IMG/VR virus record: IMGVR_UViG_3300009432_001268
Span: 12,192-76,191 of that record
Reading direction: 5' to 3' (one strand)
DNA length: 64,000 nucleotides
From: a virus
The position numbers and the translations under genes were made by a program. The notes beneath the pieces were generated by a model, which ran no database searches, was not told where the DNA came from, and was given only the letters and a program-made list of their open reading frames with translations. Below are positions 1 through 64,000 of the stretch, piece after piece. Within the stretch, counting starts at the first letter, position 1. Each line of letters starts with the position of its first letter.

Positions 1-1315
1 GAAGCAGGTCTTGGTGTCCTGCGGCATCCCTTCCTTGAAAGCGGGTTTTGAGGGGGATGAGCTTGTGGGTTCCGAACCTAGGTCCATCTGTAGCGATCTC
101 GTCGAGAGTCTTTCGGCGGAAGATGGCCACAAACGTCGCAAACCACTGAAGCCTATCAGACAAGGAGATCGCAGAACTATCGTCAACTAAGGTGCCGGAG
201 TTGCGGTTGAAACTTTCGCCAGAACGGTTCATCTGCATGGCTGTTATGAGAGGCGCGTTTATTTCCTCAGACACCCTCTTTAGCTTGTCTATCTTTTCTC
301 CGATAGCTTGGTGCTCTGCCCAGTTTTTCCCGACCTTGTCGCCTGTCATTTTCACATAGTCATAGGCTATTACGCACTTGTTTCCTCTTCCTACATATTT
401 CATGTGCCACCGCCTAATTATAGCACATATTTCGTCGGTAGTTTTATTACGAACGTGATAATGATAATATTTATGCTTTTTAAGTTCGTGAAAATATCCC
501 CTGACCTTGTCAACCATCTCTTCGTCCGATCTCCACTTCCCTGTCTCTAGGAACCAAAGGGGGACTCCGGTTTTAGCTGCCGCCATCCTGAACTGGATTT
601 CGTCCGTGGTCATCTCCGTATCCAATACGAGAACAGGAACATCGTTTTTAATTGCTGTTCCTAAGCACAACTCATTGATAAATGTTGTTTTGCCTTGAGC
701 TGGTCTGGAAACTATCGCGTAAATGTTGCCACCTCGTAGCCCGCCAAAGAGGCGGTTAAATTCATCGTAAGTAGTAGAGAGCCCCGTATCGTCAGATGGG
801 TTATTGCCTCTTTCTTCGATCTTAAACTCTAAGTCGTCGAAAACGTTTTGAGGGTCATCTTCAAATGAATAACTAGAAATCTTTTCGCTGTAGATGGAAT
901 CAGTAGAGGCTATTATCTCATCTAAGCCTTCGTTAGAAGAGTTAGTTACGTGCTCCTTAATTCGGTCGGCTGTCTCGCTTAGTTCTCTTCTTATACGGAA
1001 CTTTAGAAGCTCTTTACAGGAGTCGATTACTGCATCATGCGTTATGGACGTATAACTTAACGTGTTAACATAATCGTAAATATCAATATCATCTTTAGAT
1101 GAGATGCCTAAGTTTGATATCTTAGTGGCTACTAGAACTTTATCTATTTTTTCACCGTTGAGAATAGCTTCCCTAAGGATGCAATAAATTGTCTGGTGAA
1201 TATCGTTATAAAAGTCCGCAGCATTAACGAAAGAATCTATCTCAGTTAATACTTCGGGGTGCTTAAGAAGTCCGCCTAAAACGTGACTCTCGACCTGATT
1301 AGAGTATATGGGCAT
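1..1315 (-). CDS. dnaB: Replicative DnaB-like helicase (3' end runs off the window)
   Basis: Hand translation from ATG at 1315: MPIYSNQVESHVLGGLL. Contains Walker A SRPAQGKTT, DTEMTTDEI, YDYVK and AMQMNR motifs. Missing from the ORF track because there is no stop inside the window. Confidence 0.92.
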   Translation of the reverse strand, partial: MPIYSNQVESHVLGGLLKHPEVLTEIDSFVNAADFYNDIHQTIYCILREAILNGEKIDKVLVATKISNLGISSKDDIDIYDYVNTLSYTSITHDAVIDSCKELLKFRIRRELSETADRIKEHVTNSSNEGLDEIIASTDSIYSEKISSYSFEDDPQNVFDDLEFKIEERGNNPSDDTGLSTTYDEFNRLFGGLRGGNIYAIVSRPAQGKTTFINELCLGTAIKNDVPVLVLDTEMTTDEIQFRMAAAKTGVPLWFLETGKWRSDEEMVDKVRGYFHELKKHKYYHYHVRNKTTDEICAIIRRWHMKYVGRGNKCVIAYDYVKMTGDKVGKNWAEHQAIGEKIDKLKRVSEEINAPLITAMQMNRSGESFNRNSGTLVDDSSAISLSDRLQWFATFVAIFRRKTLDEIATDGPRFGTHKLIPLKTRFQGRDAAGHQDLL

Positions 1316-1343
1316 TTATTCTATAGAAAATAGAAAATGTTGG

Positions 1344-2624
1344 TCACTTGTAGACTCGATCTACCTTAAAGAAATAATCAAAAAGCGTATCGGGCGCTTC
1401 TAACCCTCCGATTGCCGTATATACAGCTACGCCTTCTTTTGCTCCCGCATAAATTCCCCGATGAACCGTTGACTGAGTTCCCATCATTCGGCTTAGCTGC
1501 TCGAATCCGTGCTCTAAACTGGCTTGAGGAATCTTATCGAGAGAACCCTTGTCGCCAATAATAACGCACGCAGCCACGTTCCCTGTCGCGGCATCAACCC
1601 CTGCCAATATGTTTTTGCGTAGGTTGTCCCTAACAGCATAAGAAATCCCCGTATCGGTATAGTCCTTGACCGGAGTGGCTCCAAACATAATTAATCCGGA
1701 AGAGAAAATTGTATCCAGATCTGCTTTGTCGAAGGTCGTGTAGGCTGACTCTTTCGCCGATATCTTATTGAATAGATGAAAGATAGAACAAATGCTATTA
1801 TTTGCAGTGCCCCAAAACTGGTTAACGCTTAACTTCGGATAGAGCTGTTTGATTTTTTCATTATCAAGAATAATTAAAGGAGAAACTACTCCCGCCTTTT
1901 GCAGGCCTAAGGTTCTAGTCACTGTCTTTTTGGAATTTTCTTGGACCTTTATTCCTTCTCCTCTAGTTGGTAACGCCAAAATACAACCTACCTTTGCATC
2001 GGTGTCTTTTTTCTCTTTCCCTAAGGACTGACTAAGGTCATGACAGATATCTAACACCCTAGCCACACCTCCGGCTCCAGTCCCGCCTCCTGCACCCGCA
2101 CAAACTAAAACTCTTTCGTAAGATGTCCCAAAGGTCTTTTTTAGAAAATCCAGAATGTCTTCGTACCTAGTTCTGAAAACTTCATCTGCCGCTTCTGGGT
2201 TCTTTCCGGCTCCGCCTTCTCCAATAAGGAGCTTATTTTCTTCGGGTATTTTAATTAAAGACAGGTCCTGTTGAGCGGTATTGATAATCCCTACTCGACG
2301 ATACCCCAAGTTCCAAAAAGACTCGGCAAGCCTTGACCCCCCTTGACCAACTCCAACGATAGCAAAATTAAAGGCGGCGTCGTTAAACTCATCTTTAATT
2401 GAGTCTTCTAAGGGGTCATCATCTGGAAGGGGGATGTCGGGCAAATCTATACCTAAATCCATTACTTCGGTACGCACTTCCGCGGAGGCTGGCTCGGCAG
2501 AATCTGAAGCTTGACCGATAGGAGGTTCCGTAGGTAGTTCGGGAGCTTCTCCCGCCACTAAAGACGTAGGAACTTCCGTGGGGGCTTTCTCTGGGTAGTA
2601 TTCGTTTATGCTTGTATCACTCAT
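1344..2624 (-). CDS. Tubulin/FtsZ-family GTPase (PhuZ/TubZ-like) with acidic Pro-rich N-terminal extension
   Basis: GVGQGG, INTAQQD, GGAGKNP, signature GAGGGTGAG, DNEK, T7-loop-like FDKADL. Confidence 0.9.
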   Translation of the reverse strand: MSDTSINEYYPEKAPTEVPTSLVAGEAPELPTEPPIGQASDSAEPASAEVRTEVMDLGIDLPDIPLPDDDPLEDSIKDEFNDAAFNFAIVGVGQGGSRLAESFWNLGYRRVGIINTAQQDLSLIKIPEENKLLIGEGGAGKNPEAADEVFRTRYEDILDFLKKTFGTSYERVLVCAGAGGGTGAGGVARVLDICHDLSQSLGKEKKDTDAKVGCILALPTRGEGIKVQENSKKTVTRTLGLQKAGVVSPLIILDNEKIKQLYPKLSVNQFWGTANNSICSIFHLFNKISAKESAYTTFDKADLDTIFSSGLIMFGATPVKDYTDTGISYAVRDNLRKNILAGVDAATGNVAACVIIGDKGSLDKIPQASLEHGFEQLSRMMGTQSTVHRGIYAGAKEGVAVYTAIGGLEAPDTLFDYFFKVDRVYK

Positions 2625-2898
2625 TTTCGTCTAGTCCTTCTTCTTCATCTTCTCCAAATACATTATTTAAATTTTCATCGAAGCTCTTGGCATTCATGCC
2701 TTCCATCGCGTCAGACCAGTGACTTACGAGATATTGCAAAGACATAGCGTTTCTTTCGTCTTCTACTTTTGAATAGACTTGAGGGTTGCCCTCTTCGTCA
2801 AAATTAAAGAGCATGAAGCCCCCGCATGACCACTCACTTAGCTGGTCTAAGATGTTATCGGGAATTCTTTGCGTCTCACCTATTTTCATACAATTCAT
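2617..2898 (-). CDS. Hypothetical acidic protein
   Basis: 93 aa ORF overlapping the tubulin start, same operon direction. Confidence 0.65.
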   Translation of the reverse strand: MNCMKIGETQRIPDNILDQLSEWSCGGFMLFNFDEEGNPQVYSKVEDERNAMSLQYLVSHWSDAMEGMNAKSFDENLNNVFGEDEEEGLDENE

Positions 2899-2907
2899 TA
2901 CACTCTT

Positions 2908-3324
2908 TTATATATTTACCGAAAACTTCTCAAAAATGTATTCTCGCGACAGTGATGGTAAGTCCTCTGCCTTTATCTCAAGAACCTCAAAACCGTTATT
3001 TTCAAGCCAGATCATCTTGTGGTGATCTCTTTTTATCGATTTTAGGTAGTTGGCTCGAGAATTACCATGGAAGAACTTGTTAAATGAATCGTGCTGAGCA
3101 CCTTGCGCTTCAACTGCAATCCGTTTCGTCATATTTACAAAGTCTACTTTCATCCTCGTGCCGTAAACGGGAAACTCCTCGTAACAAATGTGTTTTTCCC
3201 AAAAAGGCCTGAAGAACTGCTTAACTTCGAATTGAAAGTTTGAGCGACATTCTTTATCCCAATCGGCTCGATACTTATGGACACTTTTGTATTTAAGTTT
3301 TCCTCCGATGTCATATAATTTCAC
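2908..3324 (-). CDS. PD-(D/E)xK endonuclease, DUF559/Vsr-like
   Basis: EEFPV...VDF...IAVEAQGAQH...RDxxK...NGFEVLEI pattern. Confidence 0.75.
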   Translation of the reverse strand: MKLYDIGGKLKYKSVHKYRADWDKECRSNFQFEVKQFFRPFWEKHICYEEFPVYGTRMKVDFVNMTKRIAVEAQGAQHDSFNKFFHGNSRANYLKSIKRDHHKMIWLENNGFEVLEIKAEDLPSLSREYIFEKFSVNI

Positions 3325-4409
3325 TATTTAACCTGTAGGGCTTTTTTAAATTTATTGAAAAGGTAATCGCGAACTTCGTGCGCCTCTTCTAAATACTTCC
3401 GGAAATTGTCCAATCCTTGGTGCTTTGCTTCTATTTCTAAGCCTTCTTTTCTAATCTCTTCCACCAAGCTGTCCCCCACGATGATCCAAGCGCCTTTGGT
3501 GGTCGCCATGTCCCACTGAATAAGCATGTCTATAATCTCATACTCTATCCATATACTCCTGCCTCCTGTTCGGCCGTATTTGATAGGGTAACGAACCTCT
3601 GTACCTGTTTTCTCGTTTGCTGACTTCCGGAATATAACCCTGCACCAGTGTCCGTCGCCATTATTTTCTTTTGGCGGGATTAAGTCTTTCGACCAGCGCG
3701 GCTGGAATTCGAGAATCCAGTCGGAGTAGTGTAGCAAAGCGTTTCCTCCCGAAGCGTTGGTGAGCTTGGGGTCGGTCTTCTCGTATTGATTTATGCTGAC
3801 CTTGCTCCTGACTTGCGAGATCATGAAGCAAATGTGACCCTTCGTGGAAAGCCCTAAAGCCATCTTCTTCAAAAAGTTAGAGCTTAGAACGGAACCGCCA
3901 GCCACCTTGTCTGAGTCTTCGAAAGAGCGATCCATGTCTTTCTTTGGAACCATCGCATCCATCGAGTCGACAATAAAAAAATATTTACATTCGGTGGGGT
4001 TGTTCGTTATCAAATCCCGCATTAGTTGCAAAACGCTCTCGAAAATATTACTTTTATAAACGAACCATTTTTCGGCGGTAGTATCGACTCCGGAGCGATC
4101 AATCATGTCCGACGAGAGCCTACCTTCGGACTTGATGTAAACGACCATAGAGTTCTCTACTGTCGTTTGGAAATTACGAGCAAAAGATAAAGCGCATGAA
4201 GTTTTACCCCCTTCGGATACTCCGGAGGCCCGGATAATAGAAGGTCTAATTCCTCCACCCATTTCAATATCCAACAACAAGCTTCCGCTGGAAACCGTGT
4301 AATCCGGCGTATTTTCAAAGTTATAGTGGTCCTGCTTGTTTTCTTTAAGGTAGCTCTGTATTTGCTCTACAGGGCTTAGTCCTTCAGTTGTTTTCTTTTT
4401 TGCTGCCAT
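3324..4409 (-). CDS. recA: RecA/UvsX-like recombinase
   Basis: SSGSLLLDIEMGGG, Walker A GVSEGGKT, Walker B IVDSM, ISQVR, SGGNALLHYS. Confidence 0.9.
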   Translation of the reverse strand: MAAKKKTTEGLSPVEQIQSYLKENKQDHYNFENTPDYTVSSGSLLLDIEMGGGIRPSIIRASGVSEGGKTSCALSFARNFQTTVENSMVVYIKSEGRLSSDMIDRSGVDTTAEKWFVYKSNIFESVLQLMRDLITNNPTECKYFFIVDSMDAMVPKKDMDRSFEDSDKVAGGSVLSSNFLKKMALGLSTKGHICFMISQVRSKVSINQYEKTDPKLTNASGGNALLHYSDWILEFQPRWSKDLIPPKENNGDGHWCRVIFRKSANEKTGTEVRYPIKYGRTGGRSIWIEYEIIDMLIQWDMATTKGAWIIVGDSLVEEIRKEGLEIEAKHQGLDNFRKYLEEAHEVRDYLFNKFKKALQVK

Positions 4410-4857
4410 AATTTAAAAAGTCTTTAATGTTTGTGGTTTTTTTGGACATCGACTTGTCGTCACCAATTTTGACGTCTGATACATTATGTCGAATTGGGGG
4501 TGGTAAGTCAAGACCAAATTTAGCGTACTCTACTTTAAGATACTCCCAGCCTTGCGGAGCAATGTACCAAGCCAAACTGTCAGCCTCGAATTTAGGAGGC
4601 AGCGCTGCCCAGAAAGCTCTCAAGGGGTACTTTTCAATTAACTTTTTGGTAAATTTTATTTCTCGAAAACGTGCATTCTGGTCTTTCCATATGGCCTTGG
4701 GGTTTTTAAGTAATTTATTTACTATTAAAGAATTTAATGGCTCCTCGAACTTCTTCCGCCCTTTCTTCAGGCAGAATGAAGAGCAAAACTTTTTTTTATG
4801 AGGAGAGAGAAAAGGTTTGTGGCAATGCTCGCAATCAAATCTTTTAGGTTTCGCCAT
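4384..4857 (-). CDS. Hypothetical protein with N-terminal CxxC...CSxxC zinc finger
   Basis: CEHC...FCSSFC; overlaps recA start. Confidence 0.6.
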   Translation of the reverse strand: MAKPKRFDCEHCHKPFLSPHKKKFCSSFCLKKGRKKFEEPLNSLIVNKLLKNPKAIWKDQNARFREIKFTKKLIEKYPLRAFWAALPPKFEADSLAWYIAPQGWEYLKVEYAKFGLDLPPPIRHNVSDVKIGDDKSMSKKTTNIKDFLNYGSKKENN

Positions 4858-4865
4858 CGGCCCCT

Positions 4866-4894
4866 ACCTTATTGTGTTCGGGGTTGCATGTCAA
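4866..4894 (-). promoter_or_regulatory. Sigma70-like promoter, TTGACA-N5-CCCCG class
   Basis: TTGACA TGCAACCCCGAACACAA TAAGGT (17 nt spacer), 8 nt upstream of the ATG at 4857. Confidence 0.6.
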
Positions 4895-4967
4895 GAACGG
4901 ATTTTTCTAAAGAGGGCCCTTATTTTATTTTTTACTAGTATTTTTGAAAAACCTTGAGGGAGTAGGC

Positions 4968-6020
4968 TCAGGGGGAAAAAGCCCGTTTTTTTGCAATTTC
5001 AAGGTCATTATTTACCATCCTTTTCACCAAATCTTGGAAAGAAAACTTGGGTTTCCACCCAAGTTCCTCTCGGATGGGGTTGGAGTCACCGTAGAGTAGG
5101 TCAACTTCAGCGGGGCGATAAAACTCCTCATTAATCTCCGCTAAAATTTTATTTTCTTGAAAAACTCTAAATTTTTCATCTCTGCCTTCACCGCTCCATA
5201 AGCCCGCTATTCCCGCTTCTTGAAAAGCTAAGGAAACAAATTCTTTTACACTATGAGTTTCGTTGCTGGATAATACGTATTCCTTTGGTTCTTTTTGGTT
5301 GAGCATCAGCCAAACAGCCCTAACAAAATCCTCCGAGTCAGACCAATCTCGTCTTGAATTTATGTTTCCGAGCTGAAGTGGCGTGAAGTCTTCGCCCGTA
5401 TCCAAAGCGTATTTAATTTGGGCGACCCCTTTAGTAATCTTTCTGGTGACGAACTCTTCTCCACGGCGAAGCCCTTCGTGATTAAAGAGGATACTGTGGA
5501 TAGCGAACATATCGTAAGATTCCCTGTAAACTTTCACCAAGTGGCGTGAGGCCGCTTTTGAGGCTCCGTATGGGCTTCTAGCTTTGATCGGGTGGTTAAT
5601 GTCCTGAGGGCTGTAGTCTACGTCCCCAAATTCTTCAGAGCTTCCGGCGCTGTAAAAGCGACACTCGGGCTTAAACTTCCTTATGGCCTCCAAGGATCGG
5701 ATTACCCCCAAGGTGTTAACATCAAAAACCTGCAGGGGCATATCCCAACTACATCCCACGAAGGAATTGGCCCCAAAATTAATAAAATAATCGGGTTGAG
5801 TTTCTTTCACGACCTTGTCGATCGAAACATCGTCAGTTAAGTCGCCGTAAACCAAGCTGAAGCTGGGGTGATTTTCAAAAGCTTCAATATTGCTTTTATT
5901 GACATTGGAGGTTCGACGCATCATTCCTACTATCTCCATGTTGCCTTCGAGCGACAATAGGTATTCGGCCATGTTAGCTCCATCTTGACCGAGGATTCCT
6001 GTTATTAGTACTTTTTTCAT
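4968..6020 (-). CDS. gmd: GDP-mannose 4,6-dehydratase
   Basis: LITGILGQDG, GDLTD, SFVGCSW, SSEEFG, RSPYGASK, LFNHE, FVTRKIT, RDW, YRPAEVDLL. Confidence 0.95.
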   Translation of the reverse strand: MKKVLITGILGQDGANMAEYLLSLEGNMEIVGMMRRTSNVNKSNIEAFENHPSFSLVYGDLTDDVSIDKVVKETQPDYFINFGANSFVGCSWDMPLQVFDVNTLGVIRSLEAIRKFKPECRFYSAGSSEEFGDVDYSPQDINHPIKARSPYGASKAASRHLVKVYRESYDMFAIHSILFNHEGLRRGEEFVTRKITKGVAQIKYALDTGEDFTPLQLGNINSRRDWSDSEDFVRAVWLMLNQKEPKEYVLSSNETHSVKEFVSLAFQEAGIAGLWSGEGRDEKFRVFQENKILAEINEEFYRPAEVDLLYGDSNPIREELGWKPKFSFQDLVKRMVNNDLEIAKKRAFSP

Positions 6021-6670
6021 GTTTTTAATTTTGCTGTAATAACCTTGTCGTGTAAGGAGATTATATTGTGGGTTTCGGAAATAAAAGCTACCATCTTATG
6101 AAATTTTGCTTCTTCACCATGAATTTCCATGCAAATAAATTTGAAAATAGAGATGTCTTGGTTTAGCAAAAAATCATGTTCCGCCCCTTCAACATCGCAC
6201 TTTAACAATTGTATAGGAATCTTGCAGGACTCACAAAAATATTTTTTCCTTACGTCTTCCACTGAAATAGTAGGTACATCAGCTATCTTGTCTTTTTCTA
6301 TATGGCTGTGGGAGAGGTATATAGAGCAATCTCCGGAACGTTTATCTGTGTGGTCATAAATAGGAACGGTCATGCCCCCTGTTTTGTAGCAGGCTTTGTT
6401 CTCTACGGAATAAAAATCTCTTAAATCATAGCCAGAAGGGGGAGCGTTGAGGTTATAAAAATCAAGTGCTTCCTTCATTAATTTTATATTTTTGGGGTTC
6501 GCTTCATAACAAACATATTTATCAAACCTGCAATTAAAAACCAAAGGAAACGCTCCTACGTTACTACCACAATCTATTACGACGCCTCCTTTACAATCAG
6601 CGGGGAGGCCGTAACTCTGGCTTACTTCGGAAGTTATAAACTCAAGCCAATCTTTGTCTTTTTGTTCCAT
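6017..6670 (-). CDS. FkbM-family methyltransferase
   Basis: VIDCGSNVGAF, YEANP, LLKCDVEGAE, MEIH; start placed at MEQKDK. Confidence 0.82.
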   Translation of the reverse strand: MEQKDKDWLEFITSEVSQSYGLPADCKGGVVIDCGSNVGAFPLVFNCRFDKYVCYEANPKNIKLMKEALDFYNLNAPPSGYDLRDFYSVENKACYKTGGMTVPIYDHTDKRSGDCSIYLSHSHIEKDKIADVPTISVEDVRKKYFCESCKIPIQLLKCDVEGAEHDFLLNQDISIFKFICMEIHGEEAKFHKMVAFISETHNIISLHDKVITAKLKT

Positions 6671-7086
6671 ATATCTGTGTAGTCTGTACAAACCGCAAAA
6701 CAATCATATTTGTTTCCCCAATCAGCATCTTTATGTACGATAACTGACTTGTCTACGACTTCCTCGCCGGGAAACGTCCAGATATATCCCTTCGAGGTTA
6801 CTGTGAATTTGTCAGTTTCGTGCCAAAAGCAATGTAGGTTATTGTGAAGCATGCTCTCCAAGGCTTCTAAGTTTTTGGCGTGGCACCACAACTTATCATT
6901 TTTTAAAAACTCTACTCCTATTTCGTATCTGGGCTCATCGTGACCGAGAAAGAACTTGCCGTTAATTTTCCATACATCTATTTCGCAGTCAAGCCCGGAG
7001 CTTAGGACTTTCGTCACCTGCTCCGGAACGTTTTCAATATCTTCGTCGGGCCCTCGTAAATTTCCCCTGTGAGATATCGTTGTCAT
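6634..7086 (-). CDS. PLC-like/glycerophosphodiesterase-fold protein
   Basis: ISHRGN, EN, CEIDVW, LGHD, WCHAKN, VCTDY. Confidence 0.6.
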   Translation of the reverse strand: MTTISHRGNLRGPDEDIENVPEQVTKVLSSGLDCEIDVWKINGKFFLGHDEPRYEIGVEFLKNDKLWCHAKNLEALESMLHNNLHCFWHETDKFTVTSKGYIWTFPGEEVVDKSVIVHKDADWGNKYDCFAVCTDYTDIWNKKTKIGLSL

Positions 7087-8444
7087 TTATTATAGTTCTC
7101 AATATAACACCTTAGATCTTCGGGGGTTCCTAGTCCCCACATTTTATCTATATTGAATATTGCTACTTGTTTATTGTCGTCTACCGCTTCGTTAAAAACA
7201 GGGCAAACATAGAATTCGTTGTTGGTTCTAATATTTTTTTCTATCATTTGTTCGGCGTATTTGACGTATTCACTACCCTTCTTCCAGTAATATATACCAA
7301 CAGTCGCGCAGTCGGATATCGGTTTCTTTTCCGCGACCTCCGTTACCCTCCCTTGTTCGTTTACTTTTGCGTAAGACCATTTGGGATGAGTTGAGGTGAA
7401 GGTTAGGATGCCTCCATCTAGATCCTGCTCTTGCATCTTGTATAAAAATTTGCTCGAAGACCATTCAACAAATTGGTCAGAGTTTGCCATTAGTAGGGGC
7501 TTATCATTGTTTATATATTCCTTAGCGAGTAGCGTGGTGCAAGCCGCTCCCTCCGTCATGGTGTCAACTTCTACGATGGTGCAGTTGGGAGCTATTAAGT
7601 TCAAGACCGAGTCAAGGTTGTATTTCTCCTTGTGTTTTTTCTGCACGATGAATATGTAATTCGCTTCTACCCCCAGATTGTCCACGACAGTTTGGATCAT
7701 GGGCTTTCCGTTAACTTCTATTAAGGGTTTTGGAAAAACGTATCCCGCTTTTTCAAAGCGACTACCTGCTCCAGCCATGGGGATCAAAACGTTGAGGTTC
7801 TCGTCTTTCCACTTAGGGTTAGTTGTTTCTTCTGTAGTCATACAGTTTATTATTTTAGATAATGTTAAATCTGAGGAATCCTTAACCCGACAAACTTTTG
7901 CGCCGCTTCTTTGCGCCGCTAAAAGACCGTTGGGAGAGTCCTCAATTATTATAGTGTCTTCCGGGTCAGTTTTCAAAGCGGACATCGCTTTCCAGTACAT
8001 CTCCGGATGGGGTTTGGGATTTTTAACATCTTCATTTGATGCTAAATAATCAAAATAAGAAATAATGTTCAGTTTAGAGAGTATTTTGTAAACTGTTTTT
8101 CTTATTGCGTTGGAGCAGCAAGCGATCAGGAAATTTTCTTCCTCTAGGTGTTTGAATATCTGAATCAGTTTTTCGTTTTCTACAATTTTGTCTAACTCGT
8201 TGTTTGTTATTTGCTGTTTTCGCGTCCAAATTCTTTCGTGCTTTGATGTAGGGAGATTCTTTGCCTCAGATAACATCTTAAGTTTTTCTTTAGTACTTAA
8301 CCCGTCGTAGGTAGATATATGTTCCGATTCCGTAATGACATAGCCCTCCCCCTCTTCTCTTAAGGCCTTGTTCAAGGCTTCGTAGTGAGTGTCCTTCGTG
8401 TCAATGAGAACCCCGTCAAGGTCGAATATAATTAGTTTTTTCAA
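7083..8444 (-). CDS. HAD phosphatase fused to sugar-phosphate nucleotidyltransferase
   Basis: N-half FDLDGVL, KPHPE, IEDS; C-half IPMAGAGSRF, PKPLI, EKKPIS, NEFYV, GLGTPEDL. Confidence 0.88.
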   Translation of the reverse strand: MKKLIIFDLDGVLIDTKDTHYEALNKALREEGEGYVITESEHISTYDGLSTKEKLKMLSEAKNLPTSKHERIWTRKQQITNNELDKIVENEKLIQIFKHLEEENFLIACCSNAIRKTVYKILSKLNIISYFDYLASNEDVKNPKPHPEMYWKAMSALKTDPEDTIIIEDSPNGLLAAQRSGAKVCRVKDSSDLTLSKIINCMTTEETTNPKWKDENLNVLIPMAGAGSRFEKAGYVFPKPLIEVNGKPMIQTVVDNLGVEANYIFIVQKKHKEKYNLDSVLNLIAPNCTIVEVDTMTEGAACTTLLAKEYINNDKPLLMANSDQFVEWSSSKFLYKMQEQDLDGGILTFTSTHPKWSYAKVNEQGRVTEVAEKKPISDCATVGIYYWKKGSEYVKYAEQMIEKNIRTNNEFYVCPVFNEAVDDNKQVAIFNIDKMWGLGTPEDLRCYIENYNK

Positions 8445-9160
8445 GCTGTGCCTCTTTCGTTAAAATCGATTCCATACTCACCACAAAGTGTCTTTATTTC
8501 AGTTGGGTATTCATTATAGGTCCATTTCCCTTTGTAAATCATGTTACCGTGAGGGTAAGCCACTGACTCCCAGTGGGCCAAGCCTCTTTTCCTCTCCTCT
8601 TCAAATGAAGACATGTAACATTTGTTATGAACAAAATTAGTAAAAATAGAATATATTTTAGATTCAAAGTCCCAAATATTAGTTGGGGCGCAAGAACTGA
8701 ACACGTCTAAAAGTTTGGATGCTTTACATAGGGTCGGTTGGATAGTAAAGGAGTATTGCTTAGGGCATGGGGAAAGGTCGGGGTGAACATCGGAAACTGG
8801 AAAGTCAAAATCTCCCGGTGTATCCATACATTTTAACAGTTTTATAAAATCCGCTTTGTCGTTTTTAATTAAATCGCAATATTCCTCTAAGGTATTATAT
8901 AGCGGGGTGTCGTAAAGAATCATGTCCTCGTGAGTGAAGAGTATTATTTCATCTCCCAATGGTAATAGGGCGTTCTTTATCCGGCTTGAGTACTCCAACT
9001 TTTGATCATAGTATGATGTTTCGTACGGTGTCAAAAAGTCATCTTCGCAATTGGCTAATACTTTTTTAGAATGCTTCGGGAAGTACTTATCCAACCGCCC
9101 AAAAAAAGCAGGCCATATATCTTTGCAATCAGTGTGGGTGTGTATAAAAAAGCTAAACAT
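8441..9160 (-). CDS. Hypothetical protein, possible glycosyltransferase
   Basis: 239 aa ORF inside the sugar cluster; HEDMIL DxD-like motif, WDFE. Confidence 0.5.
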   Translation of the reverse strand: MFSFFIHTHTDCKDIWPAFFGRLDKYFPKHSKKVLANCEDDFLTPYETSYYDQKLEYSSRIKNALLPLGDEIILFTHEDMILYDTPLYNTLEEYCDLIKNDKADFIKLLKCMDTPGDFDFPVSDVHPDLSPCPKQYSFTIQPTLCKASKLLDVFSSCAPTNIWDFESKIYSIFTNFVHNKCYMSSFEEERKRGLAHWESVAYPHGNMIYKGKWTYNEYPTEIKTLCGEYGIDFNERGTA

Positions 9161-9174
9161 TACTATTAGTTTTG

Positions 9175-10260
9175 TTAAGTTAAAAAAGATACTCCGCTAT
9201 TGATGTTATTAAGCTGTTGCTTTATCTCTTCCGAGTAGGGTCCCATCTCGCACAGTACTATAGGGTTTTCGTCTCCCTCTATTACTGATAAAGGCTCAAT
9301 CATTAAATCAGTGCCATAAAGTTTTTTTCCGTGCTTGTCTTTTGCGTTGTCAAGAATAGATACTACCATCTTTGGGTCTAATTTCAATGAAATTAGAAGT
9401 TGGGCGGGAAAATGGGCTCCGTACAGATAAAACTTTTGGGAAAGTTTATTGAGTTTTTTCACAATATTTTTGTAGTGGCCCAAGGTGTTAGTCAGGTCTT
9501 GAGTCAGGTTATTTGACTTGGATTTCTTTATTTCAAAAAAAACTGAATGATTTTTAAAATTTAAGACTTGCTCGACTTGGAATCCGCTTTTATCGAAAAG
9601 AAGAAAAGCCCTATTTTTATCGCAAAAAAAAGTGTGTTCAAAATGTAGCCCCAATGGTGGCATTAATTTATTTTTGTTTATGTATTCAAAATTAGGGATA
9701 GAGATAAAAATAGAACCATTGTCTTTCAAGCATTTCCTTAGCTCTTTTAGCGTATCGACTGGTTCGTACAGGTGTTCAAAAACATGAGACATTATGATAG
9801 TGTCTACTTTTTTGTTTTTAAAATGTTTTGAAAACCCTTCTCCCACGAAGCCGTCAATGTAAGTAACGTTTTTAGGTAAAGTCAAAGATGGGTCAATGTT
9901 TGGTTGGGCCACGGTCCAGCTTTTCGATTTAAGTAAAACTTTTTTTAATTTAAAAGACGGATCTCCTATCTCTAAGGCGTTATTTGGCTCGACAGAAGAT
10001 AGTATAAAATCTGCAAATTTTAAATAATGACCCTTCCATAAAGGACCAACTATGCTTATGTTATGGTTTTCATCATATATTTTTTCCAACCCCACTAAAT
10101 TTAGAAGCTGTATTCCTTTACATTTTTGGCACACTCCATAAACTAAGTCCTCAAAAGAAAATTTTTCTTTGTTTGTCGCCCCCATATAGATTGGAAATTG
10201 GGGGATACTCTCTATGAGGTCTAAAGACCCACTACCGCAAAAAACACAAATACTTCTCAT
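9175..10260 (-). CDS. Class I SAM-dependent methyltransferase (sugar C-methyltransferase-like architecture)
   Basis: N-terminal CxxC...CxxC, LEIG, SHVFEH, ISIPN, HFEH, LYGA, DNAKDKHG. Confidence 0.8.
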   Translation of the reverse strand: MRSICVFCGSGSLDLIESIPQFPIYMGATNKEKFSFEDLVYGVCQKCKGIQLLNLVGLEKIYDENHNISIVGPLWKGHYLKFADFILSSVEPNNALEIGDPSFKLKKVLLKSKSWTVAQPNIDPSLTLPKNVTYIDGFVGEGFSKHFKNKKVDTIIMSHVFEHLYEPVDTLKELRKCLKDNGSIFISIPNFEYINKNKLMPPLGLHFEHTFFCDKNRAFLLFDKSGFQVEQVLNFKNHSVFFEIKKSKSNNLTQDLTNTLGHYKNIVKKLNKLSQKFYLYGAHFPAQLLISLKLDPKMVVSILDNAKDKHGKKLYGTDLMIEPLSVIEGDENPIVLCEMGPYSEEIKQQLNNINSGVSFLT

Positions 10261-11123
10261 GGGTTACCTATTTTAAAATCGTTTTTGAGCATAGAGGAGG
10301 TTTTGTAGTAAAGGCCCACGTCTTTCATGAACCATTTTGCGCAATGGTGTGTGCTGATAGCCGTCCATCTAGGGTATTTGACTAAATTGCTGCTTCTTTC
10401 GCTAATAGGCTTTAGCGATTCGTTGGAGAATTCATCAAAAGCGTTACTGTCAAACCATCCGCTCTCTAGAGCTCTAGAGTAGTCGCTTTCCTTTTTAAAA
10501 TATTCAAAACACTTATCGTACCACGTTGAGATTAAATCTATATTATTAGAGTTGGAGTACCACCAGTGGTCGGCGTATCCCGCATTAAACTGGTACCAGA
10601 AAGGGGTGTGCACCTGCTCCATGGATGCAGAGGGGTTGAAGATAACGTCAGTGGGATAACACCCGGCTGGTTGGTAGTACTCTTTGCCGCGAGTCCCCAA
10701 GTCGAATCTTCCGAGAAAGACCGCGTCGTACAAAAAGCCGTTCTTCTTTTCGAATTGTTTTTTTATTTTTACCGCTTCTTTTCTAGAGTAAAGATAGCTC
10801 AAAATAATTTCCAGTTTGCACTCTTTGTACATTGTTTTTTCTCTTTCGAAGCCTTTATTGTACCAGTCTTCGTCCATTAGCGACAGCTCGCGAGAAAAGT
10901 CTTTTTGCTTTTCGACCTTGATCACCTTAATCCATTCCCCGTAAGTTTTTTTTATCTTTTTTTCGTTTTCTATGTCCCAAGAGTGAATAAAAATGTCTAC
11001 TTCTCCGTTGAGTTTATCGATAATCTGCTCTTTAACGTGGAGAAAAGCTTTTTCAGCCGCTACGGTGGTGGCGGTGTCTGATCGGCTAGAAAAATAACCG
11101 TTAAATAGTAATGCCGTTTTCAT
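10257..11123 (-). CDS. Hypothetical protein of the glycan cluster
   Basis: VDIFIHSWD, YDAVFLGRFDL, ADH motifs seen in GT-like phage proteins; ATGA overlaps. Confidence 0.55.
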   Translation of the reverse strand: MKTALLFNGYFSSRSDTATTVAAEKAFLHVKEQIIDKLNGEVDIFIHSWDIENEKKIKKTYGEWIKVIKVEKQKDFSRELSLMDEDWYNKGFEREKTMYKECKLEIILSYLYSRKEAVKIKKQFEKKNGFLYDAVFLGRFDLGTRGKEYYQPAGCYPTDVIFNPSASMEQVHTPFWYQFNAGYADHWWYSNSNNIDLISTWYDKCFEYFKKESDYSRALESGWFDSNAFDEFSNESLKPISERSSNLVKYPRWTAISTHHCAKWFMKDVGLYYKTSSMLKNDFKIGNP

Positions 11124-11722
11124 TTAAACAAATTAAAAGTTCTTAAGTCTCTGTAAGGGGGGTCTTCAACTTGGTCTTCCGCGTGTTCTGGGTAAGCCAT
11201 TAGGAGAGTTAGCCCTCTGGCGGCTTGTTCTGGTGTCATGTACATATTCCAACCGCCGTCTCCTAGGTGGTCGTCTTGAAAGGGAACGCCTATGGTGCGG
11301 CCTTCGTACCTCAACTGCCTTATGGTTTCTGTAGCTCTTTTGTCGTCCGTAAGAATCATGCCTCCTTTTCCTATTTTTAAGGGCTTTTTATGGTGGAAGG
11401 ACAGGCACATGTAGGAGCCGGGAACATACATCCCTGACGTTAACCTCTTAGCGGCGTCGTAAATGGGAAAAGGTTTAAGCTGGTAAATTCCGCTCCATTC
11501 AATATCTTCAAATTCTACCTTTGCTCCGGCTTGTAGTATCGATTGAGGAGGGGAGATATAAGTACGAGCGGGAATTGTTATTGTCGAACCTTGTACTTGT
11601 AAATATTTACAACAAAGAAATATGGCGTCGGTGCAACTATCGCAAGCAATAGCATAAGGAGCGCCGGTATATTCAGCGACTGCTTCCTCGAACCATTCAA
11701 CTATTTCAAAGGGGTTTCTCAT
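11120..11722 (-). CDS. Short DegT/DnrJ/EryC1/StrS PLP sugar aminotransferase
   Basis: FEEAVAEY, SCTDAI, YDAA, LSFHHKKPL (PLP lysine region), GGMILTDD. Confidence 0.85.
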   Translation of the reverse strand: MRNPFEIVEWFEEAVAEYTGAPYAIACDSCTDAIFLCCKYLQVQGSTITIPARTYISPPQSILQAGAKVEFEDIEWSGIYQLKPFPIYDAAKRLTSGMYVPGSYMCLSFHHKKPLKIGKGGMILTDDKRATETIRQLRYEGRTIGVPFQDDHLGDGGWNMYMTPEQAARGLTLLMAYPEHAEDQVEDPPYRDLRTFNLFK

Positions 11723-12093
11723 CTTTCCAAAACATAATACTTCTTCTTAAAGCCAGAACTTTCAAATAATTTTAAACTGGCTTCGTTATCTAACTTAATC
11801 TTAGCGAAAGCCTCCGGGTGCTTTTCCATAAAACTTTCCACCATGAGTTTAGCGACCCCTCTTCTTTGATATTCTTTTCTTGTACCGAGCCTTATATCGT
11901 TTTCCACATGCCCAATAAATCCTATAACCTTTCTCATGTGAGTACAGATTAAATAATTTTTAAAATGATGGGTCATATATTTGAAATGATCCTCGGGGGG
12001 GATAATGTCAGAATTGCCAAAACCTTCTCGGTTTTCGTTGCGAATTTCTAAAATGTCATCCCAGTGACAGGTTTCGCACTTTATTATTTCCAT
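11719..12093 (-). CDS. GNAT N-acetyltransferase
   Basis: YQRRGVA acetyl-CoA motif; NEASLKLFESSGF. Confidence 0.85.
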   Translation of the reverse strand: MEIIKCETCHWDDILEIRNENREGFGNSDIIPPEDHFKYMTHHFKNYLICTHMRKVIGFIGHVENDIRLGTRKEYQRRGVAKLMVESFMEKHPEAFAKIKLDNEASLKLFESSGFKKKYYVLER

Positions 12094-12893
12094 ACGTCCT
12101 CCTCGTGAAGGACAGGGTGGTCAGAGTTGCCCCAGTGAGCTAGTAGGTATGTTCTGCTAGATTTCCACCCTTCTAACTGAAGGAGAGGCCCCAGCGAAGA
12201 CCCTATGTCCATGTACTGGTTGTCGCCGTGATCTTTAAAGAGGTCGTAGCATAAAAAGTTGCTAAGTGTGGCGGCAGAAAAAAGGAATAAATGATTAGAA
12301 ATATCATTTTCTTTTGTCCACTCACTAATCTCTTTAGGCAAATCAAAATTGTTTACCATGCAGTTGCTGCCGATTGGAAAGAACTTCTTTACTTTAAAAG
12401 GTAATTTGTCCAGTTTAGAGTTCTCATTGGCCACCAAAACTATATCTTTACCCTCGAACAAAGGAAGCATTTCTTTAATAAAACGAGAATAGTTTCCATT
12501 TATCATTACGTTACAAAAAGATAGACTTCCCCAGTCGTCCGGGCCGTACAATTCCGTACAAAATTTCCAAGATTGTCCGCCATCCAAACTGTTCTGTCCC
12601 GGAATGCCTTTTATATAATTCTTTTTCTTAAATTTGAAAGCTTCTATGAGCTTTTCGTGCTCTCTTTTATTGAGGGAAGGGATAAAGCTTTTTTGTTCCT
12701 CGGGCATGTAGCTGTTAGCGTAAACTTTTTGGTCGCCGTGAATATCTCCTTGGATGAAGTGATCTTCAGCGAGAACAACAGTCTTGTTTCTCAGCACCGT
12801 AACCTCTCCGTCTGAGAAGCGAGAAAAAGCAAAAGGGGTTCTATCCTTGACGAGGGCTAGAATTCTGTCAAATTCTTCTTTATAATTCTTCAT
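12084..12893 (-). CDS. Putative GT-D fold glycosyltransferase
   Basis: FAFSRFSDGE near the N-terminus and MDIGS near the C-terminus. Confidence 0.6.
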   Translation of the reverse strand: MKNYKEEFDRILALVKDRTPFAFSRFSDGEVTVLRNKTVVLAEDHFIQGDIHGDQKVYANSYMPEEQKSFIPSLNKREHEKLIEAFKFKKKNYIKGIPGQNSLDGGQSWKFCTELYGPDDWGSLSFCNVMINGNYSRFIKEMLPLFEGKDIVLVANENSKLDKLPFKVKKFFPIGSNCMVNNFDLPKEISEWTKENDISNHLFLFSAATLSNFLCYDLFKDHGDNQYMDIGSSLGPLLQLEGWKSSRTYLLAHWGNSDHPVLHEEDVWK

Positions 12894-13788
12894 CTACAAA
12901 GTCTAGGTTGAGTCCTCCAATGTGTCGTGGCATCCATCCTGTAACTTGGGTTATTTTGGAGGTATCCACTGAGTAGCGAACGTCTTGCCCCCAACGATCC
13001 TCTACGTGCTGGATCTCTGCGTCAGTCTTGTTAAATTTTTTTATTATAGTCTGCACTACTTCCTTGTTTGTAAAATGATTATTAGCTGCGATATTAAAGC
13101 AATCATTTGTAATCCCTTTTTCTATGATGCTCATTATACCGTCAACATTATCCTTTACATAAGTCCAATCCCTTACGTAAGAGCCATCCCCATGGAGGGG
13201 TATTTTACTGCCGTCTTTCAGGCAAGAAATGGCTTTAGCTACGAGCTTCTCTTCATACTGTCTGCTGCCGTAGTTATTGCCGCTTCGGCTTACCACGTAC
13301 TCGATCCCGTAAGTTCGGTGGTAAGAGTTTATTAGCATCTCCGAACAGGCTTTGGTCGCTGAATAGGGGTTGCTCGGGTTAAGTTTATCATTTTCTTTGA
13401 AGGCTCCCTCGGTTATGTCACCGTAAACTTCGTCCGTGCTGATGTGAAAAAAGAGAGGGCGTTTATATTTCGGCTTGGTTCTTATGAGCTCCAGTAGGTT
13501 GTGTACACCTATAACGTTTGACTCTATAAAAGGAGCGCAGTTCGTTATGGAGTTATCCACGTGGCTTTCTGCTGCAAAATTAACAACTATATCGCAAGTG
13601 GGAAGGTGCCTTATGTTGGCAATGTTACCATGCGTTAACGTATAGTTTTTATCTTTATCCCAAGGAAGCGATCGGTGAGAAGCGTATCCCATCTTGTCTA
13701 TGTCATAAACGCGCCACCCTTTTTCTAGGGCGCTCTCGACAAAATGGCTTCCTATAAAGCCTCTGCCGCCTGTTACTGTAACTTTCAT
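12880..13788 (-). CDS. rfbB: dTDP-glucose 4,6-dehydratase
   Basis: VTGGRGFIGS, NFAAESHVD, ISTDEVYG, PSNPYSATK, NNYG, RDWTYV, DRWGQDVRY; start set at MKVTVTGG (ATGA overlap). Confidence 0.93.
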   Translation of the reverse strand: MKVTVTGGRGFIGSHFVESALEKGWRVYDIDKMGYASHRSLPWDKDKNYTLTHGNIANIRHLPTCDIVVNFAAESHVDNSITNCAPFIESNVIGVHNLLELIRTKPKYKRPLFFHISTDEVYGDITEGAFKENDKLNPSNPYSATKACSEMLINSYHRTYGIEYVVSRSGNNYGSRQYEEKLVAKAISCLKDGSKIPLHGDGSYVRDWTYVKDNVDGIMSIIEKGITNDCFNIAANNHFTNKEVVQTIIKKFNKTDAEIQHVEDRWGQDVRYSVDTSKITQVTGWMPRHIGGLNLDFVDEEL

Positions 13789-14789
13789 AGCAGTTGTAAT
13801 ATTTTCTCCGCTGCTTTGCCGTCTCCAAAAGGGCACTCTCCTTCTGGGGTAAAGTCTTCTTTTACTTTATTAAAGAGATTGGGAAGCTCCCCAACTGATT
13901 TACATAGATAAGTGAAAGTTCCTAACGCTTCGGGCCTTTCAGTAGTCTCCCTACAAACAATAACTTTCTTCTTCAAGAACGATGCTTCTTCTTGAAGGCC
14001 CCCGCTATCCGTGATCAAAAAACGGCAAGCAGTTATTCTTTTTATGAATTCTTTATGGGGAAGAGGTTGTATGGCTCTAACATTACTTAGCGGTTTCTTG
14101 AATGTCCCTTTGGAGTCCGGGTTGGGGTGAGATATAAAAACAAAATTTAAAGTGGGGTTCTCGGAGGCTATCTCTTCTATTTGCTGATACCAGAAAGGTA
14201 TCAGTTTGTGGTTTTCTCTCCGGTGAAGGGTTATTAGAATGTCGTTATTGTAACTAACGTCAGCCGTTGTTAGGTGGTCGAGAACAGTATTTCCTACCAC
14301 ATGCATTTCTCCTTTAACGTTTTCGTTTATAAGGTTTGTTTTGTTTGCTTCGGTGGCGCATAAGTGTACGTCAGTTAGGCGAGAAATACTTTGTCTGTAA
14401 GTCTCCTCGGGGTATGGGTGCCTCTTGTCATGGGTTCTCAGTCCTGCTTCGAGATGAATTACCCCTAACCCTTTGTTGAATGCAGTCAAAGCGCAAGCAA
14501 AGGCTGACGCCGTGTCTCCTTGAACCATTACGTGAGTGAAGCCGTCTTCTAAAATTTGATCGAAAGCATAAGACCCAGTTATAAAAGAGAAAATTGAATT
14601 TAGTCTGTTGGGGGAGCAGTTATTAATTTCGAGGGAGTAATTAGGTTTTAAGCCTCCGTCTAGTAGGTCTGTATGCTGCCCCGTGCACAAGGAAGATATA
14701 TTGTGGTACTGCACCAGACAGTTCTTTAAAATTGGTGAAATCTTAATGAGCTCAGGCCGAGTTCCGTAGCAAATTAATATTTTTTTCAT
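13785..14789 (-). CDS. wecB: UDP-N-acetylglucosamine 2-epimerase (non-hydrolysing)
   Basis: GTRPELIK, TGQH, QGDT, HLEAGLRT, PEE, TLHRREN, TDSGGLQEE, TERPE, PFGDG. Confidence 0.95.
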   Translation of the reverse strand: MKKILICYGTRPELIKISPILKNCLVQYHNISSLCTGQHTDLLDGGLKPNYSLEINNCSPNRLNSIFSFITGSYAFDQILEDGFTHVMVQGDTASAFACALTAFNKGLGVIHLEAGLRTHDKRHPYPEETYRQSISRLTDVHLCATEANKTNLINENVKGEMHVVGNTVLDHLTTADVSYNNDILITLHRRENHKLIPFWYQQIEEIASENPTLNFVFISHPNPDSKGTFKKPLSNVRAIQPLPHKEFIKRITACRFLITDSGGLQEEASFLKKKVIVCRETTERPEALGTFTYLCKSVGELPNLFNKVKEDFTPEGECPFGDGKAAEKILQLL

Positions 14790-15514
14790 AGGCTCATAGG
14801 TTTGAACCCCTTGTCGATAGTAGTCTTTAGGGCTTGGCCAAAAGATGAAGCATGGTGGTTAACTGAAATAGCGTTCTTGTCTACCCCGTACTCAAAGGCT
14901 AACTTGGGATGGGATCCCCACATTTCCATATCGCCCCTTGGGTGAGGGGGAACAAAGGTTCCTAGGCCCAAGTGTTTTTGAATGGAGTAAGAAAAGTGCA
15001 TGTCTTCTCCGCATATTCTGCTTTCTGGGACAGGAGCCTCCCTCCAAAAAGCTCCGAGCCATTCCCTTTTAAAGAACCAGCTATGCCCGACTATGTCTAC
15101 TTGTTTTGTTTCCTCGTTGGGGTTAGCCCAGCCGTGCCTGTCATAATTTATGTAATTTTCATCCTTAAATATGACGCCGATAGCACCTAAGAGCCCTTCC
15201 TGTTTTTCAATGGTGCTTAAACAATTTTCCAGCCACTTAGAGCCGGGAATAGTGTCGTCGTCAAACACACAAACATATTCGGTGGTTGCGTTAAGCGCGT
15301 AAGCAAAACGAGCCCACACTCCAAAATTGGCGTTGTTGACAGTGACTATACAGTCTCGAAGTAATGAATAATCAAATTTCTCATCACTGTCTTTGTTCTG
15401 CCAAAACATAACGGTATCCGGAGAGACCGTTTGTCGTGCTAGCGCGTCGATTTGGGCCTTTAGGGTGTGAGGCCTGCGGTACCCGTTCAAAATTACTGTT
15501 ATTTTTTTATTCAC
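14786..15514 (-). CDS. GT-A fold glycosyltransferase (GT2-like)
   Basis: TVILNGYRR, VFDDDTIP DxD motif, GEDMHFS. Confidence 0.78.
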   Translation of the reverse strand: MNKKITVILNGYRRPHTLKAQIDALARQTVSPDTVMFWQNKDSDEKFDYSLLRDCIVTVNNANFGVWARFAYALNATTEYVCVFDDDTIPGSKWLENCLSTIEKQEGLLGAIGVIFKDENYINYDRHGWANPNEETKQVDIVGHSWFFKREWLGAFWREAPVPESRICGEDMHFSYSIQKHLGLGTFVPPHPRGDMEMWGSHPKLAFEYGVDKNAISVNHHASSFGQALKTTIDKGFKPMSL

Positions 15515-16352
15515 GAATACTCCTAAAGAAATCCCTAAACCCTTTTCGTTTCTCCCTCATAAAGTCTATCATTTCTTTTCCATCCTTTTTGTACCACGGT
15601 TCATATGAACATCCTATGAGGTTGTTTATTACCGTTTTGACTCCCATCATTTTAGCCTCAAGAACGAGCCTGCAGCAAGTTTCCGGGGTGGAAGGATAGA
15701 AAACTAAATGAGAATATTGAGAAAGTTTATGTAGAAACTTATCGTAGTCGCGATCTTCGATTATGTCGTATTGGATTTTTTCTTTCTCGCAAAATTCGAC
15801 AGATTCCTTAACACCTTTCTGGGGATAAAGGGAATTAACTATGGCGTAGCGAGATCGCTTTGGCGTTTCAAGAAGGCTTTCGAGAAGGTCTAAATGCTTC
15901 TCTGACCATAGGTTACCCGAAAAGCTGACGGTTTTATCCGGACACTTTAGGTTTTTATCGTAAATGTCTTTCTGAAACTGGGTTTGGCAAATTATTTTGT
16001 GGGAAGCCTTATGAAACTCTACGTTTATTAAGTCTTTTGGGGGGACAATTTGATTGGGATATACAGCGGGGTTGGTATGTTGTACAAATTTATAATCATG
16101 GCAGTACAATATGTATTTGCACTTACTTTGTATAAGGTCCCGAATGGCGGGACTAATCCCGAAGAAGTTGGAAATTATAAAGAAAGAGTCGAGGTTCTCT
16201 TGGACGAACCCCTCGTAAAGGTAACGACTTTTTATTTTTTGTACATCGAAACGCTCAGATAAGAGTCTGTATATCTCTTCATCATTTAAAGCTGCTCCGC
16301 CTACAAAATCATCAATAAAAAAATCACTTATTAATATAACCTTATCATTCAA
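15507..16352 (-). CDS. GT-B fold glycosyltransferase
   Basis: GGAALND, YCHDY, QKG, ETCCRLVLEAKMMG (E-x7-E); probable TTG start overlapping the upstream stop. Confidence 0.7.
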   Translation of the reverse strand: MNDKVILISDFFIDDFVGGAALNDEEIYRLLSERFDVQKIKSRYLYEGFVQENLDSFFIISNFFGISPAIRDLIQSKCKYILYCHDYKFVQHTNPAVYPNQIVPPKDLINVEFHKASHKIICQTQFQKDIYDKNLKCPDKTVSFSGNLWSEKHLDLLESLLETPKRSRYAIVNSLYPQKGVKESVEFCEKEKIQYDIIEDRDYDKFLHKLSQYSHLVFYPSTPETCCRLVLEAKMMGVKTVINNLIGCSYEPWYKKDGKEMIDFMREKRKGFRDFFRSIRE

Positions 16353-16686
16353 ATCTGCTTGGATCTTTGGGGTGTTTTCCCCCTTTTCTCTTTGCTGAGT
16401 AGTCCTTAAAAAATTGTTTTTTAACTGGGTCCTCCCCTTGCTGTTTCGTTCTCTTTTCAGAAGCGATAGCCGACTGGTCCCATATGTCTCCAATAGTTCC
16501 TTTTGCTTTTTGCCTAAACTCAGATGGGGAATTGGGATCTATTCTGGTATCTATCGCAGCATGAGGAACGGTGTAGATTCGGTTGTAAGACACCCCTTCT
16601 ATCTCATAAGAGTGTTCTTCGTGAACGCTCTGCCACACATTAACCAGTTCGCCGGTATCTGGGTTTTCGTAAACATATTCAGGCAT
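16345..16686 (-). CDS. FmdB-like small protein (Cys-less variant)
   Basis: MPEYVYENPDTGE N-terminus resembles MPxYxY FmdB family; basic C-terminus. Confidence 0.5.
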   Translation of the reverse strand: MPEYVYENPDTGELVNVWQSVHEEHSYEIEGVSYNRIYTVPHAAIDTRIDPNSPSEFRQKAKGTIGDIWDQSAIASEKRTKQQGEDPVKKQFFKDYSAKRKGGKHPKDPSRFE

Positions 16687-17767
16687 CCATAACCTCCATA
16701 ATTGCGTCAACAGTCTTTTTGTAAGTGAATTTCTCTTGGAGTTCAAGGCCAGCGGTATTCTCTGGGGAGGCTTTGTATCTTTCTATCGCCTTCTCGCAGC
16801 CATCAATGAAGGCGTCTTCGTCAAAGGTGAAAATTTTACCCTGATTGTAAGGGTTTCCTTTTTTGAAAAATATTCCGTCAGCCGAGTCTTCTTTACCGTT
16901 AGGTTCTACTAGGACGCTATTTTCGTCGGTCGCCCACTCCTTGTAGGCTGAAGCATTTAAAATAACAGAGTGTTTTCCGAGGGCTACGGATTGGAACTCG
17001 GGAAGGCCCCATCCTTCTGCACCGGACATCCCCAGTATAATATTTCCAGAATTAAGGAAGTCATTATAGAGGACGTTCTTCTGCATCATCCCTAGGAAGT
17101 TGATGTTGAAGTAAGACTTCCCTTCCATGATCTGACTTAGGCACCCTTTAAAATCCGCCTCTTTTATAAAAGGGTTAGCTATGGCGCACTGCAGAACATA
17201 GTCTTTATTGTTTCCGTATTTCTTTAGCCACGCTTGGATTACTTTTTTGTGGTGTTTTCTTTTCTCGAGCTTTCCTGTTAGGTTAAATACTATTTTACCT
17301 TTTAGGTAGTCTTCTTTTTTGACATTAAAATTATCTTTATCAAAGCCTAGGGGAATATATTTGCAGTTGTCTACTCCGTAGCTCTCCAGAACTTCTTTGG
17401 TATAATGGGAGCTTACTGCTAGGTTCTTCTGGTTTTTAGCTATGTTAACCTCTATGGACGTGGGGTTGTCCAATTCATAGAAGGTAAAAAGTGTTTGGTC
17501 TTTTGCATAAGACGTTAGGCTGTCGTGGTTTAAGTGCCACAGTTTAAAAATTGGGGTGTTTCGGTCGTACTGTTCAAAAGCTTTCTTTATTCCCGACTCG
17601 ATCCACTTATTAAAGTCGGGGCTAGTATCTTGTGAACTTAGGTCTGATTGGCCTATTGTAAACAGACAAGGCTGCACGCCCTTCTGGTGAAACTCACGCA
17701 AAAGGGCTGTGCTAACCTGTCCGAAACTTACACCATTAAGTGGAAGATGTAAGGCGAAGTCCGACAT
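16679..17767 (-). CDS. Glycosyltransferase family 4 (GT-B)
   Basis: IPLGFD, RK, AEGWGLPEFQSVALGK. Confidence 0.85.
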   Translation of the reverse strand: MSDFALHLPLNGVSFGQVSTALLREFHQKGVQPCLFTIGQSDLSSQDTSPDFNKWIESGIKKAFEQYDRNTPIFKLWHLNHDSLTSYAKDQTLFTFYELDNPTSIEVNIAKNQKNLAVSSHYTKEVLESYGVDNCKYIPLGFDKDNFNVKKEDYLKGKIVFNLTGKLEKRKHHKKVIQAWLKKYGNNKDYVLQCAIANPFIKEADFKGCLSQIMEGKSYFNINFLGMMQKNVLYNDFLNSGNIILGMSGAEGWGLPEFQSVALGKHSVILNASAYKEWATDENSVLVEPNGKEDSADGIFFKKGNPYNQGKIFTFDEDAFIDGCEKAIERYKASPENTAGLELQEKFTYKKTVDAIMEVMDA

Positions 17768-18079
17768 CTAAAACAATGTTTCCTCATCTGACGAAGTCGC
17801 TGCCGCAGCTTTTTCTTGGGTAGCTTCCTTCCCAGATCCCTGCTGCTGCTCGCGGCTTTCGCTTTTGTACACTTGGAAGTCAGGAGCTTTGTCGTTAGCA
17901 ATGCTTCCGTCTTCGTTGTATTTGCTTTTGTTCTTGAAGATTACCAGTTGCAACTTACCTGTCGAATCTTTCAGTTCGATGTGGCCAGTCATGTACTGTG
18001 TGCCGCTAACGCTCTTCTTTACCCAAAGAGCACCAAGTTCGCGCTCTTTCCATTCGTTGTTCTTTTGTTCGTTCGACAT
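17768..18079 (-). CDS. Putative single-stranded DNA-binding protein (DUF736-like)
   Basis: LGALW..GTQYMTG..FKN..KAPDF core; low-complexity linker; acidic-aromatic tail SSDEETLF. Confidence 0.55.
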   Translation of the reverse strand: MSNEQKNNEWKERELGALWVKKSVSGTQYMTGHIELKDSTGKLQLVIFKNKSKYNEDGSIANDKAPDFQVYKSESREQQQGSGKEATQEKAAAATSSDEETLF

Positions 18080-18089
18080 AAGAGTCTGT

Positions 18090-18118
18090 ATATTGTACCA
18101 AGCGGGGAGGCTTGTCAA
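18090..18118 (-). promoter_or_regulatory. Sigma70-like promoter, TTGACA-N5-CCCCG class
   Basis: TTGACA AGCCTCCCCGCTTGGTA CAATAT, just upstream of the ATG at 18079. Confidence 0.6.
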
Positions 18119-18128
18119 CACTTTTTTT

Positions 18129-18731
18129 TCAAATAGAATCGAGAAACTTTTTGCTTGTTATTTTCCTTCTCAAAACTGCTATTCCCCGGTTGTGTAGATT
18201 GATTGCGGTTTGGGTGCTCACGTTTAACTCTTCTGCCACCTTGCACCATGACGGCTTTTTGTGTTGAGTGGAATATCTCATTGAGAAAATATCTTTTATC
18301 CTTTTGTCCTTGAGCTGATTAAGAATATTTCCGGTGAACTCAAAGAGGTTTCTTTCTGGCTCTTCATCGGGTCTTTCTCTAAGTATTTCAAGTATTTCGT
18401 CTTCTGTGGATACCAGCCGATCTTTTGACTTCTTATTTAAGGCGTTAAGGCAGCTGTATTTGACTTGGTTGGCTAGCCAAGTAGAGAATTTTACATTTTT
18501 ATCAATGTTAAAACTCTTGGCGGAGTTCCAAATAATTAAATTTTTATCAGAGGAGGCATCAATGATGTTTATATTGTTTGCGTAGAAGGGACTGGCGTAT
18601 CTTTTTATTACTTTAAAGCAGATAGGTGAGTGACGCTTTATCAGCTCCTCTAAGCTTTTCTCGCAATTAGTCAGTTTAATTCTTTCGACTAGATAGTTAT
18701 CGCTTACATTATCCCAACATCCTTTTTCCAT
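18129..18731 (-). CDS. Phage RNA polymerase sigma factor (sigma70 regions 2 and 4)
   Basis: SDNYLV..LEELIKRH; region 2 KSFN..KFSTWLANQVK; HTH region 4 KVAEELNVSTQT. Confidence 0.85.
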   Translation of the reverse strand: MEKGCWDNVSDNYLVERIKLTNCEKSLEELIKRHSPICFKVIKRYASPFYANNINIIDASSDKNLIIWNSAKSFNIDKNVKFSTWLANQVKYSCLNALNKKSKDRLVSTEDEILEILRERPDEEPERNLFEFTGNILNQLKDKRIKDIFSMRYSTQHKKPSWCKVAEELNVSTQTAINLHNRGIAVLRRKITSKKFLDSI

Positions 18732-19147
18732 AAATCCACCTTATTCCCGAAGTTTCCGAACGAACAACCGCTATCCTCCTCCATGTCAAGGGCATAGCGC
18801 TCATGCTTCTTAAACATACGTGGTAGAATTATAGAGTATTCGATTAGATCGTCAAAGTTTTTTTCTAAAAAAACATTAGCGTCAGAAAACGGAGCTTCAA
18901 AAGGATCGCTAGATTCGACGATTGTCTCTACGAGGAAGGAGAAATCTGAATCCGTATCATCAGAGAATAAACAACTATCGAAGCGGCAAATCTTAATATC
19001 ATAAGAGAAAAACGCATTAAGTTCGTTGAACTTTAGATTATGTACTTGAGTAAGGGTGTCGGGGTGCAGGCTAAGCTCAGCGCCTATTCCACAGCAAGCC
19101 GCTATGGGTTGGCATGAGATGTCGACAAGAGAAGATCCTTCAAACAT
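18704..19147 (-). CDS. Hypothetical protein
   Basis: 147 aa ORF overlapping both neighbours in the operon. Confidence 0.55.
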   Translation of the reverse strand: MFEGSSLVDISCQPIAACCGIGAELSLHPDTLTQVHNLKFNELNAFFSYDIKICRFDSCLFSDDTDSDFSFLVETIVESSDPFEAPFSDANVFLEKNFDDLIEYSIILPRMFKKHERYALDMEEDSGCSFGNFGNKVDLWKKDVGIM

Positions 19148-19733
19148 ACAATTTCTTTACCCATTTTAGCATCTGGGAGGCAGAAATTATTTTTTTTGTT
19201 TCGTTTTTTTCACTTTTCCAATTAAGAATGAAGTCTGCTTCTCGTTTTACTAGGGCGTCGTTTTCTCTTTCTTCTTCATTGGCTGGGGGGAAATACACTC
19301 TTTTTCCATTTACTTCCTCATACCTAGAGAGATGGATTAAAACTCCATTTATTTCGTTTTTCAACCAATACACTTCGTCTTTTTCGTACCGATTAAACCT
19401 TACGTCCGTAATAATATTAATTTTATCCGCCGCTAATTCTTTATTTAACAGGTCTACCCAATGCCTACCGTTTGATAAATTTCTTTTTATTACCCCGTGA
19501 GCTACTAGGAAAGGGCGGATCTTATCCTTTTCCTCCCTAGTGCAATTAGACGAATCAATTCCATAAAGTTCACGGGAAGCCGAAGATATTTCCTGTTTTA
19601 ATTTGTTTGCAATAGCTAGCTCCCTGTACGGTAGCTCCATCCTTTGCAATAATTTAATTATAATAGTCGAGAGCGTATTCTTCCCGCACCCTGCTACACC
19701 TGAGATACCTATGTTTTTATACTTAAACTTCAT
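19140..19733 (-). CDS. Deoxynucleoside monophosphate kinase
   Basis: IGISGVAGCGKNT P-loop, ANKLK, IITDVRF, ADFIL. Confidence 0.82.
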   Translation of the reverse strand: MKFKYKNIGISGVAGCGKNTLSTIIIKLLQRMELPYRELAIANKLKQEISSASRELYGIDSSNCTREEKDKIRPFLVAHGVIKRNLSNGRHWVDLLNKELAADKINIITDVRFNRYEKDEVYWLKNEINGVLIHLSRYEEVNGKRVYFPPANEEERENDALVKREADFILNWKSEKNETKKIISASQMLKWVKKLYV

Positions 19734-19746
19734 TTAACTTAACTTC

Positions 19747-19771
19747 TATTATTATTATGATAATAATAATA
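19747..19771. repeat. Perfect 12 bp AT-only inverted repeat
   Basis: TATTATTATTAT-G-ATAATAATAATA. Confidence 0.85.
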
Positions 19772-19839
19772 TTTTTATATTTAATTTCGTAGAACGCAAT
19801 GTATTGACAGTAACTTTTTCAAGGAAATATACAGAAGAC

Positions 19840-20207
19840 ACTGCCCCCGAGTCAAGGGGGCAGTTGACTTCCTTTAACAGAACTTTTCTGAGGGGCGCTA
19901 TCTTTTATTTTATGTCGTAGGCCAAACGACGGAAGTGTGACCAGTTAATATTAAATTAACAACAGAGCACCTTTTTAAGGGCGGTAGGAACCATGCTAAT
20001 AACCTACGCTTACCTCTGTCATGCTCATCACCTCGGGCACGAGGCTGGTATTTAACCAGCGGTTTTTTTATTCCCAGTCACAATGGGGTCACTTTAGCTA
20101 CTAAAGAGCGTGAGCAGTGGACTCCACACCCGCGATGGGGCTCTTAGTAGAAAACTCCGGGATTTCTCCCCAAAGACAAAACGGGTTCGGACCGTTTTTC
20201 ACGCACA
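19840..20207 (-). ncRNA. Candidate large structured non-coding RNA or leader
   Basis: ORF-free; about ten stems, including nested long-range ones; GGGA-GAAA-UCCC tetraloop; G-U pairs work only on the minus strand; preceded by a TTGACA promoter. Confidence 0.6.
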
Positions 20208-20213
20208 GCAAGT

Positions 20214-20242
20214 GTTTTAATACACACGGGGAACGATGTCAA
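20214..20242 (-). promoter_or_regulatory. Sigma70-like promoter, TTGACA-N5-CCCCG class, facing the structured RNA
   Basis: TTGACA TCGTTCCCCGTGTGTAT TAAAAC. Confidence 0.6.
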
Positions 20243-20312
20243 CCTTTTCTTCTGTTTGATTTTTGAAAAACTTTTAGCTCTATCCCTCCCGGGGGAAAAT
20301 CAGGAATTTAGC

Positions 20313-20341
20313 TTGACTTGTTTCCCCTGTTGTAATAGATT
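20313..20341 (+). promoter_or_regulatory. Sigma70-like promoter, TTGACT-N5-CCCC class
   Basis: TTGACT TGTTTCCCCTGTTGTAA TAGATT, upstream of the dCMP deaminase. Confidence 0.6.
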
Positions 20342-20350
20342 TAGTCCCTA

Positions 20351-20761
20351 GTGAGGATCTCGTGGGAACAATACGCACTTAATATCGCTCAAACTGCCTC
20401 TAGCAGAAGCGAAGATCATTACGTTAAAGTAGGTGCATGCGCTTTAAATTCTCAACGAATGGTCGTTTCGGTGGGCTACAACGGTTTAGCTTCAGGAAAG
20501 GACGTTTCCTATGATTTCTGGAGAAACCGAGATTACCGCAGAAAATTCATGATTCATGCCGAAGTGAACTGTTTGAGTCTCTTTAAGAAAGGGGAAGCGG
20601 AAATGCTTGCCACCACGTTGCTGCCGTGTTCTTCTTGCGCGACGTTAATAGCGAGCTACGGAATATCCAAGGTAGTTTATACGGATGTTTACGAACGGGA
20701 CACCCAAGCTTTAGAAATTTTTGACTTTTACAACATAGAATGCATTAAATATGGAAGTTAA
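20351..20761 (+). CDS. dCMP deaminase
   Basis: KVGAC, GYNG, HAE, PCSSC zinc motifs. Confidence 0.93.
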   Translation: MRISWEQYALNIAQTASSRSEDHYVKVGACALNSQRMVVSVGYNGLASGKDVSYDFWRNRDYRRKFMIHAEVNCLSLFKKGEAEMLATTLLPCSSCATLIASYGISKVVYTDVYERDTQALEIFDFYNIECIKYGS

Positions 20762-21224
20762 ATACTCAAAACTCCACCCCGAAGGAAAAGAGCCGTTTCG
20801 CGCAAACACATCAGATGCCGGATACGATCTCTTTTCAACAGAATACGTCACCCTAGAGCCCTTTCAGAGAAAGCTTATTTCCACTGGCATCAACGTGGAG
20901 ATCCCAGAAGGTTTCTACGGTAGAGTGGCCCCGAGGAGCGGTTTAGCGTGTAAGAAAGGTATAGATGTGATGGCAGGGGTAATAGACTCAGGCTATCGAG
21001 GGGAAGTAAAAGTTTTATTGATAAATTTAAACTTCGAAGGATATAATTTAATGCCTAACACTTTTGAAACAATGTTTGGATCAGCAAATAAGATGGAAAT
21101 TAAACCGGGCGACAGAATAGCTCAGCTAATTATCGAAAAATGTCACAGCGTTGAGTGGAAACCTATGGAGACACTAGAAGAATCCCAAAGAGGAGAGCAA
21201 GGCTTCGGCAGCTCTGGTCAATAA
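20751..21224 (+). CDS. dut: Trimeric dUTPase
   Basis: AGYDL, PRSG, GVIDSGYRGE, GDRIAQLI, RGEQGFGSSG. Confidence 0.96.
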   Translation: MEVKYSKLHPEGKEPFRANTSDAGYDLFSTEYVTLEPFQRKLISTGINVEIPEGFYGRVAPRSGLACKKGIDVMAGVIDSGYRGEVKVLLINLNFEGYNLMPNTFETMFGSANKMEIKPGDRIAQLIIEKCHSVEWKPMETLEESQRGEQGFGSSGQ

Positions 21225-21230
21225 CGCGCC

Positions 21231-21446
21231 ATGCATCAACAAAATCCCCCGCACGCGGAAATAATGTCCCATAATGTCAAAATGATAGGAGCCGATGTTC
21301 ATGTCATTAAAAACGGCGGTTGGAGAGGAAAAGTGGAGGAGATGGTCGATGAAGAATACTTTATGGTTTCCAGATTCGACAATCCTACGGACATAGAAAA
21401 GGTGTCAATGTACGATATACGCTCCCTATCTTACGAGACTTTATGA
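21231..21446 (+). CDS. Hypothetical protein (small beta-barrel-like)
   Basis: 71 aa ORF following dut. Confidence 0.55.
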   Translation: MHQQNPPHAEIMSHNVKMIGADVHVIKNGGWRGKVEEMVDEEYFMVSRFDNPTDIEKVSMYDIRSLSYETL

Positions 21447-21593
21447 CACACCAGTCACGAAAAACTAGGTTCAATAAAAGATGGTAAGCCTTCCATACTG
21501 AGAATCTAGTAGAATCAAAAGGCACACTTCGGCCAATGAAATAGGGGGTATTCTCTCCTCACTAGAGGCTGAAGCTGACGCAAAGAGACACTA

Positions 21594-21609
21594 TGGCACA
21601 GCCCTTGCT
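21594..21609 (+). promoter_or_regulatory. Sigma54 (RpoN) -24/-12 promoter
   Basis: TGGCAC-AGCCC-TTGCT matches TGGCAC-N5-TTGCW exactly, directly upstream of hsp20. Confidence 0.72.
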
Positions 21610-21620
21610 AAAAGGATGTT

Positions 21621-21977
21621 ATGTATTTACATAATACTTTTGGCAGGGGCGTGCTTGATTTTGCAGCGCCGTTATTCACAGAAATAGAAAAGACTTTTGA
21701 TCCCGTCTTCGCAGAAGAAGATGGAGATTACGTATTTGAGGTAGAAATGCCCGGCTTTTCCAAGGAGGACGTCAAAGTCCGCCTTGACCAGCACGGACAC
21801 CTCAACTTGGAAGGACAAACCACAAAAAGGGGTAAAGAAGTTAAGTTCGGACAAGCTTATGAAGTCCCCGAAAAAGCCGACCTGTCCTCAGCGGACGCCT
21901 CATTAAAGGATGGGGTCTTTCGGCTAACATTTAAACGAAAAAACAAACACAAACCCAAGGAAATAAAGATAAAATAA
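21621..21977 (+). CDS. Small heat-shock protein, Hsp20/alpha-crystallin family
   Basis: EMPGFSKEDV, ASLKDGVFRLT, C-terminal KEIKIK (IxI motif). Confidence 0.92.
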   Translation: MYLHNTFGRGVLDFAAPLFTEIEKTFDPVFAEEDGDYVFEVEMPGFSKEDVKVRLDQHGHLNLEGQTTKRGKEVKFGQAYEVPEKADLSSADASLKDGVFRLTFKRKNKHKPKEIKIK

Positions 21978-21988
21978 AGGGTTACTAG

Positions 21989-22017
21989 AAAAGCCGGGCT
22001 TAGGCCCGGCTTTTTTT
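21989..22017 (+). terminator. Intrinsic terminator after hsp20 (possibly bidirectional)
   Basis: AAAAGCCGGGC-TTAG-GCCCGGC-TTTTTTT. Confidence 0.9.
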
Positions 22018-22031
22018 GTGTAATAATAGGT

Positions 22032-22226
22032 ATGCCGCTGCCTTCTCCAAGCAAAGACCAGAAAAAAGGAGACTTCATTAGCTCCTGCATGGCCAGCCCA
22101 GCCATGAACCAAGAATACAAAAACCCCAAACAAAGACTAGCTATTTGTCATTCCCAGCATAGAAAATCTTCCAGTGCAACAACTTGGGACGAAATTGAGT
22201 TTGACAATTTTTTCCTCTTAAAGTAA
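22032..22226 (+). CDS. Small hypothetical phage protein
   Basis: MPLPSP..DFISSCM..QRLAICHSQ; preceded by GTGTAAT. Confidence 0.6.
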   Translation: MPLPSPSKDQKKGDFISSCMASPAMNQEYKNPKQRLAICHSQHRKSSSATTWDEIEFDNFFLLK

Positions 22227-22229
22227 GAT
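22201..22229 (+). promoter_or_regulatory. Sigma70-like promoter
   Basis: TTGACA-17 nt-TAAGAT, upstream of the ATG at 22238. Confidence 0.6.
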
Positions 22230-22237
22230 ATTTTCAA

Positions 22238-22408
22238 ATGAGCGAAGACACTCGTAAAAAAATACTCACTCTGCTCAGTCAGGTAATAGATACGTCTATC
22301 TGGCAAGACGCGAAACTTAAAAGTAAAGACCCTGTTAAAAATCCGGGGGAAAGTTTCATAACAAACAAACTTAAGCTAATTAGGGAGGTTTTGGAAAATG
22401 AAAACTGA
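22238..22408 (+). CDS. Small hypothetical protein (56 aa, below the ORF track cutoff)
   Basis: Hand translation MSEDTRKKILTLLSQV...ENEN*; overlaps the next start. Confidence 0.55.
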   Translation: MSEDTRKKILTLLSQVIDTSIWQDAKLKSKDPVKNPGESFITNKLKLIREVLENEN

Positions 22409-22727
22409 TACCTTGTTAAAAAAACTTCTGGCCCAGAAAAAAGAGATTGTGGAGGCTTCCAAAGTGAGCGCCGAAAGCATTGACTTCTGGGAAGCTAAAG
22501 CAGAGAAGCTGTTTGCTAAGATGGACGAAGAGGAAGCCGGGTGGAGCTATTCCTCCGAAGATTTCAGAGAAGACGCCTGCTCTAAAAACCTCAAAGAGAT
22601 CAACCTTCTAATGAAAAGAATGAAATTTGAAAACGATCAACTGGACTTGCTCGAGAAGAAAATAGAAGAACTGGAAGAAACGATCTCTCAAACGCTCGCG
22701 GAACATGCCAAAAAACAAAAAAAATAA
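22398..22727 (+). CDS. Hypothetical coiled-coil protein
   Basis: 109 aa, E/K/L-rich heptads. Confidence 0.65.
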   Translation: MKTDTLLKKLLAQKKEIVEASKVSAESIDFWEAKAEKLFAKMDEEEAGWSYSSEDFREDACSKNLKEINLLMKRMKFENDQLDLLEKKIEELEETISQTLAEHAKKQKK

Positions 22728-22872
22728 AAAGTATTATCTTATTGAATCCGCAAAAAGAAAATGGTCATATGGCGCGTTCCCTCATACCGAAGAGGGACTG
22801 ATCGAAGCGAAAAAGTATTTAAGGAACCTACAGAAGAATACAGACGAGAAGCTGGAGATCATTGAAAAGTAA
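22705..22872 (+). CDS. Small hypothetical protein (55 aa)
   Basis: Hand translation MPKNKKNKKYYLIES...IIEK*; fills the gap before nrdJ. Confidence 0.5.
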   Translation: MPKNKKNKKYYLIESAKRKWSYGAFPHTEEGLIEAKKYLRNLQKNTDEKLEIIEK

Positions 22873-22873
22873 C

Positions 22874-22902
22874 TTGACATCTCTCCCCGAAACCCCCATG
22901 CT
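22874..22902 (+). promoter_or_regulatory. Sigma70-like promoter, TTGACA-N5-CCCCG class
   Basis: TTGACA TCTCTCCCCGAAACCCC CATGCT, upstream of nrdJ. Confidence 0.55.
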
Positions 22903-22946
22903 TGCCTTTCGGCCCTAATAAAGGCCCCCATATATAATTTTACATA

Positions 22947-24881
22947 ATGAAACAAGACACCGCTATCATCACCCCCGACTTTCTAAAGAAGTATAAAAAT
23001 AAACAACCTAAGTGGGGCTTTAACGGCTTGGGGTACATCGTTTACAAGAGAACCTATTCTCGCGCCAAGGCAGACGGAACCCTCGAAGAATGGCACGAAA
23101 CCGTAGCTCGATGCATTAACGGAGCTCAAAAAATAGGCGCTAAGTATACCAAAAAGGAAGCGGAAAGATTATTCGATTTAGTTTTTAATTTAAAATGCAA
23201 CTTCGCAGGTCGCGGACTCTGGCAACTAGGAACCTCTACCGTTGATCGATTCGGAGGAAACAGTTTGCTTAATTGTTGGTTTACGGCCATCAAGAAGCCG
23301 GAGGACTTTTGTTTTATTTTCGAGAACTTAATGCTCGGAGGAGGAGTAGGCTACTCCATTAGAAGGGAAGACATTCACGAGCTTCCTCGCGTCAAAAAGA
23401 ACGTAGGAATTACCGTACAGAACACTAATGACGCAGACTTTATTGTGTCAGACAGCAGAGAAGGATGGGTAAGATTACTGTCTAAAGTCTTAGATTCCTA
23501 CTTTTTCTCGGGAAAATCTTTTTCGTACTCTACCGTTCTTGTTAGGAGCGCCGGGAAACCCATTCAGGGTTTTGGCGGTACAGCCAGCGGCCCTGAAATC
23601 TTAATTGAAGGAATAAGCAAGATAGGTGGAGTAATAAAAGCCAGAGAAGGTAAAAAGCTTCGAAGCTTGGATGTTTTAGATATCGCCAATATCATTGGCT
23701 CTGTTGTTGTGGCCGGTAATGTTCGCCGTTCCGCTGAAATAGCCTTGGGAGACCCTGACGACTACCTATATATAAAAGCAAAGCGCTGGGACTTGGGCAA
23801 TATCCCTAACTGGAGAGCCATGAGTAACAATACCATCTATTGCGACAGCTACGATCATATCGCAGAAGGTATTTGGGATGGTTACGGGGGCAACGGAGAG
23901 CCTTACGGATTCTTTAACCTTGGCCTAAGTTCCAAGTTTGGGCGGACAGGAGAAAAAAGCAAAGAAAACTGCGAAGGCACCAACCCTTGCGGAGAAATTT
24001 CGCTCGCAGATAAAGAGTGCTGCAATTTAGCGGAACTTTATTTAAACAACATTGAGTCGAAGCAGGAAATGATTGAATGCGCAACGCTTCTTTACAAAAC
24101 TCAAAAAGCAATCTGTGCTCTCCCATTTATCCACGAAGACACAAATAAAATTGTCCACAAGAACTTTAGAATAGGACAAGGCATTACTGGAATTTGCCAA
24201 TGCCTTCATGACGACAAACTTGAATGGCTTGACGACTGTTACAAAGCTCTACGCAAATACGACCAAGAATGGAGCAAGAAGAATGGATGGCCAGAGAGCA
24301 TAAAGCTCACTACTGTGAAGCCCAGCGGAACCTTAAGTCTCCTAGCTGGAGCAACTCCGGGAGTTCACCCCGCTTTTTCTCAGTACTACATCAGGAGGGT
24401 TAGGATGTCGAGTGAAGATGCACTGGTTCAAATTTGCCGCGAAATGAACTACCACGTTGAGTACGTCAAGAATTTTGATGGCTCCCTAAATCGCGATACG
24501 GTCGTTGTGGAGTTTCCCTGCAAATCAGGCAAGAACGCCGTGCTTGCGGAAGACACAAAAGCAACCGATCAGCTAGAGCTGGTAAAGAGAATACAAAAAG
24601 AGTGGTCTGACAACGCAGTTTCTTGCACCGTCTATTACAAAAAAGAAGAGCTGGAAGAGATAAAAGAATGGCTAAGGAAAAACTACAAAAACAACATTAA
24701 AAGTGTTTCTTTCTTATTGCACCAAGATCACGGCTTCGACCAAGCTCCTTACGAAAAAATAGACGAAGAAACCTACCGAAAACTTTCTCTAGCCGTCAAA
24801 AAAGTAACTCCAGCTAAAGTCGGGAACGGTCACGTGCTGGAAGGACTTGAATGCGAAGGGGGAGCATGCCCGATAAGATAA
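22947..24881 (+). CDS. nrdJ: Class II adenosylcobalamin-dependent ribonucleotide reductase (monomeric RTPR type)
   Basis: YKRTYSR, AGRGLW, NCWF, DSREGW, GNVRRSA, TNPCGEI, CCNLAE, TVKPSGT, QAPYE, C-terminal CEGGACPIR. Confidence 0.95.
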   Translation: MKQDTAIITPDFLKKYKNKQPKWGFNGLGYIVYKRTYSRAKADGTLEEWHETVARCINGAQKIGAKYTKKEAERLFDLVFNLKCNFAGRGLWQLGTSTVDRFGGNSLLNCWFTAIKKPEDFCFIFENLMLGGGVGYSIRREDIHELPRVKKNVGITVQNTNDADFIVSDSREGWVRLLSKVLDSYFFSGKSFSYSTVLVRSAGKPIQGFGGTASGPEILIEGISKIGGVIKAREGKKLRSLDVLDIANIIGSVVVAGNVRRSAEIALGDPDDYLYIKAKRWDLGNIPNWRAMSNNTIYCDSYDHIAEGIWDGYGGNGEPYGFFNLGLSSKFGRTGEKSKENCEGTNPCGEISLADKECCNLAELYLNNIESKQEMIECATLLYKTQKAICALPFIHEDTNKIVHKNFRIGQGITGICQCLHDDKLEWLDDCYKALRKYDQEWSKKNGWPESIKLTTVKPSGTLSLLAGATPGVHPAFSQYYIRRVRMSSEDALVQICREMNYHVEYVKNFDGSLNRDTVVVEFPCKSGKNAVLAEDTKATDQLELVKRIQKEWSDNAVSCTVYYKKEELEEIKEWLRKNYKNNIKSVSFLLHQDHGFDQAPYEKIDEETYRKLSLAVKKVTPAKVGNGHVLEGLECEGGACPIR

Positions 24882-24885
24882 TTTT

Positions 24886-25149
24886 ATGCCTAGGGTGAAA
24901 CACGGAGAAGGAGAGGCTTCTTTGATGGGCTTTCCGACGGCAAACATAGATCTTGAGTGTGAAAAAGGTGTTTATCTTTGTGAAACGAACTATGGACACG
25001 GCCTAGCAATTTGCGCTTTTGAAAACGAAGTCGAAGTTCATTTGGTAGGATTTGAAGGCAATATTTATGGGAAAAATCTTGATATAAAAAAAATGAAGCC
25101 TATAAACAAAAGAAGAATTCTCGAAATAGCGATTTTAATCAATGACTAA
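24886..25149 (+). CDS. Minimal monofunctional riboflavin kinase-like protein
   Basis: VKHG..GFPTANI, GVY, EVH, FEGNIYG motifs of the RibF kinase domain. Confidence 0.75.
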   Translation: MPRVKHGEGEASLMGFPTANIDLECEKGVYLCETNYGHGLAICAFENEVEVHLVGFEGNIYGKNLDIKKMKPINKRRILEIAILIND

Positions 25150-25924
25150 CTCGTCAACCCAATTAGATCACTCAAAAGTAAATATATTTTACCCTGTCAT
25201 TGGCTATACAGGGATGGTTCACTCTGAATACATGATGAGCACCATAAACCTACTACTTTTGTGTAGGCAGAAGGGAATTAATCTCGGCATGAGATCTATT
25301 TGGTTTGAGAGTCTTATAAGTAGAGCAAGGAACGCTTCCGCAGCTTTCATGCTGGCTAAAGACTATACCCACTTGCTTTTTGTGGACACTGACGTAATCT
25401 TCGATGCCCACGACGTCTTGAAACTAGTAGACCAACAGAAGGAAGTCGTGGTTGGAGTTTACCCCAAAAAATATTGGAGCCATCAAAAAATGCAAGCGAT
25501 GGGTTCTTCTGGAAAAATCCCAGAACAGTGGAGACATTTAGCCACGGACTTTTCCACTGAACTCCCGCCAGCATCGTACACTAAAAGCAAAACAGGACAA
25601 TCGGTGGAGGCTAACTATGCAGCTACCGGCTTTATGCTAATAAGTCGATCCTGCATAGAAAAAATAATTAAAGCCAGACCTGACATAAAATATACTAATG
25701 ATATTGACGGATACATGGATGCCGGAGACAATTTCCATGACATCTTTCAGTGCAAAGTGAACCCTGACACCAAAAAGTACGAAAGCGAAGACTACGGCTT
25801 CTGCAAGATGTGGAAGTCTTTGGGCGGAGAGATCACCGTTGTCCCAGATATCTCTTTGGGTCACCGCGGGTTCAACACTTACTATGGAAACCTTAAATTT
25901 CAGTCTAACTACTTCAATCTTTAA
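25142..25924 (+). CDS. GT-A fold glycosyltransferase-like protein
   Basis: ESLISRARN, THLLFVDTD, GVYPKK, ATGFMLI, SEDYGFC, LGHRG. Confidence 0.75.
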   Translation: MTNSSTQLDHSKVNIFYPVIGYTGMVHSEYMMSTINLLLLCRQKGINLGMRSIWFESLISRARNASAAFMLAKDYTHLLFVDTDVIFDAHDVLKLVDQQKEVVVGVYPKKYWSHQKMQAMGSSGKIPEQWRHLATDFSTELPPASYTKSKTGQSVEANYAATGFMLISRSCIEKIIKARPDIKYTNDIDGYMDAGDNFHDIFQCKVNPDTKKYESEDYGFCKMWKSLGGEITVVPDISLGHRGFNTYYGNLKFQSNYFNL

Positions 25925-25974
25925 TTAAAAATTCCCTAGTTGAGCTTCTTGAATGTAATAAACCTTAGACGCAC

Positions 25975-26172
25975 ATGTCAGACCTCCCCTATAGCGAAGA
26001 ATCCTTTATGCTAAAACAGGCCGTTTGCAAACTCATGGAAGTCTCCCTAGACCTTGGAACCAACCGCGGAAACGCTCTTAACGGAGAATTCAAAAAAATG
26101 GACGACCTTTTGAACCTAATGAGCAGAGTTAAAAACAATATGGAGAAAAAAAATGAACATCTCAGAATTTGA
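25975..26172 (+). CDS. Hypothetical protein
   Basis: 65 aa ORF in the plus-strand run. Confidence 0.5.
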   Translation: MSDLPYSEESFMLKQAVCKLMEVSLDLGTNRGNALNGEFKKMDDLLNLMSRVKNNMEKKNEHLRI

Positions 26173-26347
26173 AAGAGGAAAGCCCATACAAACCCATAAA
26201 CTCCTCACCAGACTAATAAAAAAATACAAAAAGATAGTAGACGAATTGCCCCTTATGGACGACGAAGACGCTATAAAGGTGGAGATGTCAGCTGATTTCA
26301 TAAGGGAGCTAACAACCCTAAAAAAAACTTTTGAAAAGGGGCAATAA
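26153..26347 (+). CDS. Hypothetical protein
   Basis: 64 aa ORF in the plus-strand run. Confidence 0.55.
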   Translation: MNISEFERGKPIQTHKLLTRLIKKYKKIVDELPLMDDEDAIKVEMSADFIRELTTLKKTFEKGQ

Positions 26348-26365
26348 CGAGTAAAATAATAACGT

Positions 26366-26587
26366 ATGTCTAATTACCTTAAGATAATGCTGGAGTCCTC
26401 GCGCCGATGCTCGGCCGCTACCCAAGACGCCGCCAACGATGCTCGAAACGCCGCAGACGAAGCCTGCTCTCATGCCAAGGAGATAGACTCTATGGCTACT
26501 GAGGCAGCCAACAGGGCCGTAGAGGCGAACGAGAGGGTCAAGGTCCTCGAAGCTAAGCTAACGGCTCAGAACGCAGATCCTGCCTGA
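26366..26587 (+). CDS. Alanine-rich coiled-coil protein
   Basis: AxxAAxxA heptads. Confidence 0.55.
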   Translation: MSNYLKIMLESSRRCSAATQDAANDARNAADEACSHAKEIDSMATEAANRAVEANERVKVLEAKLTAQNADPA

Positions 26588-26673
26588 TGATTTACTACCA
26601 CGTTAAAGGAGGGTTGTTCGCAGGTTCTCCTTACTGAGTGGTTGTGTTTTCAAAGAACCTGCATTAATTTTTA

Positions 26674-26892
26674 ATGGGCGAAAAAACCACAATTACCTGT
26701 CTCTGCCATATCGAAGTGGATGATAACGAGTATGAGGCGCTTACCATAGTCGACGACATGTTGGGAAACAAGCACTCAGTAATTGATATTAATACTGGCC
26801 TACTTTCAGAAAAAATAACTTTAATAGTAAACGAAACTATTACGACCACAGCGCACGGATGCGGAGTAAGATACAAGAAAGAAAAGGTTTAA
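26674..26892 (+). CDS. Hypothetical protein
   Basis: 72 aa ORF abutting the next gene. Confidence 0.5.
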   Translation: MGEKTTITCLCHIEVDDNEYEALTIVDDMLGNKHSVIDINTGLLSEKITLIVNETITTTAHGCGVRYKKEKV

Positions 26893-26893
26893 A

Positions 26894-27472
26894 ATGGGAA
26901 TGTTCGATGAGATAATGGTGCCAAAGGGATATCTGAAGAGCCTTCTAAACGAAGAAGACGAGAAGCTGTTGGAGAAAAACCACCTCTTTCAGACCAAAGA
27001 CTTGGACAATTTGATGGATCTTTACAAAGTCCACCGTCAATATCTTTACAAAAAGAAAAAGGAGGCTCTCCCCTTCGAAGAGTGGGAGAAAGTAAAAAAG
27101 AATGTCGTCATTCGCTTTCATGACTACCTAACAAGCAAAAATCACGACGAATACTCTATAGAATTTCAATTCAGCTTTAAGAACGGAAAAGTAGACAAGA
27201 AAGAACTGCTTAAATTCACACTAGAATCAACCAAGAAAGAATCGGAAGAGACTCAAAAAATGTGGGACACCGAACAAAAAATATTCGGCTCCTACAGAGA
27301 CCACTCCCTTAAATACAGACTCTTCTCCCGAATGGAAAACTGCTTCCAGAAAATGACAAACTGGGCCAGAAACAAACACTGCATACCCCTTAATATACGC
27401 CAAGAAGCGTATGAAAAATCGGGACGACTTAAAAAAGATCCCCACTGTTTGGATTTGCACAAAGACCTGTAG
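26894..27472 (+). CDS. Hypothetical phage protein
   Basis: MGMFD...FQTKDL N-terminus, 192 aa. Confidence 0.65.
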   Translation: MGMFDEIMVPKGYLKSLLNEEDEKLLEKNHLFQTKDLDNLMDLYKVHRQYLYKKKKEALPFEEWEKVKKNVVIRFHDYLTSKNHDEYSIEFQFSFKNGKVDKKELLKFTLESTKKESEETQKMWDTEQKIFGSYRDHSLKYRLFSRMENCFQKMTNWARNKHCIPLNIRQEAYEKSGRLKKDPHCLDLHKDL

Positions 27473-27485
27473 ACGAAGTTTGCAA

Positions 27486-27605
27486 ATGGCCAAAAAAAGT
27501 AAATTAACCAGATCACCACAATGGAGAAAACATTTGCGTAAATTTTGGCAAAGAGTATTTTGGAAGAAAGAAAGACAAAACAACAAAAAAGAACTTAAAG
27601 AATGA
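27486..27605 (+). CDS. Small basic peptide (39 aa)
   Basis: MAKKSKLTRSPQWRKHLRKFWQRVFWKKER...; ATGA overlap with the glutaredoxin. Confidence 0.5.
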   Translation: MAKKSKLTRSPQWRKHLRKFWQRVFWKKERQNNKKELKE

Positions 27606-27922
27606 AAATAATAACCTATATGAAACCATCCTGTGGATGGAGTAATGGAGTTCGAGCAATAATGCGTAAGTACGACTTGCCGTTTGAGGATCGAGATATA
27701 ATTAACGACTCCGAACACCGACAAGAAATGATACAAAAAACAAACCAAATGCTACAACCCTGCGTCGAGATTAACGGCAAAATGCTGGTTGACGTTAGCG
27801 GTGAAGAAGTCGAAGCTTACCTGTTGTCTAATAGTCTGGTGAACATCAACGAAAAAGAGGCAGACGTTCCCACTGACCGAGCATGCGAAAGTGAAACGGT
27901 TAATGTTAAATTTAAACCATGA
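27602..27922 (+). CDS. Monothiol glutaredoxin-like protein
   Basis: YMKPSCGWS active site (CxxS); EMIQKT; PCVEING. Confidence 0.85.
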   Translation: MKIITYMKPSCGWSNGVRAIMRKYDLPFEDRDIINDSEHRQEMIQKTNQMLQPCVEINGKMLVDVSGEEVEAYLLSNSLVNINEKEADVPTDRACESETVNVKFKP

Positions 27923-28326
27923 CAACAGAAGAATCCCTTAACAAAACTTGGTTCATAGATATTGACGGAACCATAGTCAAACACTTATATAATCAAGATA
28001 TTGACTTGGCGATAGACTCCTTAGGTGAGAAAAGCCACACTCTAGAGACGCCTATTAAAAAAAGCGTCAGCTTCCTTAAAGACCTTCCCAAGGAAGACAC
28101 TGTTGTGCTCACCACAGCAAGAGACGGCAAGCACAAAGATCATACAGAAAGAATGCTTAAGCATTTTGGGGTAAGGTACGATCGAATAATGTTTGACTTG
28201 AGAGCCGGGCCTCGTTATTTGATAAACGACATAAAACCTGTCGGGACAGCCGGAAATGCGGCACCAATAAACACCGCTTACTCTTTAAACGTTAAAAGAG
28301 ACGAGGGAATTGATTTGCAGATATAA
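27919..28326 (+). CDS. HAD-superfamily phosphatase (capless)
   Basis: FIDIDGTI, LTTAR, YDRIMF, IND. Confidence 0.8.
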   Translation: MTTEESLNKTWFIDIDGTIVKHLYNQDIDLAIDSLGEKSHTLETPIKKSVSFLKDLPKEDTVVLTTARDGKHKDHTERMLKHFGVRYDRIMFDLRAGPRYLINDIKPVGTAGNAAPINTAYSLNVKRDEGIDLQI

Positions 28327-28332
28327 ATACCA

Positions 28333-28980
28333 ATGGAGAAAGAGAAGGGGGCGAAAAAACATGATCTTTTTATCACCGACTTGTGGGAGTTTGACTTCCC
28401 TTACCATGATCAATTCAAACCTCAGGTTCTAGACTTCGTTGCTTCTTCGAAACCTCAAGAGCACATTAACCAAACAGGAAACCCGTCTTTAAATTCTTAT
28501 GGAGGAGATGAGTTGAGTTTTGACGAAGATAGAAGCATCTTCTCTTTTTTTAAGACTCAAGCCCTTAAGCTTCTAAAAGAAGTCGAAAAAATCCATGATT
28601 GGGACAGCGGGGAATGGGATCGTCTTGATCCGTGGTTAAATGTAAACCGAAAAGGAAACTTTAACCCTCCTCACGTGCATCCGGGAAACGATTATTCAGG
28701 ATGCTACTACGCCAGCTTTCCGGAGAACTCAGGACTTATTCATTTTCTAGACCCTCGCCCTCAACACAGATTCTCATCCCCTAACCCTAAAAGTAAAGAA
28801 AATGAAAACTGGTACCTTTCAGATAACCCTTACGACACAAGTTTATTTACTCACAAAATAAAGGAGGGAAAAGTTGTTATATTCCCCTCTTGGCTCACCC
28901 ACTATGTCGACCCCAACCCTACCGACTCCCTTAGGATATCCATCCCCTTTAACGCTAAATATACCCAGTATGGAAATTAA
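28333..28980 (+). CDS. Putative 2OG-Fe(II) oxygenase (TIGR02466-like)
   Basis: WLNVN, HVHP, SGCYY, FLDPR, IFPSWLTHYV, RISI. Confidence 0.85.
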   Translation: MEKEKGAKKHDLFITDLWEFDFPYHDQFKPQVLDFVASSKPQEHINQTGNPSLNSYGGDELSFDEDRSIFSFFKTQALKLLKEVEKIHDWDSGEWDRLDPWLNVNRKGNFNPPHVHPGNDYSGCYYASFPENSGLIHFLDPRPQHRFSSPNPKSKENENWYLSDNPYDTSLFTHKIKEGKVVIFPSWLTHYVDPNPTDSLRISIPFNAKYTQYGN

Positions 28981-29182
28981 AAAAGAAAACTTAATCTATT
29001 TCGTTAACTTTGTGAACGAATGTTGCGCCGTAATGGACGACGACTATGTTGGGGAGTGGGTTACCACTCCAAATTCAGATCTGAACATGGAGAGACCCTT
29101 TGATTTAATAGGTGAGGAAGTTGGTAGAAATAAACTTTACCGCCTTTTATATTTTATTGGAATAGGCGAGGCCGACCTTTAA
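28970..29182 (+). CDS. Xre/MbcA/ParS antitoxin C-terminal (DUF2384-like) domain protein
   Basis: EWVTTPNSDLNMERPFDLI...LYRLL matches W-x-x-x-PN-x-x-L-x-x-x-x-P-x-DL; start placed at MEIKKE. Confidence 0.6.
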   Translation: MEIKKENLIYFVNFVNECCAVMDDDYVGEWVTTPNSDLNMERPFDLIGEEVGRNKLYRLLYFIGIGEADL

Positions 29183-32100
29183 ACTTCTGGAACACTACTT
29201 ACTATAACAGTCGTGCCATCGGGAAATTGGGTTCGGGTAACCAAGAAAACTACTCCGTTAACAGTTTCTCGATTCGTAAAGTTCGTGACATTGGAGCTAC
29301 TGGCCGGAATATCGTCTTGGTTATTTATCTCAAATTCAACCACGGTAGCGTCCAGCAAGACCTCAAAGTTCCCTACTGTATCGTTAGTTCCTCCCGAAAA
29401 TATCAAAGAGGTATCCCCTTTTACCTCTATGGCCCCTTTAGGAACCGTAACCGTTATCTTTTCGTCTGAATTAAGAACGAACAGGGCCTCAAGTGGAGCT
29501 CCACTGTATGTGTCAAAAAACACCCCAGTTACAGGAGTAAACCCAGCACCAGAAACCTCAATAGTCGACCCCGTTATGCCTCTGCTCGGGGAGTAGCCTG
29601 TAGCGTTTACCTGTGTTCCTTGGATAATAAATTCATCAGGGAACCTAGTTACCTGATTGGCTAAATAACCAGCAGAAACTGAGGATGAATAGCCCTCTTG
29701 AGAAGGAAGATCCCAAGGATTACTAATGAATAACTTTCCTGTTCCAACAAACCCGTCATCGATTTGAAAATCAATAGTATTGTAAAAAGTATTGGGATAA
29801 GATTCGATACCGCTCCCCGAACTAAAACCGCTAATCGGCCAAAGATGAACTTGGTTTATTCCATTAGAGTTACCTGTCCCTGAAATCCCCACGCTAAGTG
29901 ACCCACTAGTCATAGACCCATCGCTATTCAACCCTGTTATTCTAATACTGCTCCCCGAAACCACCGTGTTAGAGACGTTAAAACCAGTCACCCCTGTTAT
30001 TACAGCCAGCGGAAAAACTTCAGACAATGAATTTGATGCGTTTGGATTTTCCCTTCCAGATATAAAAATATCCCCAAACTTAATTCCGGTTGGAACTAAA
30101 GCCGTTATAGTCTCTACCCCAAGACTGCTGGTAGAGTTGGTCAAATTTTCGGAGCTCACTGACCCCCCTAGTGGATTAATAAAGTTAACATCCAAACCGG
30201 TTACGTTTTGACCGCTAAGGGTAAAAGTATGACCGGGAAGAAAATAGTTAGAAAATCCAGATATTTTTGTGACGTTAATCTCTGAGGGAGACTCAGTTAC
30301 TCGGCCCTTAAAATCTCGCAGCTCAAAAATACCACTTCCGCTGTTTATTAAAGTGGGGACCTGAAAGGATAATATTGAAGGGGTTTTTTGGTTAAAAGTA
30401 TTTAATATAAAAGAGGATGAGCTTCCCGAGAAAGCCACGCCCGTAACTAAATGCATCCTGTCCCCAGTAACGGACATGAAGTCTCCCTCCTTAAAGACTT
30501 GGTCATCATTAAATGTTTCGGGCTTCTCTTCCATGCCCAAATAAAATCCACTGATAGAAGGCTTACTGGGAGACACTCCTAACACTCTAATTGAAGAAGC
30601 AAACCCACCGCTTGTGTTTACATTTATTGTGTCACTAGGAGAATTGTCTGGAATGACAAAAGTAAAACCTGTCTCTGATGGGTGAGAGTAGCCAGACACC
30701 ACGTAGTTTGGCCCAACAGAAAGACCGCTTTCTTTTATTCCCTCAAAATAACCGGAAACACTTATCGACTCTCCGAATTCTCCACTTAAAGGCTCGAACC
30801 CACTTAAAGTGGGAGACTTAAAAGTACCAATTGTTTGCAGAGTACTATATGACCTTTTATTCTTAACCCTTAATTTATAATTAATTCCAGTTTGAAATGA
30901 GTTAGGGTAGTCAAAAACTATCTCGGTATTATTAGCGTTATATCCACTAACAGGAAGTTCACCCATAAAACGAGAAGGAGCTGCATTATGGTCCTGAAGG
31001 AAAACCCGCGTTCCTGAATAGAGATTTGTACCTATTATTGTCCCCGTAGAACCGGGCTGAACTTCTGTAGAAGGAGTAACAGAAGTTATAGTAGGTGTCC
31101 CTAACCCAAAGAAACCATTGGATACAGTTGTAGTTCCAAAAAATCCTGAGGCTGTTACGTTAAAGCTTTCCCCCAAAGTCCCCACGGGCATTGAGCTAGA
31201 AAGAGAAAGGGATATGGATTCTCCCGGCACACCACCTATTATTGTGGTGACAGCCTCAGAACCCACTCCCACGTTTCCTCCGTTAACAGGAACTAAATTT
31301 ACACCCGTAACAGAATAGAGATCACTTCCTTGAATTTGAAGGATGTCTCCCGCCACCCCAGAAGAAGGGGTAATGCTAGTTATTTTCGGCGCGCCAATAG
31401 CGGGAGTAAATGTAAAATCGGAAGGGTACTCTTCTGGATAAGAGTTGGAATAAAGAAAAACACTACTAGAAGAAATGGAAGGGTCAAGTCCCGCCGCTAA
31501 ATTGCCTCCAGAGGTCATTATGCTAATACCTGAAGGTACAACTCCTGTAAGCTTAGTGTCATCAACTAAAGCAAAATTTCCTGTTTGCCCTCCTATATTC
31601 ACTAAATACTTCTCAAACTCTATCCCTGAATACAAAATACCCGAAGTGAAATTCTTCCCAGATATATGCGTAATGTCTCCGGTTTCTATAGCGTTTCTTA
31701 TTCCCGTTATCTCCGCTAACGGTTTGAAATTTATATCTGAGGAAGCCGTTACCGAAACACCGCTCTTCAAAAGAAGGTTTGGAACTCCTCTCACGTTTCC
31801 GCTTGGAACGGTGCCTTGTACGGTCGTGGAATTAGGGACAGCTATGTCTCCAAACTCTATAGAATTAACGGAAAACCCTGTTACTCCAGACATGGACAGC
31901 CCTTGAACCGTCAGGGTCTCTCCAGAGGTTAACTGCCCAGCGCTTAGCCCTGTAACTTCGGCAATAGGAACAAATTCATTATAGCTAATTCCACTAGCCT
32001 CAGAAAGGCTACCAAGTAAACCCGTCCTCAATGATGAGAAAACCGTAACGCCCCCATAGTCTGCGTTTGACGGCACTAAAACCTGTATTTCTTGGTCAGA

Positions 32101-32463
32101 TATTCCAAAAAAAGTTCCAGAGACTTCTCCAAATTTAACACTCGTTATCTGGTAGAAATTTTCCCCCGAAATCTCCATTAAATCTCCAGCCTTTCCACTC
32201 ACATAACTTGAATTGAGCCCGCTCACCACTACCTGACTCGCCGAATCTAAAACAACCTGAGCGACCCCCATGTTTATTATATCATCCCCAGCCTCCAAGA
32301 ACGCTTCTTGCGTATAAGCAGCGGGAGGGACAACGCCAGACACTCCAGTTGTGTCAAGATAACCAAGAGAAGAAACCTGCTCGTCGCCAAACCTAACCCT
32401 CTCAACGAAGTTCATGTTCGTTCCGCTAATAGAAAAAAGTTTTTTTGGATTAAAAGTAGGCAT
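29179..32463 (-). CDS. Large IPT/TIG (Ig-like) repeat virion protein
   Basis: Repeated P-x-I-TS-x-x-P-x-SG..G..I-x-G-x-N-F...V-x-F...VP units; Ser/Thr/Gly-rich, 1094 aa. Confidence 0.8.
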   Translation of the reverse strand: MPTFNPKKLFSISGTNMNFVERVRFGDEQVSSLGYLDTTGVSGVVPPAAYTQEAFLEAGDDIINMGVAQVVLDSASQVVVSGLNSSYVSGKAGDLMEISGENFYQITSVKFGEVSGTFFGISDQEIQVLVPSNADYGGVTVFSSLRTGLLGSLSEASGISYNEFVPIAEVTGLSAGQLTSGETLTVQGLSMSGVTGFSVNSIEFGDIAVPNSTTVQGTVPSGNVRGVPNLLLKSGVSVTASSDINFKPLAEITGIRNAIETGDITHISGKNFTSGILYSGIEFEKYLVNIGGQTGNFALVDDTKLTGVVPSGISIMTSGGNLAAGLDPSISSSSVFLYSNSYPEEYPSDFTFTPAIGAPKITSITPSSGVAGDILQIQGSDLYSVTGVNLVPVNGGNVGVGSEAVTTIIGGVPGESISLSLSSSMPVGTLGESFNVTASGFFGTTTVSNGFFGLGTPTITSVTPSTEVQPGSTGTIIGTNLYSGTRVFLQDHNAAPSRFMGELPVSGYNANNTEIVFDYPNSFQTGINYKLRVKNKRSYSTLQTIGTFKSPTLSGFEPLSGEFGESISVSGYFEGIKESGLSVGPNYVVSGYSHPSETGFTFVIPDNSPSDTINVNTSGGFASSIRVLGVSPSKPSISGFYLGMEEKPETFNDDQVFKEGDFMSVTGDRMHLVTGVAFSGSSSSFILNTFNQKTPSILSFQVPTLINSGSGIFELRDFKGRVTESPSEINVTKISGFSNYFLPGHTFTLSGQNVTGLDVNFINPLGGSVSSENLTNSTSSLGVETITALVPTGIKFGDIFISGRENPNASNSLSEVFPLAVITGVTGFNVSNTVVSGSSIRITGLNSDGSMTSGSLSVGISGTGNSNGINQVHLWPISGFSSGSGIESYPNTFYNTIDFQIDDGFVGTGKLFISNPWDLPSQEGYSSSVSAGYLANQVTRFPDEFIIQGTQVNATGYSPSRGITGSTIEVSGAGFTPVTGVFFDTYSGAPLEALFVLNSDEKITVTVPKGAIEVKGDTSLIFSGGTNDTVGNFEVLLDATVVEFEINNQDDIPASSSNVTNFTNRETVNGVVFLVTRTQFPDGTTVIVSSVPEV

Positions 32464-32468
32464 TTATT

Positions 32469-33299
32469 TTATAGTCCGATAAATCCTCCTGCGTCCACCA
32501 CAACCTTAGACGCATCAGTGCTCCCTTGTATGATGTTTATCGTTTGTTTTATATAGTCCCCCACAGAAGAGCCTATATCCCTTTGCTGTAAAGCCCCATC
32601 GCATGTAAAGTTTTCGACTACGTTATTCTGGTTATTTTTTAAATCCACTGAAATTTTAGCGCTGGCCCCAGAATAAGGAAGATACCCTGAAGGCGTATCT
32701 ATTTCAAAATTTAAATTAACATTTTTAGGCCCAAAACTAACAGAGCTCGGTTTGGTTTCGTTTATTAAATAAACCGGCTTAACTTCCGCTGTATAGTTAT
32801 AGGCTCCCCCCACAAAATTTTCTACACTTCCCGATTCAAAAACCTGACCGACATTCGAAACCACCGCATTTCTAAAGTTTAAAACCGTGGAAATATCAGG
32901 AGCCAACTCTTCCACCGAGGTAAAATCCCCTTGTAGTTCGTCAAAAAATGTTACAGTAGCGCTGGCGGAAGCTGGGGCATTTGGTCCGAAGTTTACTGAA
33001 TAAGAAGTTAGGTATCCGCTATCAAAATTTAACCCCCCAAAATTTCCGGAGATTACAGTGGTTTCTTTTTCTCTTTCGCCTTGACCAGTAATAAAACTTT
33101 TAAAATAGTCTTTTCCTGTCAAATAGTAGTTGAAAGATAGCGTCCCACCTACGCCGTTAGAAGCGACGTACTTGTTCGTGCTTCTTTGGGTTATTAAATA
33201 GTTAGGCTGAAGACTAGCGCTTAAAGACAGTGAAGCATTTGACGCAAGAATCTCTTCATCATTGACCTTGAGTTTGGCATTGCTCGCTGAATAAAACAC
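32469..33299 (-). CDS. Tail-tube-like structural protein (paralogue)
   Basis: YLTSYSVN and KPVYLI motifs shared with 33301, 34219 and 53629 proteins. Confidence 0.55.
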   Translation of the reverse strand: MFYSASNAKLKVNDEEILASNASLSLSASLQPNYLITQRSTNKYVASNGVGGTLSFNYYLTGKDYFKSFITGQGEREKETTVISGNFGGLNFDSGYLTSYSVNFGPNAPASASATVTFFDELQGDFTSVEELAPDISTVLNFRNAVVSNVGQVFESGSVENFVGGAYNYTAEVKPVYLINETKPSSVSFGPKNVNLNFEIDTPSGYLPYSGASAKISVDLKNNQNNVVENFTCDGALQQRDIGSSVGDYIKQTINIIQGSTDASKVVVDAGGFIGL

Positions 33300-33300
33300 A

Positions 33301-34188
33301 TTAATAGGAGGCGGTTAAAGTTTTTTGGCTTCTTACTATATCGTCTAAACCCGCGCTCATTGAAGTAGAAACCTGCTTGCCAGAAATCATCTTTAATTGC
33401 ATTTTATCATTGGTAGAGGCGGTATCGAGACCATGCAGATCAATAGTATAATCATTGCTGGATTCGTCAAACGCCAGCCCAGAGTTAAAAATATCTTCCG
33501 TTACATTGATAGATTCCTGAGCGGTAGTATAAAGTGACGTAACCGGAAACTCCTGACCCAGCTTGTAAATTGGGTTATGGTTAAAAGAAACTGAATAGTC
33601 AGCACCAAATACGGTTCCAACATCTGTTGGGGCGGGATCGGCACCTGCCCCAATAGTCGTCTCTAGTGTGGTCAGAGGGGTATACCTACCATGAGCCACC
33701 CCAGTTGCTAACTCGGTCCCTAAATTGCCCGCGCTGGGAAAAATGGTAGAATTTGCTAACCTTCCGCTCACCGGAAGCTGACTGCCTGACCCATAAAAAG
33801 TAAAACTCGCGCTCGAAGTAGAAACCGAATTGCTAGCCACGTTTAAACTGTAAGAATTCAAAAATCCGATCCCCTTGACGCCTGCCCCGCTTATGGTAAC
33901 GCCGGAGGCCGTTGACCCTATGGAATGTTTTATCCCACTAGCCAAAAAATTAATGAGGTTTCCTTTTTGGCCATAATTAACCCCCGTGATAGATGTGATA
34001 AAATTAAAAGATACATCCCCAACCCTTGCCGAAGAGGGAAACTGACCCAAGGTACCTTTATTGCCTATTGCATAGAGGGGTTGCGCAGAAGAGGAGAGAT
34101 TAACGGTAAAATCCGCCGCCAAAAGAGTCTCATTAATACCTCCCCATTCGACGTTAACCGATGCCTTATCATAAAATACCGTTGCCAT
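33301..34188 (-). CDS. Tail-tube-like structural protein (paralogue)
   Basis: QPLYAIG, FLNSYSLN, NPIYKLG. Confidence 0.55.
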   Translation of the reverse strand: MATVFYDKASVNVEWGGINETLLAADFTVNLSSSAQPLYAIGNKGTLGQFPSSARVGDVSFNFITSITGVNYGQKGNLINFLASGIKHSIGSTASGVTISGAGVKGIGFLNSYSLNVASNSVSTSSASFTFYGSGSQLPVSGRLANSTIFPSAGNLGTELATGVAHGRYTPLTTLETTIGAGADPAPTDVGTVFGADYSVSFNHNPIYKLGQEFPVTSLYTTAQESINVTEDIFNSGLAFDESSNDYTIDLHGLDTASTNDKMQLKMISGKQVSTSMSAGLDDIVRSQKTLTASY

Positions 34189-34218
34189 AACCTTTTATTT
34201 ACAAGTATTACACATTTT

Positions 34219-35049
34219 TTACCTCAAAATGAATGATCTTAAATTAAAATTAACTGTGGCGTTAGAATCTACGCCCCCTTGAAAAGATTCCGACGTCAAA
34301 AGCATATCATTAAAAGAATATGTTAACAATGTAGTGTCAGAGTTGTTTTTTTTCAAAGTTATTACCGTATTCTCAAAAACCGTCTGATCAGGAACAAGCC
34401 TCATGTTTTTTATCTCATAATCATCAGGTTCTATGGTAAAGTTGACATTCACCTCCACCGGAGTTCCAGCTATAACCCCTGTAGGCACGTCGTTACCCAA
34501 GGCATACAAAGGCAACCTAGGGGTAGCTATATTTACGTCAAAGGAACTGACACGATTAGTATTAAAAGTATCCAAATTAATCTCCATAGAGCTATAACTG
34601 GGAATATTTACGACACTAGGGTAGGAATCTGTGGGCACATTAGCTAACGTTCCCGTCCCGAATTCTCCGTAAATCACAGAGCTTGTGGAGACCTGAGGGA
34701 TCTCACCTATAGAGCAACTAACCGAATAAGTCTCCATATAACCCTCAGTAAAAATAAAATTTTTGGTTCCGTGGTTAACTACGCCACTAAAAGCGATGTC
34801 ACCAGTGAAGTTTTGCATTATTTCTGCAGAGGCGGCTGGAGCTGAAGGAGAAAGTGTATAAATCAGGAGGTTGCTGACGTCCAAAGTTGCAGTTTGAGGG
34901 CCTTCTGGGGCATATTTTATGCTATTTATACCTAAATTCCTAAGTGGTTGAGCCACAGAAGCGTAATTGGCAGACACAGACTGAACCCCTTGTATACCAC
35001 TCCCATTGATGGTTATACTTTCCGCCTCTCTCCTAATTCTTCCTAACAT
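34219..35049 (-). CDS. Tail-tube-like structural protein (paralogue)
   Basis: IQGVQSVSANY, ETYSVSCSIGEIPQVS, RLPLYALG align with the 53629 protein. Confidence 0.6.
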   Translation of the reverse strand: MLGRIRREAESITINGSGIQGVQSVSANYASVAQPLRNLGINSIKYAPEGPQTATLDVSNLLIYTLSPSAPAASAEIMQNFTGDIAFSGVVNHGTKNFIFTEGYMETYSVSCSIGEIPQVSTSSVIYGEFGTGTLANVPTDSYPSVVNIPSYSSMEINLDTFNTNRVSSFDVNIATPRLPLYALGNDVPTGVIAGTPVEVNVNFTIEPDDYEIKNMRLVPDQTVFENTVITLKKNNSDTTLLTYSFNDMLLTSESFQGGVDSNATVNFNLRSFILR

Positions 35050-35062
35050 TACCTTATCTTTA

Positions 35063-35087
35063 TTTTACACTACTTTTTGAGTGTAAT
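35063..35087. promoter_or_regulatory. Back-to-back GTGTAA motifs (putative late promoters) between divergent tail operons
   Basis: TTTTACAC at 35063-35070 (minus) and GTGTAAT at 35081-35087 (plus). Confidence 0.6.
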
Positions 35088-35112
35088 ATAATAAATAAAG
35101 GTTTAAGGTAAA

Positions 35113-35670
35113 ATGGCTAATAGTATTTATAACGTTCCGATTCACAGAGCAGCCTCTTCCTATGACAAAAACGATATCGTCATGGTTCGTGAAAACATAG
35201 GAGCAAGCAATATTCCCAAAAAATTAAAATACTATTACGCCTTAAAAAATATGGTGGCAGGAGTAGCTATCACCGACACAACAAATTGGGGAGGTTACAC
35301 CACGATAAACGGCGAAAGCGTTCCCCAGTTTCTATGGACCCCATCTTACAATCTCTCTGTTAATCATAGCCCGAGGGTGAATTCGGTTGTTTTTGGTAAT
35401 GGTTACGAACAAAGGACACCAGATGGAATTTATACGGGGCTTATTAAAATGGATGTCACGTTAGACCTTAGAAACCAAGCAGAAGCTACGGCAATCATAC
35501 AATTTTTAAAAGCAAGGAAGGCGACGGAAAGCTTTACCGTGAAGAACCTACCTCCTATATACGCTGACGAAGCACTTAAAAAACGTTTTGTTAGCCCTAA
35601 TTTCAGTAGTAATTTTTCTTTCCACGACAACTACTCCATCAAAACTTCGTTTGTTGAGACCAATAATTAA
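35113..35670 (+). CDS. Minor tail protein, lambda gpM-like
   Basis: FGNGYEQR..GI, FLKAR..ESF; first gene of the M-L-K-I-J order. Confidence 0.8.
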   Translation: MANSIYNVPIHRAASSYDKNDIVMVRENIGASNIPKKLKYYYALKNMVAGVAITDTTNWGGYTTINGESVPQFLWTPSYNLSVNHSPRVNSVVFGNGYEQRTPDGIYTGLIKMDVTLDLRNQAEATAIIQFLKARKATESFTVKNLPPIYADEALKKRFVSPNFSSNFSFHDNYSIKTSFVETNN

Positions 35671-35672
35671 AA

Positions 35673-36908
35673 ATGCCTGACTACAATCCATCAACCGAAA
35701 GGGCTAAATCATCAATAAAATCCCTTAATTTTGAACTAACTAATCTAACACCTTCATCTGTGGTGACTTTTTTTGAAATAGATATTAGTTCTATTTTAAA
35801 AGATAAAGGGATTGTCCCAGACCTGACAAAAGAGGCGGAAAGTATTGGGTTTGCGCCTGCTAAAGATGTAGCGGATGGGATATTGCGGTTTCATAACAAT
35901 ATAAAGATTTTTAACTCCTACGTAGTCTGGCAAGGCAAGACTTACTACCCAGCCCCAATTCAAGCAGAAGGGTTCGAGTCTACCAGCAAAGGTGTTCTCC
36001 CTAGGCCCACCTTAAGCATTGCTAGCCAATCACAAACTGGATCCGACCAACTAGCCCTACTTAAACATGAAATAAGAAAACTTGGAGACATAATCAATGC
36101 AAAAGTTACACGTCGCCGAACCTTTGCTAAATATATAGACAGGGTTAACTTTCTTGGTCAAAGCGCAAAATCCACTCGAAGCTCAGGCACCTTACCCCAA
36201 GGCTACGAACCTGACCCGTATGCAGAACTACCCAAGGATATTTACTTCATAGAAAGAAAAGCAACAGAAAACAAAAACGTGCTTACTTACGAACTCTCTT
36301 CTATACTTGATCTGGAAGGTATTAAAATCCCGAAGAGGGTAATAGTATCTGACAAATGCGTGTGGCAGTATAGGGGCATCGGCTGCTGGTACCAAGACGC
36401 GGGAAAAGACAAGGTGGATGGAGAAAATATGGTCCCGCTTTTGAACAAGGCGGAACTAAATTATCTTGACCCCCCGGCAGGAGCTATTATTACTAATAAC
36501 ACTATCCCCAATAACGGTCTCCCAAAAAAAGCGCCTCCTGTCGCAACAGAAAATGACGAAAAAATTAATGCTTTACTACCGGCGAACGTTACAGTAAAGG
36601 ACTCGCCAGATAATTCAAAATGGAACGATCTTAAAACATACACCGCAGGAGATTACGTCTACTTGCTAAAAGATAAAATCAAATACTACTTTGTAGCCAA
36701 AGCAGCCGTACCCGTAGGAATAATTCCCCCAAATACGGAATACTGGGTAGCCGACGAATGCTCCAAAAGCCTCACGGGATGCAGAATGCGTTGGGGTCTT
36801 AATGGATCTTTCAAAAACGGTAATAATTCGAATAATTGTAAAATAAAAGCTGGAGACTTACCCTTCGGAGGGTTTCCAGCAGCAAGAAAGATAGCTCGAG
36901 GAGGATGA
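35673..36908 (+). CDS. Minor tail protein, lambda gpL-like
   Basis: WQGKTY, PRPTL, VTRRRTFAKY, CVWQYRGIGC, DECSKSLTGC, FGGFP (four Fe-S cysteines). Confidence 0.9.
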   Translation: MPDYNPSTERAKSSIKSLNFELTNLTPSSVVTFFEIDISSILKDKGIVPDLTKEAESIGFAPAKDVADGILRFHNNIKIFNSYVVWQGKTYYPAPIQAEGFESTSKGVLPRPTLSIASQSQTGSDQLALLKHEIRKLGDIINAKVTRRRTFAKYIDRVNFLGQSAKSTRSSGTLPQGYEPDPYAELPKDIYFIERKATENKNVLTYELSSILDLEGIKIPKRVIVSDKCVWQYRGIGCWYQDAGKDKVDGENMVPLLNKAELNYLDPPAGAIITNNTIPNNGLPKKAPPVATENDEKINALLPANVTVKDSPDNSKWNDLKTYTAGDYVYLLKDKIKYYFVAKAAVPVGIIPPNTEYWVADECSKSLTGCRMRWGLNGSFKNGNNSNNCKIKAGDLPFGGFPAARKIARGG

Positions 36909-37642
36909 TGTTTAAAAAGCAAATAAAAGACTTGATCAAGTCCCATGCCCTTAGAGATAGGCCTCGCGAATGCTGTGGGCTAATACTTCACGACGGCCAA
37001 AACATGCAAGCCTTTCCTTGCCGAAACAGTTCTGAAGAGCCCAAGTCTCATTTTTCCATTCATCCGGGAGACTATACGAGGGGATCTCGTAGGGGAACCA
37101 TTCAAGCTGTTTACCATTCCCACAACTCAGACAACGAGAACTTTTCTGTAAATGATAAATTTCACAGCTCTAGCCACGAATTAGACTATGTCCTTTATAA
37201 CACGGTAAAAAACAGTTTCTCTTTGTTCGATTACAAGAAAAACAAAACCTTCTTTTATAATCGTTTGTTTAAGATAGGAGAGTCAGACTGCTATACTATC
37301 ATCAAAGAGTATTATGCTGATCTTGGAATCAAACTAGAAGGAGAAAACACCTTTGGTAATGATTGGTATAAAAAAAATCCTCAGGTAGTGGGAGAACTTT
37401 TTGCGCTTAATAAAAAAAATCCAAATTTACCCATAATCGAACTTAACCCATCAACACCTCTCAAAGAACACGACGTAATAGTTTTTGAATTCGTCAAGGG
37501 AGCAGGACCCAATCATGTAGCGGTTTATTTGGGGGATGGAACAATGATTCATCATCCACGAAACAAATACCCCTGCATAGAAAACTTAAACAAGATATAT
37601 CGGCGAAAGATATATAAGATATACAGACACGAAGGACTATGA
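36905..37642 (+). CDS. Tail assembly protein, lambda gpK-like (JAB/MPN plus NlpC/P60)
   Basis: PRECCGLI, YHSH, SDCY, NHVAVYLG, MIHH. Confidence 0.9.
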   Translation: MMFKKQIKDLIKSHALRDRPRECCGLILHDGQNMQAFPCRNSSEEPKSHFSIHPGDYTRGSRRGTIQAVYHSHNSDNENFSVNDKFHSSSHELDYVLYNTVKNSFSLFDYKKNKTFFYNRLFKIGESDCYTIIKEYYADLGIKLEGENTFGNDWYKKNPQVVGELFALNKKNPNLPIIELNPSTPLKEHDVIVFEFVKGAGPNHVAVYLGDGTMIHHPRNKYPCIENLNKIYRRKIYKIYRHEGL

Positions 37643-38421
37643 GCGATCTAGTTAATATTAAAATTCACGGAATTCTTGGCAAGCAACTCGGTAAAAGCGA
37701 GTGGAAGCTTAAAGTTCGAAGCGTCGGAGATGCCGTTCGAGGTATCCAGTGCAATTCAAAAAAGCTATACTCTCAACTTCTGGAAAACGACAAAAAGAAT
37801 ATTCGCTATAGGGTTCTCATTAACAACGAGGATTTTCTAACGGAAGAAGGGAAAGACCCCAATACCCCAGAAGGCTTCATGAATTCCGAACTGGTTAGAG
37901 ATTTTAATAATTTGAAAACCATAGATATAGTTCCCGTCTTGGAAGGTTCAGACAACTTTATGTCGATCTTTACTATCGTTATAGGAATAGCCTTGATAGC
38001 GACTGGAATAGGAGCAGCCGGAGGTTTTAGTGCTTTTATGTCCGGTGCAGGAAGCATGATGAACACAGCTATGGTCATGGGGGGCTTGGGGCTGGTAGCT
38101 GCAGGGGTCACCAACCTCCTCACCCCCATGCCTAAATTTGGAGACTTCCGAGAGATAGAACAAGGCGGAGCTCGATCATACCTGTTTAATGGCCCAGAGA
38201 ACACTATTCGTGAAGGAGGCCCCGTTTTCGTTGGGTACGGCAGGCTTCTTGTCGGAAGTCATGTTATACAGTCCTCTTCTGATGTCGTAGACACGGACGC
38301 AGAAGTAAAACCGAAAGACACGTGGGGAGAAACAAAGTATGGATTACTTTACAACCTACCAAACGCAGGAGGTCTCTTAAACGATCGCGAGAAAGAATGG
38401 AACAAAGAACCCGGAACCTAA
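37639..38421 (+). CDS. Tail assembly protein, lambda gpI-like
   Basis: IHGILG, IVPVLEGS, Gly-rich hydrophobic segment, SYLFNG, PVFVGYG, VGSHVI. Confidence 0.88.
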   Translation: MSDLVNIKIHGILGKQLGKSEWKLKVRSVGDAVRGIQCNSKKLYSQLLENDKKNIRYRVLINNEDFLTEEGKDPNTPEGFMNSELVRDFNNLKTIDIVPVLEGSDNFMSIFTIVIGIALIATGIGAAGGFSAFMSGAGSMMNTAMVMGGLGLVAAGVTNLLTPMPKFGDFREIEQGGARSYLFNGPENTIREGGPVFVGYGRLLVGSHVIQSSSDVVDTDAEVKPKDTWGETKYGLLYNLPNAGGLLNDREKEWNKEPGT

Positions 38422-38424
38422 ACC

Positions 38425-41400
38425 ATGGGAAGTAAGAAAAAACAAAAACAAGGTCGACCAAACGTAACAGACGTCTCAGCTGTAAAAAATGCAGCCGGAG
38501 AATATGTTGTCTCCCGGTCTTACGCTGAAGTAGTTGACCTGATTAGCGAAGGCGAAATAGAGGGAATTGTTAGTGGGTCTTATCATTACGAGGGGGACCA
38601 AGTTAAGGTGACTGCCGGTAACAACCCGACAGGATACATCGAAGCCAACTTCACACATTACACAGCCACAGGAATAAAGTCACCTACGGACGCGGGATAC
38701 GCAGATCAACTCAAAGAATTGGGATTCCTACGTTCGATTTATTGGAACAGCGTTCCTGTCGTAGACAAAGACGGGTATTATAACTTTGCAAGCGTCAACA
38801 TAGACTCTTCTGTTGGCCTCCCCGCTGGGCACAAACCTAACGTCAATACCCAGATGAACAATTACACGGGACTAACGGGTGAGGAAGTTCTCGATTTAAG
38901 TGTTTATAGGTCAATAGGGGAAAGATTGTATGGCGCGGAAATAGAAGGAGGAGACCTATCTCCTACCGATACTAAACGCGCCACCTTGAAAAGTGGGTCG
39001 ACAATAGATAAGTACTCAAAAACTTACTCAATCCTTAACAAAGAATGCTCCCGAATAGACTTAAGAATTAAAATAGCCGGACTGTTTGAGCAGGTTCAGG
39101 CAGGCCCCAAGACTTACGAAAAAAATAAACAATTAGCGGCATGCGCCGGAGCCTCTACTGGTTACGGAGACATGAAAGCTAGAACAGTAGCCTACAGTGT
39201 TTATTATCAACCTATCTTTGACGAAAGATTCGTAAGCCCATCAAGTCCTAGTGCTCAGAAAAACCAACAAGCTACAAACAAATGGCTCGGTCCCATAAGA
39301 GAGACCGTAACAGGGAAACTTGACTCACCATATATAAGGACGACCACTATCCCCCCATCGGGAAACTTTACAGAGTTTAACTATCAAGATTTGCCCGGTT
39401 TTGAGGGGTGGAGAATAAGAATAGTCCGAACAACCCCGGAGTCATTAACTTCCTTTTTGAGAAACACTACTTTCGTTGACTCCTTAACGGAAGTTTACGG
39501 AACCACTTTGCTTTATCCGTACTCGTCCATGATTTATTCGCAGTTTGATGCGCGATCTTTCTCACGTATTCCTTCACGAGCCTACGATGCCAAACTAATC
39601 AAGGTTAAGGTTCCGAATAATTATGACCCCATCTTAAAAACGTACGGTAAAAGCGACGCTACAACCCACAAAACACGCACAGGATCAACACTCTGGGATC
39701 TTTTCAACACTAAAACTGGGGAAACTTCAAATGATTCTTTCTGGGATGGCGAGTTTAAAAAAAGTTATTGGGTCTTTCCCGGAACGGTAGCTAGTCATGA
39801 AAAATTCAATATCCAAGGCAAATATTTTTTAGAATGGACGGACAACCCCGCTTGGTGTTTTTACGACATGCTTACCAACCCCCGTTACGGTTTGGGGGAA
39901 TACATTAAAGAAAAAGAAATTGATAAATGGGCTTTGTATGAAATAGCTCAGTACTGTGATGGTTTAGTTCCGGATAGTTATGGTTCTCTAGAACCCCGAT
40001 TTACCATTAACCACATTATCTCAAGTCGAGAAGAAGCCTATAAGGTAATGAACGACTTAGCTTCCATCTTTCGCGGAATGATCTTCTATGCAAATGGAAG
40101 TATCTTTGCTGTTCAGGACAAATTCAAAAAAGCTGTATACCAATTTAACAACTCCAACGTGGCAGACGGAAACTTTACTTACTCTTCTTCAGCAAAGAAA
40201 GCTCGTCACACTGTAGCGATAGTTAGATACAACGATAAAAGAGATCTATTCAAGCCCACTATAGAATATGTGGAAAACGAGGAAGCCGTAAGAAGGTACG
40301 GTATAAGAGAAATAGAAACAAGTGCTTTAGGATGCACTAGCAGAGGGCAGGCACGTCGATTTGCCCAATGGATCTTAGCAAGTGAAGCGGAAGAAACAGA
40401 AACGGTATCTTTTAGTGCCGGGCAAGAAGGGGCATATCTCCAACCGGGTGACGTTGTACAAATCTACGACAACTTCCGCAGTCCGTTGAAGTATAGTGGA
40501 AGAACAAACGCCGTCATACCCGGAGCCACAAGCACAAATGTTGTCACCGCGAACGAGATAACTCCTGCTTCGGGGAACAACTTCAATAGTATCATACTAG
40601 ATCAAGCTCTTAATTTTACCTCAGATAATCTTTATAAGTTCAGCCTTCTTACACCTACGTATAATTACGACGCGAATACAGACGGACTTAACACTACGGA
40701 CGAAAACGAAATAAGAAGAAGCCAAATTCAAAATTTGGTATTCAGCGGTGCACACGTTCGCAATGTTACAGGAAGTTATCGCTCTGACTACATGGAAGGT
40801 GGCAGCGGGGTGTGTACTCAAATATTCTTTAATACGGGGACTTATTTTGGAGGAATGGATAATAGTCTAAACTTTGATGACTATGTTGTTACTGGATACA
40901 CCAACACAGGAGTAAACACTAACAACTTATACAACACGTCTGAGAGCTATTCGGGAGGCTGTTTCTCTGGAGAAAACCTCGTTTGGAGTATAGAGCCAGA
41001 CGACTCCAACGATACTGAGTTCATCAGTGGAAATTTTTCTAACTACAGGATAATTAATGTTAAAGAGAGTGAAGAAAACACATACGAGGTTTCTGCGCTT
41101 GCTTACTCCACCGGCAAGTACAATAAGATTGAAGACTCGGTAAAACTTGAAGGAAAAAACGTTGACAAGTCACCTCTTTTCAACACAGGGCAACAAGACA
41201 CGGAGAACCCGATCCCTGCCGGGACTAAAACCTATGCCCTTCCAGTCGATAAAGACGGCGCTCTCTCAGTTATTCCCGGAACTGCATACTCAACAACCAC
41301 TGCCCAAAGCAATTATACAACCATAGATATTAAATTTGACCAAGCTGGGTACGCAAGAGATGAGTCCGATGACTTGAAATTAATAGACGAAAAGGCAAAC

Positions 41401-43878
41401 AACGAGCTTCAATACATAATATGCTCACTACCAACTGACCCAGCAAGTGTTGGGGACACCGCTAAAGCCGTAACCGTTGATTCACAAACATACAGGACAG
41501 ACTACCAACCTTACGTTGTGGAGATGATAAACGGAGAACGCAGCAAAAACCCACGCTTTGAGAACGATAAATTCCACAGCGAAGTGCTAATAGGAGAGAA
41601 TCTTACTGACAGTAATAAAAATCGATGGATAGCCCTATTTGCCATGAGCCCACAAGGAGTCCTATCTCAGGCATTTATTAAAAAAATATCGTTAAGTACA
41701 GAAGGCCAGAATATATTCAGTTCAGTAAACAGTATATTAATTAATAACTTAAAAACAGAAGGAAGCGACGGGGATCCGAGATTTACTCCATCCCCAACTA
41801 TTCCCACGGCTGGAACACTAACTCCGTTAGCCATCGAAGCATCCCAACCCGGATTCACATGGGACGCAAGCATAAAGGGAATTCTGAGCGCAGCACCAGA
41901 TAGTGAGGACCCCAGTTACCCACTACCCATTCCCGAAGACTCTACGGAATACAGGATAACAATAAGAAAACCAGCAACAAGCAATGAACCAAACAAGCCT
42001 AACGATATAGTTTACGTAGAGATAACCGGTTATAACACCACATCAGAAAGTCCTAATTTTGTTTTTAATGAAATTTACAACAACCCTACTCTTATTAGTG
42101 GCCAAGCGACTAATGGTACAACAAAAACCGGATACAGGTATGACCCGGAAGTAATAGGATGGAAAGATGGAGCACCAATAGATAACTGGGCAGGCAAAGA
42201 CAACAATCAAAAAGATGCATCAGAAGCACAATGGCTGACTGTCCACGGGAGCGGTTTTAACATAAGCAATGACATAAACAATTTTCCCGTAAGAAATTAC
42301 GATATAGTAATTGAAGCACAAGATAGCCAAGGCAACACCAGCGCTGGTAATAAAGTATTTCAAAATACTCGATTAAAAGGAGCCACAGAAAACGGGGATG
42401 TTAAAGGTGGAGAGCCCGGTTTTGATAGCGTCAATATAAACAAATCCTACGACATCCTAGGGGTTTCCTTGGCTGCTCCCCAGTCCGTGTTCTACACCCA
42501 AATAACAGGGTCAGACTCTAACTGGAACAAACAAACACGGTACCTTACTCCAGAGACGGCATTTGACAACGATATGCCTTACCTAGCCAAAGCGCATATT
42601 TACCCCGATGGTTGGCTTCAAACCACCATGCTTTTATCAGAGAGGGACGGGACCATTGTTAAAGACCCTCCAAACGTTGGCGTCGTTCAGGACGCGGAAG
42701 AAATAGGAAAAAAATTCACTAACGCAAAGGGAATGGTTTACTATTATACAACAGGAAACCACGAGATAGAATACATAGATACGAAGGAAGAGGGCGTCAC
42801 AGTTAAAACCACCCCACAGCTAACAAACAGCGCTCCGGCATTTAGCCTAAACATAACTACCGATACTCTAAGTAGTCCAAATAACGCAGGAACAGAACAA
42901 CCACTGCAAGTAAGTAACACCGAGCACATAGCCTTTGGAGGGATTGTGAACGCCGCACAGGAAAGCAACAAAAAAGGAGATAGCCTAGTAGCAGGAAATG
43001 TTCACAGAGGGTTTTATCTTTTCTCTGATAGTGACTCCTTGGAAGCTTTACGAATTCCTTTTCCCAAAATCAGTGACCCCCGAGTATCTAACATTCAACT
43101 CTCCTATGCACTCTTTGATGAATACCATTTGTTGAGTGCCTTCGAATCGGATGGTTCGACCCCTAAAACTGAAGCAAGATCACCTATTAGCCCGATTAAC
43201 GCGCCAAACGTTCAAAAGATATTCACGGAAAAAAATATGAATTTTTCCAAAGCTACAACCCCGATGGTTGACAACAATCTAGTAAAAACAAAAAATGGGG
43301 CTACCGCCATATTCGGAAAACGTGCGATAGGCGTTTCACAAAGTATTTATTTATCCGAATCTAGCGTACAAAGCGCCGGTGACGCAGCCTTAGGCTTTAG
43401 AGCTTGGGGATCGATAAATATTATACGAGGCGGAAAACTAAACGACTTAGGAAGCGGCTTAGGAGACCTTACACAAAGAATACTCGGCACAGAGTGGCCT
43501 AATGGACGACAACCGATGGTTTTAAAAACGTTTACGCCCTCTGATGTAGTATCTATTACCGCTGAGTATGCAGGCGGAGGCTTGCTTAGGATTATTGTGA
43601 ACTTAAGAGTTCCCCAAGCAATAGATAAGTCGAAAATAGCCGTTATAGCTAATGGATATTACCCTAAAGAAGGGGTTACGTGCACAGTAGATGTTGATAC
43701 GCATTCCAAGTCAGATGAAATACAACTTACATATAAGTTCGTCCGTACCAAAGAGAACGTTAAATCATCCACGTCAGTTACTAAATACTGGCCAGAAGTG
43801 TTAACCGCACCGTCAGGACATCAAGACGCTTTACAGGCGTTTAACCTTTTCTTTGGCATTCTCGCTACAAACGAATAG
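38425..43878 (+). CDS. Tail tip / host-specificity protein, lambda gpJ-like
   Basis: DLISEGEIEG, VPNNYDP, WDGEFK, WTDNPAWCFYD, RYGLG, IAQYCD, EPRFT, GCTSRGQARR, PGDVV. Confidence 0.93.
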   Translation: MGSKKKQKQGRPNVTDVSAVKNAAGEYVVSRSYAEVVDLISEGEIEGIVSGSYHYEGDQVKVTAGNNPTGYIEANFTHYTATGIKSPTDAGYADQLKELGFLRSIYWNSVPVVDKDGYYNFASVNIDSSVGLPAGHKPNVNTQMNNYTGLTGEEVLDLSVYRSIGERLYGAEIEGGDLSPTDTKRATLKSGSTIDKYSKTYSILNKECSRIDLRIKIAGLFEQVQAGPKTYEKNKQLAACAGASTGYGDMKARTVAYSVYYQPIFDERFVSPSSPSAQKNQQATNKWLGPIRETVTGKLDSPYIRTTTIPPSGNFTEFNYQDLPGFEGWRIRIVRTTPESLTSFLRNTTFVDSLTEVYGTTLLYPYSSMIYSQFDARSFSRIPSRAYDAKLIKVKVPNNYDPILKTYGKSDATTHKTRTGSTLWDLFNTKTGETSNDSFWDGEFKKSYWVFPGTVASHEKFNIQGKYFLEWTDNPAWCFYDMLTNPRYGLGEYIKEKEIDKWALYEIAQYCDGLVPDSYGSLEPRFTINHIISSREEAYKVMNDLASIFRGMIFYANGSIFAVQDKFKKAVYQFNNSNVADGNFTYSSSAKKARHTVAIVRYNDKRDLFKPTIEYVENEEAVRRYGIREIETSALGCTSRGQARRFAQWILASEAEETETVSFSAGQEGAYLQPGDVVQIYDNFRSPLKYSGRTNAVIPGATSTNVVTANEITPASGNNFNSIILDQALNFTSDNLYKFSLLTPTYNYDANTDGLNTTDENEIRRSQIQNLVFSGAHVRNVTGSYRSDYMEGGSGVCTQIFFNTGTYFGGMDNSLNFDDYVVTGYTNTGVNTNNLYNTSESYSGGCFSGENLVWSIEPDDSNDTEFISGNFSNYRIINVKESEENTYEVSALAYSTGKYNKIEDSVKLEGKNVDKSPLFNTGQQDTENPIPAGTKTYALPVDKDGALSVIPGTAYSTTTAQSNYTTIDIKFDQAGYARDESDDLKLIDEKANNELQYIICSLPTDPASVGDTAKAVTVDSQTYRTDYQPYVVEMINGERSKNPRFENDKFHSEVLIGENLTDSNKNRWIALFAMSPQGVLSQAFIKKISLSTEGQNIFSSVNSILINNLKTEGSDGDPRFTPSPTIPTAGTLTPLAIEASQPGFTWDASIKGILSAAPDSEDPSYPLPIPEDSTEYRITIRKPATSNEPNKPNDIVYVEITGYNTTSESPNFVFNEIYNNPTLISGQATNGTTKTGYRYDPEVIGWKDGAPIDNWAGKDNNQKDASEAQWLTVHGSGFNISNDINNFPVRNYDIVIEAQDSQGNTSAGNKVFQNTRLKGATENGDVKGGEPGFDSVNINKSYDILGVSLAAPQSVFYTQITGSDSNWNKQTRYLTPETAFDNDMPYLAKAHIYPDGWLQTTMLLSERDGTIVKDPPNVGVVQDAEEIGKKFTNAKGMVYYYTTGNHEIEYIDTKEEGVTVKTTPQLTNSAPAFSLNITTDTLSSPNNAGTEQPLQVSNTEHIAFGGIVNAAQESNKKGDSLVAGNVHRGFYLFSDSDSLEALRIPFPKISDPRVSNIQLSYALFDEYHLLSAFESDGSTPKTEARSPISPINAPNVQKIFTEKNMNFSKATTPMVDNNLVKTKNGATAIFGKRAIGVSQSIYLSESSVQSAGDAALGFRAWGSINIIRGGKLNDLGSGLGDLTQRILGTEWPNGRQPMVLKTFTPSDVVSITAEYAGGGLLRIIVNLRVPQAIDKSKIAVIANGYYPKEGVTCTVDVDTHSKSDEIQLTYKFVRTKENVKSSTSVTKYWPEVLTAPSGHQDALQAFNLFFGILATNE

Positions 43879-43886
43879 AATAAGAC

Positions 43887-44756
43887 ATGAAGCCCGAAAT
43901 ATTTGAGGCGTCCGTTGAAAAAGGAAGCAATAAATTATTTGTTATTTCCCATCGACAAGTGGGCGTAAGAAACGGAGCTTTCATTAAATTGGGTGTAAAC
44001 GATATCTTTTACCGCGCCGAAAACTCAGAGACAATAAACCTAAGAAGGAAGTTCACGGCGGAAGATAAAGTCCTCACTATCAAAGGGAACTACAACTATA
44101 AGTTAACCTCTGGAGACTCACTAAATATAAAATATGAGGAGTACGAAGCTGTATCGGTTTCAGCTATAGAACCTCATTCAGGGAAATATTCAGTGGGGCA
44201 GAAGATATATGCGCAGGGAGGAACAACGTCCAGCTCTGCCGAAAATGTAACCGGCGAATACACAGAGCTAGAAGTGGAAAAAATTAATGATGAAGGACAA
44301 ATTCTTTCCCTCTCAATTTCAAAACCGGGTAAGTACATAACTCCCCCCGAAAGCCCTGTGGAAATAATGAACGAGGAAGGCAAGATAACTAAAGCTACAA
44401 TAGAATTTGATTATTCCTCTGAATCTTCGGCGATTGAAAGGGGCCTTACTTTCGTAGAGGGAGAATCCACCACGACAAGACTGGGAATAGCTTACCCACT
44501 TCCCTCGGCAATCAAAGAGGGAGAATTTACCTTATCTAAACAGATTATCTATCTAGATAAAGCTTACGCAGGTGAATCTTTAGATGGAGATACGTGTCAG
44601 ATAACCTTTGATTATTCTCCTGTTAATGGAATACCCCTACTTCCGCCGAATAGTATAGACCCCCAATCCACTTACAACGAAGCCGTGAAGATAATTGATC
44701 AGAAATTTCTTGAGTTCGAAAAGAGAATTAAAAATCTAGAGAATAGAAACTATTAA
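43887..44756 (+). CDS. Hypothetical tail-associated protein
   Basis: 289 aa, directly after gpJ; C-terminal coiled coil RIKNLEN. Confidence 0.6.
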   Translation: MKPEIFEASVEKGSNKLFVISHRQVGVRNGAFIKLGVNDIFYRAENSETINLRRKFTAEDKVLTIKGNYNYKLTSGDSLNIKYEEYEAVSVSAIEPHSGKYSVGQKIYAQGGTTSSSAENVTGEYTELEVEKINDEGQILSLSISKPGKYITPPESPVEIMNEEGKITKATIEFDYSSESSAIERGLTFVEGESTTTRLGIAYPLPSAIKEGEFTLSKQIIYLDKAYAGESLDGDTCQITFDYSPVNGIPLLPPNSIDPQSTYNEAVKIIDQKFLEFEKRIKNLENRNY

Positions 44757-47700
44757 GAATTTGCTTGCAACAATCCTCCGGGTCTTTGTTGTTTCACTAT
44801 CTCATCAAGAACAACTCCCTGCAGAATCTTTCCAAACTCCTTGCTCTGATTAGCCTGTTCATTTTCTTCTCTTTCTCCTCCGCCTCCACTTCCCGTATCG
44901 GCGCTTGCATCCGCTTTACCAGTCTTGTCAATGTTAACACTAATCTTAACGTTGTTTGTGGTGTTACCGCCAATCGAAGTTTCGCTGTGAGGTCCTTGGT
45001 TACCAGCCGAAGCTCCACCCACTGGACCTCCGCTTGCGTAGCTTGGGACATTACCCCTGTTTAATTCGTGCATGAAGTTCGCACCATGCGTACGAACAGT
45101 TTCGGGGCTCATTATATACTCTCCACCCATCACCATCGCAGGGCTACCACTTGCGCTGCCTCCGTTTGCGTAATGCTGGTAGCCGCCCAAAGCGCCTCCG
45201 GGAGGACCTTTATGAATAACATGATCTAAAGAAACAGGACGATTATAACCACTATCAGCACCAATTCCCGCTCCCATTCCTCTTAACATATCGGCACTTC
45301 CCGGTGTCGAAATAACCGAATTGTTGTAATTGCTGTTCCAAGTTCCAGACATCAAGCTAGAACCGGTTCCCGTTCCGTACCCTTTGTTGCCGAACCCCAT
45401 ATCCTTCAACCCATAAGCTTGCCCGCCACTACCTTCAAAAGAACTATACGTTTGGCCTCCGGGACCCGCCACGTCCGGACCCGGAGCTTTCGGACCAAAA
45501 AGCTTAGCACCACCAATCATCATGGCGGCATTCATGTAGGCACCAACTAACCTTTGCTTCTTTTGCTTCTTAACTGCATCAATTTGAGCCTTACGGCTTG
45601 CAGTCTCGGTCGCTAAGTAATCTTGATATTTAGCCATTGATTGCTCTTTACCAAACATCCTACCAGTTTGGGGATCATCCTCACCTAACCTACCCATTAA
45701 TGAAAGCCCACTACTCACCTCAAAACGTCCTTCCGTAGGCCTTGATCTTTCGCTAATCAATCTTCCTGTTTCCGGATCACGACGATAATAAGAAAACCCC
45801 TTTCCAAGAGAAACCCCTGCTCTTCCGCCGCCACCGGTAACCATGTCTCCTTGTCCCGCGTCTGGATCAGCCCCGCCAAAGAAGCCGTGTTTGCCCCTGC
45901 CCAAACCATAATCTCGCGAAGGTAAAGGTTTCGGAGCTCCGGGCTGCATAGCCGACCCTATAACACCGGATAGAGCACTCGCGCCCATTGCAACCATACC
46001 CATTGTCCCCATGCTTGGCCCACCTCCTTTGGCTGGACCTCCCTCCGCGTAACCATTTATAGCATTTAATTTTCCATACCCAATTTTTTGCGCTGAAGAT
46101 TTTTTAATTACAAATTCGCCGCCCTGCATCATTGTTGGGACGTCATCTTTGTACCCAGAACCTCCCGTAACAACACCGCCCGCTGCATAACCGGGGACAG
46201 CACCTCCCTGCGAAAACATCTTGCTAAACATCATGTTTGAAAACATGTTTGCGGATATACTCGATATAGAATTAAGAATACTTTGAGCCATGTTAGCCAA
46301 GGCTCCCTCAACACTATTCGCCCCACTCGCCATAGACTGAAATGCATCGGCGAAAGATGACTTCATATTTTTAGCAACATCTTTTACTCCACTATCAAAC
46401 TCAAGTAACGCGTCGTTTTCTCCGTAAGCGAAGGATTCCCCGAAAGAAGCGGCAGGATTTAACGTCCCCGTTCCAGCACGAAAAGCTTTCATTCGGGCGT
46501 CTTGTTTAGCTGAAGCGATTTCCTGTTCGGTCACTCCAAAACGTTGCCCTGCGTAACCGGGGGCACGACCTTGTTGCATCGCCCTAAGCCCGGCGGGAAC
46601 ATTTGCAGCTGTTTCCGCTGCATTAATAAGTATACCTGCTCTTTTTCTATACTGAAATTGTTGGGCTGCGTTGTATAAATCGTTTAAAGATTTGGTACTT
46701 TTCGTTAGGTTTTCGGTGTTTGCTTTTTGGGCAGCGTTAGCCTCTGTGATCTTGATCCCACTTTTACTCCTAGCGTCAGCTTCACCGTCTATTGAGGTTT
46801 TCAGGTAGGCCAATAACAACTTGTCTTGAGCGCTTATGTTGTCACTTGTCTCCAAATCCGTTCTGGTTTTTTGCGCCAACCTAGGGTCATCTTGCACGGC
46901 CTTGAGGCGAGCTTTAATACCCTCTCTCTCCGGAGTCCCTATATCATCAGCTTTAATGAGGTTGTCCATGAAGGTCTTTTCAGCCTTCGCCGTTAAGAGC
47001 ACCAGAGCTTCCTTTTGCTGCAGGTTCACCTTGTCTATCGCTAAACCCTTTTCTTTTAAGATCCTATCTTGCTCTAAGAGAGCTTTGGACTTAATCAACT
47101 CTTTCCCAAACTCGGTAGCCCCGATCATTGTTTGAGCTAATCTATTTTCTAAATTCTCTGATGCCCCTCGACGAGTTAAGTCTCCCATTCCCGTAGTAAG
47201 CCTAGCCGCTGATGCCCTACCTTCGGCGGCAGCTCGCTGACTTCCCCTAAAGGATCCCTCTTGAGACAGGCGAAGCTTTCGCTTCGCTTCAAGTGGGTCC
47301 TCTTGGGGTCCAATGACTGCTTTCTCATACGACTCCAGAAGGTCAGGATTCAAAGACCCTGCCCCCTCGAACTGATTGCGCATGACAAATTCTCTCCCCT
47401 TATTTTGTGCGTCGGTAGTTCCTTCTCCCCCCGGACCGAATTTTTCCCCAAAAGCTTTACCCAAAGGCGCGTACCCAGAGTCCTGAAGTAAACCCGACAT
47501 AGCCATGGCCTTCTCATTGTCTGGTAGTTGTTGGATTAATCTAACACGCTCTACCCCCGTCATTTTTTGAAGATATTTGCCCCTTACTTGAGTCGTGGTT
47601 TTAGTAAGAACATCCGCCATAATAGTGGGATCTATCAGGCCTCTAGTAAATGTTTGTGCGGCGTCTCTGGTTTTTGGGTCATCTTTAACGACGCTCATCA

Positions 47701-50700
47701 TATCGGCCGCCGTAAAACCGCCGAATCCACCACTCCTACCTTTCGCCTCACCGGAAGGAGAAAGTCTAGCTTCGGTGAACTTTGTAGCGTCAAAGTCTTT
47801 TGTTTTACCCGTAAACAACGCCGCCATTTCTTTCTGTGCTTGGACTTTAGTCATTTTAGCCTGAAGCTCCGTTAAAGCCTTCGAGCTAGGAACGCCCTTA
47901 GAAAACATCTTTCCTGCGGTAGGAATATTTGTTTCTATTTCTTTTACAAGATGTTTGAATATGGGTTGCTCGCTGCCTTTTAACTCGACCAACATGGCTT
48001 CTCGCTGCTGGTCTATCTTGGCTAAAGCCTCGATCCTTTTCTTAGGCGTCATCGAATCAAAATTCTTTAGTTCCTCTAGTCCGCTCACCAACTGATTAAT
48101 ATTTTCATTTACGACAGTAACGGTTTTCCCCAAATCCTCCAAGAATTTATCGGTTCCATCATCCATCAGGGTCATTATGTCGCTGAAAGAAGCGGCCAGT
48201 CCAATAGCCGCTCCTATAGCGGCTCCCGGCACCGCACCTATCCCGCCAGCAGGAGCACCCATACTCGCTCCCATTCCAGCAAACATTCCTACGTTAGCCA
48301 AAACCCCTACCCCCGCTCCAACTTTAGCATTATCACTTTGAGCAGCCGCTCCTGTCACGGCAGAATAAGCCATAAAACCACCCATTCCAACGGCAGTTCC
48401 GTGCTTCTCCATGAAGTCAGCCATTCTTGATGTAGACTCGGCTGTTGAAGCTGTTGCTTTAGCGGTATCAGTTGCAAGTCTGGACTGCTTCGCCCCTGCT
48501 GATGGAAATTTCTTTCGAAAAGCGTAATTAGGTACAACCCCTTGAGCAGCTCCATGCGTTTGGGGATTTATGCCCATAGATTTGGACCGGCTAATACCCT
48601 GACTTAAACCACCGGGTTCATGTATAGTATTATAAACCCCAACGCCCCCGGGATTGCCCGCCGACTTCAAGGCCCCATTGTTGCCGACTCTTATAGCCGA
48701 AGCAGGAACTCCAGCCTGCATTTCTCTGCTTACGGCGGAAGTTAAAGGCGAAAAGTTTGGAACAAAACCCATAGCTTTTCCTTTGCCAGTAAACTGACCC
48801 ATTTTACCCATATATAATTGAGTCAGTAACCTTTCCCCGACCTTACTCGTTCCCGGATCATTGAAGTACTTCTTCGGCATTTCTCCACCTTGGGCAGATT
48901 TCAACCTCCGTTTAGCATCGATACGAGTGATCGGCACTCCAAAAATCTTAGCCATAGCATCGCTTGGCTTAGCTCCAGATTCGAAATCAAATGCTGCACC
49001 GGGAATGGCTTGAGCAGCTTTCATTGACATTCTCATTGCTTCTTCGAAAATGCCGCCTTCAATACCGGCTTCTAATCTCCCCATTTTACCGGGCATCCCT
49101 TCTATGCCCATTTTTTTCATCATGGTGGCGGAAAGGCTATTCATCCCCTTACTAAGATTAGCATCTATATCCCCAGCGAACAACTGTTCTGCAGTAGCTT
49201 CTGAACTTGGAGACTGAAAGCTTTTAGCTCTTATCCCGCGTAAAACAATTGTGGCGTTATCTTTAGCAAGTTGTTTTCCTATTTTACTTTTTCTCAAACC
49301 TACCAAACTGGAAGCTTGTGCTGAAGCGTTAAAACTTTTAGTGCCTCTTTCGTCATAACCCAATAAAACCCCTATATCATTAGCAGGTAGGGTATATGTT
49401 GCTTCCTTTCCCCCTATTCCTGCTTTTTTATTTCTTGTAGCCCAAGGACTAGAAGCTCCTTTCTTAAATGCGAAATTTGGGACAAATCCGCTAGCGGCAT
49501 AAGGATCAAAACCATGCGCAGCACCAAAAGCTGATTGGTATCCAGCACCCGCGGAACTTCCTTGGGGAGGCATAATAGCAGACTGACTCATGCCGGGGAA
49601 ACGTTTAACAGTTTCAGCCGAATTATACATCATGGTTCCAGCTCCGGGTTGATTCATCGTCCTTATTGCCCCTGCCTGATAACCCCCAGCCGCCGCAGCC
49701 GCCCTCTCTGATCCAGCATTTGCGAAGTTAGGAATGAAACCCGACGCGCTTCCGGGACCACCTTTCATAAAAGCTCCCCCACTTTGTCCTACGCGAGCCC
49801 CTCTAGCGTAAAGAGCACGGCCAATCGGGGCAGCGGTAAGAGCCATAGACCTCCTTTCAGCAGCCTGTAGTCTTATAGTGCTAAGTATTTTCTTTTCGTA
49901 CGTATAGACATCAAATGTTCCCGATTTAATTTGAGCTAGTATACCGGGCTCTTGCGCCATGGTTAACACCACAGCTTCTTCTAAAGCAGCCCTTTGTTTT
50001 GTGGCGTTATTAATGCCAAGGACATCTTTTAATGCGCTGGTAGCGAACTTACCTAAGCTGATAGCCAGTTTACCAAATATAGCAACCGCGAACACCAAAC
50101 CGGGACCGGAAATAAATTTACCTATGCCATCCATTAAACCCTTACCTATTGTTTTTCCGAAGCCCTCCATGGCACCATCTTTACCAAACGATTCTATCGT
50201 GGTGTTAACCACCCCAAGTATATTCTCTATCGCAGGACCAAGGGCCCCTCCTCCCAAAGATGCTCCAGCTTGAGTGAGATTCGCAAGAGTACGGTTAACT
50301 AACGCGTCTAAGCTCTGATTTAATTGCTCATTTCTTTTGTAAGCTTCGTTAGTGGCTGAATTAGCAGTATCCAAGGCTCTTTTATAATTGGAGGTTTGGG
50401 AAGACAGATCTGACATCGCAGCTTTCAAAATGTTTATCTGGAAAACACCAGCCACACTTTCCCCGACAGAGGCCTGTTGGGATTTAGTCAAGGTGCCGAA
50501 CTTTTTAGATAAGTTCTCCATGACCTGAATACCACTAAGCATCTTACCGCTCATGTCTTCTGTCGCAACGCCGAAACCTTTCAGTTTTGATTGAACATCA
50601 CTACGTTGAATACGGGTAAAGATGGTTTTGAACGCGTTACCAATGACAGCACCGCCTCGAGCTGTTTTTTGCTGCACGGCAGTTGTTATAGCCATCAACT

Positions 50701-51415
50701 CGTTCAGGTTAACCCCAGCATCCACCGCCGAAGAACCAACACGAGAAATTGATTTCGCTAAATCCTCTGAACTAACAGCAAAAGCCGCATCAACCTTGGC
50801 CATCCTGTTAATGACTTGAGCTGAAGTAACTCCTTCCTTATTAAAGGAGTTTACCGCTGCGGTAAGAGACTTGACTGCGTCCGCCGCGTTCATTCCCGTT
50901 AAACGCGTAAGGATAAGAGCATCCTTTGTTCGCATTAGAGTTTTTTCCATCCCCAAGCCTTGACGAGCTAATTCCGTAGCTGCCTCGGCCACGACATCGA
51001 ACCCTTGAGCCGTTTCTCTTGATACCTTGAACATCCCTTGTCCAAACTTTGCAAGGTTTTTGGTCGAAGCATTCATGACGACGTTAACGTCTGCCATCGC
51101 TTTTTCTACTTTTATTGCCGAAGACACCATCGCCTTCAAGGCGCGGTCAACCACCATTATTAATCCAGCGGATGCACCAAAAGCTATAACACGGGCATTT
51201 GAAGCTTCTAGGGATTTATTAAACTCATCAGCTTTTACTGTAGCTTTGGAAAGACCCGAGCCAAGAGCTCGAACCTTGTCTCCCCCTCCTCCCCCTCCGA
51301 AAGCCTTCCCCATGGTTTTACCCATGTCCCCCAACTTACGATTAATCTTTGCGATTTCTCGTTCGGCTTGCTTAGTAGCAAGCATAAGATCGACCGTTAT
51401 TTTATCCCTAGCCAT
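44753..51415 (-). CDS. Tail tape measure protein (TP901-type core)
   Basis: 2220 aa Ala/Gly-rich helical protein; ELARQG, VDAAFAVSSEDL, IGNAFKTIFTR, DDVPTM..GEFVI, QQRPGGLL. Confidence 0.93.
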   Translation of the reverse strand: MARDKITVDLMLATKQAEREIAKINRKLGDMGKTMGKAFGGGGGGDKVRALGSGLSKATVKADEFNKSLEASNARVIAFGASAGLIMVVDRALKAMVSSAIKVEKAMADVNVVMNASTKNLAKFGQGMFKVSRETAQGFDVVAEAATELARQGLGMEKTLMRTKDALILTRLTGMNAADAVKSLTAAVNSFNKEGVTSAQVINRMAKVDAAFAVSSEDLAKSISRVGSSAVDAGVNLNELMAITTAVQQKTARGGAVIGNAFKTIFTRIQRSDVQSKLKGFGVATEDMSGKMLSGIQVMENLSKKFGTLTKSQQASVGESVAGVFQINILKAAMSDLSSQTSNYKRALDTANSATNEAYKRNEQLNQSLDALVNRTLANLTQAGASLGGGALGPAIENILGVVNTTIESFGKDGAMEGFGKTIGKGLMDGIGKFISGPGLVFAVAIFGKLAISLGKFATSALKDVLGINNATKQRAALEEAVVLTMAQEPGILAQIKSGTFDVYTYEKKILSTIRLQAAERRSMALTAAPIGRALYARGARVGQSGGAFMKGGPGSASGFIPNFANAGSERAAAAAGGYQAGAIRTMNQPGAGTMMYNSAETVKRFPGMSQSAIMPPQGSSAGAGYQSAFGAAHGFDPYAASGFVPNFAFKKGASSPWATRNKKAGIGGKEATYTLPANDIGVLLGYDERGTKSFNASAQASSLVGLRKSKIGKQLAKDNATIVLRGIRAKSFQSPSSEATAEQLFAGDIDANLSKGMNSLSATMMKKMGIEGMPGKMGRLEAGIEGGIFEEAMRMSMKAAQAIPGAAFDFESGAKPSDAMAKIFGVPITRIDAKRRLKSAQGGEMPKKYFNDPGTSKVGERLLTQLYMGKMGQFTGKGKAMGFVPNFSPLTSAVSREMQAGVPASAIRVGNNGALKSAGNPGGVGVYNTIHEPGGLSQGISRSKSMGINPQTHGAAQGVVPNYAFRKKFPSAGAKQSRLATDTAKATASTAESTSRMADFMEKHGTAVGMGGFMAYSAVTGAAAQSDNAKVGAGVGVLANVGMFAGMGASMGAPAGGIGAVPGAAIGAAIGLAASFSDIMTLMDDGTDKFLEDLGKTVTVVNENINQLVSGLEELKNFDSMTPKKRIEALAKIDQQREAMLVELKGSEQPIFKHLVKEIETNIPTAGKMFSKGVPSSKALTELQAKMTKVQAQKEMAALFTGKTKDFDATKFTEARLSPSGEAKGRSGGFGGFTAADMMSVVKDDPKTRDAAQTFTRGLIDPTIMADVLTKTTTQVRGKYLQKMTGVERVRLIQQLPDNEKAMAMSGLLQDSGYAPLGKAFGEKFGPGGEGTTDAQNKGREFVMRNQFEGAGSLNPDLLESYEKAVIGPQEDPLEAKRKLRLSQEGSFRGSQRAAAEGRASAARLTTGMGDLTRRGASENLENRLAQTMIGATEFGKELIKSKALLEQDRILKEKGLAIDKVNLQQKEALVLLTAKAEKTFMDNLIKADDIGTPEREGIKARLKAVQDDPRLAQKTRTDLETSDNISAQDKLLLAYLKTSIDGEADARSKSGIKITEANAAQKANTENLTKSTKSLNDLYNAAQQFQYRKRAGILINAAETAANVPAGLRAMQQGRAPGYAGQRFGVTEQEIASAKQDARMKAFRAGTGTLNPAASFGESFAYGENDALLEFDSGVKDVAKNMKSSFADAFQSMASGANSVEGALANMAQSILNSISSISANMFSNMMFSKMFSQGGAVPGYAAGGVVTGGSGYKDDVPTMMQGGEFVIKKSSAQKIGYGKLNAINGYAEGGPAKGGGPSMGTMGMVAMGASALSGVIGSAMQPGAPKPLPSRDYGLGRGKHGFFGGADPDAGQGDMVTGGGGRAGVSLGKGFSYYRRDPETGRLISERSRPTEGRFEVSSGLSLMGRLGEDDPQTGRMFGKEQSMAKYQDYLATETASRKAQIDAVKKQKKQRLVGAYMNAAMMIGGAKLFGPKAPGPDVAGPGGQTYSSFEGSGGQAYGLKDMGFGNKGYGTGTGSSLMSGTWNSNYNNSVISTPGSADMLRGMGAGIGADSGYNRPVSLDHVIHKGPPGGALGGYQHYANGGSASGSPAMVMGGEYIMSPETVRTHGANFMHELNRGNVPSYASGGPVGGASAGNQGPHSETSIGGNTTNNVKISVNIDKTGKADASADTGSGGGGEREENEQANQSKEFGKILQGVVLDEIVKQQRPGGLLQANS

Positions 51416-51442
51416 ATTCCTAAGGATAATTACACTATTTTC

Positions 51443-52441
51443 TTAAGATACTCCGTGGATTTTCATCATGTCTTCCATATTAAGCCTACCGCCCTTCTCA
51501 GCGGCTTTTTTAGCGAGATTAATAGTCTCATTAGGGTCATCCAAACCAAGACGTTTAAGGTCTTGCTTTGTTGCTCCTACAAGAGACTGGGCACCGCCTT
51601 CTTGTCCAGCCACTTTGGACTTGTCAAGGGTTTCTTTGGCGCTTTTAGAAGATTCAAACCACTCTACCATCTTTTCCGGATCACCCGATATTTCATCGGG
51701 AGGTTTGTTGTCTGAATTTTCAATCAAACTCTTGTAATATCTCCCATAACCGAAGAGCTCTATCTGATAAAAGCTTAATTGAACCAAAGGCTTCCCAAAG
51801 AAAGAGTAGGCATTGTTTTCACAAAGATAAAAAAGATTAGTAAAAAAACCAGATAGAGAAAGTCTCTTTAAACTATCCGAGTTAAATTTTTTAGTGCTTT
51901 TGTTATAAGCCCCTATCAAATCTACCAGCTTCCCTTCCTCAAGTTCTTCAAACTCCTCATCATTGAAAAGTTTTTCCCCGCTTTCCTTAAGGAGAGCTTT
52001 TTGCATATAGTGTTCATTGATTCTCCTAGAGGCATATGCCTCAGCGCAAAAACCAATCATCTCTTCTTTCTTTAGGCTGAGGGTAGACAGTTCCCCTTGA
52101 CTTTTTTTTAAGTCGTTATTTATCTGGTCGATATGGGCCTGAAGAAAAACCTTGGATCTGGAGTTTTTTAAACCCGCTATAAGACTTTTAAGGTTTAGTA
52201 CCTCCTTGTTCTCTTTCTCAGTCCAGATGTTCTCCTCTAGTAAGTGGTCAATACGCTCTTTCCTTGTGGGAAGGCCTTGGGATACCGCTTTCTCATAAAA
52301 GAATCTATTCTTAATATCTAATTCGGCCGAGTCGAAATTATTGAAGTGCTTTATTCTTAAATTACCAAAAGGAGCAAGGTTTACGAGTGTATAACCCCGC
52401 AAAATCTCCGAAAAAACAATCTTTAAATTTCCATCTTCCAT
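51443..52441 (-). CDS. Putative tail assembly chaperone
   Basis: Helical charged protein directly upstream of the tape measure gene (positional call). Confidence 0.5.
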   Translation of the reverse strand: MEDGNLKIVFSEILRGYTLVNLAPFGNLRIKHFNNFDSAELDIKNRFFYEKAVSQGLPTRKERIDHLLEENIWTEKENKEVLNLKSLIAGLKNSRSKVFLQAHIDQINNDLKKSQGELSTLSLKKEEMIGFCAEAYASRRINEHYMQKALLKESGEKLFNDEEFEELEEGKLVDLIGAYNKSTKKFNSDSLKRLSLSGFFTNLFYLCENNAYSFFGKPLVQLSFYQIELFGYGRYYKSLIENSDNKPPDEISGDPEKMVEWFESSKSAKETLDKSKVAGQEGGAQSLVGATKQDLKRLGLDDPNETINLAKKAAEKGGRLNMEDMMKIHGVS

Positions 52442-52483
52442 TAGATCTTAGCCTCTACCCGATCCATGGAAACACCGAAGAGT

Positions 52484-53287
52484 TTACTCAACTCTTTTTT
52501 TTTTTGTTTCTTCTTTTTTCTTTTCCTCGGGTTCCGCTTCCTCCTCATCGAGCTTCAAAGCCAAGTCAATCATCTCCTGAAACTCCTTCTGAGAGTTGGG
52601 ACGACCCACAAACCAAAAACTGACATAATAAGCGAACTTCCGAGCCACAACGATGTCGAAAAAGGCCTCTCCTTCATCAATTTCGTCGTAACGTTCAATT
52701 TTCTTATCAAAATCTCCCTCTCCGAAGAATTCATCTTCCTTTTCTCCCTCTTCGGTGTGAGCCAGATGAAGCATCCACCAGAGGATCACCTTGTTCCTAG
52801 CGCGACTTTCGGCTGTTTCCTCGTAGAGACTATCCTCCACCAATTGCAAGTCCCTGAGCGCCCTCCTAGTGGGCTTAATTTCACTATCCAGCTCCTTAAG
52901 TCTCTTCTTTTGAGCGGGAGTCCTCTTTCTTTCGTCAATATCCAAAATTTTGGACTGTTCCTTGTGAAAACCCTGCAGTTTTGTGATTATCTCCTTATAT
53001 TGATCGTTTTCGTCATCACTTCTGGTCCCGCCATCGTTTTCGAACCTTTTTTCGAGCAAAGCGCGCGTTAAAAGTCCCGCTTTTATCCCTTCAGCAAGCC
53101 TTACCCCGTAATACAACTCAGCTTCATCAGTCATTGCTCGAGTAGGGCGACGCAGAAAGAACTTATATGGGACCTCTTTCTTTACGTCTTTTGCCGTAGT
53201 GACCTCTGTCCCGTCTTTTTTCTTCTCAACGGATTCTTCTTTGACCGTCTCTTCTTTGTTTACTGTAAACTCGTATATGCGCTTCAT
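52484..53287 (-). CDS. Putative tail assembly chaperone
   Basis: Acidic coiled-coil protein between the tail tube and tape measure genes (positional call). Confidence 0.5.
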   Translation of the reverse strand: MKRIYEFTVNKEETVKEESVEKKKDGTEVTTAKDVKKEVPYKFFLRRPTRAMTDEAELYYGVRLAEGIKAGLLTRALLEKRFENDGGTRSDDENDQYKEIITKLQGFHKEQSKILDIDERKRTPAQKKRLKELDSEIKPTRRALRDLQLVEDSLYEETAESRARNKVILWWMLHLAHTEEGEKEDEFFGEGDFDKKIERYDEIDEGEAFFDIVVARKFAYYVSFWFVGRPNSQKEFQEMIDLALKLDEEEAEPEEKKKEETKKKRVE

Positions 53288-53538
53288 TTTGGTTTATTAT
53301 CGTTATATTCTATGAATTTGTCAAAGTATTCTTCCAGTTCCCGAATAGTATCATTGCCTAAATCGAGAATTCTCTTGCGAATTCTTTGGTGGGTTTCTTC
53401 TGGGATTTTTACTCCGTTAACTTGGAGGTCTTCGAGTATGAAGAAAAATTGTTTATAAAGGTTCGTTATCTTTCGCCGAGTTTGAAACGCGAAAAAATTA
53501 TTGATAATATCCCTATCTGGGCCTTGTTCCTTTGACAT
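53284..53538 (-). CDS. Hypothetical protein
   Basis: 84 aa; RKRILDLGNDTIR; ATGA overlap. Confidence 0.65.
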   Translation of the reverse strand: MSKEQGPDRDIINNFFAFQTRRKITNLYKQFFFILEDLQVNGVKIPEETHQRIRKRILDLGNDTIRELEEYFDKFIEYNDNKPK

Positions 53539-53579
53539 ACCTTTTACCTTATATCTTATGTGTAATTACACTAAATTAC

Positions 53580-53607
53580 AAAAAAATGGCCCCGAATAGG
53601 GGCCATT
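53580..53607 (-). terminator. Intrinsic terminator after the major tail gene
   Basis: Minus strand AATGGCCCC-TATTC-GGGGCCA-TTTTTTT. Confidence 0.85.
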
Positions 53608-53628
53608 GTAAATAATTTTTATTATATC

Positions 53629-54918
53629 TTAGCCATCAATGTGTCCAGTATAACCACTCATAAAGAGCCCGAGTCCTGATTGCTCTGGGCCTCCAATCTG
53701 AGAACTAAAGCTAAGAGAAACTGATTGATTGTCTCCCATGCCCATACTAAACGATTGACTGTCAAGCTTTACTCCCTTGAGTATATAGTTTGCTGCGGCA
53801 TTGGCTCCTGCAGTCGCTCCACATTCTGGACTATTCAACTGAATTCGAGCATCGAACAAGCCATCACAATCAATAATCTCAGCTAAAGAACCGGTTGTTA
53901 AATCGGATACAACAGCGTCTACCCCCATACTGACAGTAATCGGAAAATCAATTAGCCTTGCGTAAGCAAATTTAGTTCCCAACTGCTCGATGGGACTCCG
54001 ACTCAAATCAAAGCTAATATTAAAACTTTGAATATGTGCATCTGCAATGTCTGCGCCAGCATAGTCGGGGTTCGTCATGTCTGTCGCCGTAGCTGCGGTG
54101 CCAATCCCATCATCGGTTTGTTGGGCCAAGAACAACCTTATATCTCCCGGACGTAAAACGCTAATTTCCCCAGCAGCTCTTTCGGCGGCATCTGTTCCGC
54201 CAGCATTACCAGTTGGTATTGGAAGAGCCACGTTTGCGGATGTTGCAGTGGCGTTTGCTTTTGTAGTTGCTTCGGGGAAAACGCGCTGTCCGTCAATTGG
54301 ATCAATAACAGGATTAATTCCCGATATATATTGAGTAGTGCCCGCGGCTCCTGTAGCGCCTACCGACGTGACCTCATGGAAGCCCATATTCATGCCCTCA
54401 GCCGCAACAGAAACAGTCGGGAAACCTCCCACAGAACCTTCGACAGAATAAGAAGTTAATCCGGCATTGCCTATACCGATAATACTTTCGTATTGGCCGG
54501 TGTCGGTAACCTGTAGTGTTGCATCAGCGTCTTTTCCTTCTTTAGCATTAAGGATGTAAAAGTTTCGCTGGTAAGCGTCGTTGGTAGAATCAATTAAATT
54601 AGTTATACATGAACGAAATGGGCCATCTACCCCACTAGGAGTAACATAAAAACCTAAACGCCTCTCGTTAGTCATGCTTGCTAACACATAAGACGTATCG
54701 AAAGAAACACTTGGGGATTCTGTTATGATTCTGTCTATAGCGCCTAACTGACCAAATTGATTGACGTCAGTACGACCAACATTAAAACCATAATTAGCAC
54801 TTTGTACGCGCTGTAAATCTTTTACCGCCCCGACGGCGCATTGGTTACCGCTAATCCCTGCGTCTACAGTGGTATAAACCGCCTCACTTTGATAAATTAC
54901 TCTGTTTCTCGTTGCCAT
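53629..54918 (-). CDS. Probable major tail tube protein
   Basis: RNRVIYQSEAVY, LQRVQSANY, VNQFGQL; lies between neck genes and chaperones/TMP; has its own terminator. Confidence 0.72.
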   Translation of the reverse strand: MATRNRVIYQSEAVYTTVDAGISGNQCAVGAVKDLQRVQSANYGFNVGRTDVNQFGQLGAIDRIITESPSVSFDTSYVLASMTNERRLGFYVTPSGVDGPFRSCITNLIDSTNDAYQRNFYILNAKEGKDADATLQVTDTGQYESIIGIGNAGLTSYSVEGSVGGFPTVSVAAEGMNMGFHEVTSVGATGAAGTTQYISGINPVIDPIDGQRVFPEATTKANATATSANVALPIPTGNAGGTDAAERAAGEISVLRPGDIRLFLAQQTDDGIGTAATATDMTNPDYAGADIADAHIQSFNISFDLSRSPIEQLGTKFAYARLIDFPITVSMGVDAVVSDLTTGSLAEIIDCDGLFDARIQLNSPECGATAGANAAANYILKGVKLDSQSFSMGMGDNQSVSLSFSSQIGGPEQSGLGLFMSGYTGHIDG

Positions 54919-54980
54919 TTTAAATCCTTAATTACTTATCTTATTTTACAGTTAATATGGTCGAAAGTGAAATTATTTTC

Positions 54981-55847
54981 CTATTGTCGAGGAAATCTAG
55001 CTTTATTAATCTCAAAATCAATTATAGTAGAGAAAACATTGGGGTTAAATTTTCTAACTTCGTTTTCTAACACTCTGTCAAATCGTGAAACATTAACCTC
55101 CTCGAGAAAGAAATGCTGATTTTCGGTCTTTCCAGCAGTCACCCCTGTATAATTATATTGCGTATCATTTCTGTAATAACCAAAAGAATTAAAAGGCATA
55201 TCCGCTTCTTCAAAAATTGGAACCATAGTTTTTTCCTGATCCCTGAAGAATGAGCCTATGGCATCTATTTCAAATTGGCTATCTGCGATTACTATTGCGC
55301 GCACCTTCATAATGGTGTTGTCCTGTCCACCAAAAGCAAAAGGTTCATTGAAGCTTCCGTCATTTTTTATGTATACTACCGGGTAGGTTTTGGTGCCGGG
55401 CTCAAGACCTGTTGGCACAACAGTTGAAATTTCGTTTCTGTTTGTGTACTGGGTTTGGAAAAGGATTTCATCTTCAGTACTGTTGGTTAAAAACACATTA
55501 AAGTCTTTGATGGAAAAACTTCCAGTAACATTAGAGCTTTGTGCTCCAGACCAATATGAGCGCCCATTGCTATAGTCAATAGCGTAAAGCCCAGTGCTTC
55601 CTCCGTCCCCCACATTAACAAGCGTATTTCCCGCATATAGCCCAGTCGGGATTGTAGCTCCAGTAACGGATGCGTCCGAAACTATTTGAGAATAGGTGCT
55701 CGCATAGGTGTCATACCCGTAATACTCATCAGAGACGCTATAAAATTGACCGGTAGTATTCTGATAAGCCTCCCCCTCGGTTAGCAACTTGTGGTCAAAC
55801 CATAGAAGCATACTTGACATTATTTGGTTATCGAATTGTGGTTTCAT
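54981..55847 (-). CDS. Putative tail terminator/completion protein
   Basis: Position upstream of the tail tube gene; YPVVYI..PFAFGG. Confidence 0.5.
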   Translation of the reverse strand: MKPQFDNQIMSSMLLWFDHKLLTEGEAYQNTTGQFYSVSDEYYGYDTYASTYSQIVSDASVTGATIPTGLYAGNTLVNVGDGGSTGLYAIDYSNGRSYWSGAQSSNVTGSFSIKDFNVFLTNSTEDEILFQTQYTNRNEISTVVPTGLEPGTKTYPVVYIKNDGSFNEPFAFGGQDNTIMKVRAIVIADSQFEIDAIGSFFRDQEKTMVPIFEEADMPFNSFGYYRNDTQYNYTGVTAGKTENQHFFLEEVNVSRFDRVLENEVRKFNPNVFSTIIDFEINKARFPRQ

Positions 55848-56443
55848 ACAAGCTGCTTTCTTAGTTTGTCCAAGATTTCCGTAACGTATGGTGTTGGGCG
55901 GAAGTTAATAAATCCAATATTTCTAGTGGTTTGTAGGGCTACTCCTGACCTGCTATTTTCGGAATCAACGAAAATGGTGTTGGCGGCGTTGGTAATTCCT
56001 TTTTCCACGCCCCTAACCCAACTTCTGCTGCTCCAAATAAGAGTCTTGGTTTCTTTTTCGATATCAACCGATGAAGGTATATCCACAATAAACTCCCATA
56101 TAAATGAAGTTGGGGTCAATTTTTTCAGTTTTCCCTTCGTATTCCTCACTTTAATACTATTTCTAAAAGTATCCCTGATGACCATTACTGGCTGATCCCC
56201 TTCCCTAAAGCCTAAAAACCCAAAAAAATTACCCCGACCACCCAGTAAGCTACTCCCTCCTCCGGAGGAGCCTTTTTCCAGCTCTTGCGTTACCACGTGA
56301 GTATCCAGTTCTTTTAATGCTTCCTTTTGCAGCCTTGCTGCTTTCTTTTTCGCTGCGCCATAGGCTAAATTTTGAAAAACTTTCGAATTAGAAAATGCTT
56401 TTTTCGTTACTTGGGAGATAGTTATTTTGCCTCTGACAGCCAT
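55844..56443 (-). CDS. Putative neck/tail completion protein
   Basis: Basic 199 aa protein with C-terminal RPTPY; positional call. Confidence 0.45.
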   Translation of the reverse strand: MAVRGKITISQVTKKAFSNSKVFQNLAYGAAKKKAARLQKEALKELDTHVVTQELEKGSSGGGSSLLGGRGNFFGFLGFREGDQPVMVIRDTFRNSIKVRNTKGKLKKLTPTSFIWEFIVDIPSSVDIEKETKTLIWSSRSWVRGVEKGITNAANTIFVDSENSRSGVALQTTRNIGFINFRPTPYVTEILDKLRKQLV

Positions 56444-56880
56444 TAGGTGGTTGCCTCCAGATAATATACATAATAGGTTTTTCCCAAGAAGTAACGTGCA
56501 CCTTCAGAACTAACAACATTAAATTGGTTCCCTCCAATCTCTACGGAGAGAGTCCTGCCTTTATTGAGGTAAGCGCTACAGTCTAGCTCCACCTTGATTC
56601 TCACGTCACCTTTTTCTATGTTAGCTTTAAGTTCGTCTTGGTAATCTAGGGGCTGGTTTTCCTTGTAATTAACAATAGCAGTAAAAGCCTTGCTTACCGG
56701 CGTGTAAACTACCGTCTCTTTTGGCGCGCTGTAGCCTGCGTAAATATTTTGCGAAGCGGCCAAAGTTATAGTCTTCTTAGCTTCTTTGTGGACGGTTATC
56801 GCCGCTTTGAACGTATCGAAATGATCTCCTAGAGCCGTTTCAAATATAGCTTTCGCCGTTGCTGGTACCAAAGATGCCAT
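56443..56880 (-). CDS. Putative head closure/stopper protein
   Basis: 145 aa beta-rich protein; positional call. Confidence 0.45.
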   Translation of the reverse strand: MASLVPATAKAIFETALGDHFDTFKAAITVHKEAKKTITLAASQNIYAGYSAPKETVVYTPVSKAFTAIVNYKENQPLDYQDELKANIEKGDVRIKVELDCSAYLNKGRTLSVEIGGNQFNVVSSEGARYFLGKTYYVYYLEATT

Positions 56881-57497
56881 TAGATATAATTTGGTTGTAT
56901 TCTATTGTAAGAGCCGCCGTAACTAATTGAGTATCGACCCACTTCGGTGTCGTCACCGGCAACCTGAACCGGGGAAGACTTTCTTAGTTTGTAAGCATTG
57001 ATTAAGTCGGTTAGCTCCGAATACTCTTCCTTCTTTAACGAAATGTAAGTTTTGCTTAATTCGTTTTTGTTAATTTTCCTTACTCGGGAGCCATCAGATG
57101 CGACCTCTACGACAGGATCGCTGGAAGCAGCGCCTACGGTCGCTCTAATTTGCTGGTCGTAATAGTGAACTATATACATTTTTTTCAACACAGAAGATTC
57201 TTCTGCCTGAATAGAAACTATAACTGGCTCAGAAGTTGCCCCACTATCCCCTGCCACCGAAAGTCCTAAAGCCCCCGTACCTTCATTGAAGGCTTGGGGT
57301 TCGTACTGGGGGGAAGCGAAACTCCCCGAAAATTCATAAGCGTCAGGTCCGTAATCCACTATTTTAAAAGTGGTGTTTATTCTATTATTCAATTCGCCCA
57401 CGTTACTCCTAATCCAGAAAGCAATTGCGGGGATAGAAATCGTTGAAGGTTCTCCAAGTTCCCTGAAAATTTCATCTGCAATATCAACAATTTTCAT
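56880..57497 (-). CDS. Putative head-tail adaptor
   Basis: 205 aa, first gene of the neck operon; positional call. Confidence 0.45.
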   Translation of the reverse strand: MKIVDIADEIFRELGEPSTISIPAIAFWIRSNVGELNNRINTTFKIVDYGPDAYEFSGSFASPQYEPQAFNEGTGALGLSVAGDSGATSEPVIVSIQAEESSVLKKMYIVHYYDQQIRATVGAASSDPVVEVASDGSRVRKINKNELSKTYISLKKEEYSELTDLINAYKLRKSSPVQVAGDDTEVGRYSISYGGSYNRIQPNYI

Positions 57498-57508
57498 ATT
57501 TATAGAAA

Positions 57509-60500
57509 TTACACTATTTTCCCATCTCCATCGCTATATTTTTCCACGATAAGTCTATCTACATTAGCTCTTTCGCCGTAAATCACATAGTAACAATCAA
57601 TAGTTTCTCCAGAAGCGGCTCCAATTTTGATTTCAGTTAATGAAGTACTCACTACATACAAATGCTGGAATGACCCGTTTGGAGTTAATTGAACCGTGAC
57701 CGTGCCATCTCTCACAAGGCCTACCCAATAATCGGGTAGGGTAATTGTACCGGATTGAGCCCTTCCCCGGTAATAAACGCCAACCTCGGGTCCCTCCAAA
57801 GAGGAGTGCACGAGTTTCATTCCCGCCTTTGTTGGGTGATCTATTTCAAAATTCTTGGTGCCTGTGGCGGTGAAAGTTCCGTCAACATAGACGTTGTGAC
57901 CTGCCGATTGATGATTTTGGTTGAAATAAGTTGTATAAGCGCTGCTACTAGTTGACCCAAACCACCTGAATTGTCGATCATTGGTTCCGACAGGCTGGTA
58001 ATCCATATAGTAGGCCGTGCCGCTGTTACCATAAAACCGAATCTTACCGTCGTTTCCGTTTGTGGTGCCAATTTGTAGGATCTGATCGTTAGAAATTGTA
58101 ATTCCGCCTCCGTACACATGAAGCATCGCAGACGGTACGCTAGTCCCGATGCCAACGCTACCGACGCCCGCGAAAGATCCATTAGTAATGCGCATGGTTT
58201 CTATGCAGGAACCCAAGCCTCCAGCCGGTTCGAAGGTCATGTATTTAGCTAAAAAGCGCGCTGGGTAACCGGCATTACCAACGGCCGCACTTCCGAACAT
58301 TAGGGCGTTTGCAGAGTTCAGGACCATCAACTGCCTGAACGTCCCCGACGTATCTTTGGCCCCGTAAGCACCGCCGTTGGGTACCACGAGCCCGGCTCCA
58401 AATGTAGCTGTTCCGTTAGCCTCAAGGGTCATCGCTTGGGTATAGTTGGTTCCGTTATTTGAGGACGTTCCAAAAATTAACTCACCATCTCCAGAACCTG
58501 ATCTTTTGCAGACAATAAACGCTCTTCCGCTTTGCGAATCTCCCACTGAAAAATCAATACCAACAGCAGGGCTTCCGTAAGTCGCTGTGGCTGCATTGTT
58601 AGCCAACTTTAATGCTCTCCATGTGCTTGAAGTATCAATCGCATAGTTTGCTGTTTTTGTATCTAGGACAGTTAATTTTGTGCTGGGGGCAGTATCCCCG
58701 ATGCCGACATTGCCGTCTTGCAAGAAAGTCACCCTGTCTACAGTGCTGCCAAAATTATCAGCCAGCGTCCGTATATTTAAAGCCCCTGCGTTGTGATAGA
58801 ATGCCCAGTTTTGGTTTGTTGAATTTATTTCCTTGAAAACTAATGTCGGGCCATTAGATTCAATCATCACCCGATTGTCTGGCCCTTGATAGAAATGAAC
58901 ATCAGCAGCGGGACTAGTTGTCCCGAAGCCGACTTTACCGTCCCCCTTAATAGTCATCCGGGTTAGCTTGCCTGCCCCGGTCGCCTGAGTTTGAAGCTGT
59001 AGTTGCGCAGAATCCGTTGCGCCGTCTTGGGTGACTCTAATTTGAGCCATGTATTTATCTAAATTTGCATTACCAAAACTAATCGCCCCAAGAACTCCTG
59101 ATGTATCTCCAGTCGTGCGCAATAGAAGCATATCCGCGCCAGCGGTAGCTTGTAGATTAAGAAGAGTATCTGGCGCAGCAGTCCCGATGCCGACACTGCC
59201 GTTAGCCAGCATAGCCAAACCCGTAGAACCAGAAAACGTCGTTCCGCCAACAGCGGTGGACGGGCCAATGTGTAAAGCATTGTCTATCTCTTGTACCGCT
59301 ACTTGAAAATTGTTTCTGGATGGAGTAGCGAGACTGTCAAAAAACATTAGACGCCTATAAGCACCCCCACCAGAAGATATTCGCACCGTCGACCCATGAA
59401 CATCTAGTTTCGCTCCCGGCGCAGTAGTCCCGATGCCGACATCGCCGCTGGTGTCAATAAGCAGTCTCAGGGCAGAGTCTTGACGGTCGTAAATCTCAAA
59501 GGCTGAACCACTAACAGAAATATTTTGACCAATCTCCACATGTTGAGCCGTGGATTTAAACTCAAGCTGCGCATTCCAACCCACCGATGATGATTCAATA
59601 CGGACTGCAGCATATGTACTAGACGGAGCATAAAGATGAAGCAACCTTGCTGGCGCAGTAGTCCCGATGCCGACACTGCCTACCTGAAAATTAAATAAAC
59701 TCCCGCGCAAATAGAAAGGAACATCGGCTGAATTTGCATCATTGCGCGTGTTGATTTGCACCGCAGTTGAATCCGCTCGTACCCGTAAGTTTTGGTTTGT
59801 AGCAACCTTTACTTGAAAAGGCTGGTCTGGCGTAGCAGTCCCGATGCCGAGATAACCGTCAACCCACGCATTATCGTTGGGAGCCGCTAACTGCTTCACG
59901 GGTAGCGCAAAAGTGGTAGTGTCGGTGGTATAAATAGCCGATACCGTCGTGCCAGACATGAACGTGTCAGTGACAGCCGCCGTAGCACCCAGACACCTCA
60001 TCTTGAGTACCAATCCGTTCCCGGTTGAAGTTCTATGAACAATTTGAATCCTGTAACGTGAATTTGTACTGTCCCATGTTACATCTGATATGGCGAAGTT
60101 GTTGTTAGTCACCCCCCCTACATTTGAATACCAAGACTCATTTGTATAAATGCCATTGCTAGCATTCAAACCAAGAGCGAAACTCTTCGTGAGAACACCA
60201 GCCATGTTTTGATTTGAATAACTACCCGTTATCTCAATCTCTAGATAACCCCAAAACGCACCCGTCCAGTACAAATCTAACTTCTGATTGGCAACTGCGT
60301 TTGTGAAGTAAGGAGTATTGAATAACCTTTCTCCTGCGAAATTACTGTTTGCGCCACCGATCCTTAACCCTCCATTAAGATAAGCTTGGCCCGTGGCGCT
60401 CAATGTTCCTGTGACAGCTAGCGCACCGCCTATAGTGGCCGTTCCAGACATATTTAAGTTCCGCCACTTGACACCTGTAGTTCCAAGATCAAACAAGCCG

Positions 60501-63500
60501 TTTATCGCACCGACTAAATTCCCTCCGATTGTGGTGGTTCCACCTAAAAGCGAATCTCCGTTTACATGGAGTAGTTTAGAAGGACTAGTAGTCCCGATGC
60601 CGACATTGCCGTCTTGAATTATTGTTAGTTTCGCATCCCCGACAGCAGCAGAACTGTTATCAGCATTAGACTGCACAGCTAAATGCAACTTACCAACTCC
60701 GTAGGTTCCTGTCCTTTGGAATATTACCGCTCCTTTTGATCTGTCGTAGCTAATAGCGGATGAGTTATCTGTCCTGAACCATATTCCAGCTTGAGTAGTG
60801 TTGTCAGTACCACCGTAAGCATTAACAAGCATCTGGGTATCGTTTCCAGATTTATAAATTTCTAAAGCCTGAGTTGGGGATGCGTTATTACCTATACCAA
60901 AATTACCATTAGAGACCATCATCATTGCCCTAGTGCCAGCATAAGCGAAGCTAAAGGCATTCCCGACGGAACCTCCATCATCATACCTCAATTGCAATGT
61001 CCTTGCTGGAAGATTAGAAGGAGCAATGGTTATACATTCTGAAATGTACGGAGTAGAAGCCGCAGACGGCCCTATAATATGAAGTTTTGCTGCTGGCGCA
61101 GTAGTCCCGATGCCGACCTTGCCGTCAGTTAGAATAGTAACTCTATCGTTTGTGCCTAAAGCGCTGTGCTGACTAATTTTTAAGGAATCACCATCCGAAT
61201 CGTCTGCTCCCAAAGCCCAATGAGTTGTGTTGTTAACTAGGAAATTTATATATGGATCAGCACCACCTTCCCCCTCAATTTGAACAGTAGCATTACTAGC
61301 GCCAGTTCCAAAAATAGACAATTTATGAGGTGGCGTAGCAGTCCCGATGCCGACCCTCGGACTGTTGCTAACCAGCTTGACAATAAAATCTGTATCACCG
61401 CCGCTATAGGTGGTTGTGTTTGATCTGACAGCGAAAACTTCTGCATCGTTTTCCGACACCGAAGAAACCACAAGGCAATCGGCTCCTGCCACATTGTTGC
61501 TATTATGTATCCAAGCAGTAGGTGTTCCCGCCGCAGTTGAATTAACAACCGTCAACGGATTCCCCGGCGCAACAGTCCCAATGCCGACATTGCCGTTGTT
61601 CAGTACTACAAGTTTATATACCCCAGCCGAAACAGCACCTAACAAATAACCGCTAGTATCTATATCTGTTTGGATCAATAACCCAGACGGAGCTGTCGTG
61701 GATGTGTTGTGGAATCTGGTTAACCAATCTGAAGCTGTAGCACTAACGACATCCAGCTTGTGTGCAGGCGCAGTAGTCCCGATGCCGACGTAACCAGTAT
61801 ACCCCTGTATTAACATTACCTCAGTCGGGGTAGTATTATTAAGTTTAGTTTTAAACGCTATGCTTCCATTTAAATTATTTGCGCCTACAGTTCTACCGTA
61901 GTTTTCGATTGTAAGCCGTTCAGCCCCAGATGTGTACTGTACTAATGCCCCATAGGTTCCAACTACCTGAGATGACAGTTCCAATGTGGCAGTGTACGGT
62001 GAGGCTCCTGTCTCGTAAATGAGTAGCCTAGAATCATTCGTATCATTAACCTGAAGCTTTGTACTAGGCGCAGCAGTCCCGATGCCGACTTTGCCGTCAC
62101 CCTGAAAAGTTACCTTAGTATCATTTGCAAAGCTTACATCAGCGTCATCACCGGTGTTATCGAGGGCGAATAAAAGTTTTCCAATTCCATACGAACCTGT
62201 TCGCTTCCATCCAATACCGCACTTAGCTCGTCGTGTCCCCCCATGAACGCCAAAATAAATCGGACTAATATCATTGTTAGCTCCATTAGAATTTTGTAAA
62301 CGTAACCCGCCTGAGAGGCTTTCGCCCACAGTATCGGAATCTACAGTAAGTCTAGCAGTTGGCGCATTAGTCCCGATGCCAACTTTGCCGTCTCCCAAAA
62401 ACCTCACTCGCTCAGCTAATCCACTGGCATCAGTTTTCTCCAAATTAAACACAAGGTCAGCAGATCCATTATTGCTTGAATTTCTTATGGCTGATACCTG
62501 TGCCCCGTATCTATTTAGGGAATGGTTATTGGATGTCTTAAAAAATATTCCAGCTCCGCCACCTATAGTAGCGTCTGCGCTCAGGCAGGTTATAATCGAA
62601 GTAGGGCCACTACTAGTTGCTCCATAAACATTAAGAATACTATTTAAGTTTGCAGCCGTCCCGATGCCGACTTTGCCGTCAGCTTGAATCCTCACCTTCT
62701 CTGCGCCATTAGTTCCCGTGCAGAAGGTGGTGAACCCACCTGTTATTCTTAAATGTGCGGCCGCATTAGTAGCTGCATAAAGTTGTTTAATATCCGCAGT
62801 AGTATAGCCACCGTTGTCGTGTAAGATGTCCAGTCCCGCGCCGCCACCAACTCTAACATTACCGCTTCCACTCCCAACCTGTAGATCACGGTATGGCGCA
62901 TCAGTCCCAATGCCGACTTTGCCGTCCCATTTAACGGCAAAAGCAACTAATGCACTAGTATTTGGATAAATATAAAAATCTCCCGCTCCTTCTGAGTATC
63001 TTATTCTCCCCTGAACCGCTCCAGAGTTATTCCAATAGTCTATATCTAAATTTTGTGCATTATTGGTATTTTCTATAATAATGCCCGTACTCCCTGATAC
63101 TGTGCTTTTAATATGTAAATTCTTGCTTGGACTTGTCGCCCCTATGCCGACATTGCCGTCAGACTTAAACCTTACTATCTCTGTGCCAGATTTAGCGGAC
63201 GCACTTCCTATCTCAAAAACAAAACCTCCATAGGAAGAGTGAGAGGTGTGACTGCTGTAAAACCTAGCTTTGCCGTCGCCATTTTCAATATATAAACCAG
63301 CAGCCCAGTTCGCCTGAACCTTTAACTCTGCGGAAGTAGTAGAGCCCCCTTGTATATGCAGAAGCCGACTCCCAACTCCTGTTGGCGCAGTAGTACCGAT
63401 GCCGACGTTGCCACCAGTTGGATTTAATATAAGGTTTTTATACGCTGTCGCAGTGTCGGCATAAATTGAGGCGTAGTCATTCGTGCCTGTATTATTGAGT

Positions 63501-64000
63501 TGTAAACGAACAACCGTGGATGCCGTGTTGTCTACTCTTACAGCCCCACTAAACGTAGCAGTAGTACCCGTCAGCGCACCACTGAATGTGGCATTTCCTG
63601 CCGCAGTGAGTTCCAAAACTACCCCGCCATTAGCCGAACCCAATTTCAGTTCGCCGTTCCCATAAGCGTGAGTAGAGCGAATGTGATTTTGAGTGATGAC
63701 TGTACCATTTACGTCCAACGAGTCTGCCGCTGGATTCCACGTTAATGCAGTGTCACCTGACAGAGTGCCTGCTGTAGGACGAAACAATATAGGTACAGCG
63801 GCATTTACAGTTGTTGATGGAAGAGTGGGCAAATTAACATTACCGCTGAATGTACCAGTACCGGTTACTGATAGGCCTGTGGAGGATACATTTAAATAAG
63901 TCGTTGCGCCGCACTTGAACGTAAAAGGAGTGCCACTAGAGCCTGTCGCAATAACCCCGGTGTTACTTATAATGTCCCCATAGGTTATAAGGTTCCCGTA
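57509..64000 (-). CDS. Long modular tail fibre (5' end beyond the window)
   Basis: About 19 G(N/K)VGIGTxxP repeats; C-terminal KNFEIDHP..HSSLEGPE..YRG domain. The frame stays open from 63832 to 64000, so the track start is internal. Confidence 0.88.
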   Translation of the reverse strand, partial: YGNLITYGDIISNTGVIATGSSGTPFTFKCGATTYLNVSSTGLSVTGTGTFSGNVNLPTLPSTTVNAAVPILFRPTAGTLSGDTALTWNPAADSLDVNGTVITQNHIRSTHAYGNGELKLGSANGGVVLELTAAGNATFSGALTGTTATFSGAVRVDNTASTVVRLQLNNTGTNDYASIYADTATAYKNLILNPTGGNVGIGTTAPTGVGSRLLHIQGGSTTSAELKVQANWAAGLYIENGDGKARFYSSHTSHSSYGGFVFEIGSASAKSGTEIVRFKSDGNVGIGATSPSKNLHIKSTVSGSTGIIIENTNNAQNLDIDYWNNSGAVQGRIRYSEGAGDFYIYPNTSALVAFAVKWDGKVGIGTDAPYRDLQVGSGSGNVRVGGGAGLDILHDNGGYTTADIKQLYAATNAAAHLRITGGFTTFCTGTNGAEKVRIQADGKVGIGTAANLNSILNVYGATSSGPTSIITCLSADATIGGGAGIFFKTSNNHSLNRYGAQVSAIRNSSNNGSADLVFNLEKTDASGLAERVRFLGDGKVGIGTNAPTARLTVDSDTVGESLSGGLRLQNSNGANNDISPIYFGVHGGTRRAKCGIGWKRTGSYGIGKLLFALDNTGDDADVSFANDTKVTFQGDGKVGIGTAAPSTKLQVNDTNDSRLLIYETGASPYTATLELSSQVVGTYGALVQYTSGAERLTIENYGRTVGANNLNGSIAFKTKLNNTTPTEVMLIQGYTGYVGIGTTAPAHKLDVVSATASDWLTRFHNTSTTAPSGLLIQTDIDTSGYLLGAVSAGVYKLVVLNNGNVGIGTVAPGNPLTVVNSTAAGTPTAWIHNSNNVAGADCLVVSSVSENDAEVFAVRSNTTTYSGGDTDFIVKLVSNSPRVGIGTATPPHKLSIFGTGASNATVQIEGEGGADPYINFLVNNTTHWALGADDSDGDSLKISQHSALGTNDRVTILTDGKVGIGTTAPAAKLHIIGPSAASTPYISECITIAPSNLPARTLQLRYDDGGSVGNAFSFAYAGTRAMMMVSNGNFGIGNNASPTQALEIYKSGNDTQMLVNAYGGTDNTTQAGIWFRTDNSSAISYDRSKGAVIFQRTGTYGVGKLHLAVQSNADNSSAAVGDAKLTIIQDGNVGIGTTSPSKLLHVNGDSLLGGTTTIGGNLVGAINGLFDLGTTGVKWRNLNMSGTATIGGALAVTGTLSATGQAYLNGGLRIGGANSNFAGERLFNTPYFTNAVANQKLDLYWTGAFWGYLEIEITGSYSNQNMAGVLTKSFALGLNASNGIYTNESWYSNVGGVTNNNFAISDVTWDSTNSRYRIQIVHRTSTGNGLVLKMRCLGATAAVTDTFMSGTTVSAIYTTDTTTFALPVKQLAAPNDNAWVDGYLGIGTATPDQPFQVKVATNQNLRVRADSTAVQINTRNDANSADVPFYLRGSLFNFQVGSVGIGTTAPARLLHLYAPSSTYAAVRIESSSVGWNAQLEFKSTAQHVEIGQNISVSGSAFEIYDRQDSALRLLIDTSGDVGIGTTAPGAKLDVHGSTVRISSGGGAYRRLMFFDSLATPSRNNFQVAVQEIDNALHIGPSTAVGGTTFSGSTGLAMLANGSVGIGTAAPDTLLNLQATAGADMLLLRTTGDTSGVLGAISFGNANLDKYMAQIRVTQDGATDSAQLQLQTQATGAGKLTRMTIKGDGKVGFGTTSPAADVHFYQGPDNRVMIESNGPTLVFKEINSTNQNWAFYHNAGALNIRTLADNFGSTVDRVTFLQDGNVGIGDTAPSTKLTVLDTKTANYAIDTSSTWRALKLANNAATATYGSPAVGIDFSVGDSQSGRAFIVCKRSGSGDGELIFGTSSNNGTNYTQAMTLEANGTATFGAGLVVPNGGAYGAKDTSGTFRQLMVLNSANALMFGSAAVGNAGYPARFLAKYMTFEPAGGLGSCIETMRITNGSFAGVGSVGIGTSVPSAMLHVYGGGITISNDQILQIGTTNGNDGKIRFYGNSGTAYYMDYQPVGTNDRQFRWFGSTSSSAYTTYFNQNHQSAGHNVYVDGTFTATGTKNFEIDHPTKAGMKLVHSSLEGPEVGVYYRGRAQSGTITLPDYWVGLVRDGTVTVQLTPNGSFQHLYVVSTSLTEIKIGAASGETIDCYYVIYGERANVDRLIVEKYSDGDGKIV
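58143..63406 (-). repeat. About 18 interspersed copies of a conserved DNA box, core GTCGGCATCGGGAC
   Basis: Plus-strand GTCCCGATGCCGAC or close variants at 58143, 58695, 58920, 59181, 59427, 59661, 59838, 60591, 61104, 61341, 61575, 61776, 62076, 62370, 62658, 62904, 63138, 63393. Confidence 0.93.

What the first reader, a model, noticed from the sequence alone, without database searches (positions are those of the whole stretch)
19840..20207. Probable ~360 nt multi-domain structured RNA at the head of the replication operon
Minus-strand, ORF-free sequence downstream of a TTGACA-17-TAAAAC promoter folds into many stems: AAAACGG/CCGUUUU; GGGA-GAAA-UCCC (GNRA loop); CUACUAAGAGC/GCUCUUUAGUAG enclosing GUGG/CCAC; and a long-range UGUGACUGG/CUGGUCACA. 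That last stem encloses GCUGGU/ACCAGC, CCUCG/CGAGG, GACAGAG/CUCUGUU (with inner GCGUAGG/CCUACCGC) and GUUAAU/AUUAAC. Then come GUCGU/ACGAC and a final ACUGCCCCC/GGGGGCAGU. The long-range stem closes through G-U pairs on the minus strand and has C-A mismatches on the plus strand, which points to an RNA and fixes its strand. I do not recognise it as tmRNA, RNase P, a tRNA or an intron. It could be a new phage ncRNA, a regulatory leader or a replication primer RNA.
Basis: partly seen in the sequence, partly recalled or inferred. Interest (0 to 1): 0.78.

Follow-up and report, generated by a model that had tools for sequence, protein, structure and literature searches.

The report
New folded RNA gene of marine phages
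The gap holds a real gene for an intricately folded, knotted RNA of about 380 bases that makes no protein, has its own promoter and terminator, belongs to no catalogued RNA family, and in sister phages is swapped for a quite different folded RNA; what it does is still unknown.

Summary
Observation confirmed. Window 20208-19825 (minus strand) is a promoter-to-terminator unit for a roughly 380-nt structured RNA ("type A").

- **Fold.** On 10 related sequences, my 96-pair structure is 95.6% paired. 21 pairs keep pairing through changes on both sides, against 0-5 in slid controls.
- **Strand.** 78 G-U cells against 11 A-C cells fix the minus strand.
- **Family.** No Rfam 15 family matches and no tRNA or tmRNA is found.
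- **Expression.** In one seawater RNA library, near-identical contigs cover only 19878-20234 of a 2.6-kb stretch.

- A model of the 3' domain finds distant homologues ("type C") next to 41-47%-identical kinase genes. There the RNA has its own promoter and terminator, and the kinase has its own promoter. In some genomes opposite-strand genes sit between the two. The RNA is therefore an autonomous gene, not necessarily a kinase leader.
- Most close relatives carry an unrelated, strongly covarying RNA of about 275 nt ("type B") in the same slot. The swap runs from the transcription start to the kinase ATG.
- Each genome tested holds only one type.

Function is unknown. I favour a trans-acting RNA particle, with an attenuator leader as the main rival. 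The scan met this family before on other DNA (e1-5910973, e1-5910982).

The parts
20214..20271 (-). Promoter. An A/T-rich block (TTTTTCAAAAATC, about 20271-20257), then -35 TTGACA at 20242-20237, a 17-base spacer with CCCC, then -10 TAAAAC at 20219-20214.
   Evidence: Read directly. Conserved in type A and type B relatives (alignment A1). In these alignments only the hexamers, the CCCC and the A/T block are kept.
20206..20209 (-). Inferred transcription start, which is also the upstream edge of the swapped cassette.
   Evidence: The position lies 6-8 bases after the -10 (inference). Similarity to type B loci L039 and L040 stops at 20209. A contig of run X3 joins a type-B start to window-like sequence at 20209 (table 7).
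20178..20198 (-). P1 hairpin: AAAACGG, a 7-nt loop UCCGAAC, then CCGUUUU.
   Evidence: 7 pairs that never vary in 8 rows. Type C has an analogous hairpin, AAAAGG...CCUUUU, at its 5' end (read by eye).
20155..20174 (-). P2 hairpin: UUU-G-GGGA, loop GAAA, UCCC-G-GAG (a GNRA tetraloop).
   Evidence: 100% of cells paired, with two pairs showing G-C/G-U or U-A/U-G changes.
20098..20150 (-). P3 (20150-20140 with 20109-20098), enclosing P3a (20139-20137 with 20131-20129).
   Evidence: 5 of 11 P3 pairs have changes on both sides, and 100% of cells are paired.
20089..20120 (-). Pseudoknot: CCACU (20120-20116, inside the P3 loop) pairs with AGUGA (20093-20089, after P3).
   Evidence: 4 of 5 pairs have changes on both sides. 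It competes with the local GUGG/CCAC hairpin, which has 1 double change.
19936..20082 (-). P4 domain. The long-range helix 20082-20074 with 19944-19936 encloses an A7 linker, P5 (20059-20045), P6 (20044-20031), P7 (20020-20014 with 19967-19961), P7a (20009-19981), P7b (19980-19971) and P8 (19959-19945).
   Evidence: Double changes: P4 3, P5 1, P6 2, P7 1, P7a 1, P7b 1, P8 2. Model R2 of this domain finds type C homologues. With them included, 26 of 36 pairs have double changes.
19914..19930 (-). P9 hairpin: GUCGU, loop UUGGCCU, ACGAC.
   Evidence: 5 pairs, one of them seen as U-A, U-G and C-G.
19878..19890 (-). P10 hairpin: CAGAA, loop AAG, UUCUG.
   Evidence: The stem sequence is the same in all lineages. 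The apparent mismatches in one lineage are a one-column alignment shift (read by eye).
19825..19871 (-). Intrinsic-terminator-like hairpin. Core CUGCCCCC/GGGGGCAG is 19863-19856 with 19848-19841. An extension GAAG/CUUC is 19871-19868 with 19837-19834. A U-rich tail is 19833-19825.
   Evidence: It tops the list of terminator-like sites in window 1-20000 (9 pairs, 7 G-C). The core never varies. The extended stem forms in the minimum-energy fold of 6 of the 7 rows folded (not L071). L007 and L006 have longer stems followed by U5 runs.
19802..19824 (-). Conserved box after the terminator, CCUUGAAAAAGUUACUGUCAAUA.
   Evidence: Kept in all type A lineages. A similar GCUUGA/AAAAAGU box follows the terminator in type C (read by eye). 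Its role is unknown.
19734..19801 (-). A/T-rich spacer up to the kinase ATG at 19733. This is the downstream end of the swapped cassette.
   Evidence: Similarity to type B loci resumes at 19733.
19140..19733 (-). Neighbouring gene: a dNMP-kinase-like P-loop protein of 197 aa.
   Evidence: PHROG 139, E 3.6e-12. There is no convincing Pfam, NCBIfam or PDB sequence match.
20351..20761 (+). Neighbouring, divergently transcribed gene: dCMP deaminase.
   Evidence: Pfam PF00383, E 5.8e-16.

Best explanation
Window 20208-19825 (minus strand) is an autonomous gene for a structured non-coding RNA of about 380 nt.

**How it is made.** A strong sigma-70-type promoter (A/T-rich block, TTGACA, 17 bases, TAAAAC) starts transcription at about 20208.

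**How it folds.**
- A 5' domain holds hairpins P1 and P2, plus a long helix P3 that is knotted to the following strand.
- A 3' domain is closed by a long-range helix P4 and contains five inner helices.
- Two small hairpins follow.
- A G+C-rich terminator hairpin with a U-rich tail ends most transcripts.

**What is shown.** The fold, its strand, the promoter and terminator geometry, and RNA-library coverage limited to this unit.

**What is inferred.** The folded RNA itself is the product. It acts in trans, as an RNA or RNA-protein particle made early in infection. Its terminator also lowers or insulates transcription running on into the kinase, sigma-factor and replication operon.

**Family and exchange.** It is one member of a family (types A and C) spread through uncultured marine phages. 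By recombination it is replaced, one per genome, by an unrelated folded RNA (type B), which presumably does the same job. The molecular target is not known.
For: **Fold and strand.**
- 96 pairs are 95.6% paired, and 21 have changes on both sides, against 0-5 in slid controls. 0 of 500 shuffles reach the observed values on 4 of the 5 measures; further pair types is not above the shuffles.
- 78 G-U cells against 11 A-C cells.
- With distant homologues added, 26 of 36 pairs of the 3' domain show double changes, against 5-11 in controls. This alignment was fitted to the model.

**Not coding.** The one shared stop-free frame has no start codon in the window, and its ends differ between lineages.

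**Autonomy.**
- The terminator hairpin tops the list of terminator-like sites in 20 kb and is kept in all lineages.
- In 3 of the 4 type C lineages read (L092/L009, L115, L107; L010 has TTGACG and no clear -10), a TTGACA-17-TAnnnT promoter lies just before P1, and a strong terminator follows the RNA.
- In L092, L107 and L010 the kinase then has its own promoter a few bases before its ATG.
- In L009, L012 and L091, one or two opposite-strand genes lie exactly between the RNA unit and the kinase promoter. One of them matches PHROG 3347 at E 6e-20.

**Expression.** In seawater RNA library X1, near-identical contigs cover 19878-20028 and 20029-20234. Depth is 0 elsewhere in 18700-21300, apart from two divergent contigs (10-13 differences) on the dUTPase gene at 21083-21234.

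**Exchange with type B.**
- The swap edges are at 20209 and 19733.
- The kinase tree needs at least 6 changes of RNA type, 3 of them forced by well-supported branches.
- The type B model finds nothing in type A or C loci, and the type A models find nothing in type B loci.
- One type per genome: the 144-kb, about 90%-complete record G001 has one type B and no type A/C, with positive controls in the same search. The window's 64 kb has no type B.
Against: - **No promoter seen for the kinase here.** I found no recognisable promoter between the terminator and the kinase ATG in this window (read by eye). The operon may therefore depend on read-through, which is what a leader or attenuator would look like.
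- **Type B lacks a canonical terminator** before the kinase ATG. At least that RNA is probably co-transcribed with the operon.
- **Orientation and distance fit a leader.** In all 13 type A and all 54 type B loci that hold a kinase gene, the RNA lies 35-107 nt upstream of it, in the same orientation. However, most of these loci were fetched through the kinase gene.
- **The expression evidence is thin.** It is one run, held as assembled contigs, at depth 2-9. It gives no strand and no transcript ends. One contig reaches 26 nt upstream of the inferred start.
- **Few lineages.** Type A has only about 5 independent lineages.
- **Partial homology to type C.** It is shown for the 3' domain only. The 5'-domain model R3 found none of the type C loci.
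- **No partner or target is known**, so "trans-acting" is an inference from autonomy alone.
Confidence: 0.5

Rival explanations
1. A cis-acting leader: a riboswitch-like attenuator, or a put/EAR-like processive antiterminator. The folded RNA is the 5' untranslated region of the kinase, sigma-factor and replication operon. It decides whether RNA polymerase passes the terminator at 19864-19840 and goes on to transcribe about 20 kb.
For: - The RNA sits between the only clear strong promoter and the first gene of a roughly 20-kb co-directional operon.
- The swapped cassette is exactly the stretch from the transcription start to the ATG.
- Type B has no canonical terminator, so it must be co-transcribed.
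- GGAAG (19872-19868) can pair with CUUCC (19935-19931) or with CUUC (19837-19834). The second pairing lengthens the terminator so that it abuts the U-tract. In the L006 lineage all three segments change together: CUUUA, UAAAG and CUUU (read by eye).
- RNA-library cover on the leader alone also fits terminated leaders.
Against: - Type C homologues have their own promoter and terminator, while the kinase has a separate promoter. In L009, L012 and L091, opposite-strand genes lie between the two.
- Type B occurs in L118 and L119 without a kinase gene downstream.
- In L006 the two pairings use different copies of AAAGC and need not compete, and the core hairpin there already abuts a U-run.
- The column-wise count for the CUUCC/GGAAG helix is only 73% paired, with no double change (helix 13).
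- No ligand or factor is indicated.
Confidence: 0.27
2. A self-processing or catalytic RNA: a new large ribozyme that cleaves or otherwise modifies itself or the early transcript.
For: - Pseudoknotted, multi-junction folds with long runs of invariant unpaired bases occur in types A, B and C.
- Known self-cleaving ribozymes are common in phage intergenic regions (recalled, not from a call).
Against: - No match to any Rfam ribozyme family, even at E up to 10.
- No cleavage-site signature was recognised.
- Nothing in the RNA-library contigs marks a processing site. The contig break at 20028/20029 cannot be interpreted.
Confidence: 0.08
3. A replication-origin element. The transcript primes or opens DNA (an R-loop, like ColE1 RNA II or the T4 origins), helped by the adjacent A/T-rich tract and a convergent antisense promoter.
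For: - It lies at a transcription divergence point in the replication and nucleotide module, next to a (TAA)n-rich tract at 19734-19800.
Against: - Selection acts on RNA pairing, including G-U pairs and a pseudoknot. That is not needed for an R-loop primer.
- The antisense TTGACA is missing in the L006 lineage.
- Cumulative GC skew shows no turning point near 20 kb.
- The slot is filled by unrelated sequences in sister phages.
Confidence: 0.05
4. Not an RNA at all: a chance fold, a DNA-level element (protein-binding sites or single-stranded DNA hairpins), or a small protein gene.
For: - Folding energy is only modestly better than shuffles, and is equally so on both strands.
- A stop-free frame crosses part of the element in most of the lineages listed.
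Against: - 21 pairs carry compensatory changes, and G-U use is asymmetric.
- The window has no start codon in that frame.
- RNA-library contigs cover the element.
Confidence: 0.03

Closest known systems
Large "ornate" orphan RNAs linked to phages and prophages (GOLLD, ROOL; also raiA and OLE)
   Same: Hundreds of nucleotides long, with multi-junction, pseudoknotted and strongly covarying folds. They are carried by phages, are not cis-regulatory by context, and have no known function. Their description here is recalled, plus the abstract of PMC12286853 seen in the listing.
   Different: There is no sequence or structure match to their Rfam models. This RNA is smaller (about 380 nt, against about 580-800 for ROOL and GOLLD, as recalled). 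No tRNA genes were found anywhere in the window. Nothing is known about oligomerisation.
Terminator-based riboswitch and attenuator leaders (for example cobalamin and T-box leaders)
   Same: A conserved, complex fold lies just after a promoter, is followed by an intrinsic terminator, and sits upstream of and co-oriented with an operon.
   Different: Much larger than most aptamers. No Rfam riboswitch matches. No convincing mutually exclusive antiterminator was found. Homologues stand apart from any downstream co-oriented gene.
HK022 put RNAs and the Bacillus EAR element (cis-acting RNAs that make RNA polymerase resist terminators)
   Same: A folded RNA placed just after an early promoter, or inside a long operon. 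In this window the operon includes a glycan-synthesis cluster.
   Different: Those RNAs are about 70-120 nt (recalled). There is no Rfam match. Here the RNA ends in its own terminator, and its homologues are separate units.
phi29-family pRNA (a phage-encoded structural RNA of the packaging motor)
   Same: A phage-encoded, promoter-driven, non-coding RNA whose fold, not its sequence, is conserved among relatives.
   Different: There is no Rfam match. The phage type differs: this one has lambda-like tail genes and related records of about 145-165 kb. There is no link to packaging genes.

Membership tests
Any Rfam 15 family (4227 covariance models) | Score at or above the family's gathering threshold | tested here: not met
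   0 matches in the whole window. At E up to 10 on 19700-20400 the only match is RAGATH-19, at 16.8 bits against a threshold of 85.6. Relatives of types A, B and C also give 0 matches.
tRNA / tmRNA | Cloverleaf or tRNA-like domain with a tag reading frame | tested here: not met
   ARAGORN finds 0 genes in the window.
Terminator-type riboswitch or attenuator leader | Conserved structured domain directly upstream of an intrinsic terminator | tested here: met
   The covarying fold is followed by the terminator-like hairpin that tops the list for 20 kb.
Terminator-type riboswitch or attenuator leader | Mutually exclusive terminator and antiterminator pairings that covary | tested here: inconclusive
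   CUUCC/GGAAG competes with GAAG/CUUC in the window. In L006, however, the two pairings use different repeats. The column count is 73% paired with no double change.
Terminator-type riboswitch or attenuator leader | Always in cis, upstream of the regulated, co-oriented gene | tested here: not met
   In L009, L012 and L091 the homologous RNA is followed by opposite-strand genes. In L092, L107 and L010 the kinase has its own promoter.
Autonomous ncRNA gene | Own promoter directly upstream of the first helix | tested here: met
   TTGACA-17-TAAAAC in the window, conserved in relatives. TTGACA-17-TAnnnT lies before P1 in type C loci L092/L009, L115 and L107. L010 is unclear. These are consensus matches, not mapped starts.
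Autonomous ncRNA gene | Own terminator, and a transcript that accumulates apart from its neighbours | tested here: inconclusive
   The terminator is conserved. RNA-library contigs cover 19878-20234 only. This is a single run, held as contigs, with no strand and no ends.
GOLLD / ROOL | Match to the family covariance model | tested here: not met
   No match at the gathering score, or at E up to 10.
Type A/C family defined here | P4 domain: a long-range helix enclosing an A-rich linker, P5, P6, P7, P7a (with an AGCAYRGU loop) and P7b | tested here: met
   The window scores 182.9 bits with model R2. Type C loci score 20.7-50.5 bits over the full model length, with 26 of 36 pairs showing double changes.

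The most novel reading that the evidence does not exclude
Types A/C and B, and perhaps further long leaders seen beside more distant kinase genes, are unrelated folds that fill one and the same role early in infection. There is one per genome, and they are exchanged by recombination like alleles. That would define a new functional class of phage RNA. It could be a trans-acting particle that binds or reprograms a host or phage machine such as RNA polymerase. It could instead be several aptamer classes for one signal that gates the kinase, sigma-factor and replication operon.
Probability: 0.3. Interest if true: 0.85.

Novelty: new member of a known kind. Interest (0 to 1): 0.62.

Why it matters
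Large RNAs with conserved, knotted folds are rare. Most of those understood so far turned out to be ribozymes, riboswitches or cores of RNA-protein machines.

Here a group of abundant, uncultured marine phages, with related records of about 145-165 kb, reserves a strongly promoted early slot for such an RNA. They keep it across kinase divergence down to about 40% identity. In sister genomes they swap it cleanly for an unrelated fold. That pattern argues for an important function that can nevertheless be replaced.

The family now has enough diversity (types A and C) for a full covariation model. Types A and B give a natural pair for testing whether two folds do one job. Finding the partner or ligand would add a new piece to phage early gene control or host take-over.

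Tried and rejected
**Searches and tests that led nowhere**
- **Similarity searches.** blastn of the gap against 50,697 phage records found nothing. The kinase protein has only three weak matches there, all Thermus phages at 36% identity over 37% of its length.
- **Motif scans.** Two type A motifs each found the same 2 viral contigs. One of them found nothing in the 185,579-species genome set.
- **Are types A and B related?** A MAFFT alignment suggested a shared GUAG-YUAARGUGA motif. The covariance models do not cross-match, and the motif plays different structural roles in the two RNAs. I rejected the homology.
- **RNAalifold on type A** gave a different 5' fold built largely from pairs that never vary. 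I replaced it with a structure chosen for covariation.
- **Other families.** From memory I considered RNase P-like, cobalamin-riboswitch-like, hammerhead-like, 6S-like and T-box-like readings. None has an Rfam match.
- **A tertiary contact** between the J6/7 strand and the P7a loop (CAUG or UGUG with CAYG or CACA) fits some lineages and not others. I left it open.
- **Kinase structure.** The AlphaFold model was poor (pLDDT 57.7) and I did not use it. The PDB profile search gave only P-loop noise.
- **The conserved protein of about 140 aa** upstream of type C is not related to the window's 147-aa protein.
- **The genome search with model R2** missed known type C copies, so its own control failed. 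The empty answers count for nothing. I replaced them with a direct cmsearch on the fetched record.
- **Parts of the window without RNA-library cover** are not evidence that those parts are silent.

**Literature**
- Two full-text searches listed no paper on this RNA.
- PMC10690425: I read passages only. It reports 8,495 candidate structured RNAs of 29-151 nt from IMG/VR. Pieces of type B, and less likely of type A, could be among them.
- Preprint 10.64898/2026.09.15.751765: I read passages only. It does not mention phages.
Full report
**Setting.** The window comes from a large uncultured marine phage.
- It encodes DnaB, a tubulin/FtsZ-like protein, RecA, a glycan-synthesis cluster, an ECF-type sigma factor, dCMP deaminase, dUTPase, Hsp20, a class II ribonucleotide reductase and lambda-like tail genes.
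- The nearest cultured relative by the reductase is Maribacter phage Panino, at 52% identity.
- No whole genome is held for the window.
- The finding lies in a 617-nt gap (19734-20350). On one side is a dNMP-kinase-like gene (19140-19733, minus strand; PHROG 139). On the other is the divergently transcribed dCMP deaminase (20351-20761, plus strand).

- Folding energy alone is weak. The z-score is -2.37 on the minus strand and -2.79 on the plus strand.
- The test therefore had to be comparative. Searches with the kinase and deaminase proteins fetched 26 viral and 80 metagenome loci.
- blastn found the element ("type A") in the window, L052, L007 (the same as L051 and L027), L054, L089 and the L006 group (L028, L076, L077, L079). 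It is partly present in L071 and L047.
It is 95.6% paired over 811 cells.
- 21 pairs keep pairing through changes on both sides, in 52 cells. Sliding the 3' partners by 1-3 columns gives 0-5 such pairs and 40-47% pairing. 0 of 500 shuffles reach the observed values on 4 of the 5 measures; the fifth, further pair types, is not above the shuffles (41 against a mean of 43.8; 477 of 500 reach it).
- The structure was derived from these sequences, so the pairing percentage is biased upward. The count of double changes is the robust part.
- The long helix P3 has 5 double-changed pairs, and the long-range helix P4 has 3 across about 200 nt. P6 and P8 have 2 each. One lineage carries an insert of about 65 nt in the P8 loop, as expected of a variable hairpin tip.
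- The strand is fixed by 78 G-U cells against 11 A-C cells.
Its 3' half covaries at 4 of 5 positions with AGUGA after P3, which makes a pseudoknot.
- No conserved ORF exists. One frame is stop-free over the most conserved part, but it has no start codon in the window and different ends in each lineage.

**Not a known family.** Rfam 15 gives nothing at gathering thresholds for the window or for relatives, and only noise at E up to 10. ARAGORN finds no tRNA or tmRNA.

**Expression.**
- One seawater metatranscriptome (X1, held as contigs) has two near-identical contigs: 19878-20028 with 0 differences, and 20029-20234 with 2.
- The rest of 18700-21300 has depth 0, apart from two divergent contigs (10-13 differences) on the conserved dUTPase gene.
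- This fits an RNA far more abundant than its neighbours. It is still one run, without strand or ends, and one contig reaches 26 nt upstream of the inferred start.

**A second RNA in the same slot.**
- Most close relatives, including L038 whose kinase is 91% identical to the window's, carry a different element of about 275 nt ("type B") after the same promoter.
- On 25 sequences RNAalifold gives 59 pairs, 27 of them with double changes. These include a long-range helix and a loop-to-strand pseudoknot.
- A type B model (R1) finds nothing in the window or in the type A loci at E up to 10. The type A models find nothing in type B loci.
- Similarity between the window and type B loci stops at 20209 and resumes at the kinase ATG, 19733. 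A contig of run X3 joins a type B start to window-like promoter sequence at 20209. The exchanged cassette is thus the 475 nt from the transcription start to the ATG.
- On a kinase tree of 52 rows, the A/B label needs at least 6 changes, 3 of them forced by well-supported branches. The window is sister to a type B locus.

**Distant homologues change the reading.**
- Kinase genes of only 41-47% identity also have long ORF-free stretches beside them.
- A model of the type A P4 domain (R2, 154 positions) matches one group of these ("type C") over its full length:

| Locus | Bits | E-value |
|---|---|---|
| L107 | 50.5 | 2e-9 |
| L010 | 50 | 3e-9 |
| L092, L009, L012 | 36.3 | 5e-6 |
| L008 | 32 | 5.5e-5 |
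| L097 | 28.5 | 3.7e-4 |
| L115 | 20.7 | 0.03 |

  (All.)
- On the model-fitted alignment of 12 rows, 26 of 36 pairs have double changes and 90.3% of cells pair. Slid controls give 5-11 such pairs and 36-52% pairing.
- Shared features are the A-rich linker, the P5 loop, a GUAA after P7 and the AGCAYRGU loop of P7a.
- The 5'-domain model (R3) did not find type C. By eye, type C begins with a P1-like hairpin and a P2-like helix ending in GGAGUUU. Homology is therefore shown for the 3' domain and is only plausible for the rest.

**Type C units are autonomous.**
- In L092/L009, L115 and L107, a TTGACA-17-TAnnnT promoter lies just before P1. In the first two, the -35 sits in the last codons of a conserved gene of about 140 aa. 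L010 is unclear.
- All type C units end in strong terminators.
- The kinase then has its own promoter a few bases before its ATG, for example TTGACT-17-TACATT.
- In L009, L012 and L091, one or two opposite-strand genes lie exactly between the RNA unit and that promoter. One is sulfotransferase-like (PHROG 3347, E 6e-20). The RNA there is 99% identical to that of L092, which lacks these genes.
- Such an insertion between two units shows that the RNA is not a leader of the kinase in those genomes.
- Type B also occurs without a kinase gene downstream, in two contigs binned into bacterial genomes (L118, L119).

**One type per genome.**
- The 144-kb record G001, about 90% complete, has exactly one type B. 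A direct cmsearch of the whole record found no type A/C, with type C positive controls in the same call.
- The window's 64 kb has no type B.
- The type C record G003, 79% complete, has no type B.
- This is few genomes, but it fits the two RNAs being alternatives.

**How it most likely works.**
- Shown: a strongly promoted, compactly folded, knotted RNA of about 380 nt on the minus strand. It ends in the terminator-like hairpin that tops the list for 20 kb, and it is covered alone in one RNA library.
- Inferred: it is a gene in its own right whose folded RNA is the product, made early and acting in trans on an unknown partner. In this window its terminator also limits transcription into the kinase, sigma-factor and replication operon. 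I give this 0.5.
- The main rival, at 0.27, is a cis-acting attenuator or antitermination leader. In its favour:
  - I could not find a kinase promoter downstream of the terminator in the window.
  - Type B lacks a terminator.
  - GGAAG (19872-19868) can pair either with CUUCC (19935-19931) or with CUUC (19837-19834), and all three segments change together in the L006 lineage.
- Against that switch: in L006 the two pairings use different repeats, and the core hairpin already abuts a U-run.
- Ribozyme, origin-primer and not-an-RNA readings get 0.08, 0.05 and 0.03.

**Comparison with what is known.**
- The closest kind is the orphan "ornate" phage-linked RNAs (GOLLD, ROOL), but it is not a member of those families.
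- It resembles terminator-type leaders in layout, but fails the test of always lying in cis.
- Two literature searches found no description. A catalogue of short viral RNA candidates may hold fragments in supplements that I could not open.
- Earlier agents of this scan reached the same basic verdict on a related phage (e1-5910973, e1-5910982).
- New here: the homology between types A and C, the evidence for autonomy, the exact swap edges, the one-type-per-genome test and the RNA-library cover.

**Verdict.** This is a real new family of structured phage RNA of unknown function. Its kind, an orphan structured ncRNA, is known, so I rate it a new member of a known kind, with interest 0.62.

Noticed in passing
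L001:2695-2960 (also about 50 other loci, for example L038:1193-1466): Type B is an RNA of about 275 nt, unrelated to type A, found in the same slot after the same promoter. RNAalifold gives 59 pairs, 27 with double changes, including a long-range GCAAUCU/AGAUUGC helix and a hairpin-loop pseudoknot. It has no Rfam match.
   Followed up: partly
L118:5866-6260 and L119:2560-2998 (minus strand): Type B copies sit in contigs binned into Verrucomicrobia and Alphaproteobacteria genomes. They have no kinase gene downstream and no TTGACA promoter. A shared element resembling a pseudoknot follows them (GCCCC...UGGAG...GGGGCUCCA). In L120, the RNA follows a window-like deaminase gene, and bacterial-looking genes come next, so that contig may be an assembly chimera.
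   Followed up: partly
L009:1611-2980, L012:2235-2990, L091:1-1450: One or two opposite-strand genes are inserted exactly between the type C RNA unit and the kinase promoter. One is sulfotransferase-like (PHROG 3347). L092 has the same RNA without them.
   Followed up: yes
L102:995-1488 (the same as L096), L112:1046-1485, L011:2710-2988: Further long ORF-free stretches (280-490 nt) lie upstream of distant kinase homologues, some with clear TTGACA-type promoters. They match none of types A, B or C and no Rfam family. They may be more RNA types for this slot.
   Followed up: partly
L092:586-1053, L107:525-938, L115:641-1081, L010:2110-2532, L009:783-1262, L102:590-994: A conserved protein of about 140 aa (34-61% identity, no PHROG match) lies directly upstream of the type C RNA. 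In some loci the RNA promoter's -35 lies within its last codons.
   Followed up: partly
window 20031-20070 (+) and 19804-19809 (+): On the plus strand, the P6 and P5 hairpins are followed by T7, which is terminator-like. A TTGACA lies on the plus strand inside the box after the terminator and could drive an antisense transcript of about 220 nt. That TTGACA is absent from the L006 lineage.
   Followed up: partly
window 20209-20234: The RNA-library contig reaches 26 nt upstream of the start inferred from the -10. Either the start lies further upstream, or a few DNA or read-through reads are included.
   Followed up: no
window 19919-19925 (P9 loop): The P9 loop UUGGCCU holds a palindromic GGCC (GGUC in the L006 lineage). 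Type C has a hairpin with a similar UUGGC loop, but placed in its 5' domain. It might form a kissing-loop or dimer contact.
   Followed up: no
L007:761-864, L003:884-985, L001:948-1051: The 5'-domain model R3 gives weak matches (16 bits, E about 0.06) at the same relative place in three loci, about 2 kb from the RNA and near the hsp20 gene. They are probably noise.
   Followed up: no
window 1344-2624 (-), 3324-4409 (-), 2-1315 (-): The long minus-strand operon downstream of the RNA includes genes for a tubulin/FtsZ-like GTPase, RecA and a DnaB helicase.
   Followed up: no

Follow-up and report, generated by a model that had tools for sequence, protein, structure and literature searches.

Codon-locked capping-loop boxes as putative in-frame crossover patches in a giant phage tail-fibre gene

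The giant tail-fibre gene at one end of the window (the whole 64-kb stretch of DNA, from an uncultured marine phage, analysed here) is punctuated by a short box that is conserved at the DNA level, an observation of the first-pass annotation that our analysis confirmed. Codon locking is limited to the box, the protein is homologous to a fibre of solved structure, and related fibres are not collinear with it and share blocks that end in boxes. From these sequence comparisons we put at about 75% the probability that the box serves as an in-frame crossover patch, with short-homology recombination and homogenisation, the most likely mechanism, rebuilding the fibre.

About 18 copies of the box had been reported initially. 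A search of the 64-kb window for the 15-nt core GTCGGCATCGGGACT, allowing up to 3 mismatches, returned 19 matches, every one within 58142-63406; 0.68 are expected by chance and 100 shuffles reached at most 3. The coding (minus) strand carries 18 of the 19 (8 exact, 7 with one mismatch, 2 with two and 1 with three), in support of the array as claimed, and the single match on the opposite strand has 3 mismatches. Distances separating the matches are multiples of 3 throughout, and the fibre contains 19 in-frame peptide boxes of the form [VLF]G[IF]G[TADN], with the box peptide DGxVGIGTxAP (Table 1). The deviant copy noted near 60890 (GNFGIGNN) is real and is written in the codons AAT TTT GGT ATA GGT AAT. 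Sixteen of the 19 modules measure 59-100 aa and the remaining three 184, 218 and 251 aa. The gene matches PHROG tail-fibre families 18345 (E = 2e-66) and 9942 (E = 2e-50), each over seven stretches, and its C-terminal ~115 aa match PHROGs 28536 and 17490 (both of unknown function). No Pfam match was found for the fibre protein, nor was an S74 chaperone domain detected in it.

Table 1. Positions of the fibre gene, its boxes and other features in the window
Feature	Position	Strand	Remarks
Giant fibre gene	57509..64000	(-)	from ORF list; 5' end beyond window, hence at least 2163 aa; 19 capping-loop boxes
Box 1 GGNVGIGTTAP	63383..63415	(-)	
Box 2 DGNVGIGATSP	63128..63160	(-)	
Box 3 DGKVGIGTDAP	62894..62926	(-)	
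Box 4 DGKVGIGTAAN	62648..62680	(-)	upstream junction of module common to L032
Box 5 DGKVGIGTNAP	62360..62392	(-)	downstream junction of module common to L032
Box 6 DGKVGIGTAAP	62066..62098	(-)	
Box 7 TGYVGIGTTAP	61766..61798	(-)	
Box 8 NGNVGIGTVAP	61565..61597	(-)	
Box 9 SPRVGIGTATP	61331..61363	(-)	
Box 10 DGKVGIGTTAP	61094..61126	(-)	
Box 11 NGNFGIGNNAS	60878..60910	(-)	sole copy in different codons
Box 12 DGNVGIGTTSP	60581..60613	(-)	
Box 13 DGYLGIGTATP	59828..59860	(-)	
Box 14 VGSVGIGTTAP	59651..59683	(-)	
Box 15 SGDVGIGTTAP	59417..59449	(-)	left junction of 93%-identical L027 block
Box 16 NGSVGIGTAAP	59171..59203	(-)	between two L027 blocks; L027 has 2 extra modules (714 nt) here
Box 17 DGKVGFGTTSP	58910..58942	(-)	within 98%-identical L027 block
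Box 18 DGNVGIGDTAP	58685..58717	(-)	right junction of 98%-identical L027 block
Box 19 VGSVGIGTSVP	58133..58165	(-)	L029 junction: ~80% identity upstream, 100% downstream
Modules 15-17	58718..59449	(-)	common to L027: 93% over 270 nt, 98% over 515 nt
Module 19 and C-terminal tip domain	57512..58165	(-)	aa identity: L029 99%, syntenic relative L028 75%
RecA/UvsX-family recombinase gene	3324..4409	(-)	PHROG 97 UvsX-like, E = 4.5e-32; Pfam PF00154 RecA

Background codon usage, named at the outset as an explanation that would refute the idea, does not account for the fixed synonymous positions: pairs of boxes with the same residue shared its codon at a fraction of 0.691, against 0.304 in a null drawn from the gene's own codon usage (sd 0.018, maximum 0.365, 2000 draws). 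The codons used are the rarest synonymous codons of the gene. ATC occupies 14 of 18 box Ile positions but makes up 10 of the 103 Ile codons elsewhere in the gene, and GTC occupies 15 of 17 box Val positions but 19 of the 128 Val codons elsewhere. Each of the three box Gly positions has its own codon (GGC 13/18, GGC 18/19 and GGG 17/19; chi-square P = 7e-11). Among same-residue pairs, codons were identical in 622 of 892 within box columns, but in 76 of 211 over the 12 columns that follow and in 294 of 834 over all other columns, identity dropping to 0.35 immediately beyond the box. Since codon sharing is restricted to the box columns, the modules are old and the box alone has been homogenised. 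The box, of roughly 33 nt, is the only DNA common to the segments; exact identity between two boxes runs for at most 27 nt (median 11 nt), and just 12 of 171 pairs attain 20 nt or more. Such lengths (27 nt at most) are near or below those at which RecA-type exchange is efficient, a point against exchange through the boxes.

It is extremely unlikely that translational selection, acting on accuracy or on a ribosome pause at the capping loop during trimer folding, chose these codons. The box residues are indeed the most conserved of the protein and stand in codons rare elsewhere in the gene. However, codon optimality does not explain Gly codons that are fixed but differ from one position to the next, and an equally conserved Leu 9 residues downstream has random codons, shared by just 19 of 91 pairs. 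In other lineages, moreover, the loop is written in the AT-rich codons that are common there; neither rare nor optimal codons are thus used consistently, and box GC3 exceeds background in only 29 of 43 genes.

The box spelling is also common to fibre genes of other phages. In the syntenic relative L028 the boxes keep the consensus spelling unchanged, although the conserved residues of 7 neighbouring genes share codons in just 42% of cases. Cultured cyanophages and pelagiphages use other box codons, yet these are uniform inside each gene, and within-gene codon identity was above the background expectation in 37 of the 43 genes with at least 4 boxes. Because box codons differ between lineages, no universal signal is involved.

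Homology to a solved structure indicates what the box peptide does in the protein. PDB 8OND (Bd2133) matches residues 1525-1727 of the 2107-aa fibre query (E = 5e-13), and its GNLGLGTAAPTSALHV loops align on the fibre boxes; the main text of PMC10769870 describes the Bd2133 loops as capping loops at the edges of an intertwined trimeric beta-helix. The box peptide can be identified by its sequence as this known 'capping loop' of trimeric beta-helix fibres, which makes the modules diverged repeats of a single fold rather than unrelated cassettes. The same follows from the 16-38% identity of 15 typical modules to the first module and from the PHROG families that each match seven stretches, which corrects the earlier description of the modules as largely unrelated. 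The fibre gene contains no intragenic repeat longer than 49 nt and no duplicated module, so that the addition or deletion of modules within this phage is conjectural.

Comparison with related fibres, by which all exchanges considered here were inferred, located the breakpoints; the window and most of the comparison contigs are uncultured metagenome assemblies. The viral contig L027 shares module 15 (93% nt) and modules 16-17 (98% nt), separated there by 714 nt of other modules; all four edges of homology lie inside boxes, and the rest of the L027 record gave no DNA match to window positions 38000-57508 (19.5 kb tested). In L029 identity is 100% over the stretch that runs from box 19 through the end of the gene and ~80% over the ~190 nt upstream, beyond which the two cannot be aligned. 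The change from 80% to 100% falls inside box 19; an older L029 boundary near 58360 has no recognisable box. L032 has only module 4 in common, from box to box, and L028 has a different module set. Six of the 19 modules find their best match (57% aa identity or more) among five different contigs, whereas the modules next to them have no such match. Counting an HSP end as at a box when it lay within 25 nt of the box centre, 22 of 40 ends across the pool were at boxes, against 5.24 expected and a maximum of 14 in 20000 randomisations (18 of 40 were farther than 25 nt from any box). An independent, codon-unbiased sample gave 12 of 22, against 2.9 expected and a maximum of 9 in 5000 (10 of 22 farther away). 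Breakpoints are thus enriched at boxes and related fibres are not collinear, which supports, as far as sequence comparison can, the first-pass annotation's reading of the boxes as in-frame crossover points for module shuffling, although their identity may be a by-product of recombination and need not be maintained for this purpose.

False mosaics could arise if metagenome assemblers switched from one co-occurring phage to another at the repeated box, and in these uncultured assemblies an in-frame jump from box to box would leave the reading frame open. However, exact box-box repeats do not exceed 27 nt and the final k-mers of common assemblers are longer than this; identity within the shared blocks is 93-98% rather than 100%; and codon locking within genes also occurs in cultured phage genomes. 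A box-bounded junction also appears in the comparison of two cultured, separately sequenced pelagiphage isolates, Jormungand and HTVC142P, whose shared 96% block begins 30 nt ahead of the Val codon of a box. An assembly artefact is for these reasons extremely improbable.

Passive concerted evolution is an unlikely account. On this view, constraint on the peptide would keep the boxes similar enough to pair, gene conversion over short tracts would make the repeats of a single gene uniform, and phages would swap modules only now and then, as a side effect of no adaptive value. Spellings specific to genes and lineages, the within-gene uniformity in 37 of 43 genes and the failure to find a dedicated enzyme in the ORFs scanned all fit this account, as does L033, in which the body of module 2 is shared at 78% nt and the flanking boxes are in other codons. 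Boxes thus follow the resident gene. This account overlaps the preferred one, the sole difference being whether exchange matters; however, exchange is frequent, as the scattered best matches of six modules indicate, and even the syntenic L028 carries a different module set. L033 also demonstrates that a module can be shared without a common box spelling, which we counted against guidance by box homology.

The initial suggestion that a phage RecA could take part gains substance from the RecA-family recombinase gene at 3324-4409, whose product scores 64.9 bits against PF00154 (cut-off 27). Its product is a candidate enzyme for short-homology exchange, and either this protein or a host enzyme probably performs it; the link to the fibre is by inference. 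The proposal of a system without reverse transcriptase or invertase agrees with our scan of 50 window ORFs (the fibre itself excluded), in which neither of these, nor an integrase or Rci-like protein, was found. A shufflon or homing-like system, in which a site-specific recombinase or nuclease would act on the box, is therefore very unlikely. Such a system would be in keeping with a core that recurs 18 times as one short fixed word, with a small DUF559 endonuclease-like ORF that adjoins the RecA-family gene, and with a genome that is visible only in part. However, the 18 coding-strand copies are all direct and not inverted repeats, spelling varies by lineage, and the phenomenon extends to small podoviral pelagiphage isolates. 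Nor do the boxes share a hairpin or palindrome, although the core had been described as an imperfect palindrome that in some copies extends to a bulged hairpin: among six boxes folded as DNA, box 16 alone formed this hairpin (z = -2.2), and no common structure emerged from the remaining five (z from -1.7 to +1.1).

We therefore favour exchange through the boxes. In this reading the gene codes for a trimeric beta-helix fibre of great length, in which 19 or more segments of ancient divergence are each opened by the DGxVGIGTxAP capping loop, and the boxes would offer short in-frame patches of homology to general homologous recombination. When two fibre genes meet in one cell, a box-box crossover could exchange, add or remove beta-helix segments as complete units, at a boundary that would be structurally neutral. 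We propose that box codons are locked, rare for the genome and lineage-specific because such exchanges, with their conversion tracts, keep boxes alike within a gene and across the pool of exchanging phages. The crossover is probably guided by box homology and not just tolerated at the boxes, and host recognition may be altered by the exchange.

Module exchange at the boxes is a variant of the motif-guided fibre shuffling known from T-even phages, and the parallel drawn with T-even His boxes is apt. The available text of PMC3157838 (Trojet et al. 2011, citing Tetart et al. 1996, 1998) describes T-even distal tail-fibre and adhesin genes that recombine at conserved motifs, namely gp37 His boxes and gp38 glycine-rich motifs flanking hypervariable segments. 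In both systems variable segments are set between Gly-rich structural motifs that are conserved, general recombination acts without a dedicated enzyme and the outcome is chimeric host-recognition proteins, although for the present fibre both the mode of recombination and host recognition are putative. However, the present fibre belongs to another protein family (no Pfam match, and PHROG matches to other fibre families); its units are whole shaft beta-helix segments of ~80 aa, at least 19 in a row, rather than loops of a small adhesin; and T-even exchanges were obtained in crosses. In that text we found no account of motifs whose synonymous sites are fixed to rare codons, with a spelling particular to each lineage.

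Long trimeric fibres whose beta-helix segments are bounded by capping loops are also known from Bdellovibrio, as 'mosaic adhesive trimer' (MAT) fibres, and from phages, as S74-type fibre shafts; their capping-loop consensus is V-G-G/N-pi-x-x-P-x-x-x-L (Caulton et al. 2024, PMC10769870, main text), and they include the solved region to which the present fibre is homologous. The MAT fibres come from a predatory bacterium and ours from a phage in whose fibre no S74 domain was detected; 'mosaic' there refers to tip domains, and that main text makes no mention of DNA-level loop conservation or of recombination at the loop. Shufflons and invertible tail-fibre segments (Rci; Cin, Gin, Min) also rearrange DNA at short repeated sites to give alternative fibre or pilus ends, but they require a site-specific recombinase and inverted sites, whereas the boxes are direct repeats and the scanned ORFs yielded no enzyme of this kind. 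GRINS of assembly-line polyketide synthase genes differ in genes, organisms and repeat type, yet the available text of PMC8256042 likewise ties an intragenic DNA repeat in a modular gene to gene conversion and module diversification. As to the protein itself, breaks inside a beta-helix segment may be non-viable, and selection on folding could give box-centred junctions without box-guided crossover.

Fibres largely determine the host range of marine phages, and to our knowledge fibre diversification in uncultured phage lineages is poorly known. The fibre gene considered here leaves the window at its 5' end in the ORF list, so that the encoded protein has at least 2163 residues. It matched two PHROG tail-fibre families, 18345 (E = 2e-66) and 9942 (E = 2e-50), along seven stretches each; both are annotated 'tail fiber protein' and nothing further. 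Pfam-A returned no family for the 2107-aa fibre protein at E <= 0.1 and megablast of the gene against cultured phages was without match, while tblastn found relatives among the fibres of cyanophages, pelagiphages and Flavobacterium phages. Downstream on the same strand lie four small unannotated genes and then a 2220-aa tape-measure gene; the gpJ-like and minor tail genes lie apart, on the other strand. The giant fibre may be a side tail fibre, a neck fibre or a head fibre.

Coordinates of the fibre gene, its boxes and the other features discussed
Feature	Record	Position (nt)	Strand
Fibre gene	window	57509-64000	-
Span holding every match to the box core	window	58142-63406
Box 15	window	59417-59449	-
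Box 16	window	59171-59203	-
Box 18	window	58685-58717	-
Box 19	window	58133-58165	-
C-terminal tip domain of the fibre	window	57512-57860	-
Tail genes syntenic with contig L028	window	49611-57520
gpJ-like and minor tail genes	window	35113-43878	+
Tail-gene span compared for the position of the fibre gene	window	35113-51415
Sugar-modification gene run	window	4968-17767	-
DUF559 ORF	window	2908-3324	-
Three consecutive giant fibre ORFs	L027	1854-21004
Fibre boxes of Synechococcus phage S-CRES1	L021	3061-7030

The first-pass annotation had reported about 18 copies of a conserved box in this gene. Allowing up to three mismatches, the 15-nt core GTCGGCATCGGGACT has 18 coding-strand copies, eight of them exact and all in one orientation, against a chance expectation of 0.68 in the 64-kb window; the opposite strand holds a single 3-mismatch match. 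A search for the box elsewhere, which that annotation had proposed, found none in the rest of the 64 kb. The word carried by the boxes of the window is GTCGGCATCGG. At the peptide level there are 19 DGxVGIGTxAP boxes in a single frame (numbered from the 5' end, module n opening with box n), with modules of mostly 59-100 residues between them, and the protein has 19 copies of the pattern [VLF]G[IF]G..P...L. Exact runs common to two boxes are short (median 11 nt, maximum 27 nt), and self-comparison of the fibre gene revealed no repeat longer than 49 nt and no duplicated module.

Synonymous positions in the boxes had been described as nearly fixed, and this was confirmed: same-residue box pairs share their codon in 69.1% of cases, versus 30.4% (sd 1.8, maximum 36.5) in 2000 draws from the fibre gene's own codon usage. 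This permutation, suggested beforehand as a check, shows that background usage does not explain the box codons. Codon bias was therefore rejected as the cause (0.69 observed, 0.30 in the permutation null), the box codons being the rarest of the gene. For example, the Ile codon ATC is used at 10 of 103 positions outside the boxes vs. 14 of 18 at the box Ile, and the Val codon GTC at 19 of 128 vs. 15 of 17. The three box Gly positions have fixed but unlike codons, GGC, GGC and GGG (P = 7e-11), and this position-specificity excludes explanations based on a preferred Gly codon. With 16 typical modules aligned, the box columns gave 622 same-codon pairs out of 892, against 76 of 211 over the twelve columns that follow and 294 of 834 over the remainder; for a Leu nine residues past the box, conserved in 14 of the 16 modules, just 19 of 91 pairs had the same codon. 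A recent tandem duplication with rapid protein divergence afterwards was considered as the source of the likeness and rejected, since codon sharing outside the boxes (0.35-0.36) is near the null of 0.30; the conserved Leu (0.21) and the lack of any self-match above 49 nt also count against it. Because the locking ends at the box edge and no repeat exceeds 49 nt, the modules are old and their silent sites saturated, likeness having been kept over only about 33 nt of each.

The first-pass annotation had also proposed comparing related fibres for collinearity. They are not collinear, and the ends of their homologous blocks are enriched at the boxes. L027, a 77.7-kb viral contig, shares module 15 (93% nt identity over 270 nt) and modules 16-17 (98% over 515 nt) with the window. 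These two blocks adjoin in the window and are separated by 714 nt, comprising two other modules, in L027. In a base-by-base alignment all four homology edges lie within boxes, namely 15, 16 (twice) and 18, past which the sequences are unrelated. Outside the shared blocks the two fibres match at boxes only, and nothing in the whole L027 record matches window positions 38000-57508 at the DNA level. The three consecutive fibre ORFs of L027 are 2828, 1841 and at least 1481 aa long and contain 17, 14 and 10 boxes, respectively; within the first are internal duplications, 65-76% identical and up to 972 nt long, and intragenomic module duplication therefore occurs in relatives. In the related contig L029 the genes downstream of the fibre are 80-95% identical to those of the window, and identity is 100% from within box 19 to the end of the fibre gene; upstream of box 19 it is about 80% for some 190 nt, after which the sequences cannot be aligned, and this boundary (near 58360) is without a recognisable box. 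Two further contigs share one module each: L032 has module 4 only, from box 4 to box 5 (82% nt identity), and L033 has module 2 only (78%). The syntenic relative L028 has 69-74% nt identity across the tail genes; its fibre has a homologous C-terminal domain and otherwise a different set and number of modules, matching at boxes only.

Among contigs carrying the window's spelling of the box, 22 of 40 ends of inter-contig homology blocks fall within 25 nt of a box centre, compared to 5.24 by random placement (maximum 14 in 20000 trials). This count leaves out 3 of 24 HSPs (two long syntenic blocks between L010 and L018 and a 3.5-kb block between L029 and the window) as well as ends that coincide with contig ends. 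Duplicate loci were removed: L004, L015 and L030 with L027, and L006 and L031 with L028. A second, independent sample of viral sequences, selected without regard to codons, gave 12 of 22 ends at boxes vs. 2.9 expected (maximum 9 in 5000) among the matches listed, leaving out 12 of 23 HSPs that lay outside the box-bearing span or exceeded 1500 nt. Block ends away from boxes thus number 18 of 40 and 10 of 22, respectively. Two pelagiphage isolates, Jormungand and HTVC142P, share a 79% block that stops 5 nt short of the Val codon in the first box and a 96% block of 1824 nt that begins 30 nt ahead of that in the fourth. Since box-bounded blocks occur between cultured isolates, the pattern is not an assembly artefact; that exact runs between boxes do not exceed 27 nt argues further against one.

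A phmmer search of PDB chains matched residues 1525-1727 of the fibre to residues 3-228 of 8OND_A, the Bdellovibrio protein Bd2133 (E = 5.1e-13), with GNLGLGTAAPTSALHV and GNVGIGATAPTAKLEV of Bd2133 falling on boxes 16 and 18. In the available portion of its description, Bd2133 is an intertwined trimeric beta-helix with segments bounded by 'capping loops' of consensus V-G-G/N-pi-x-x-P-x-x-x-L, loops that are also present in S74-type phage fibres (PMC10769870). The Pro of the consensus as printed in that portion stands one residue earlier than in the boxes, so the boxes match Bd2133's own loops and not the printed consensus letter for letter. Together, the alignment and the capping-loop description identify the box as a known structural element. 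The modules had initially been taken for largely unrelated cassettes; this did not hold, as the typical ones align at 16-38% identity to the first module and, judged from their sequences, are probably beta-helix segments of one fold. With the MAT / S74-type shaft (8OND) the fibre has in common homology to the solved beta-helix region (E = 5.1e-13) and a capping-loop motif repeated at segment boundaries (19 copies). The C-terminal S74 intramolecular chaperone and protease was absent from the Pfam-A search of the 2107-aa protein, and the fibre would therefore belong with the non-S74 forms of this shaft. Its last ~115 aa match only PHROGs 28536 and 17490, of unknown function. This tip domain is 48-52% identical to fibre-like C-termini of Flavobacterium phages and several Synechococcus phages, and appears to be widely shared. 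A single-sequence AlphaFold2 model of the C-terminal 218 aa had a pLDDT of 35 and a pTM of 0.27, too low for the model to be informative. The bulged hairpin that had been noticed at the boxes was recovered in one of six boxes folded as DNA, and a hairpin or palindrome was rejected as a general feature of the box.

Elsewhere the same peptide is spelt differently. The fibres of six cultured cyanophages and pelagiphages encode it in other codons, such as GTT GGT ATC GGT ACG in S-CRES1, GTA GGC ATA GGG ACT in S-B28 and GTA GGT ATT GGT ACA in Jormungand. The codon-unbiased sample, collected with a codon-degenerate D-G-[N/K]-V-G-I-G-T pattern from at least 119 viral stretches, comprises at least 124 genes with at least 466 VGIGT boxes; among the matches listed no codon is dominant and the window's spelling is outside the 15 commonest. 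Codon identity within a gene nevertheless exceeds background in 37 of the 43 genes with at least four boxes among the matches listed (e.g., 0.91 vs. 0.34 and 0.92 vs. 0.41). Codon locking with a lineage-specific spelling is therefore characteristic of the family. A universal DNA or RNA signal was rejected on the absence of a dominant codon among the matches listed and the other spellings of the six cultured phages, and lineage-specific locking speaks for homogenisation by recombination rather than for a fixed protein-recognition site or RNA signal. The 13 fibre boxes of S-CRES1 have two sub-spellings, GTT GG[T/C] ATC GGT ACG AGT in copies 2-8 and the last, and GTC GGT ATC GGG AC[G/A] in copies 9-12; this clustering, largely by position, suggests local homogenisation between neighbouring repeats.

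Comparison with two relatives bears on how the spelling is kept. In seven neighbouring genes of L028 and the window, conserved residues share their codon 42% of the time (Gly 29%, Val 38%, Ile 42%, Thr 36%), whereas arbitrary pairs of boxes from the two share codons 55% of the time, and the consensus word of the 25 boxes in L028 is that of the window. L033 and the window are 78% identical over the body of module 2, yet both boxes flanking it in L033 are in other codons, the downstream one being only about 67% identical by a manual codon count. The box therefore follows the resident gene and does not travel with the module, as expected if crossovers or conversion tracts fall within the box.

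The exact 23-nt word of the window was found in 20 viral stretches and, in a search of the whole genome collection, in five bacterial MAG stretches. The latter (Verrucomicrobia, Methylomarinum, Saccharibacteria, Acidiferrales and Paceibacterota) have it once each, mostly within multi-box fibre-like ORFs of mixed spelling; they may represent prophages, phage contigs binned with bacteria, or fibres of the bacteria themselves. GC-rich spellings akin to the window's occur in about 9 of 43 genes of the codon-unbiased sample among the matches listed. Among the same matches the GC-rich class reads GTC GGC ATC GGG/GGC ACN, and AT-rich classes read GTT GGT ATA GGA ACA and GTA GGT ATT GGT ACT. The GC-rich spelling sits in genes with a GC3 of only 0.1-0.3 (e.g., in contigs L045, L082 and L110), and it could stem from import out of GC-richer genomes or from biased conversion. 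Among the matches listed, 29 of 43 genes have boxes whose GC3 exceeds background (mean +0.11, Wilcoxon P = 0.007); however, the distribution is bimodal, with several genes having boxes GC-poorer than background, and the case for GC-biased conversion as a general signature is weak and mixed. In the window the module bodies have a GC3 of 0.25-0.45 vs. 0.36-0.53 in other genes, near enough to give no compositional sign of recent import.

The proposal of the first-pass annotation that the boxes act as in-frame crossover points for fibre modules is supported in its main point by these comparisons, which cover 64 kb of the genome. The boxes would provide short in-frame homology patches, and general recombination between the boxes of two fibre genes would exchange, add or remove complete beta-helix segments at a boundary that allows any pair of segments to stack, homogenising the boxes in the process. 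The findings point to the loop that opens each segment being also the DNA joint of segment exchange. We infer that the crossover is directed by homology between boxes, and that box-centred junctions are not simply what folding constraints leave among the recombinants. Counting against the proposal are the shortness of the exact runs between boxes, the block ends away from boxes, the boundary near 58360 and the lack of a duplicated module in the fibre gene. A phage RecA had been suggested as the enzyme, and a RecA-family protein is indeed encoded in the window (PHROG 97, E = 4.5e-32; Pfam PF00154, 64.9 bits), making it a candidate; a search for a dedicated recombinase, also suggested, found no match to an integrase, invertase, Rci family or reverse transcriptase among the 50 ORFs scanned in these 64 kb. 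Module exchange would presumably change host recognition.

In its available text, PMC3157838 establishes the principle of motif-guided shuffling in T-even phages. In T-even gp37/gp38, motifs separate variable segments and exchanges occur in or near them, as at the boxes here. However, homology was not found (the fibre has no Pfam family and matches PHROG 18345 and 9942), so the fibre works like that system without being a member and falls in another fibre family. Unlike the T-even system, it has complete shaft segments as its units, arranged in long arrays, and it adds a quantitative synonymous-site signature and lineage-specific spellings. T-even recombinants with altered host range are experimental, whereas ours is a sequence comparison of an uncultured phage. 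Shufflons and invertase switches rely on a recombinase and inverted sites, whereas here the box has one orientation and the 50 ORFs include no such enzyme; diversity-generating retroelements need a reverse transcriptase and template/variable repeats, and neither was found (50 ORFs; no repeat above 49 nt). Our literature search, which covered subscription journals and supplements thinly, found no account, for this fibre family, of capping-loop boxes locked in their codons or of modules exchanged from box to box. The fibre is a well-documented new variant of motif-guided shuffling, not a new kind of system; given the T-even precedent, the advance lies in the new family, the sharper DNA-level signature and the breadth, not in a new kind of mechanism.

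The silent positions of the joint would record membership of one exchanging gene pool, and recombination joints and module pools would then be predictable directly from metagenomes. Whether evolvability arises by design or as a by-product is made testable by synonymous recoding of the boxes and measurement of exchange, and our findings suggest the boxes as natural in-frame junctions for chimeric fibres in laboratory phage-host systems. A further reading, which we consider rather unlikely, is that the box is a community-wide 'connector standard', each spelling defining a group of phages (perhaps including some bacteria) that exchange segments in frame. Modules with consensus boxes would then spread and those with drifted boxes be stranded, so that the consensus would be maintained by molecular drive or by second-order selection for evolvability. 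Divergence in spelling would isolate module pools, and a GC-rich spelling within an AT-rich genome would identify it as part of a pool that is widespread, a notion based on the occurrence of the 23-nt word in both viral and MAG stretches and on the GC-rich genes among the matches listed.

Two other regions of the window deserve mention. Directly downstream of the RecA-family gene is a 138-aa ORF with a match to Pfam DUF559 (24.9 bits, cut-off 20.6), which we take to be an endonuclease-like fold; it may be a repair or homing-type nuclease. The window also has a long run of sugar-modification genes, of a size unusual for a phage, with two nucleotide-sugar epimerase-like genes, a methyltransferase, a HAD hydrolase fusion, an aminotransferase-like gene, a GNAT acetyltransferase and a glycosyltransferase. 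These genes may modify virion proteins or the host surface.
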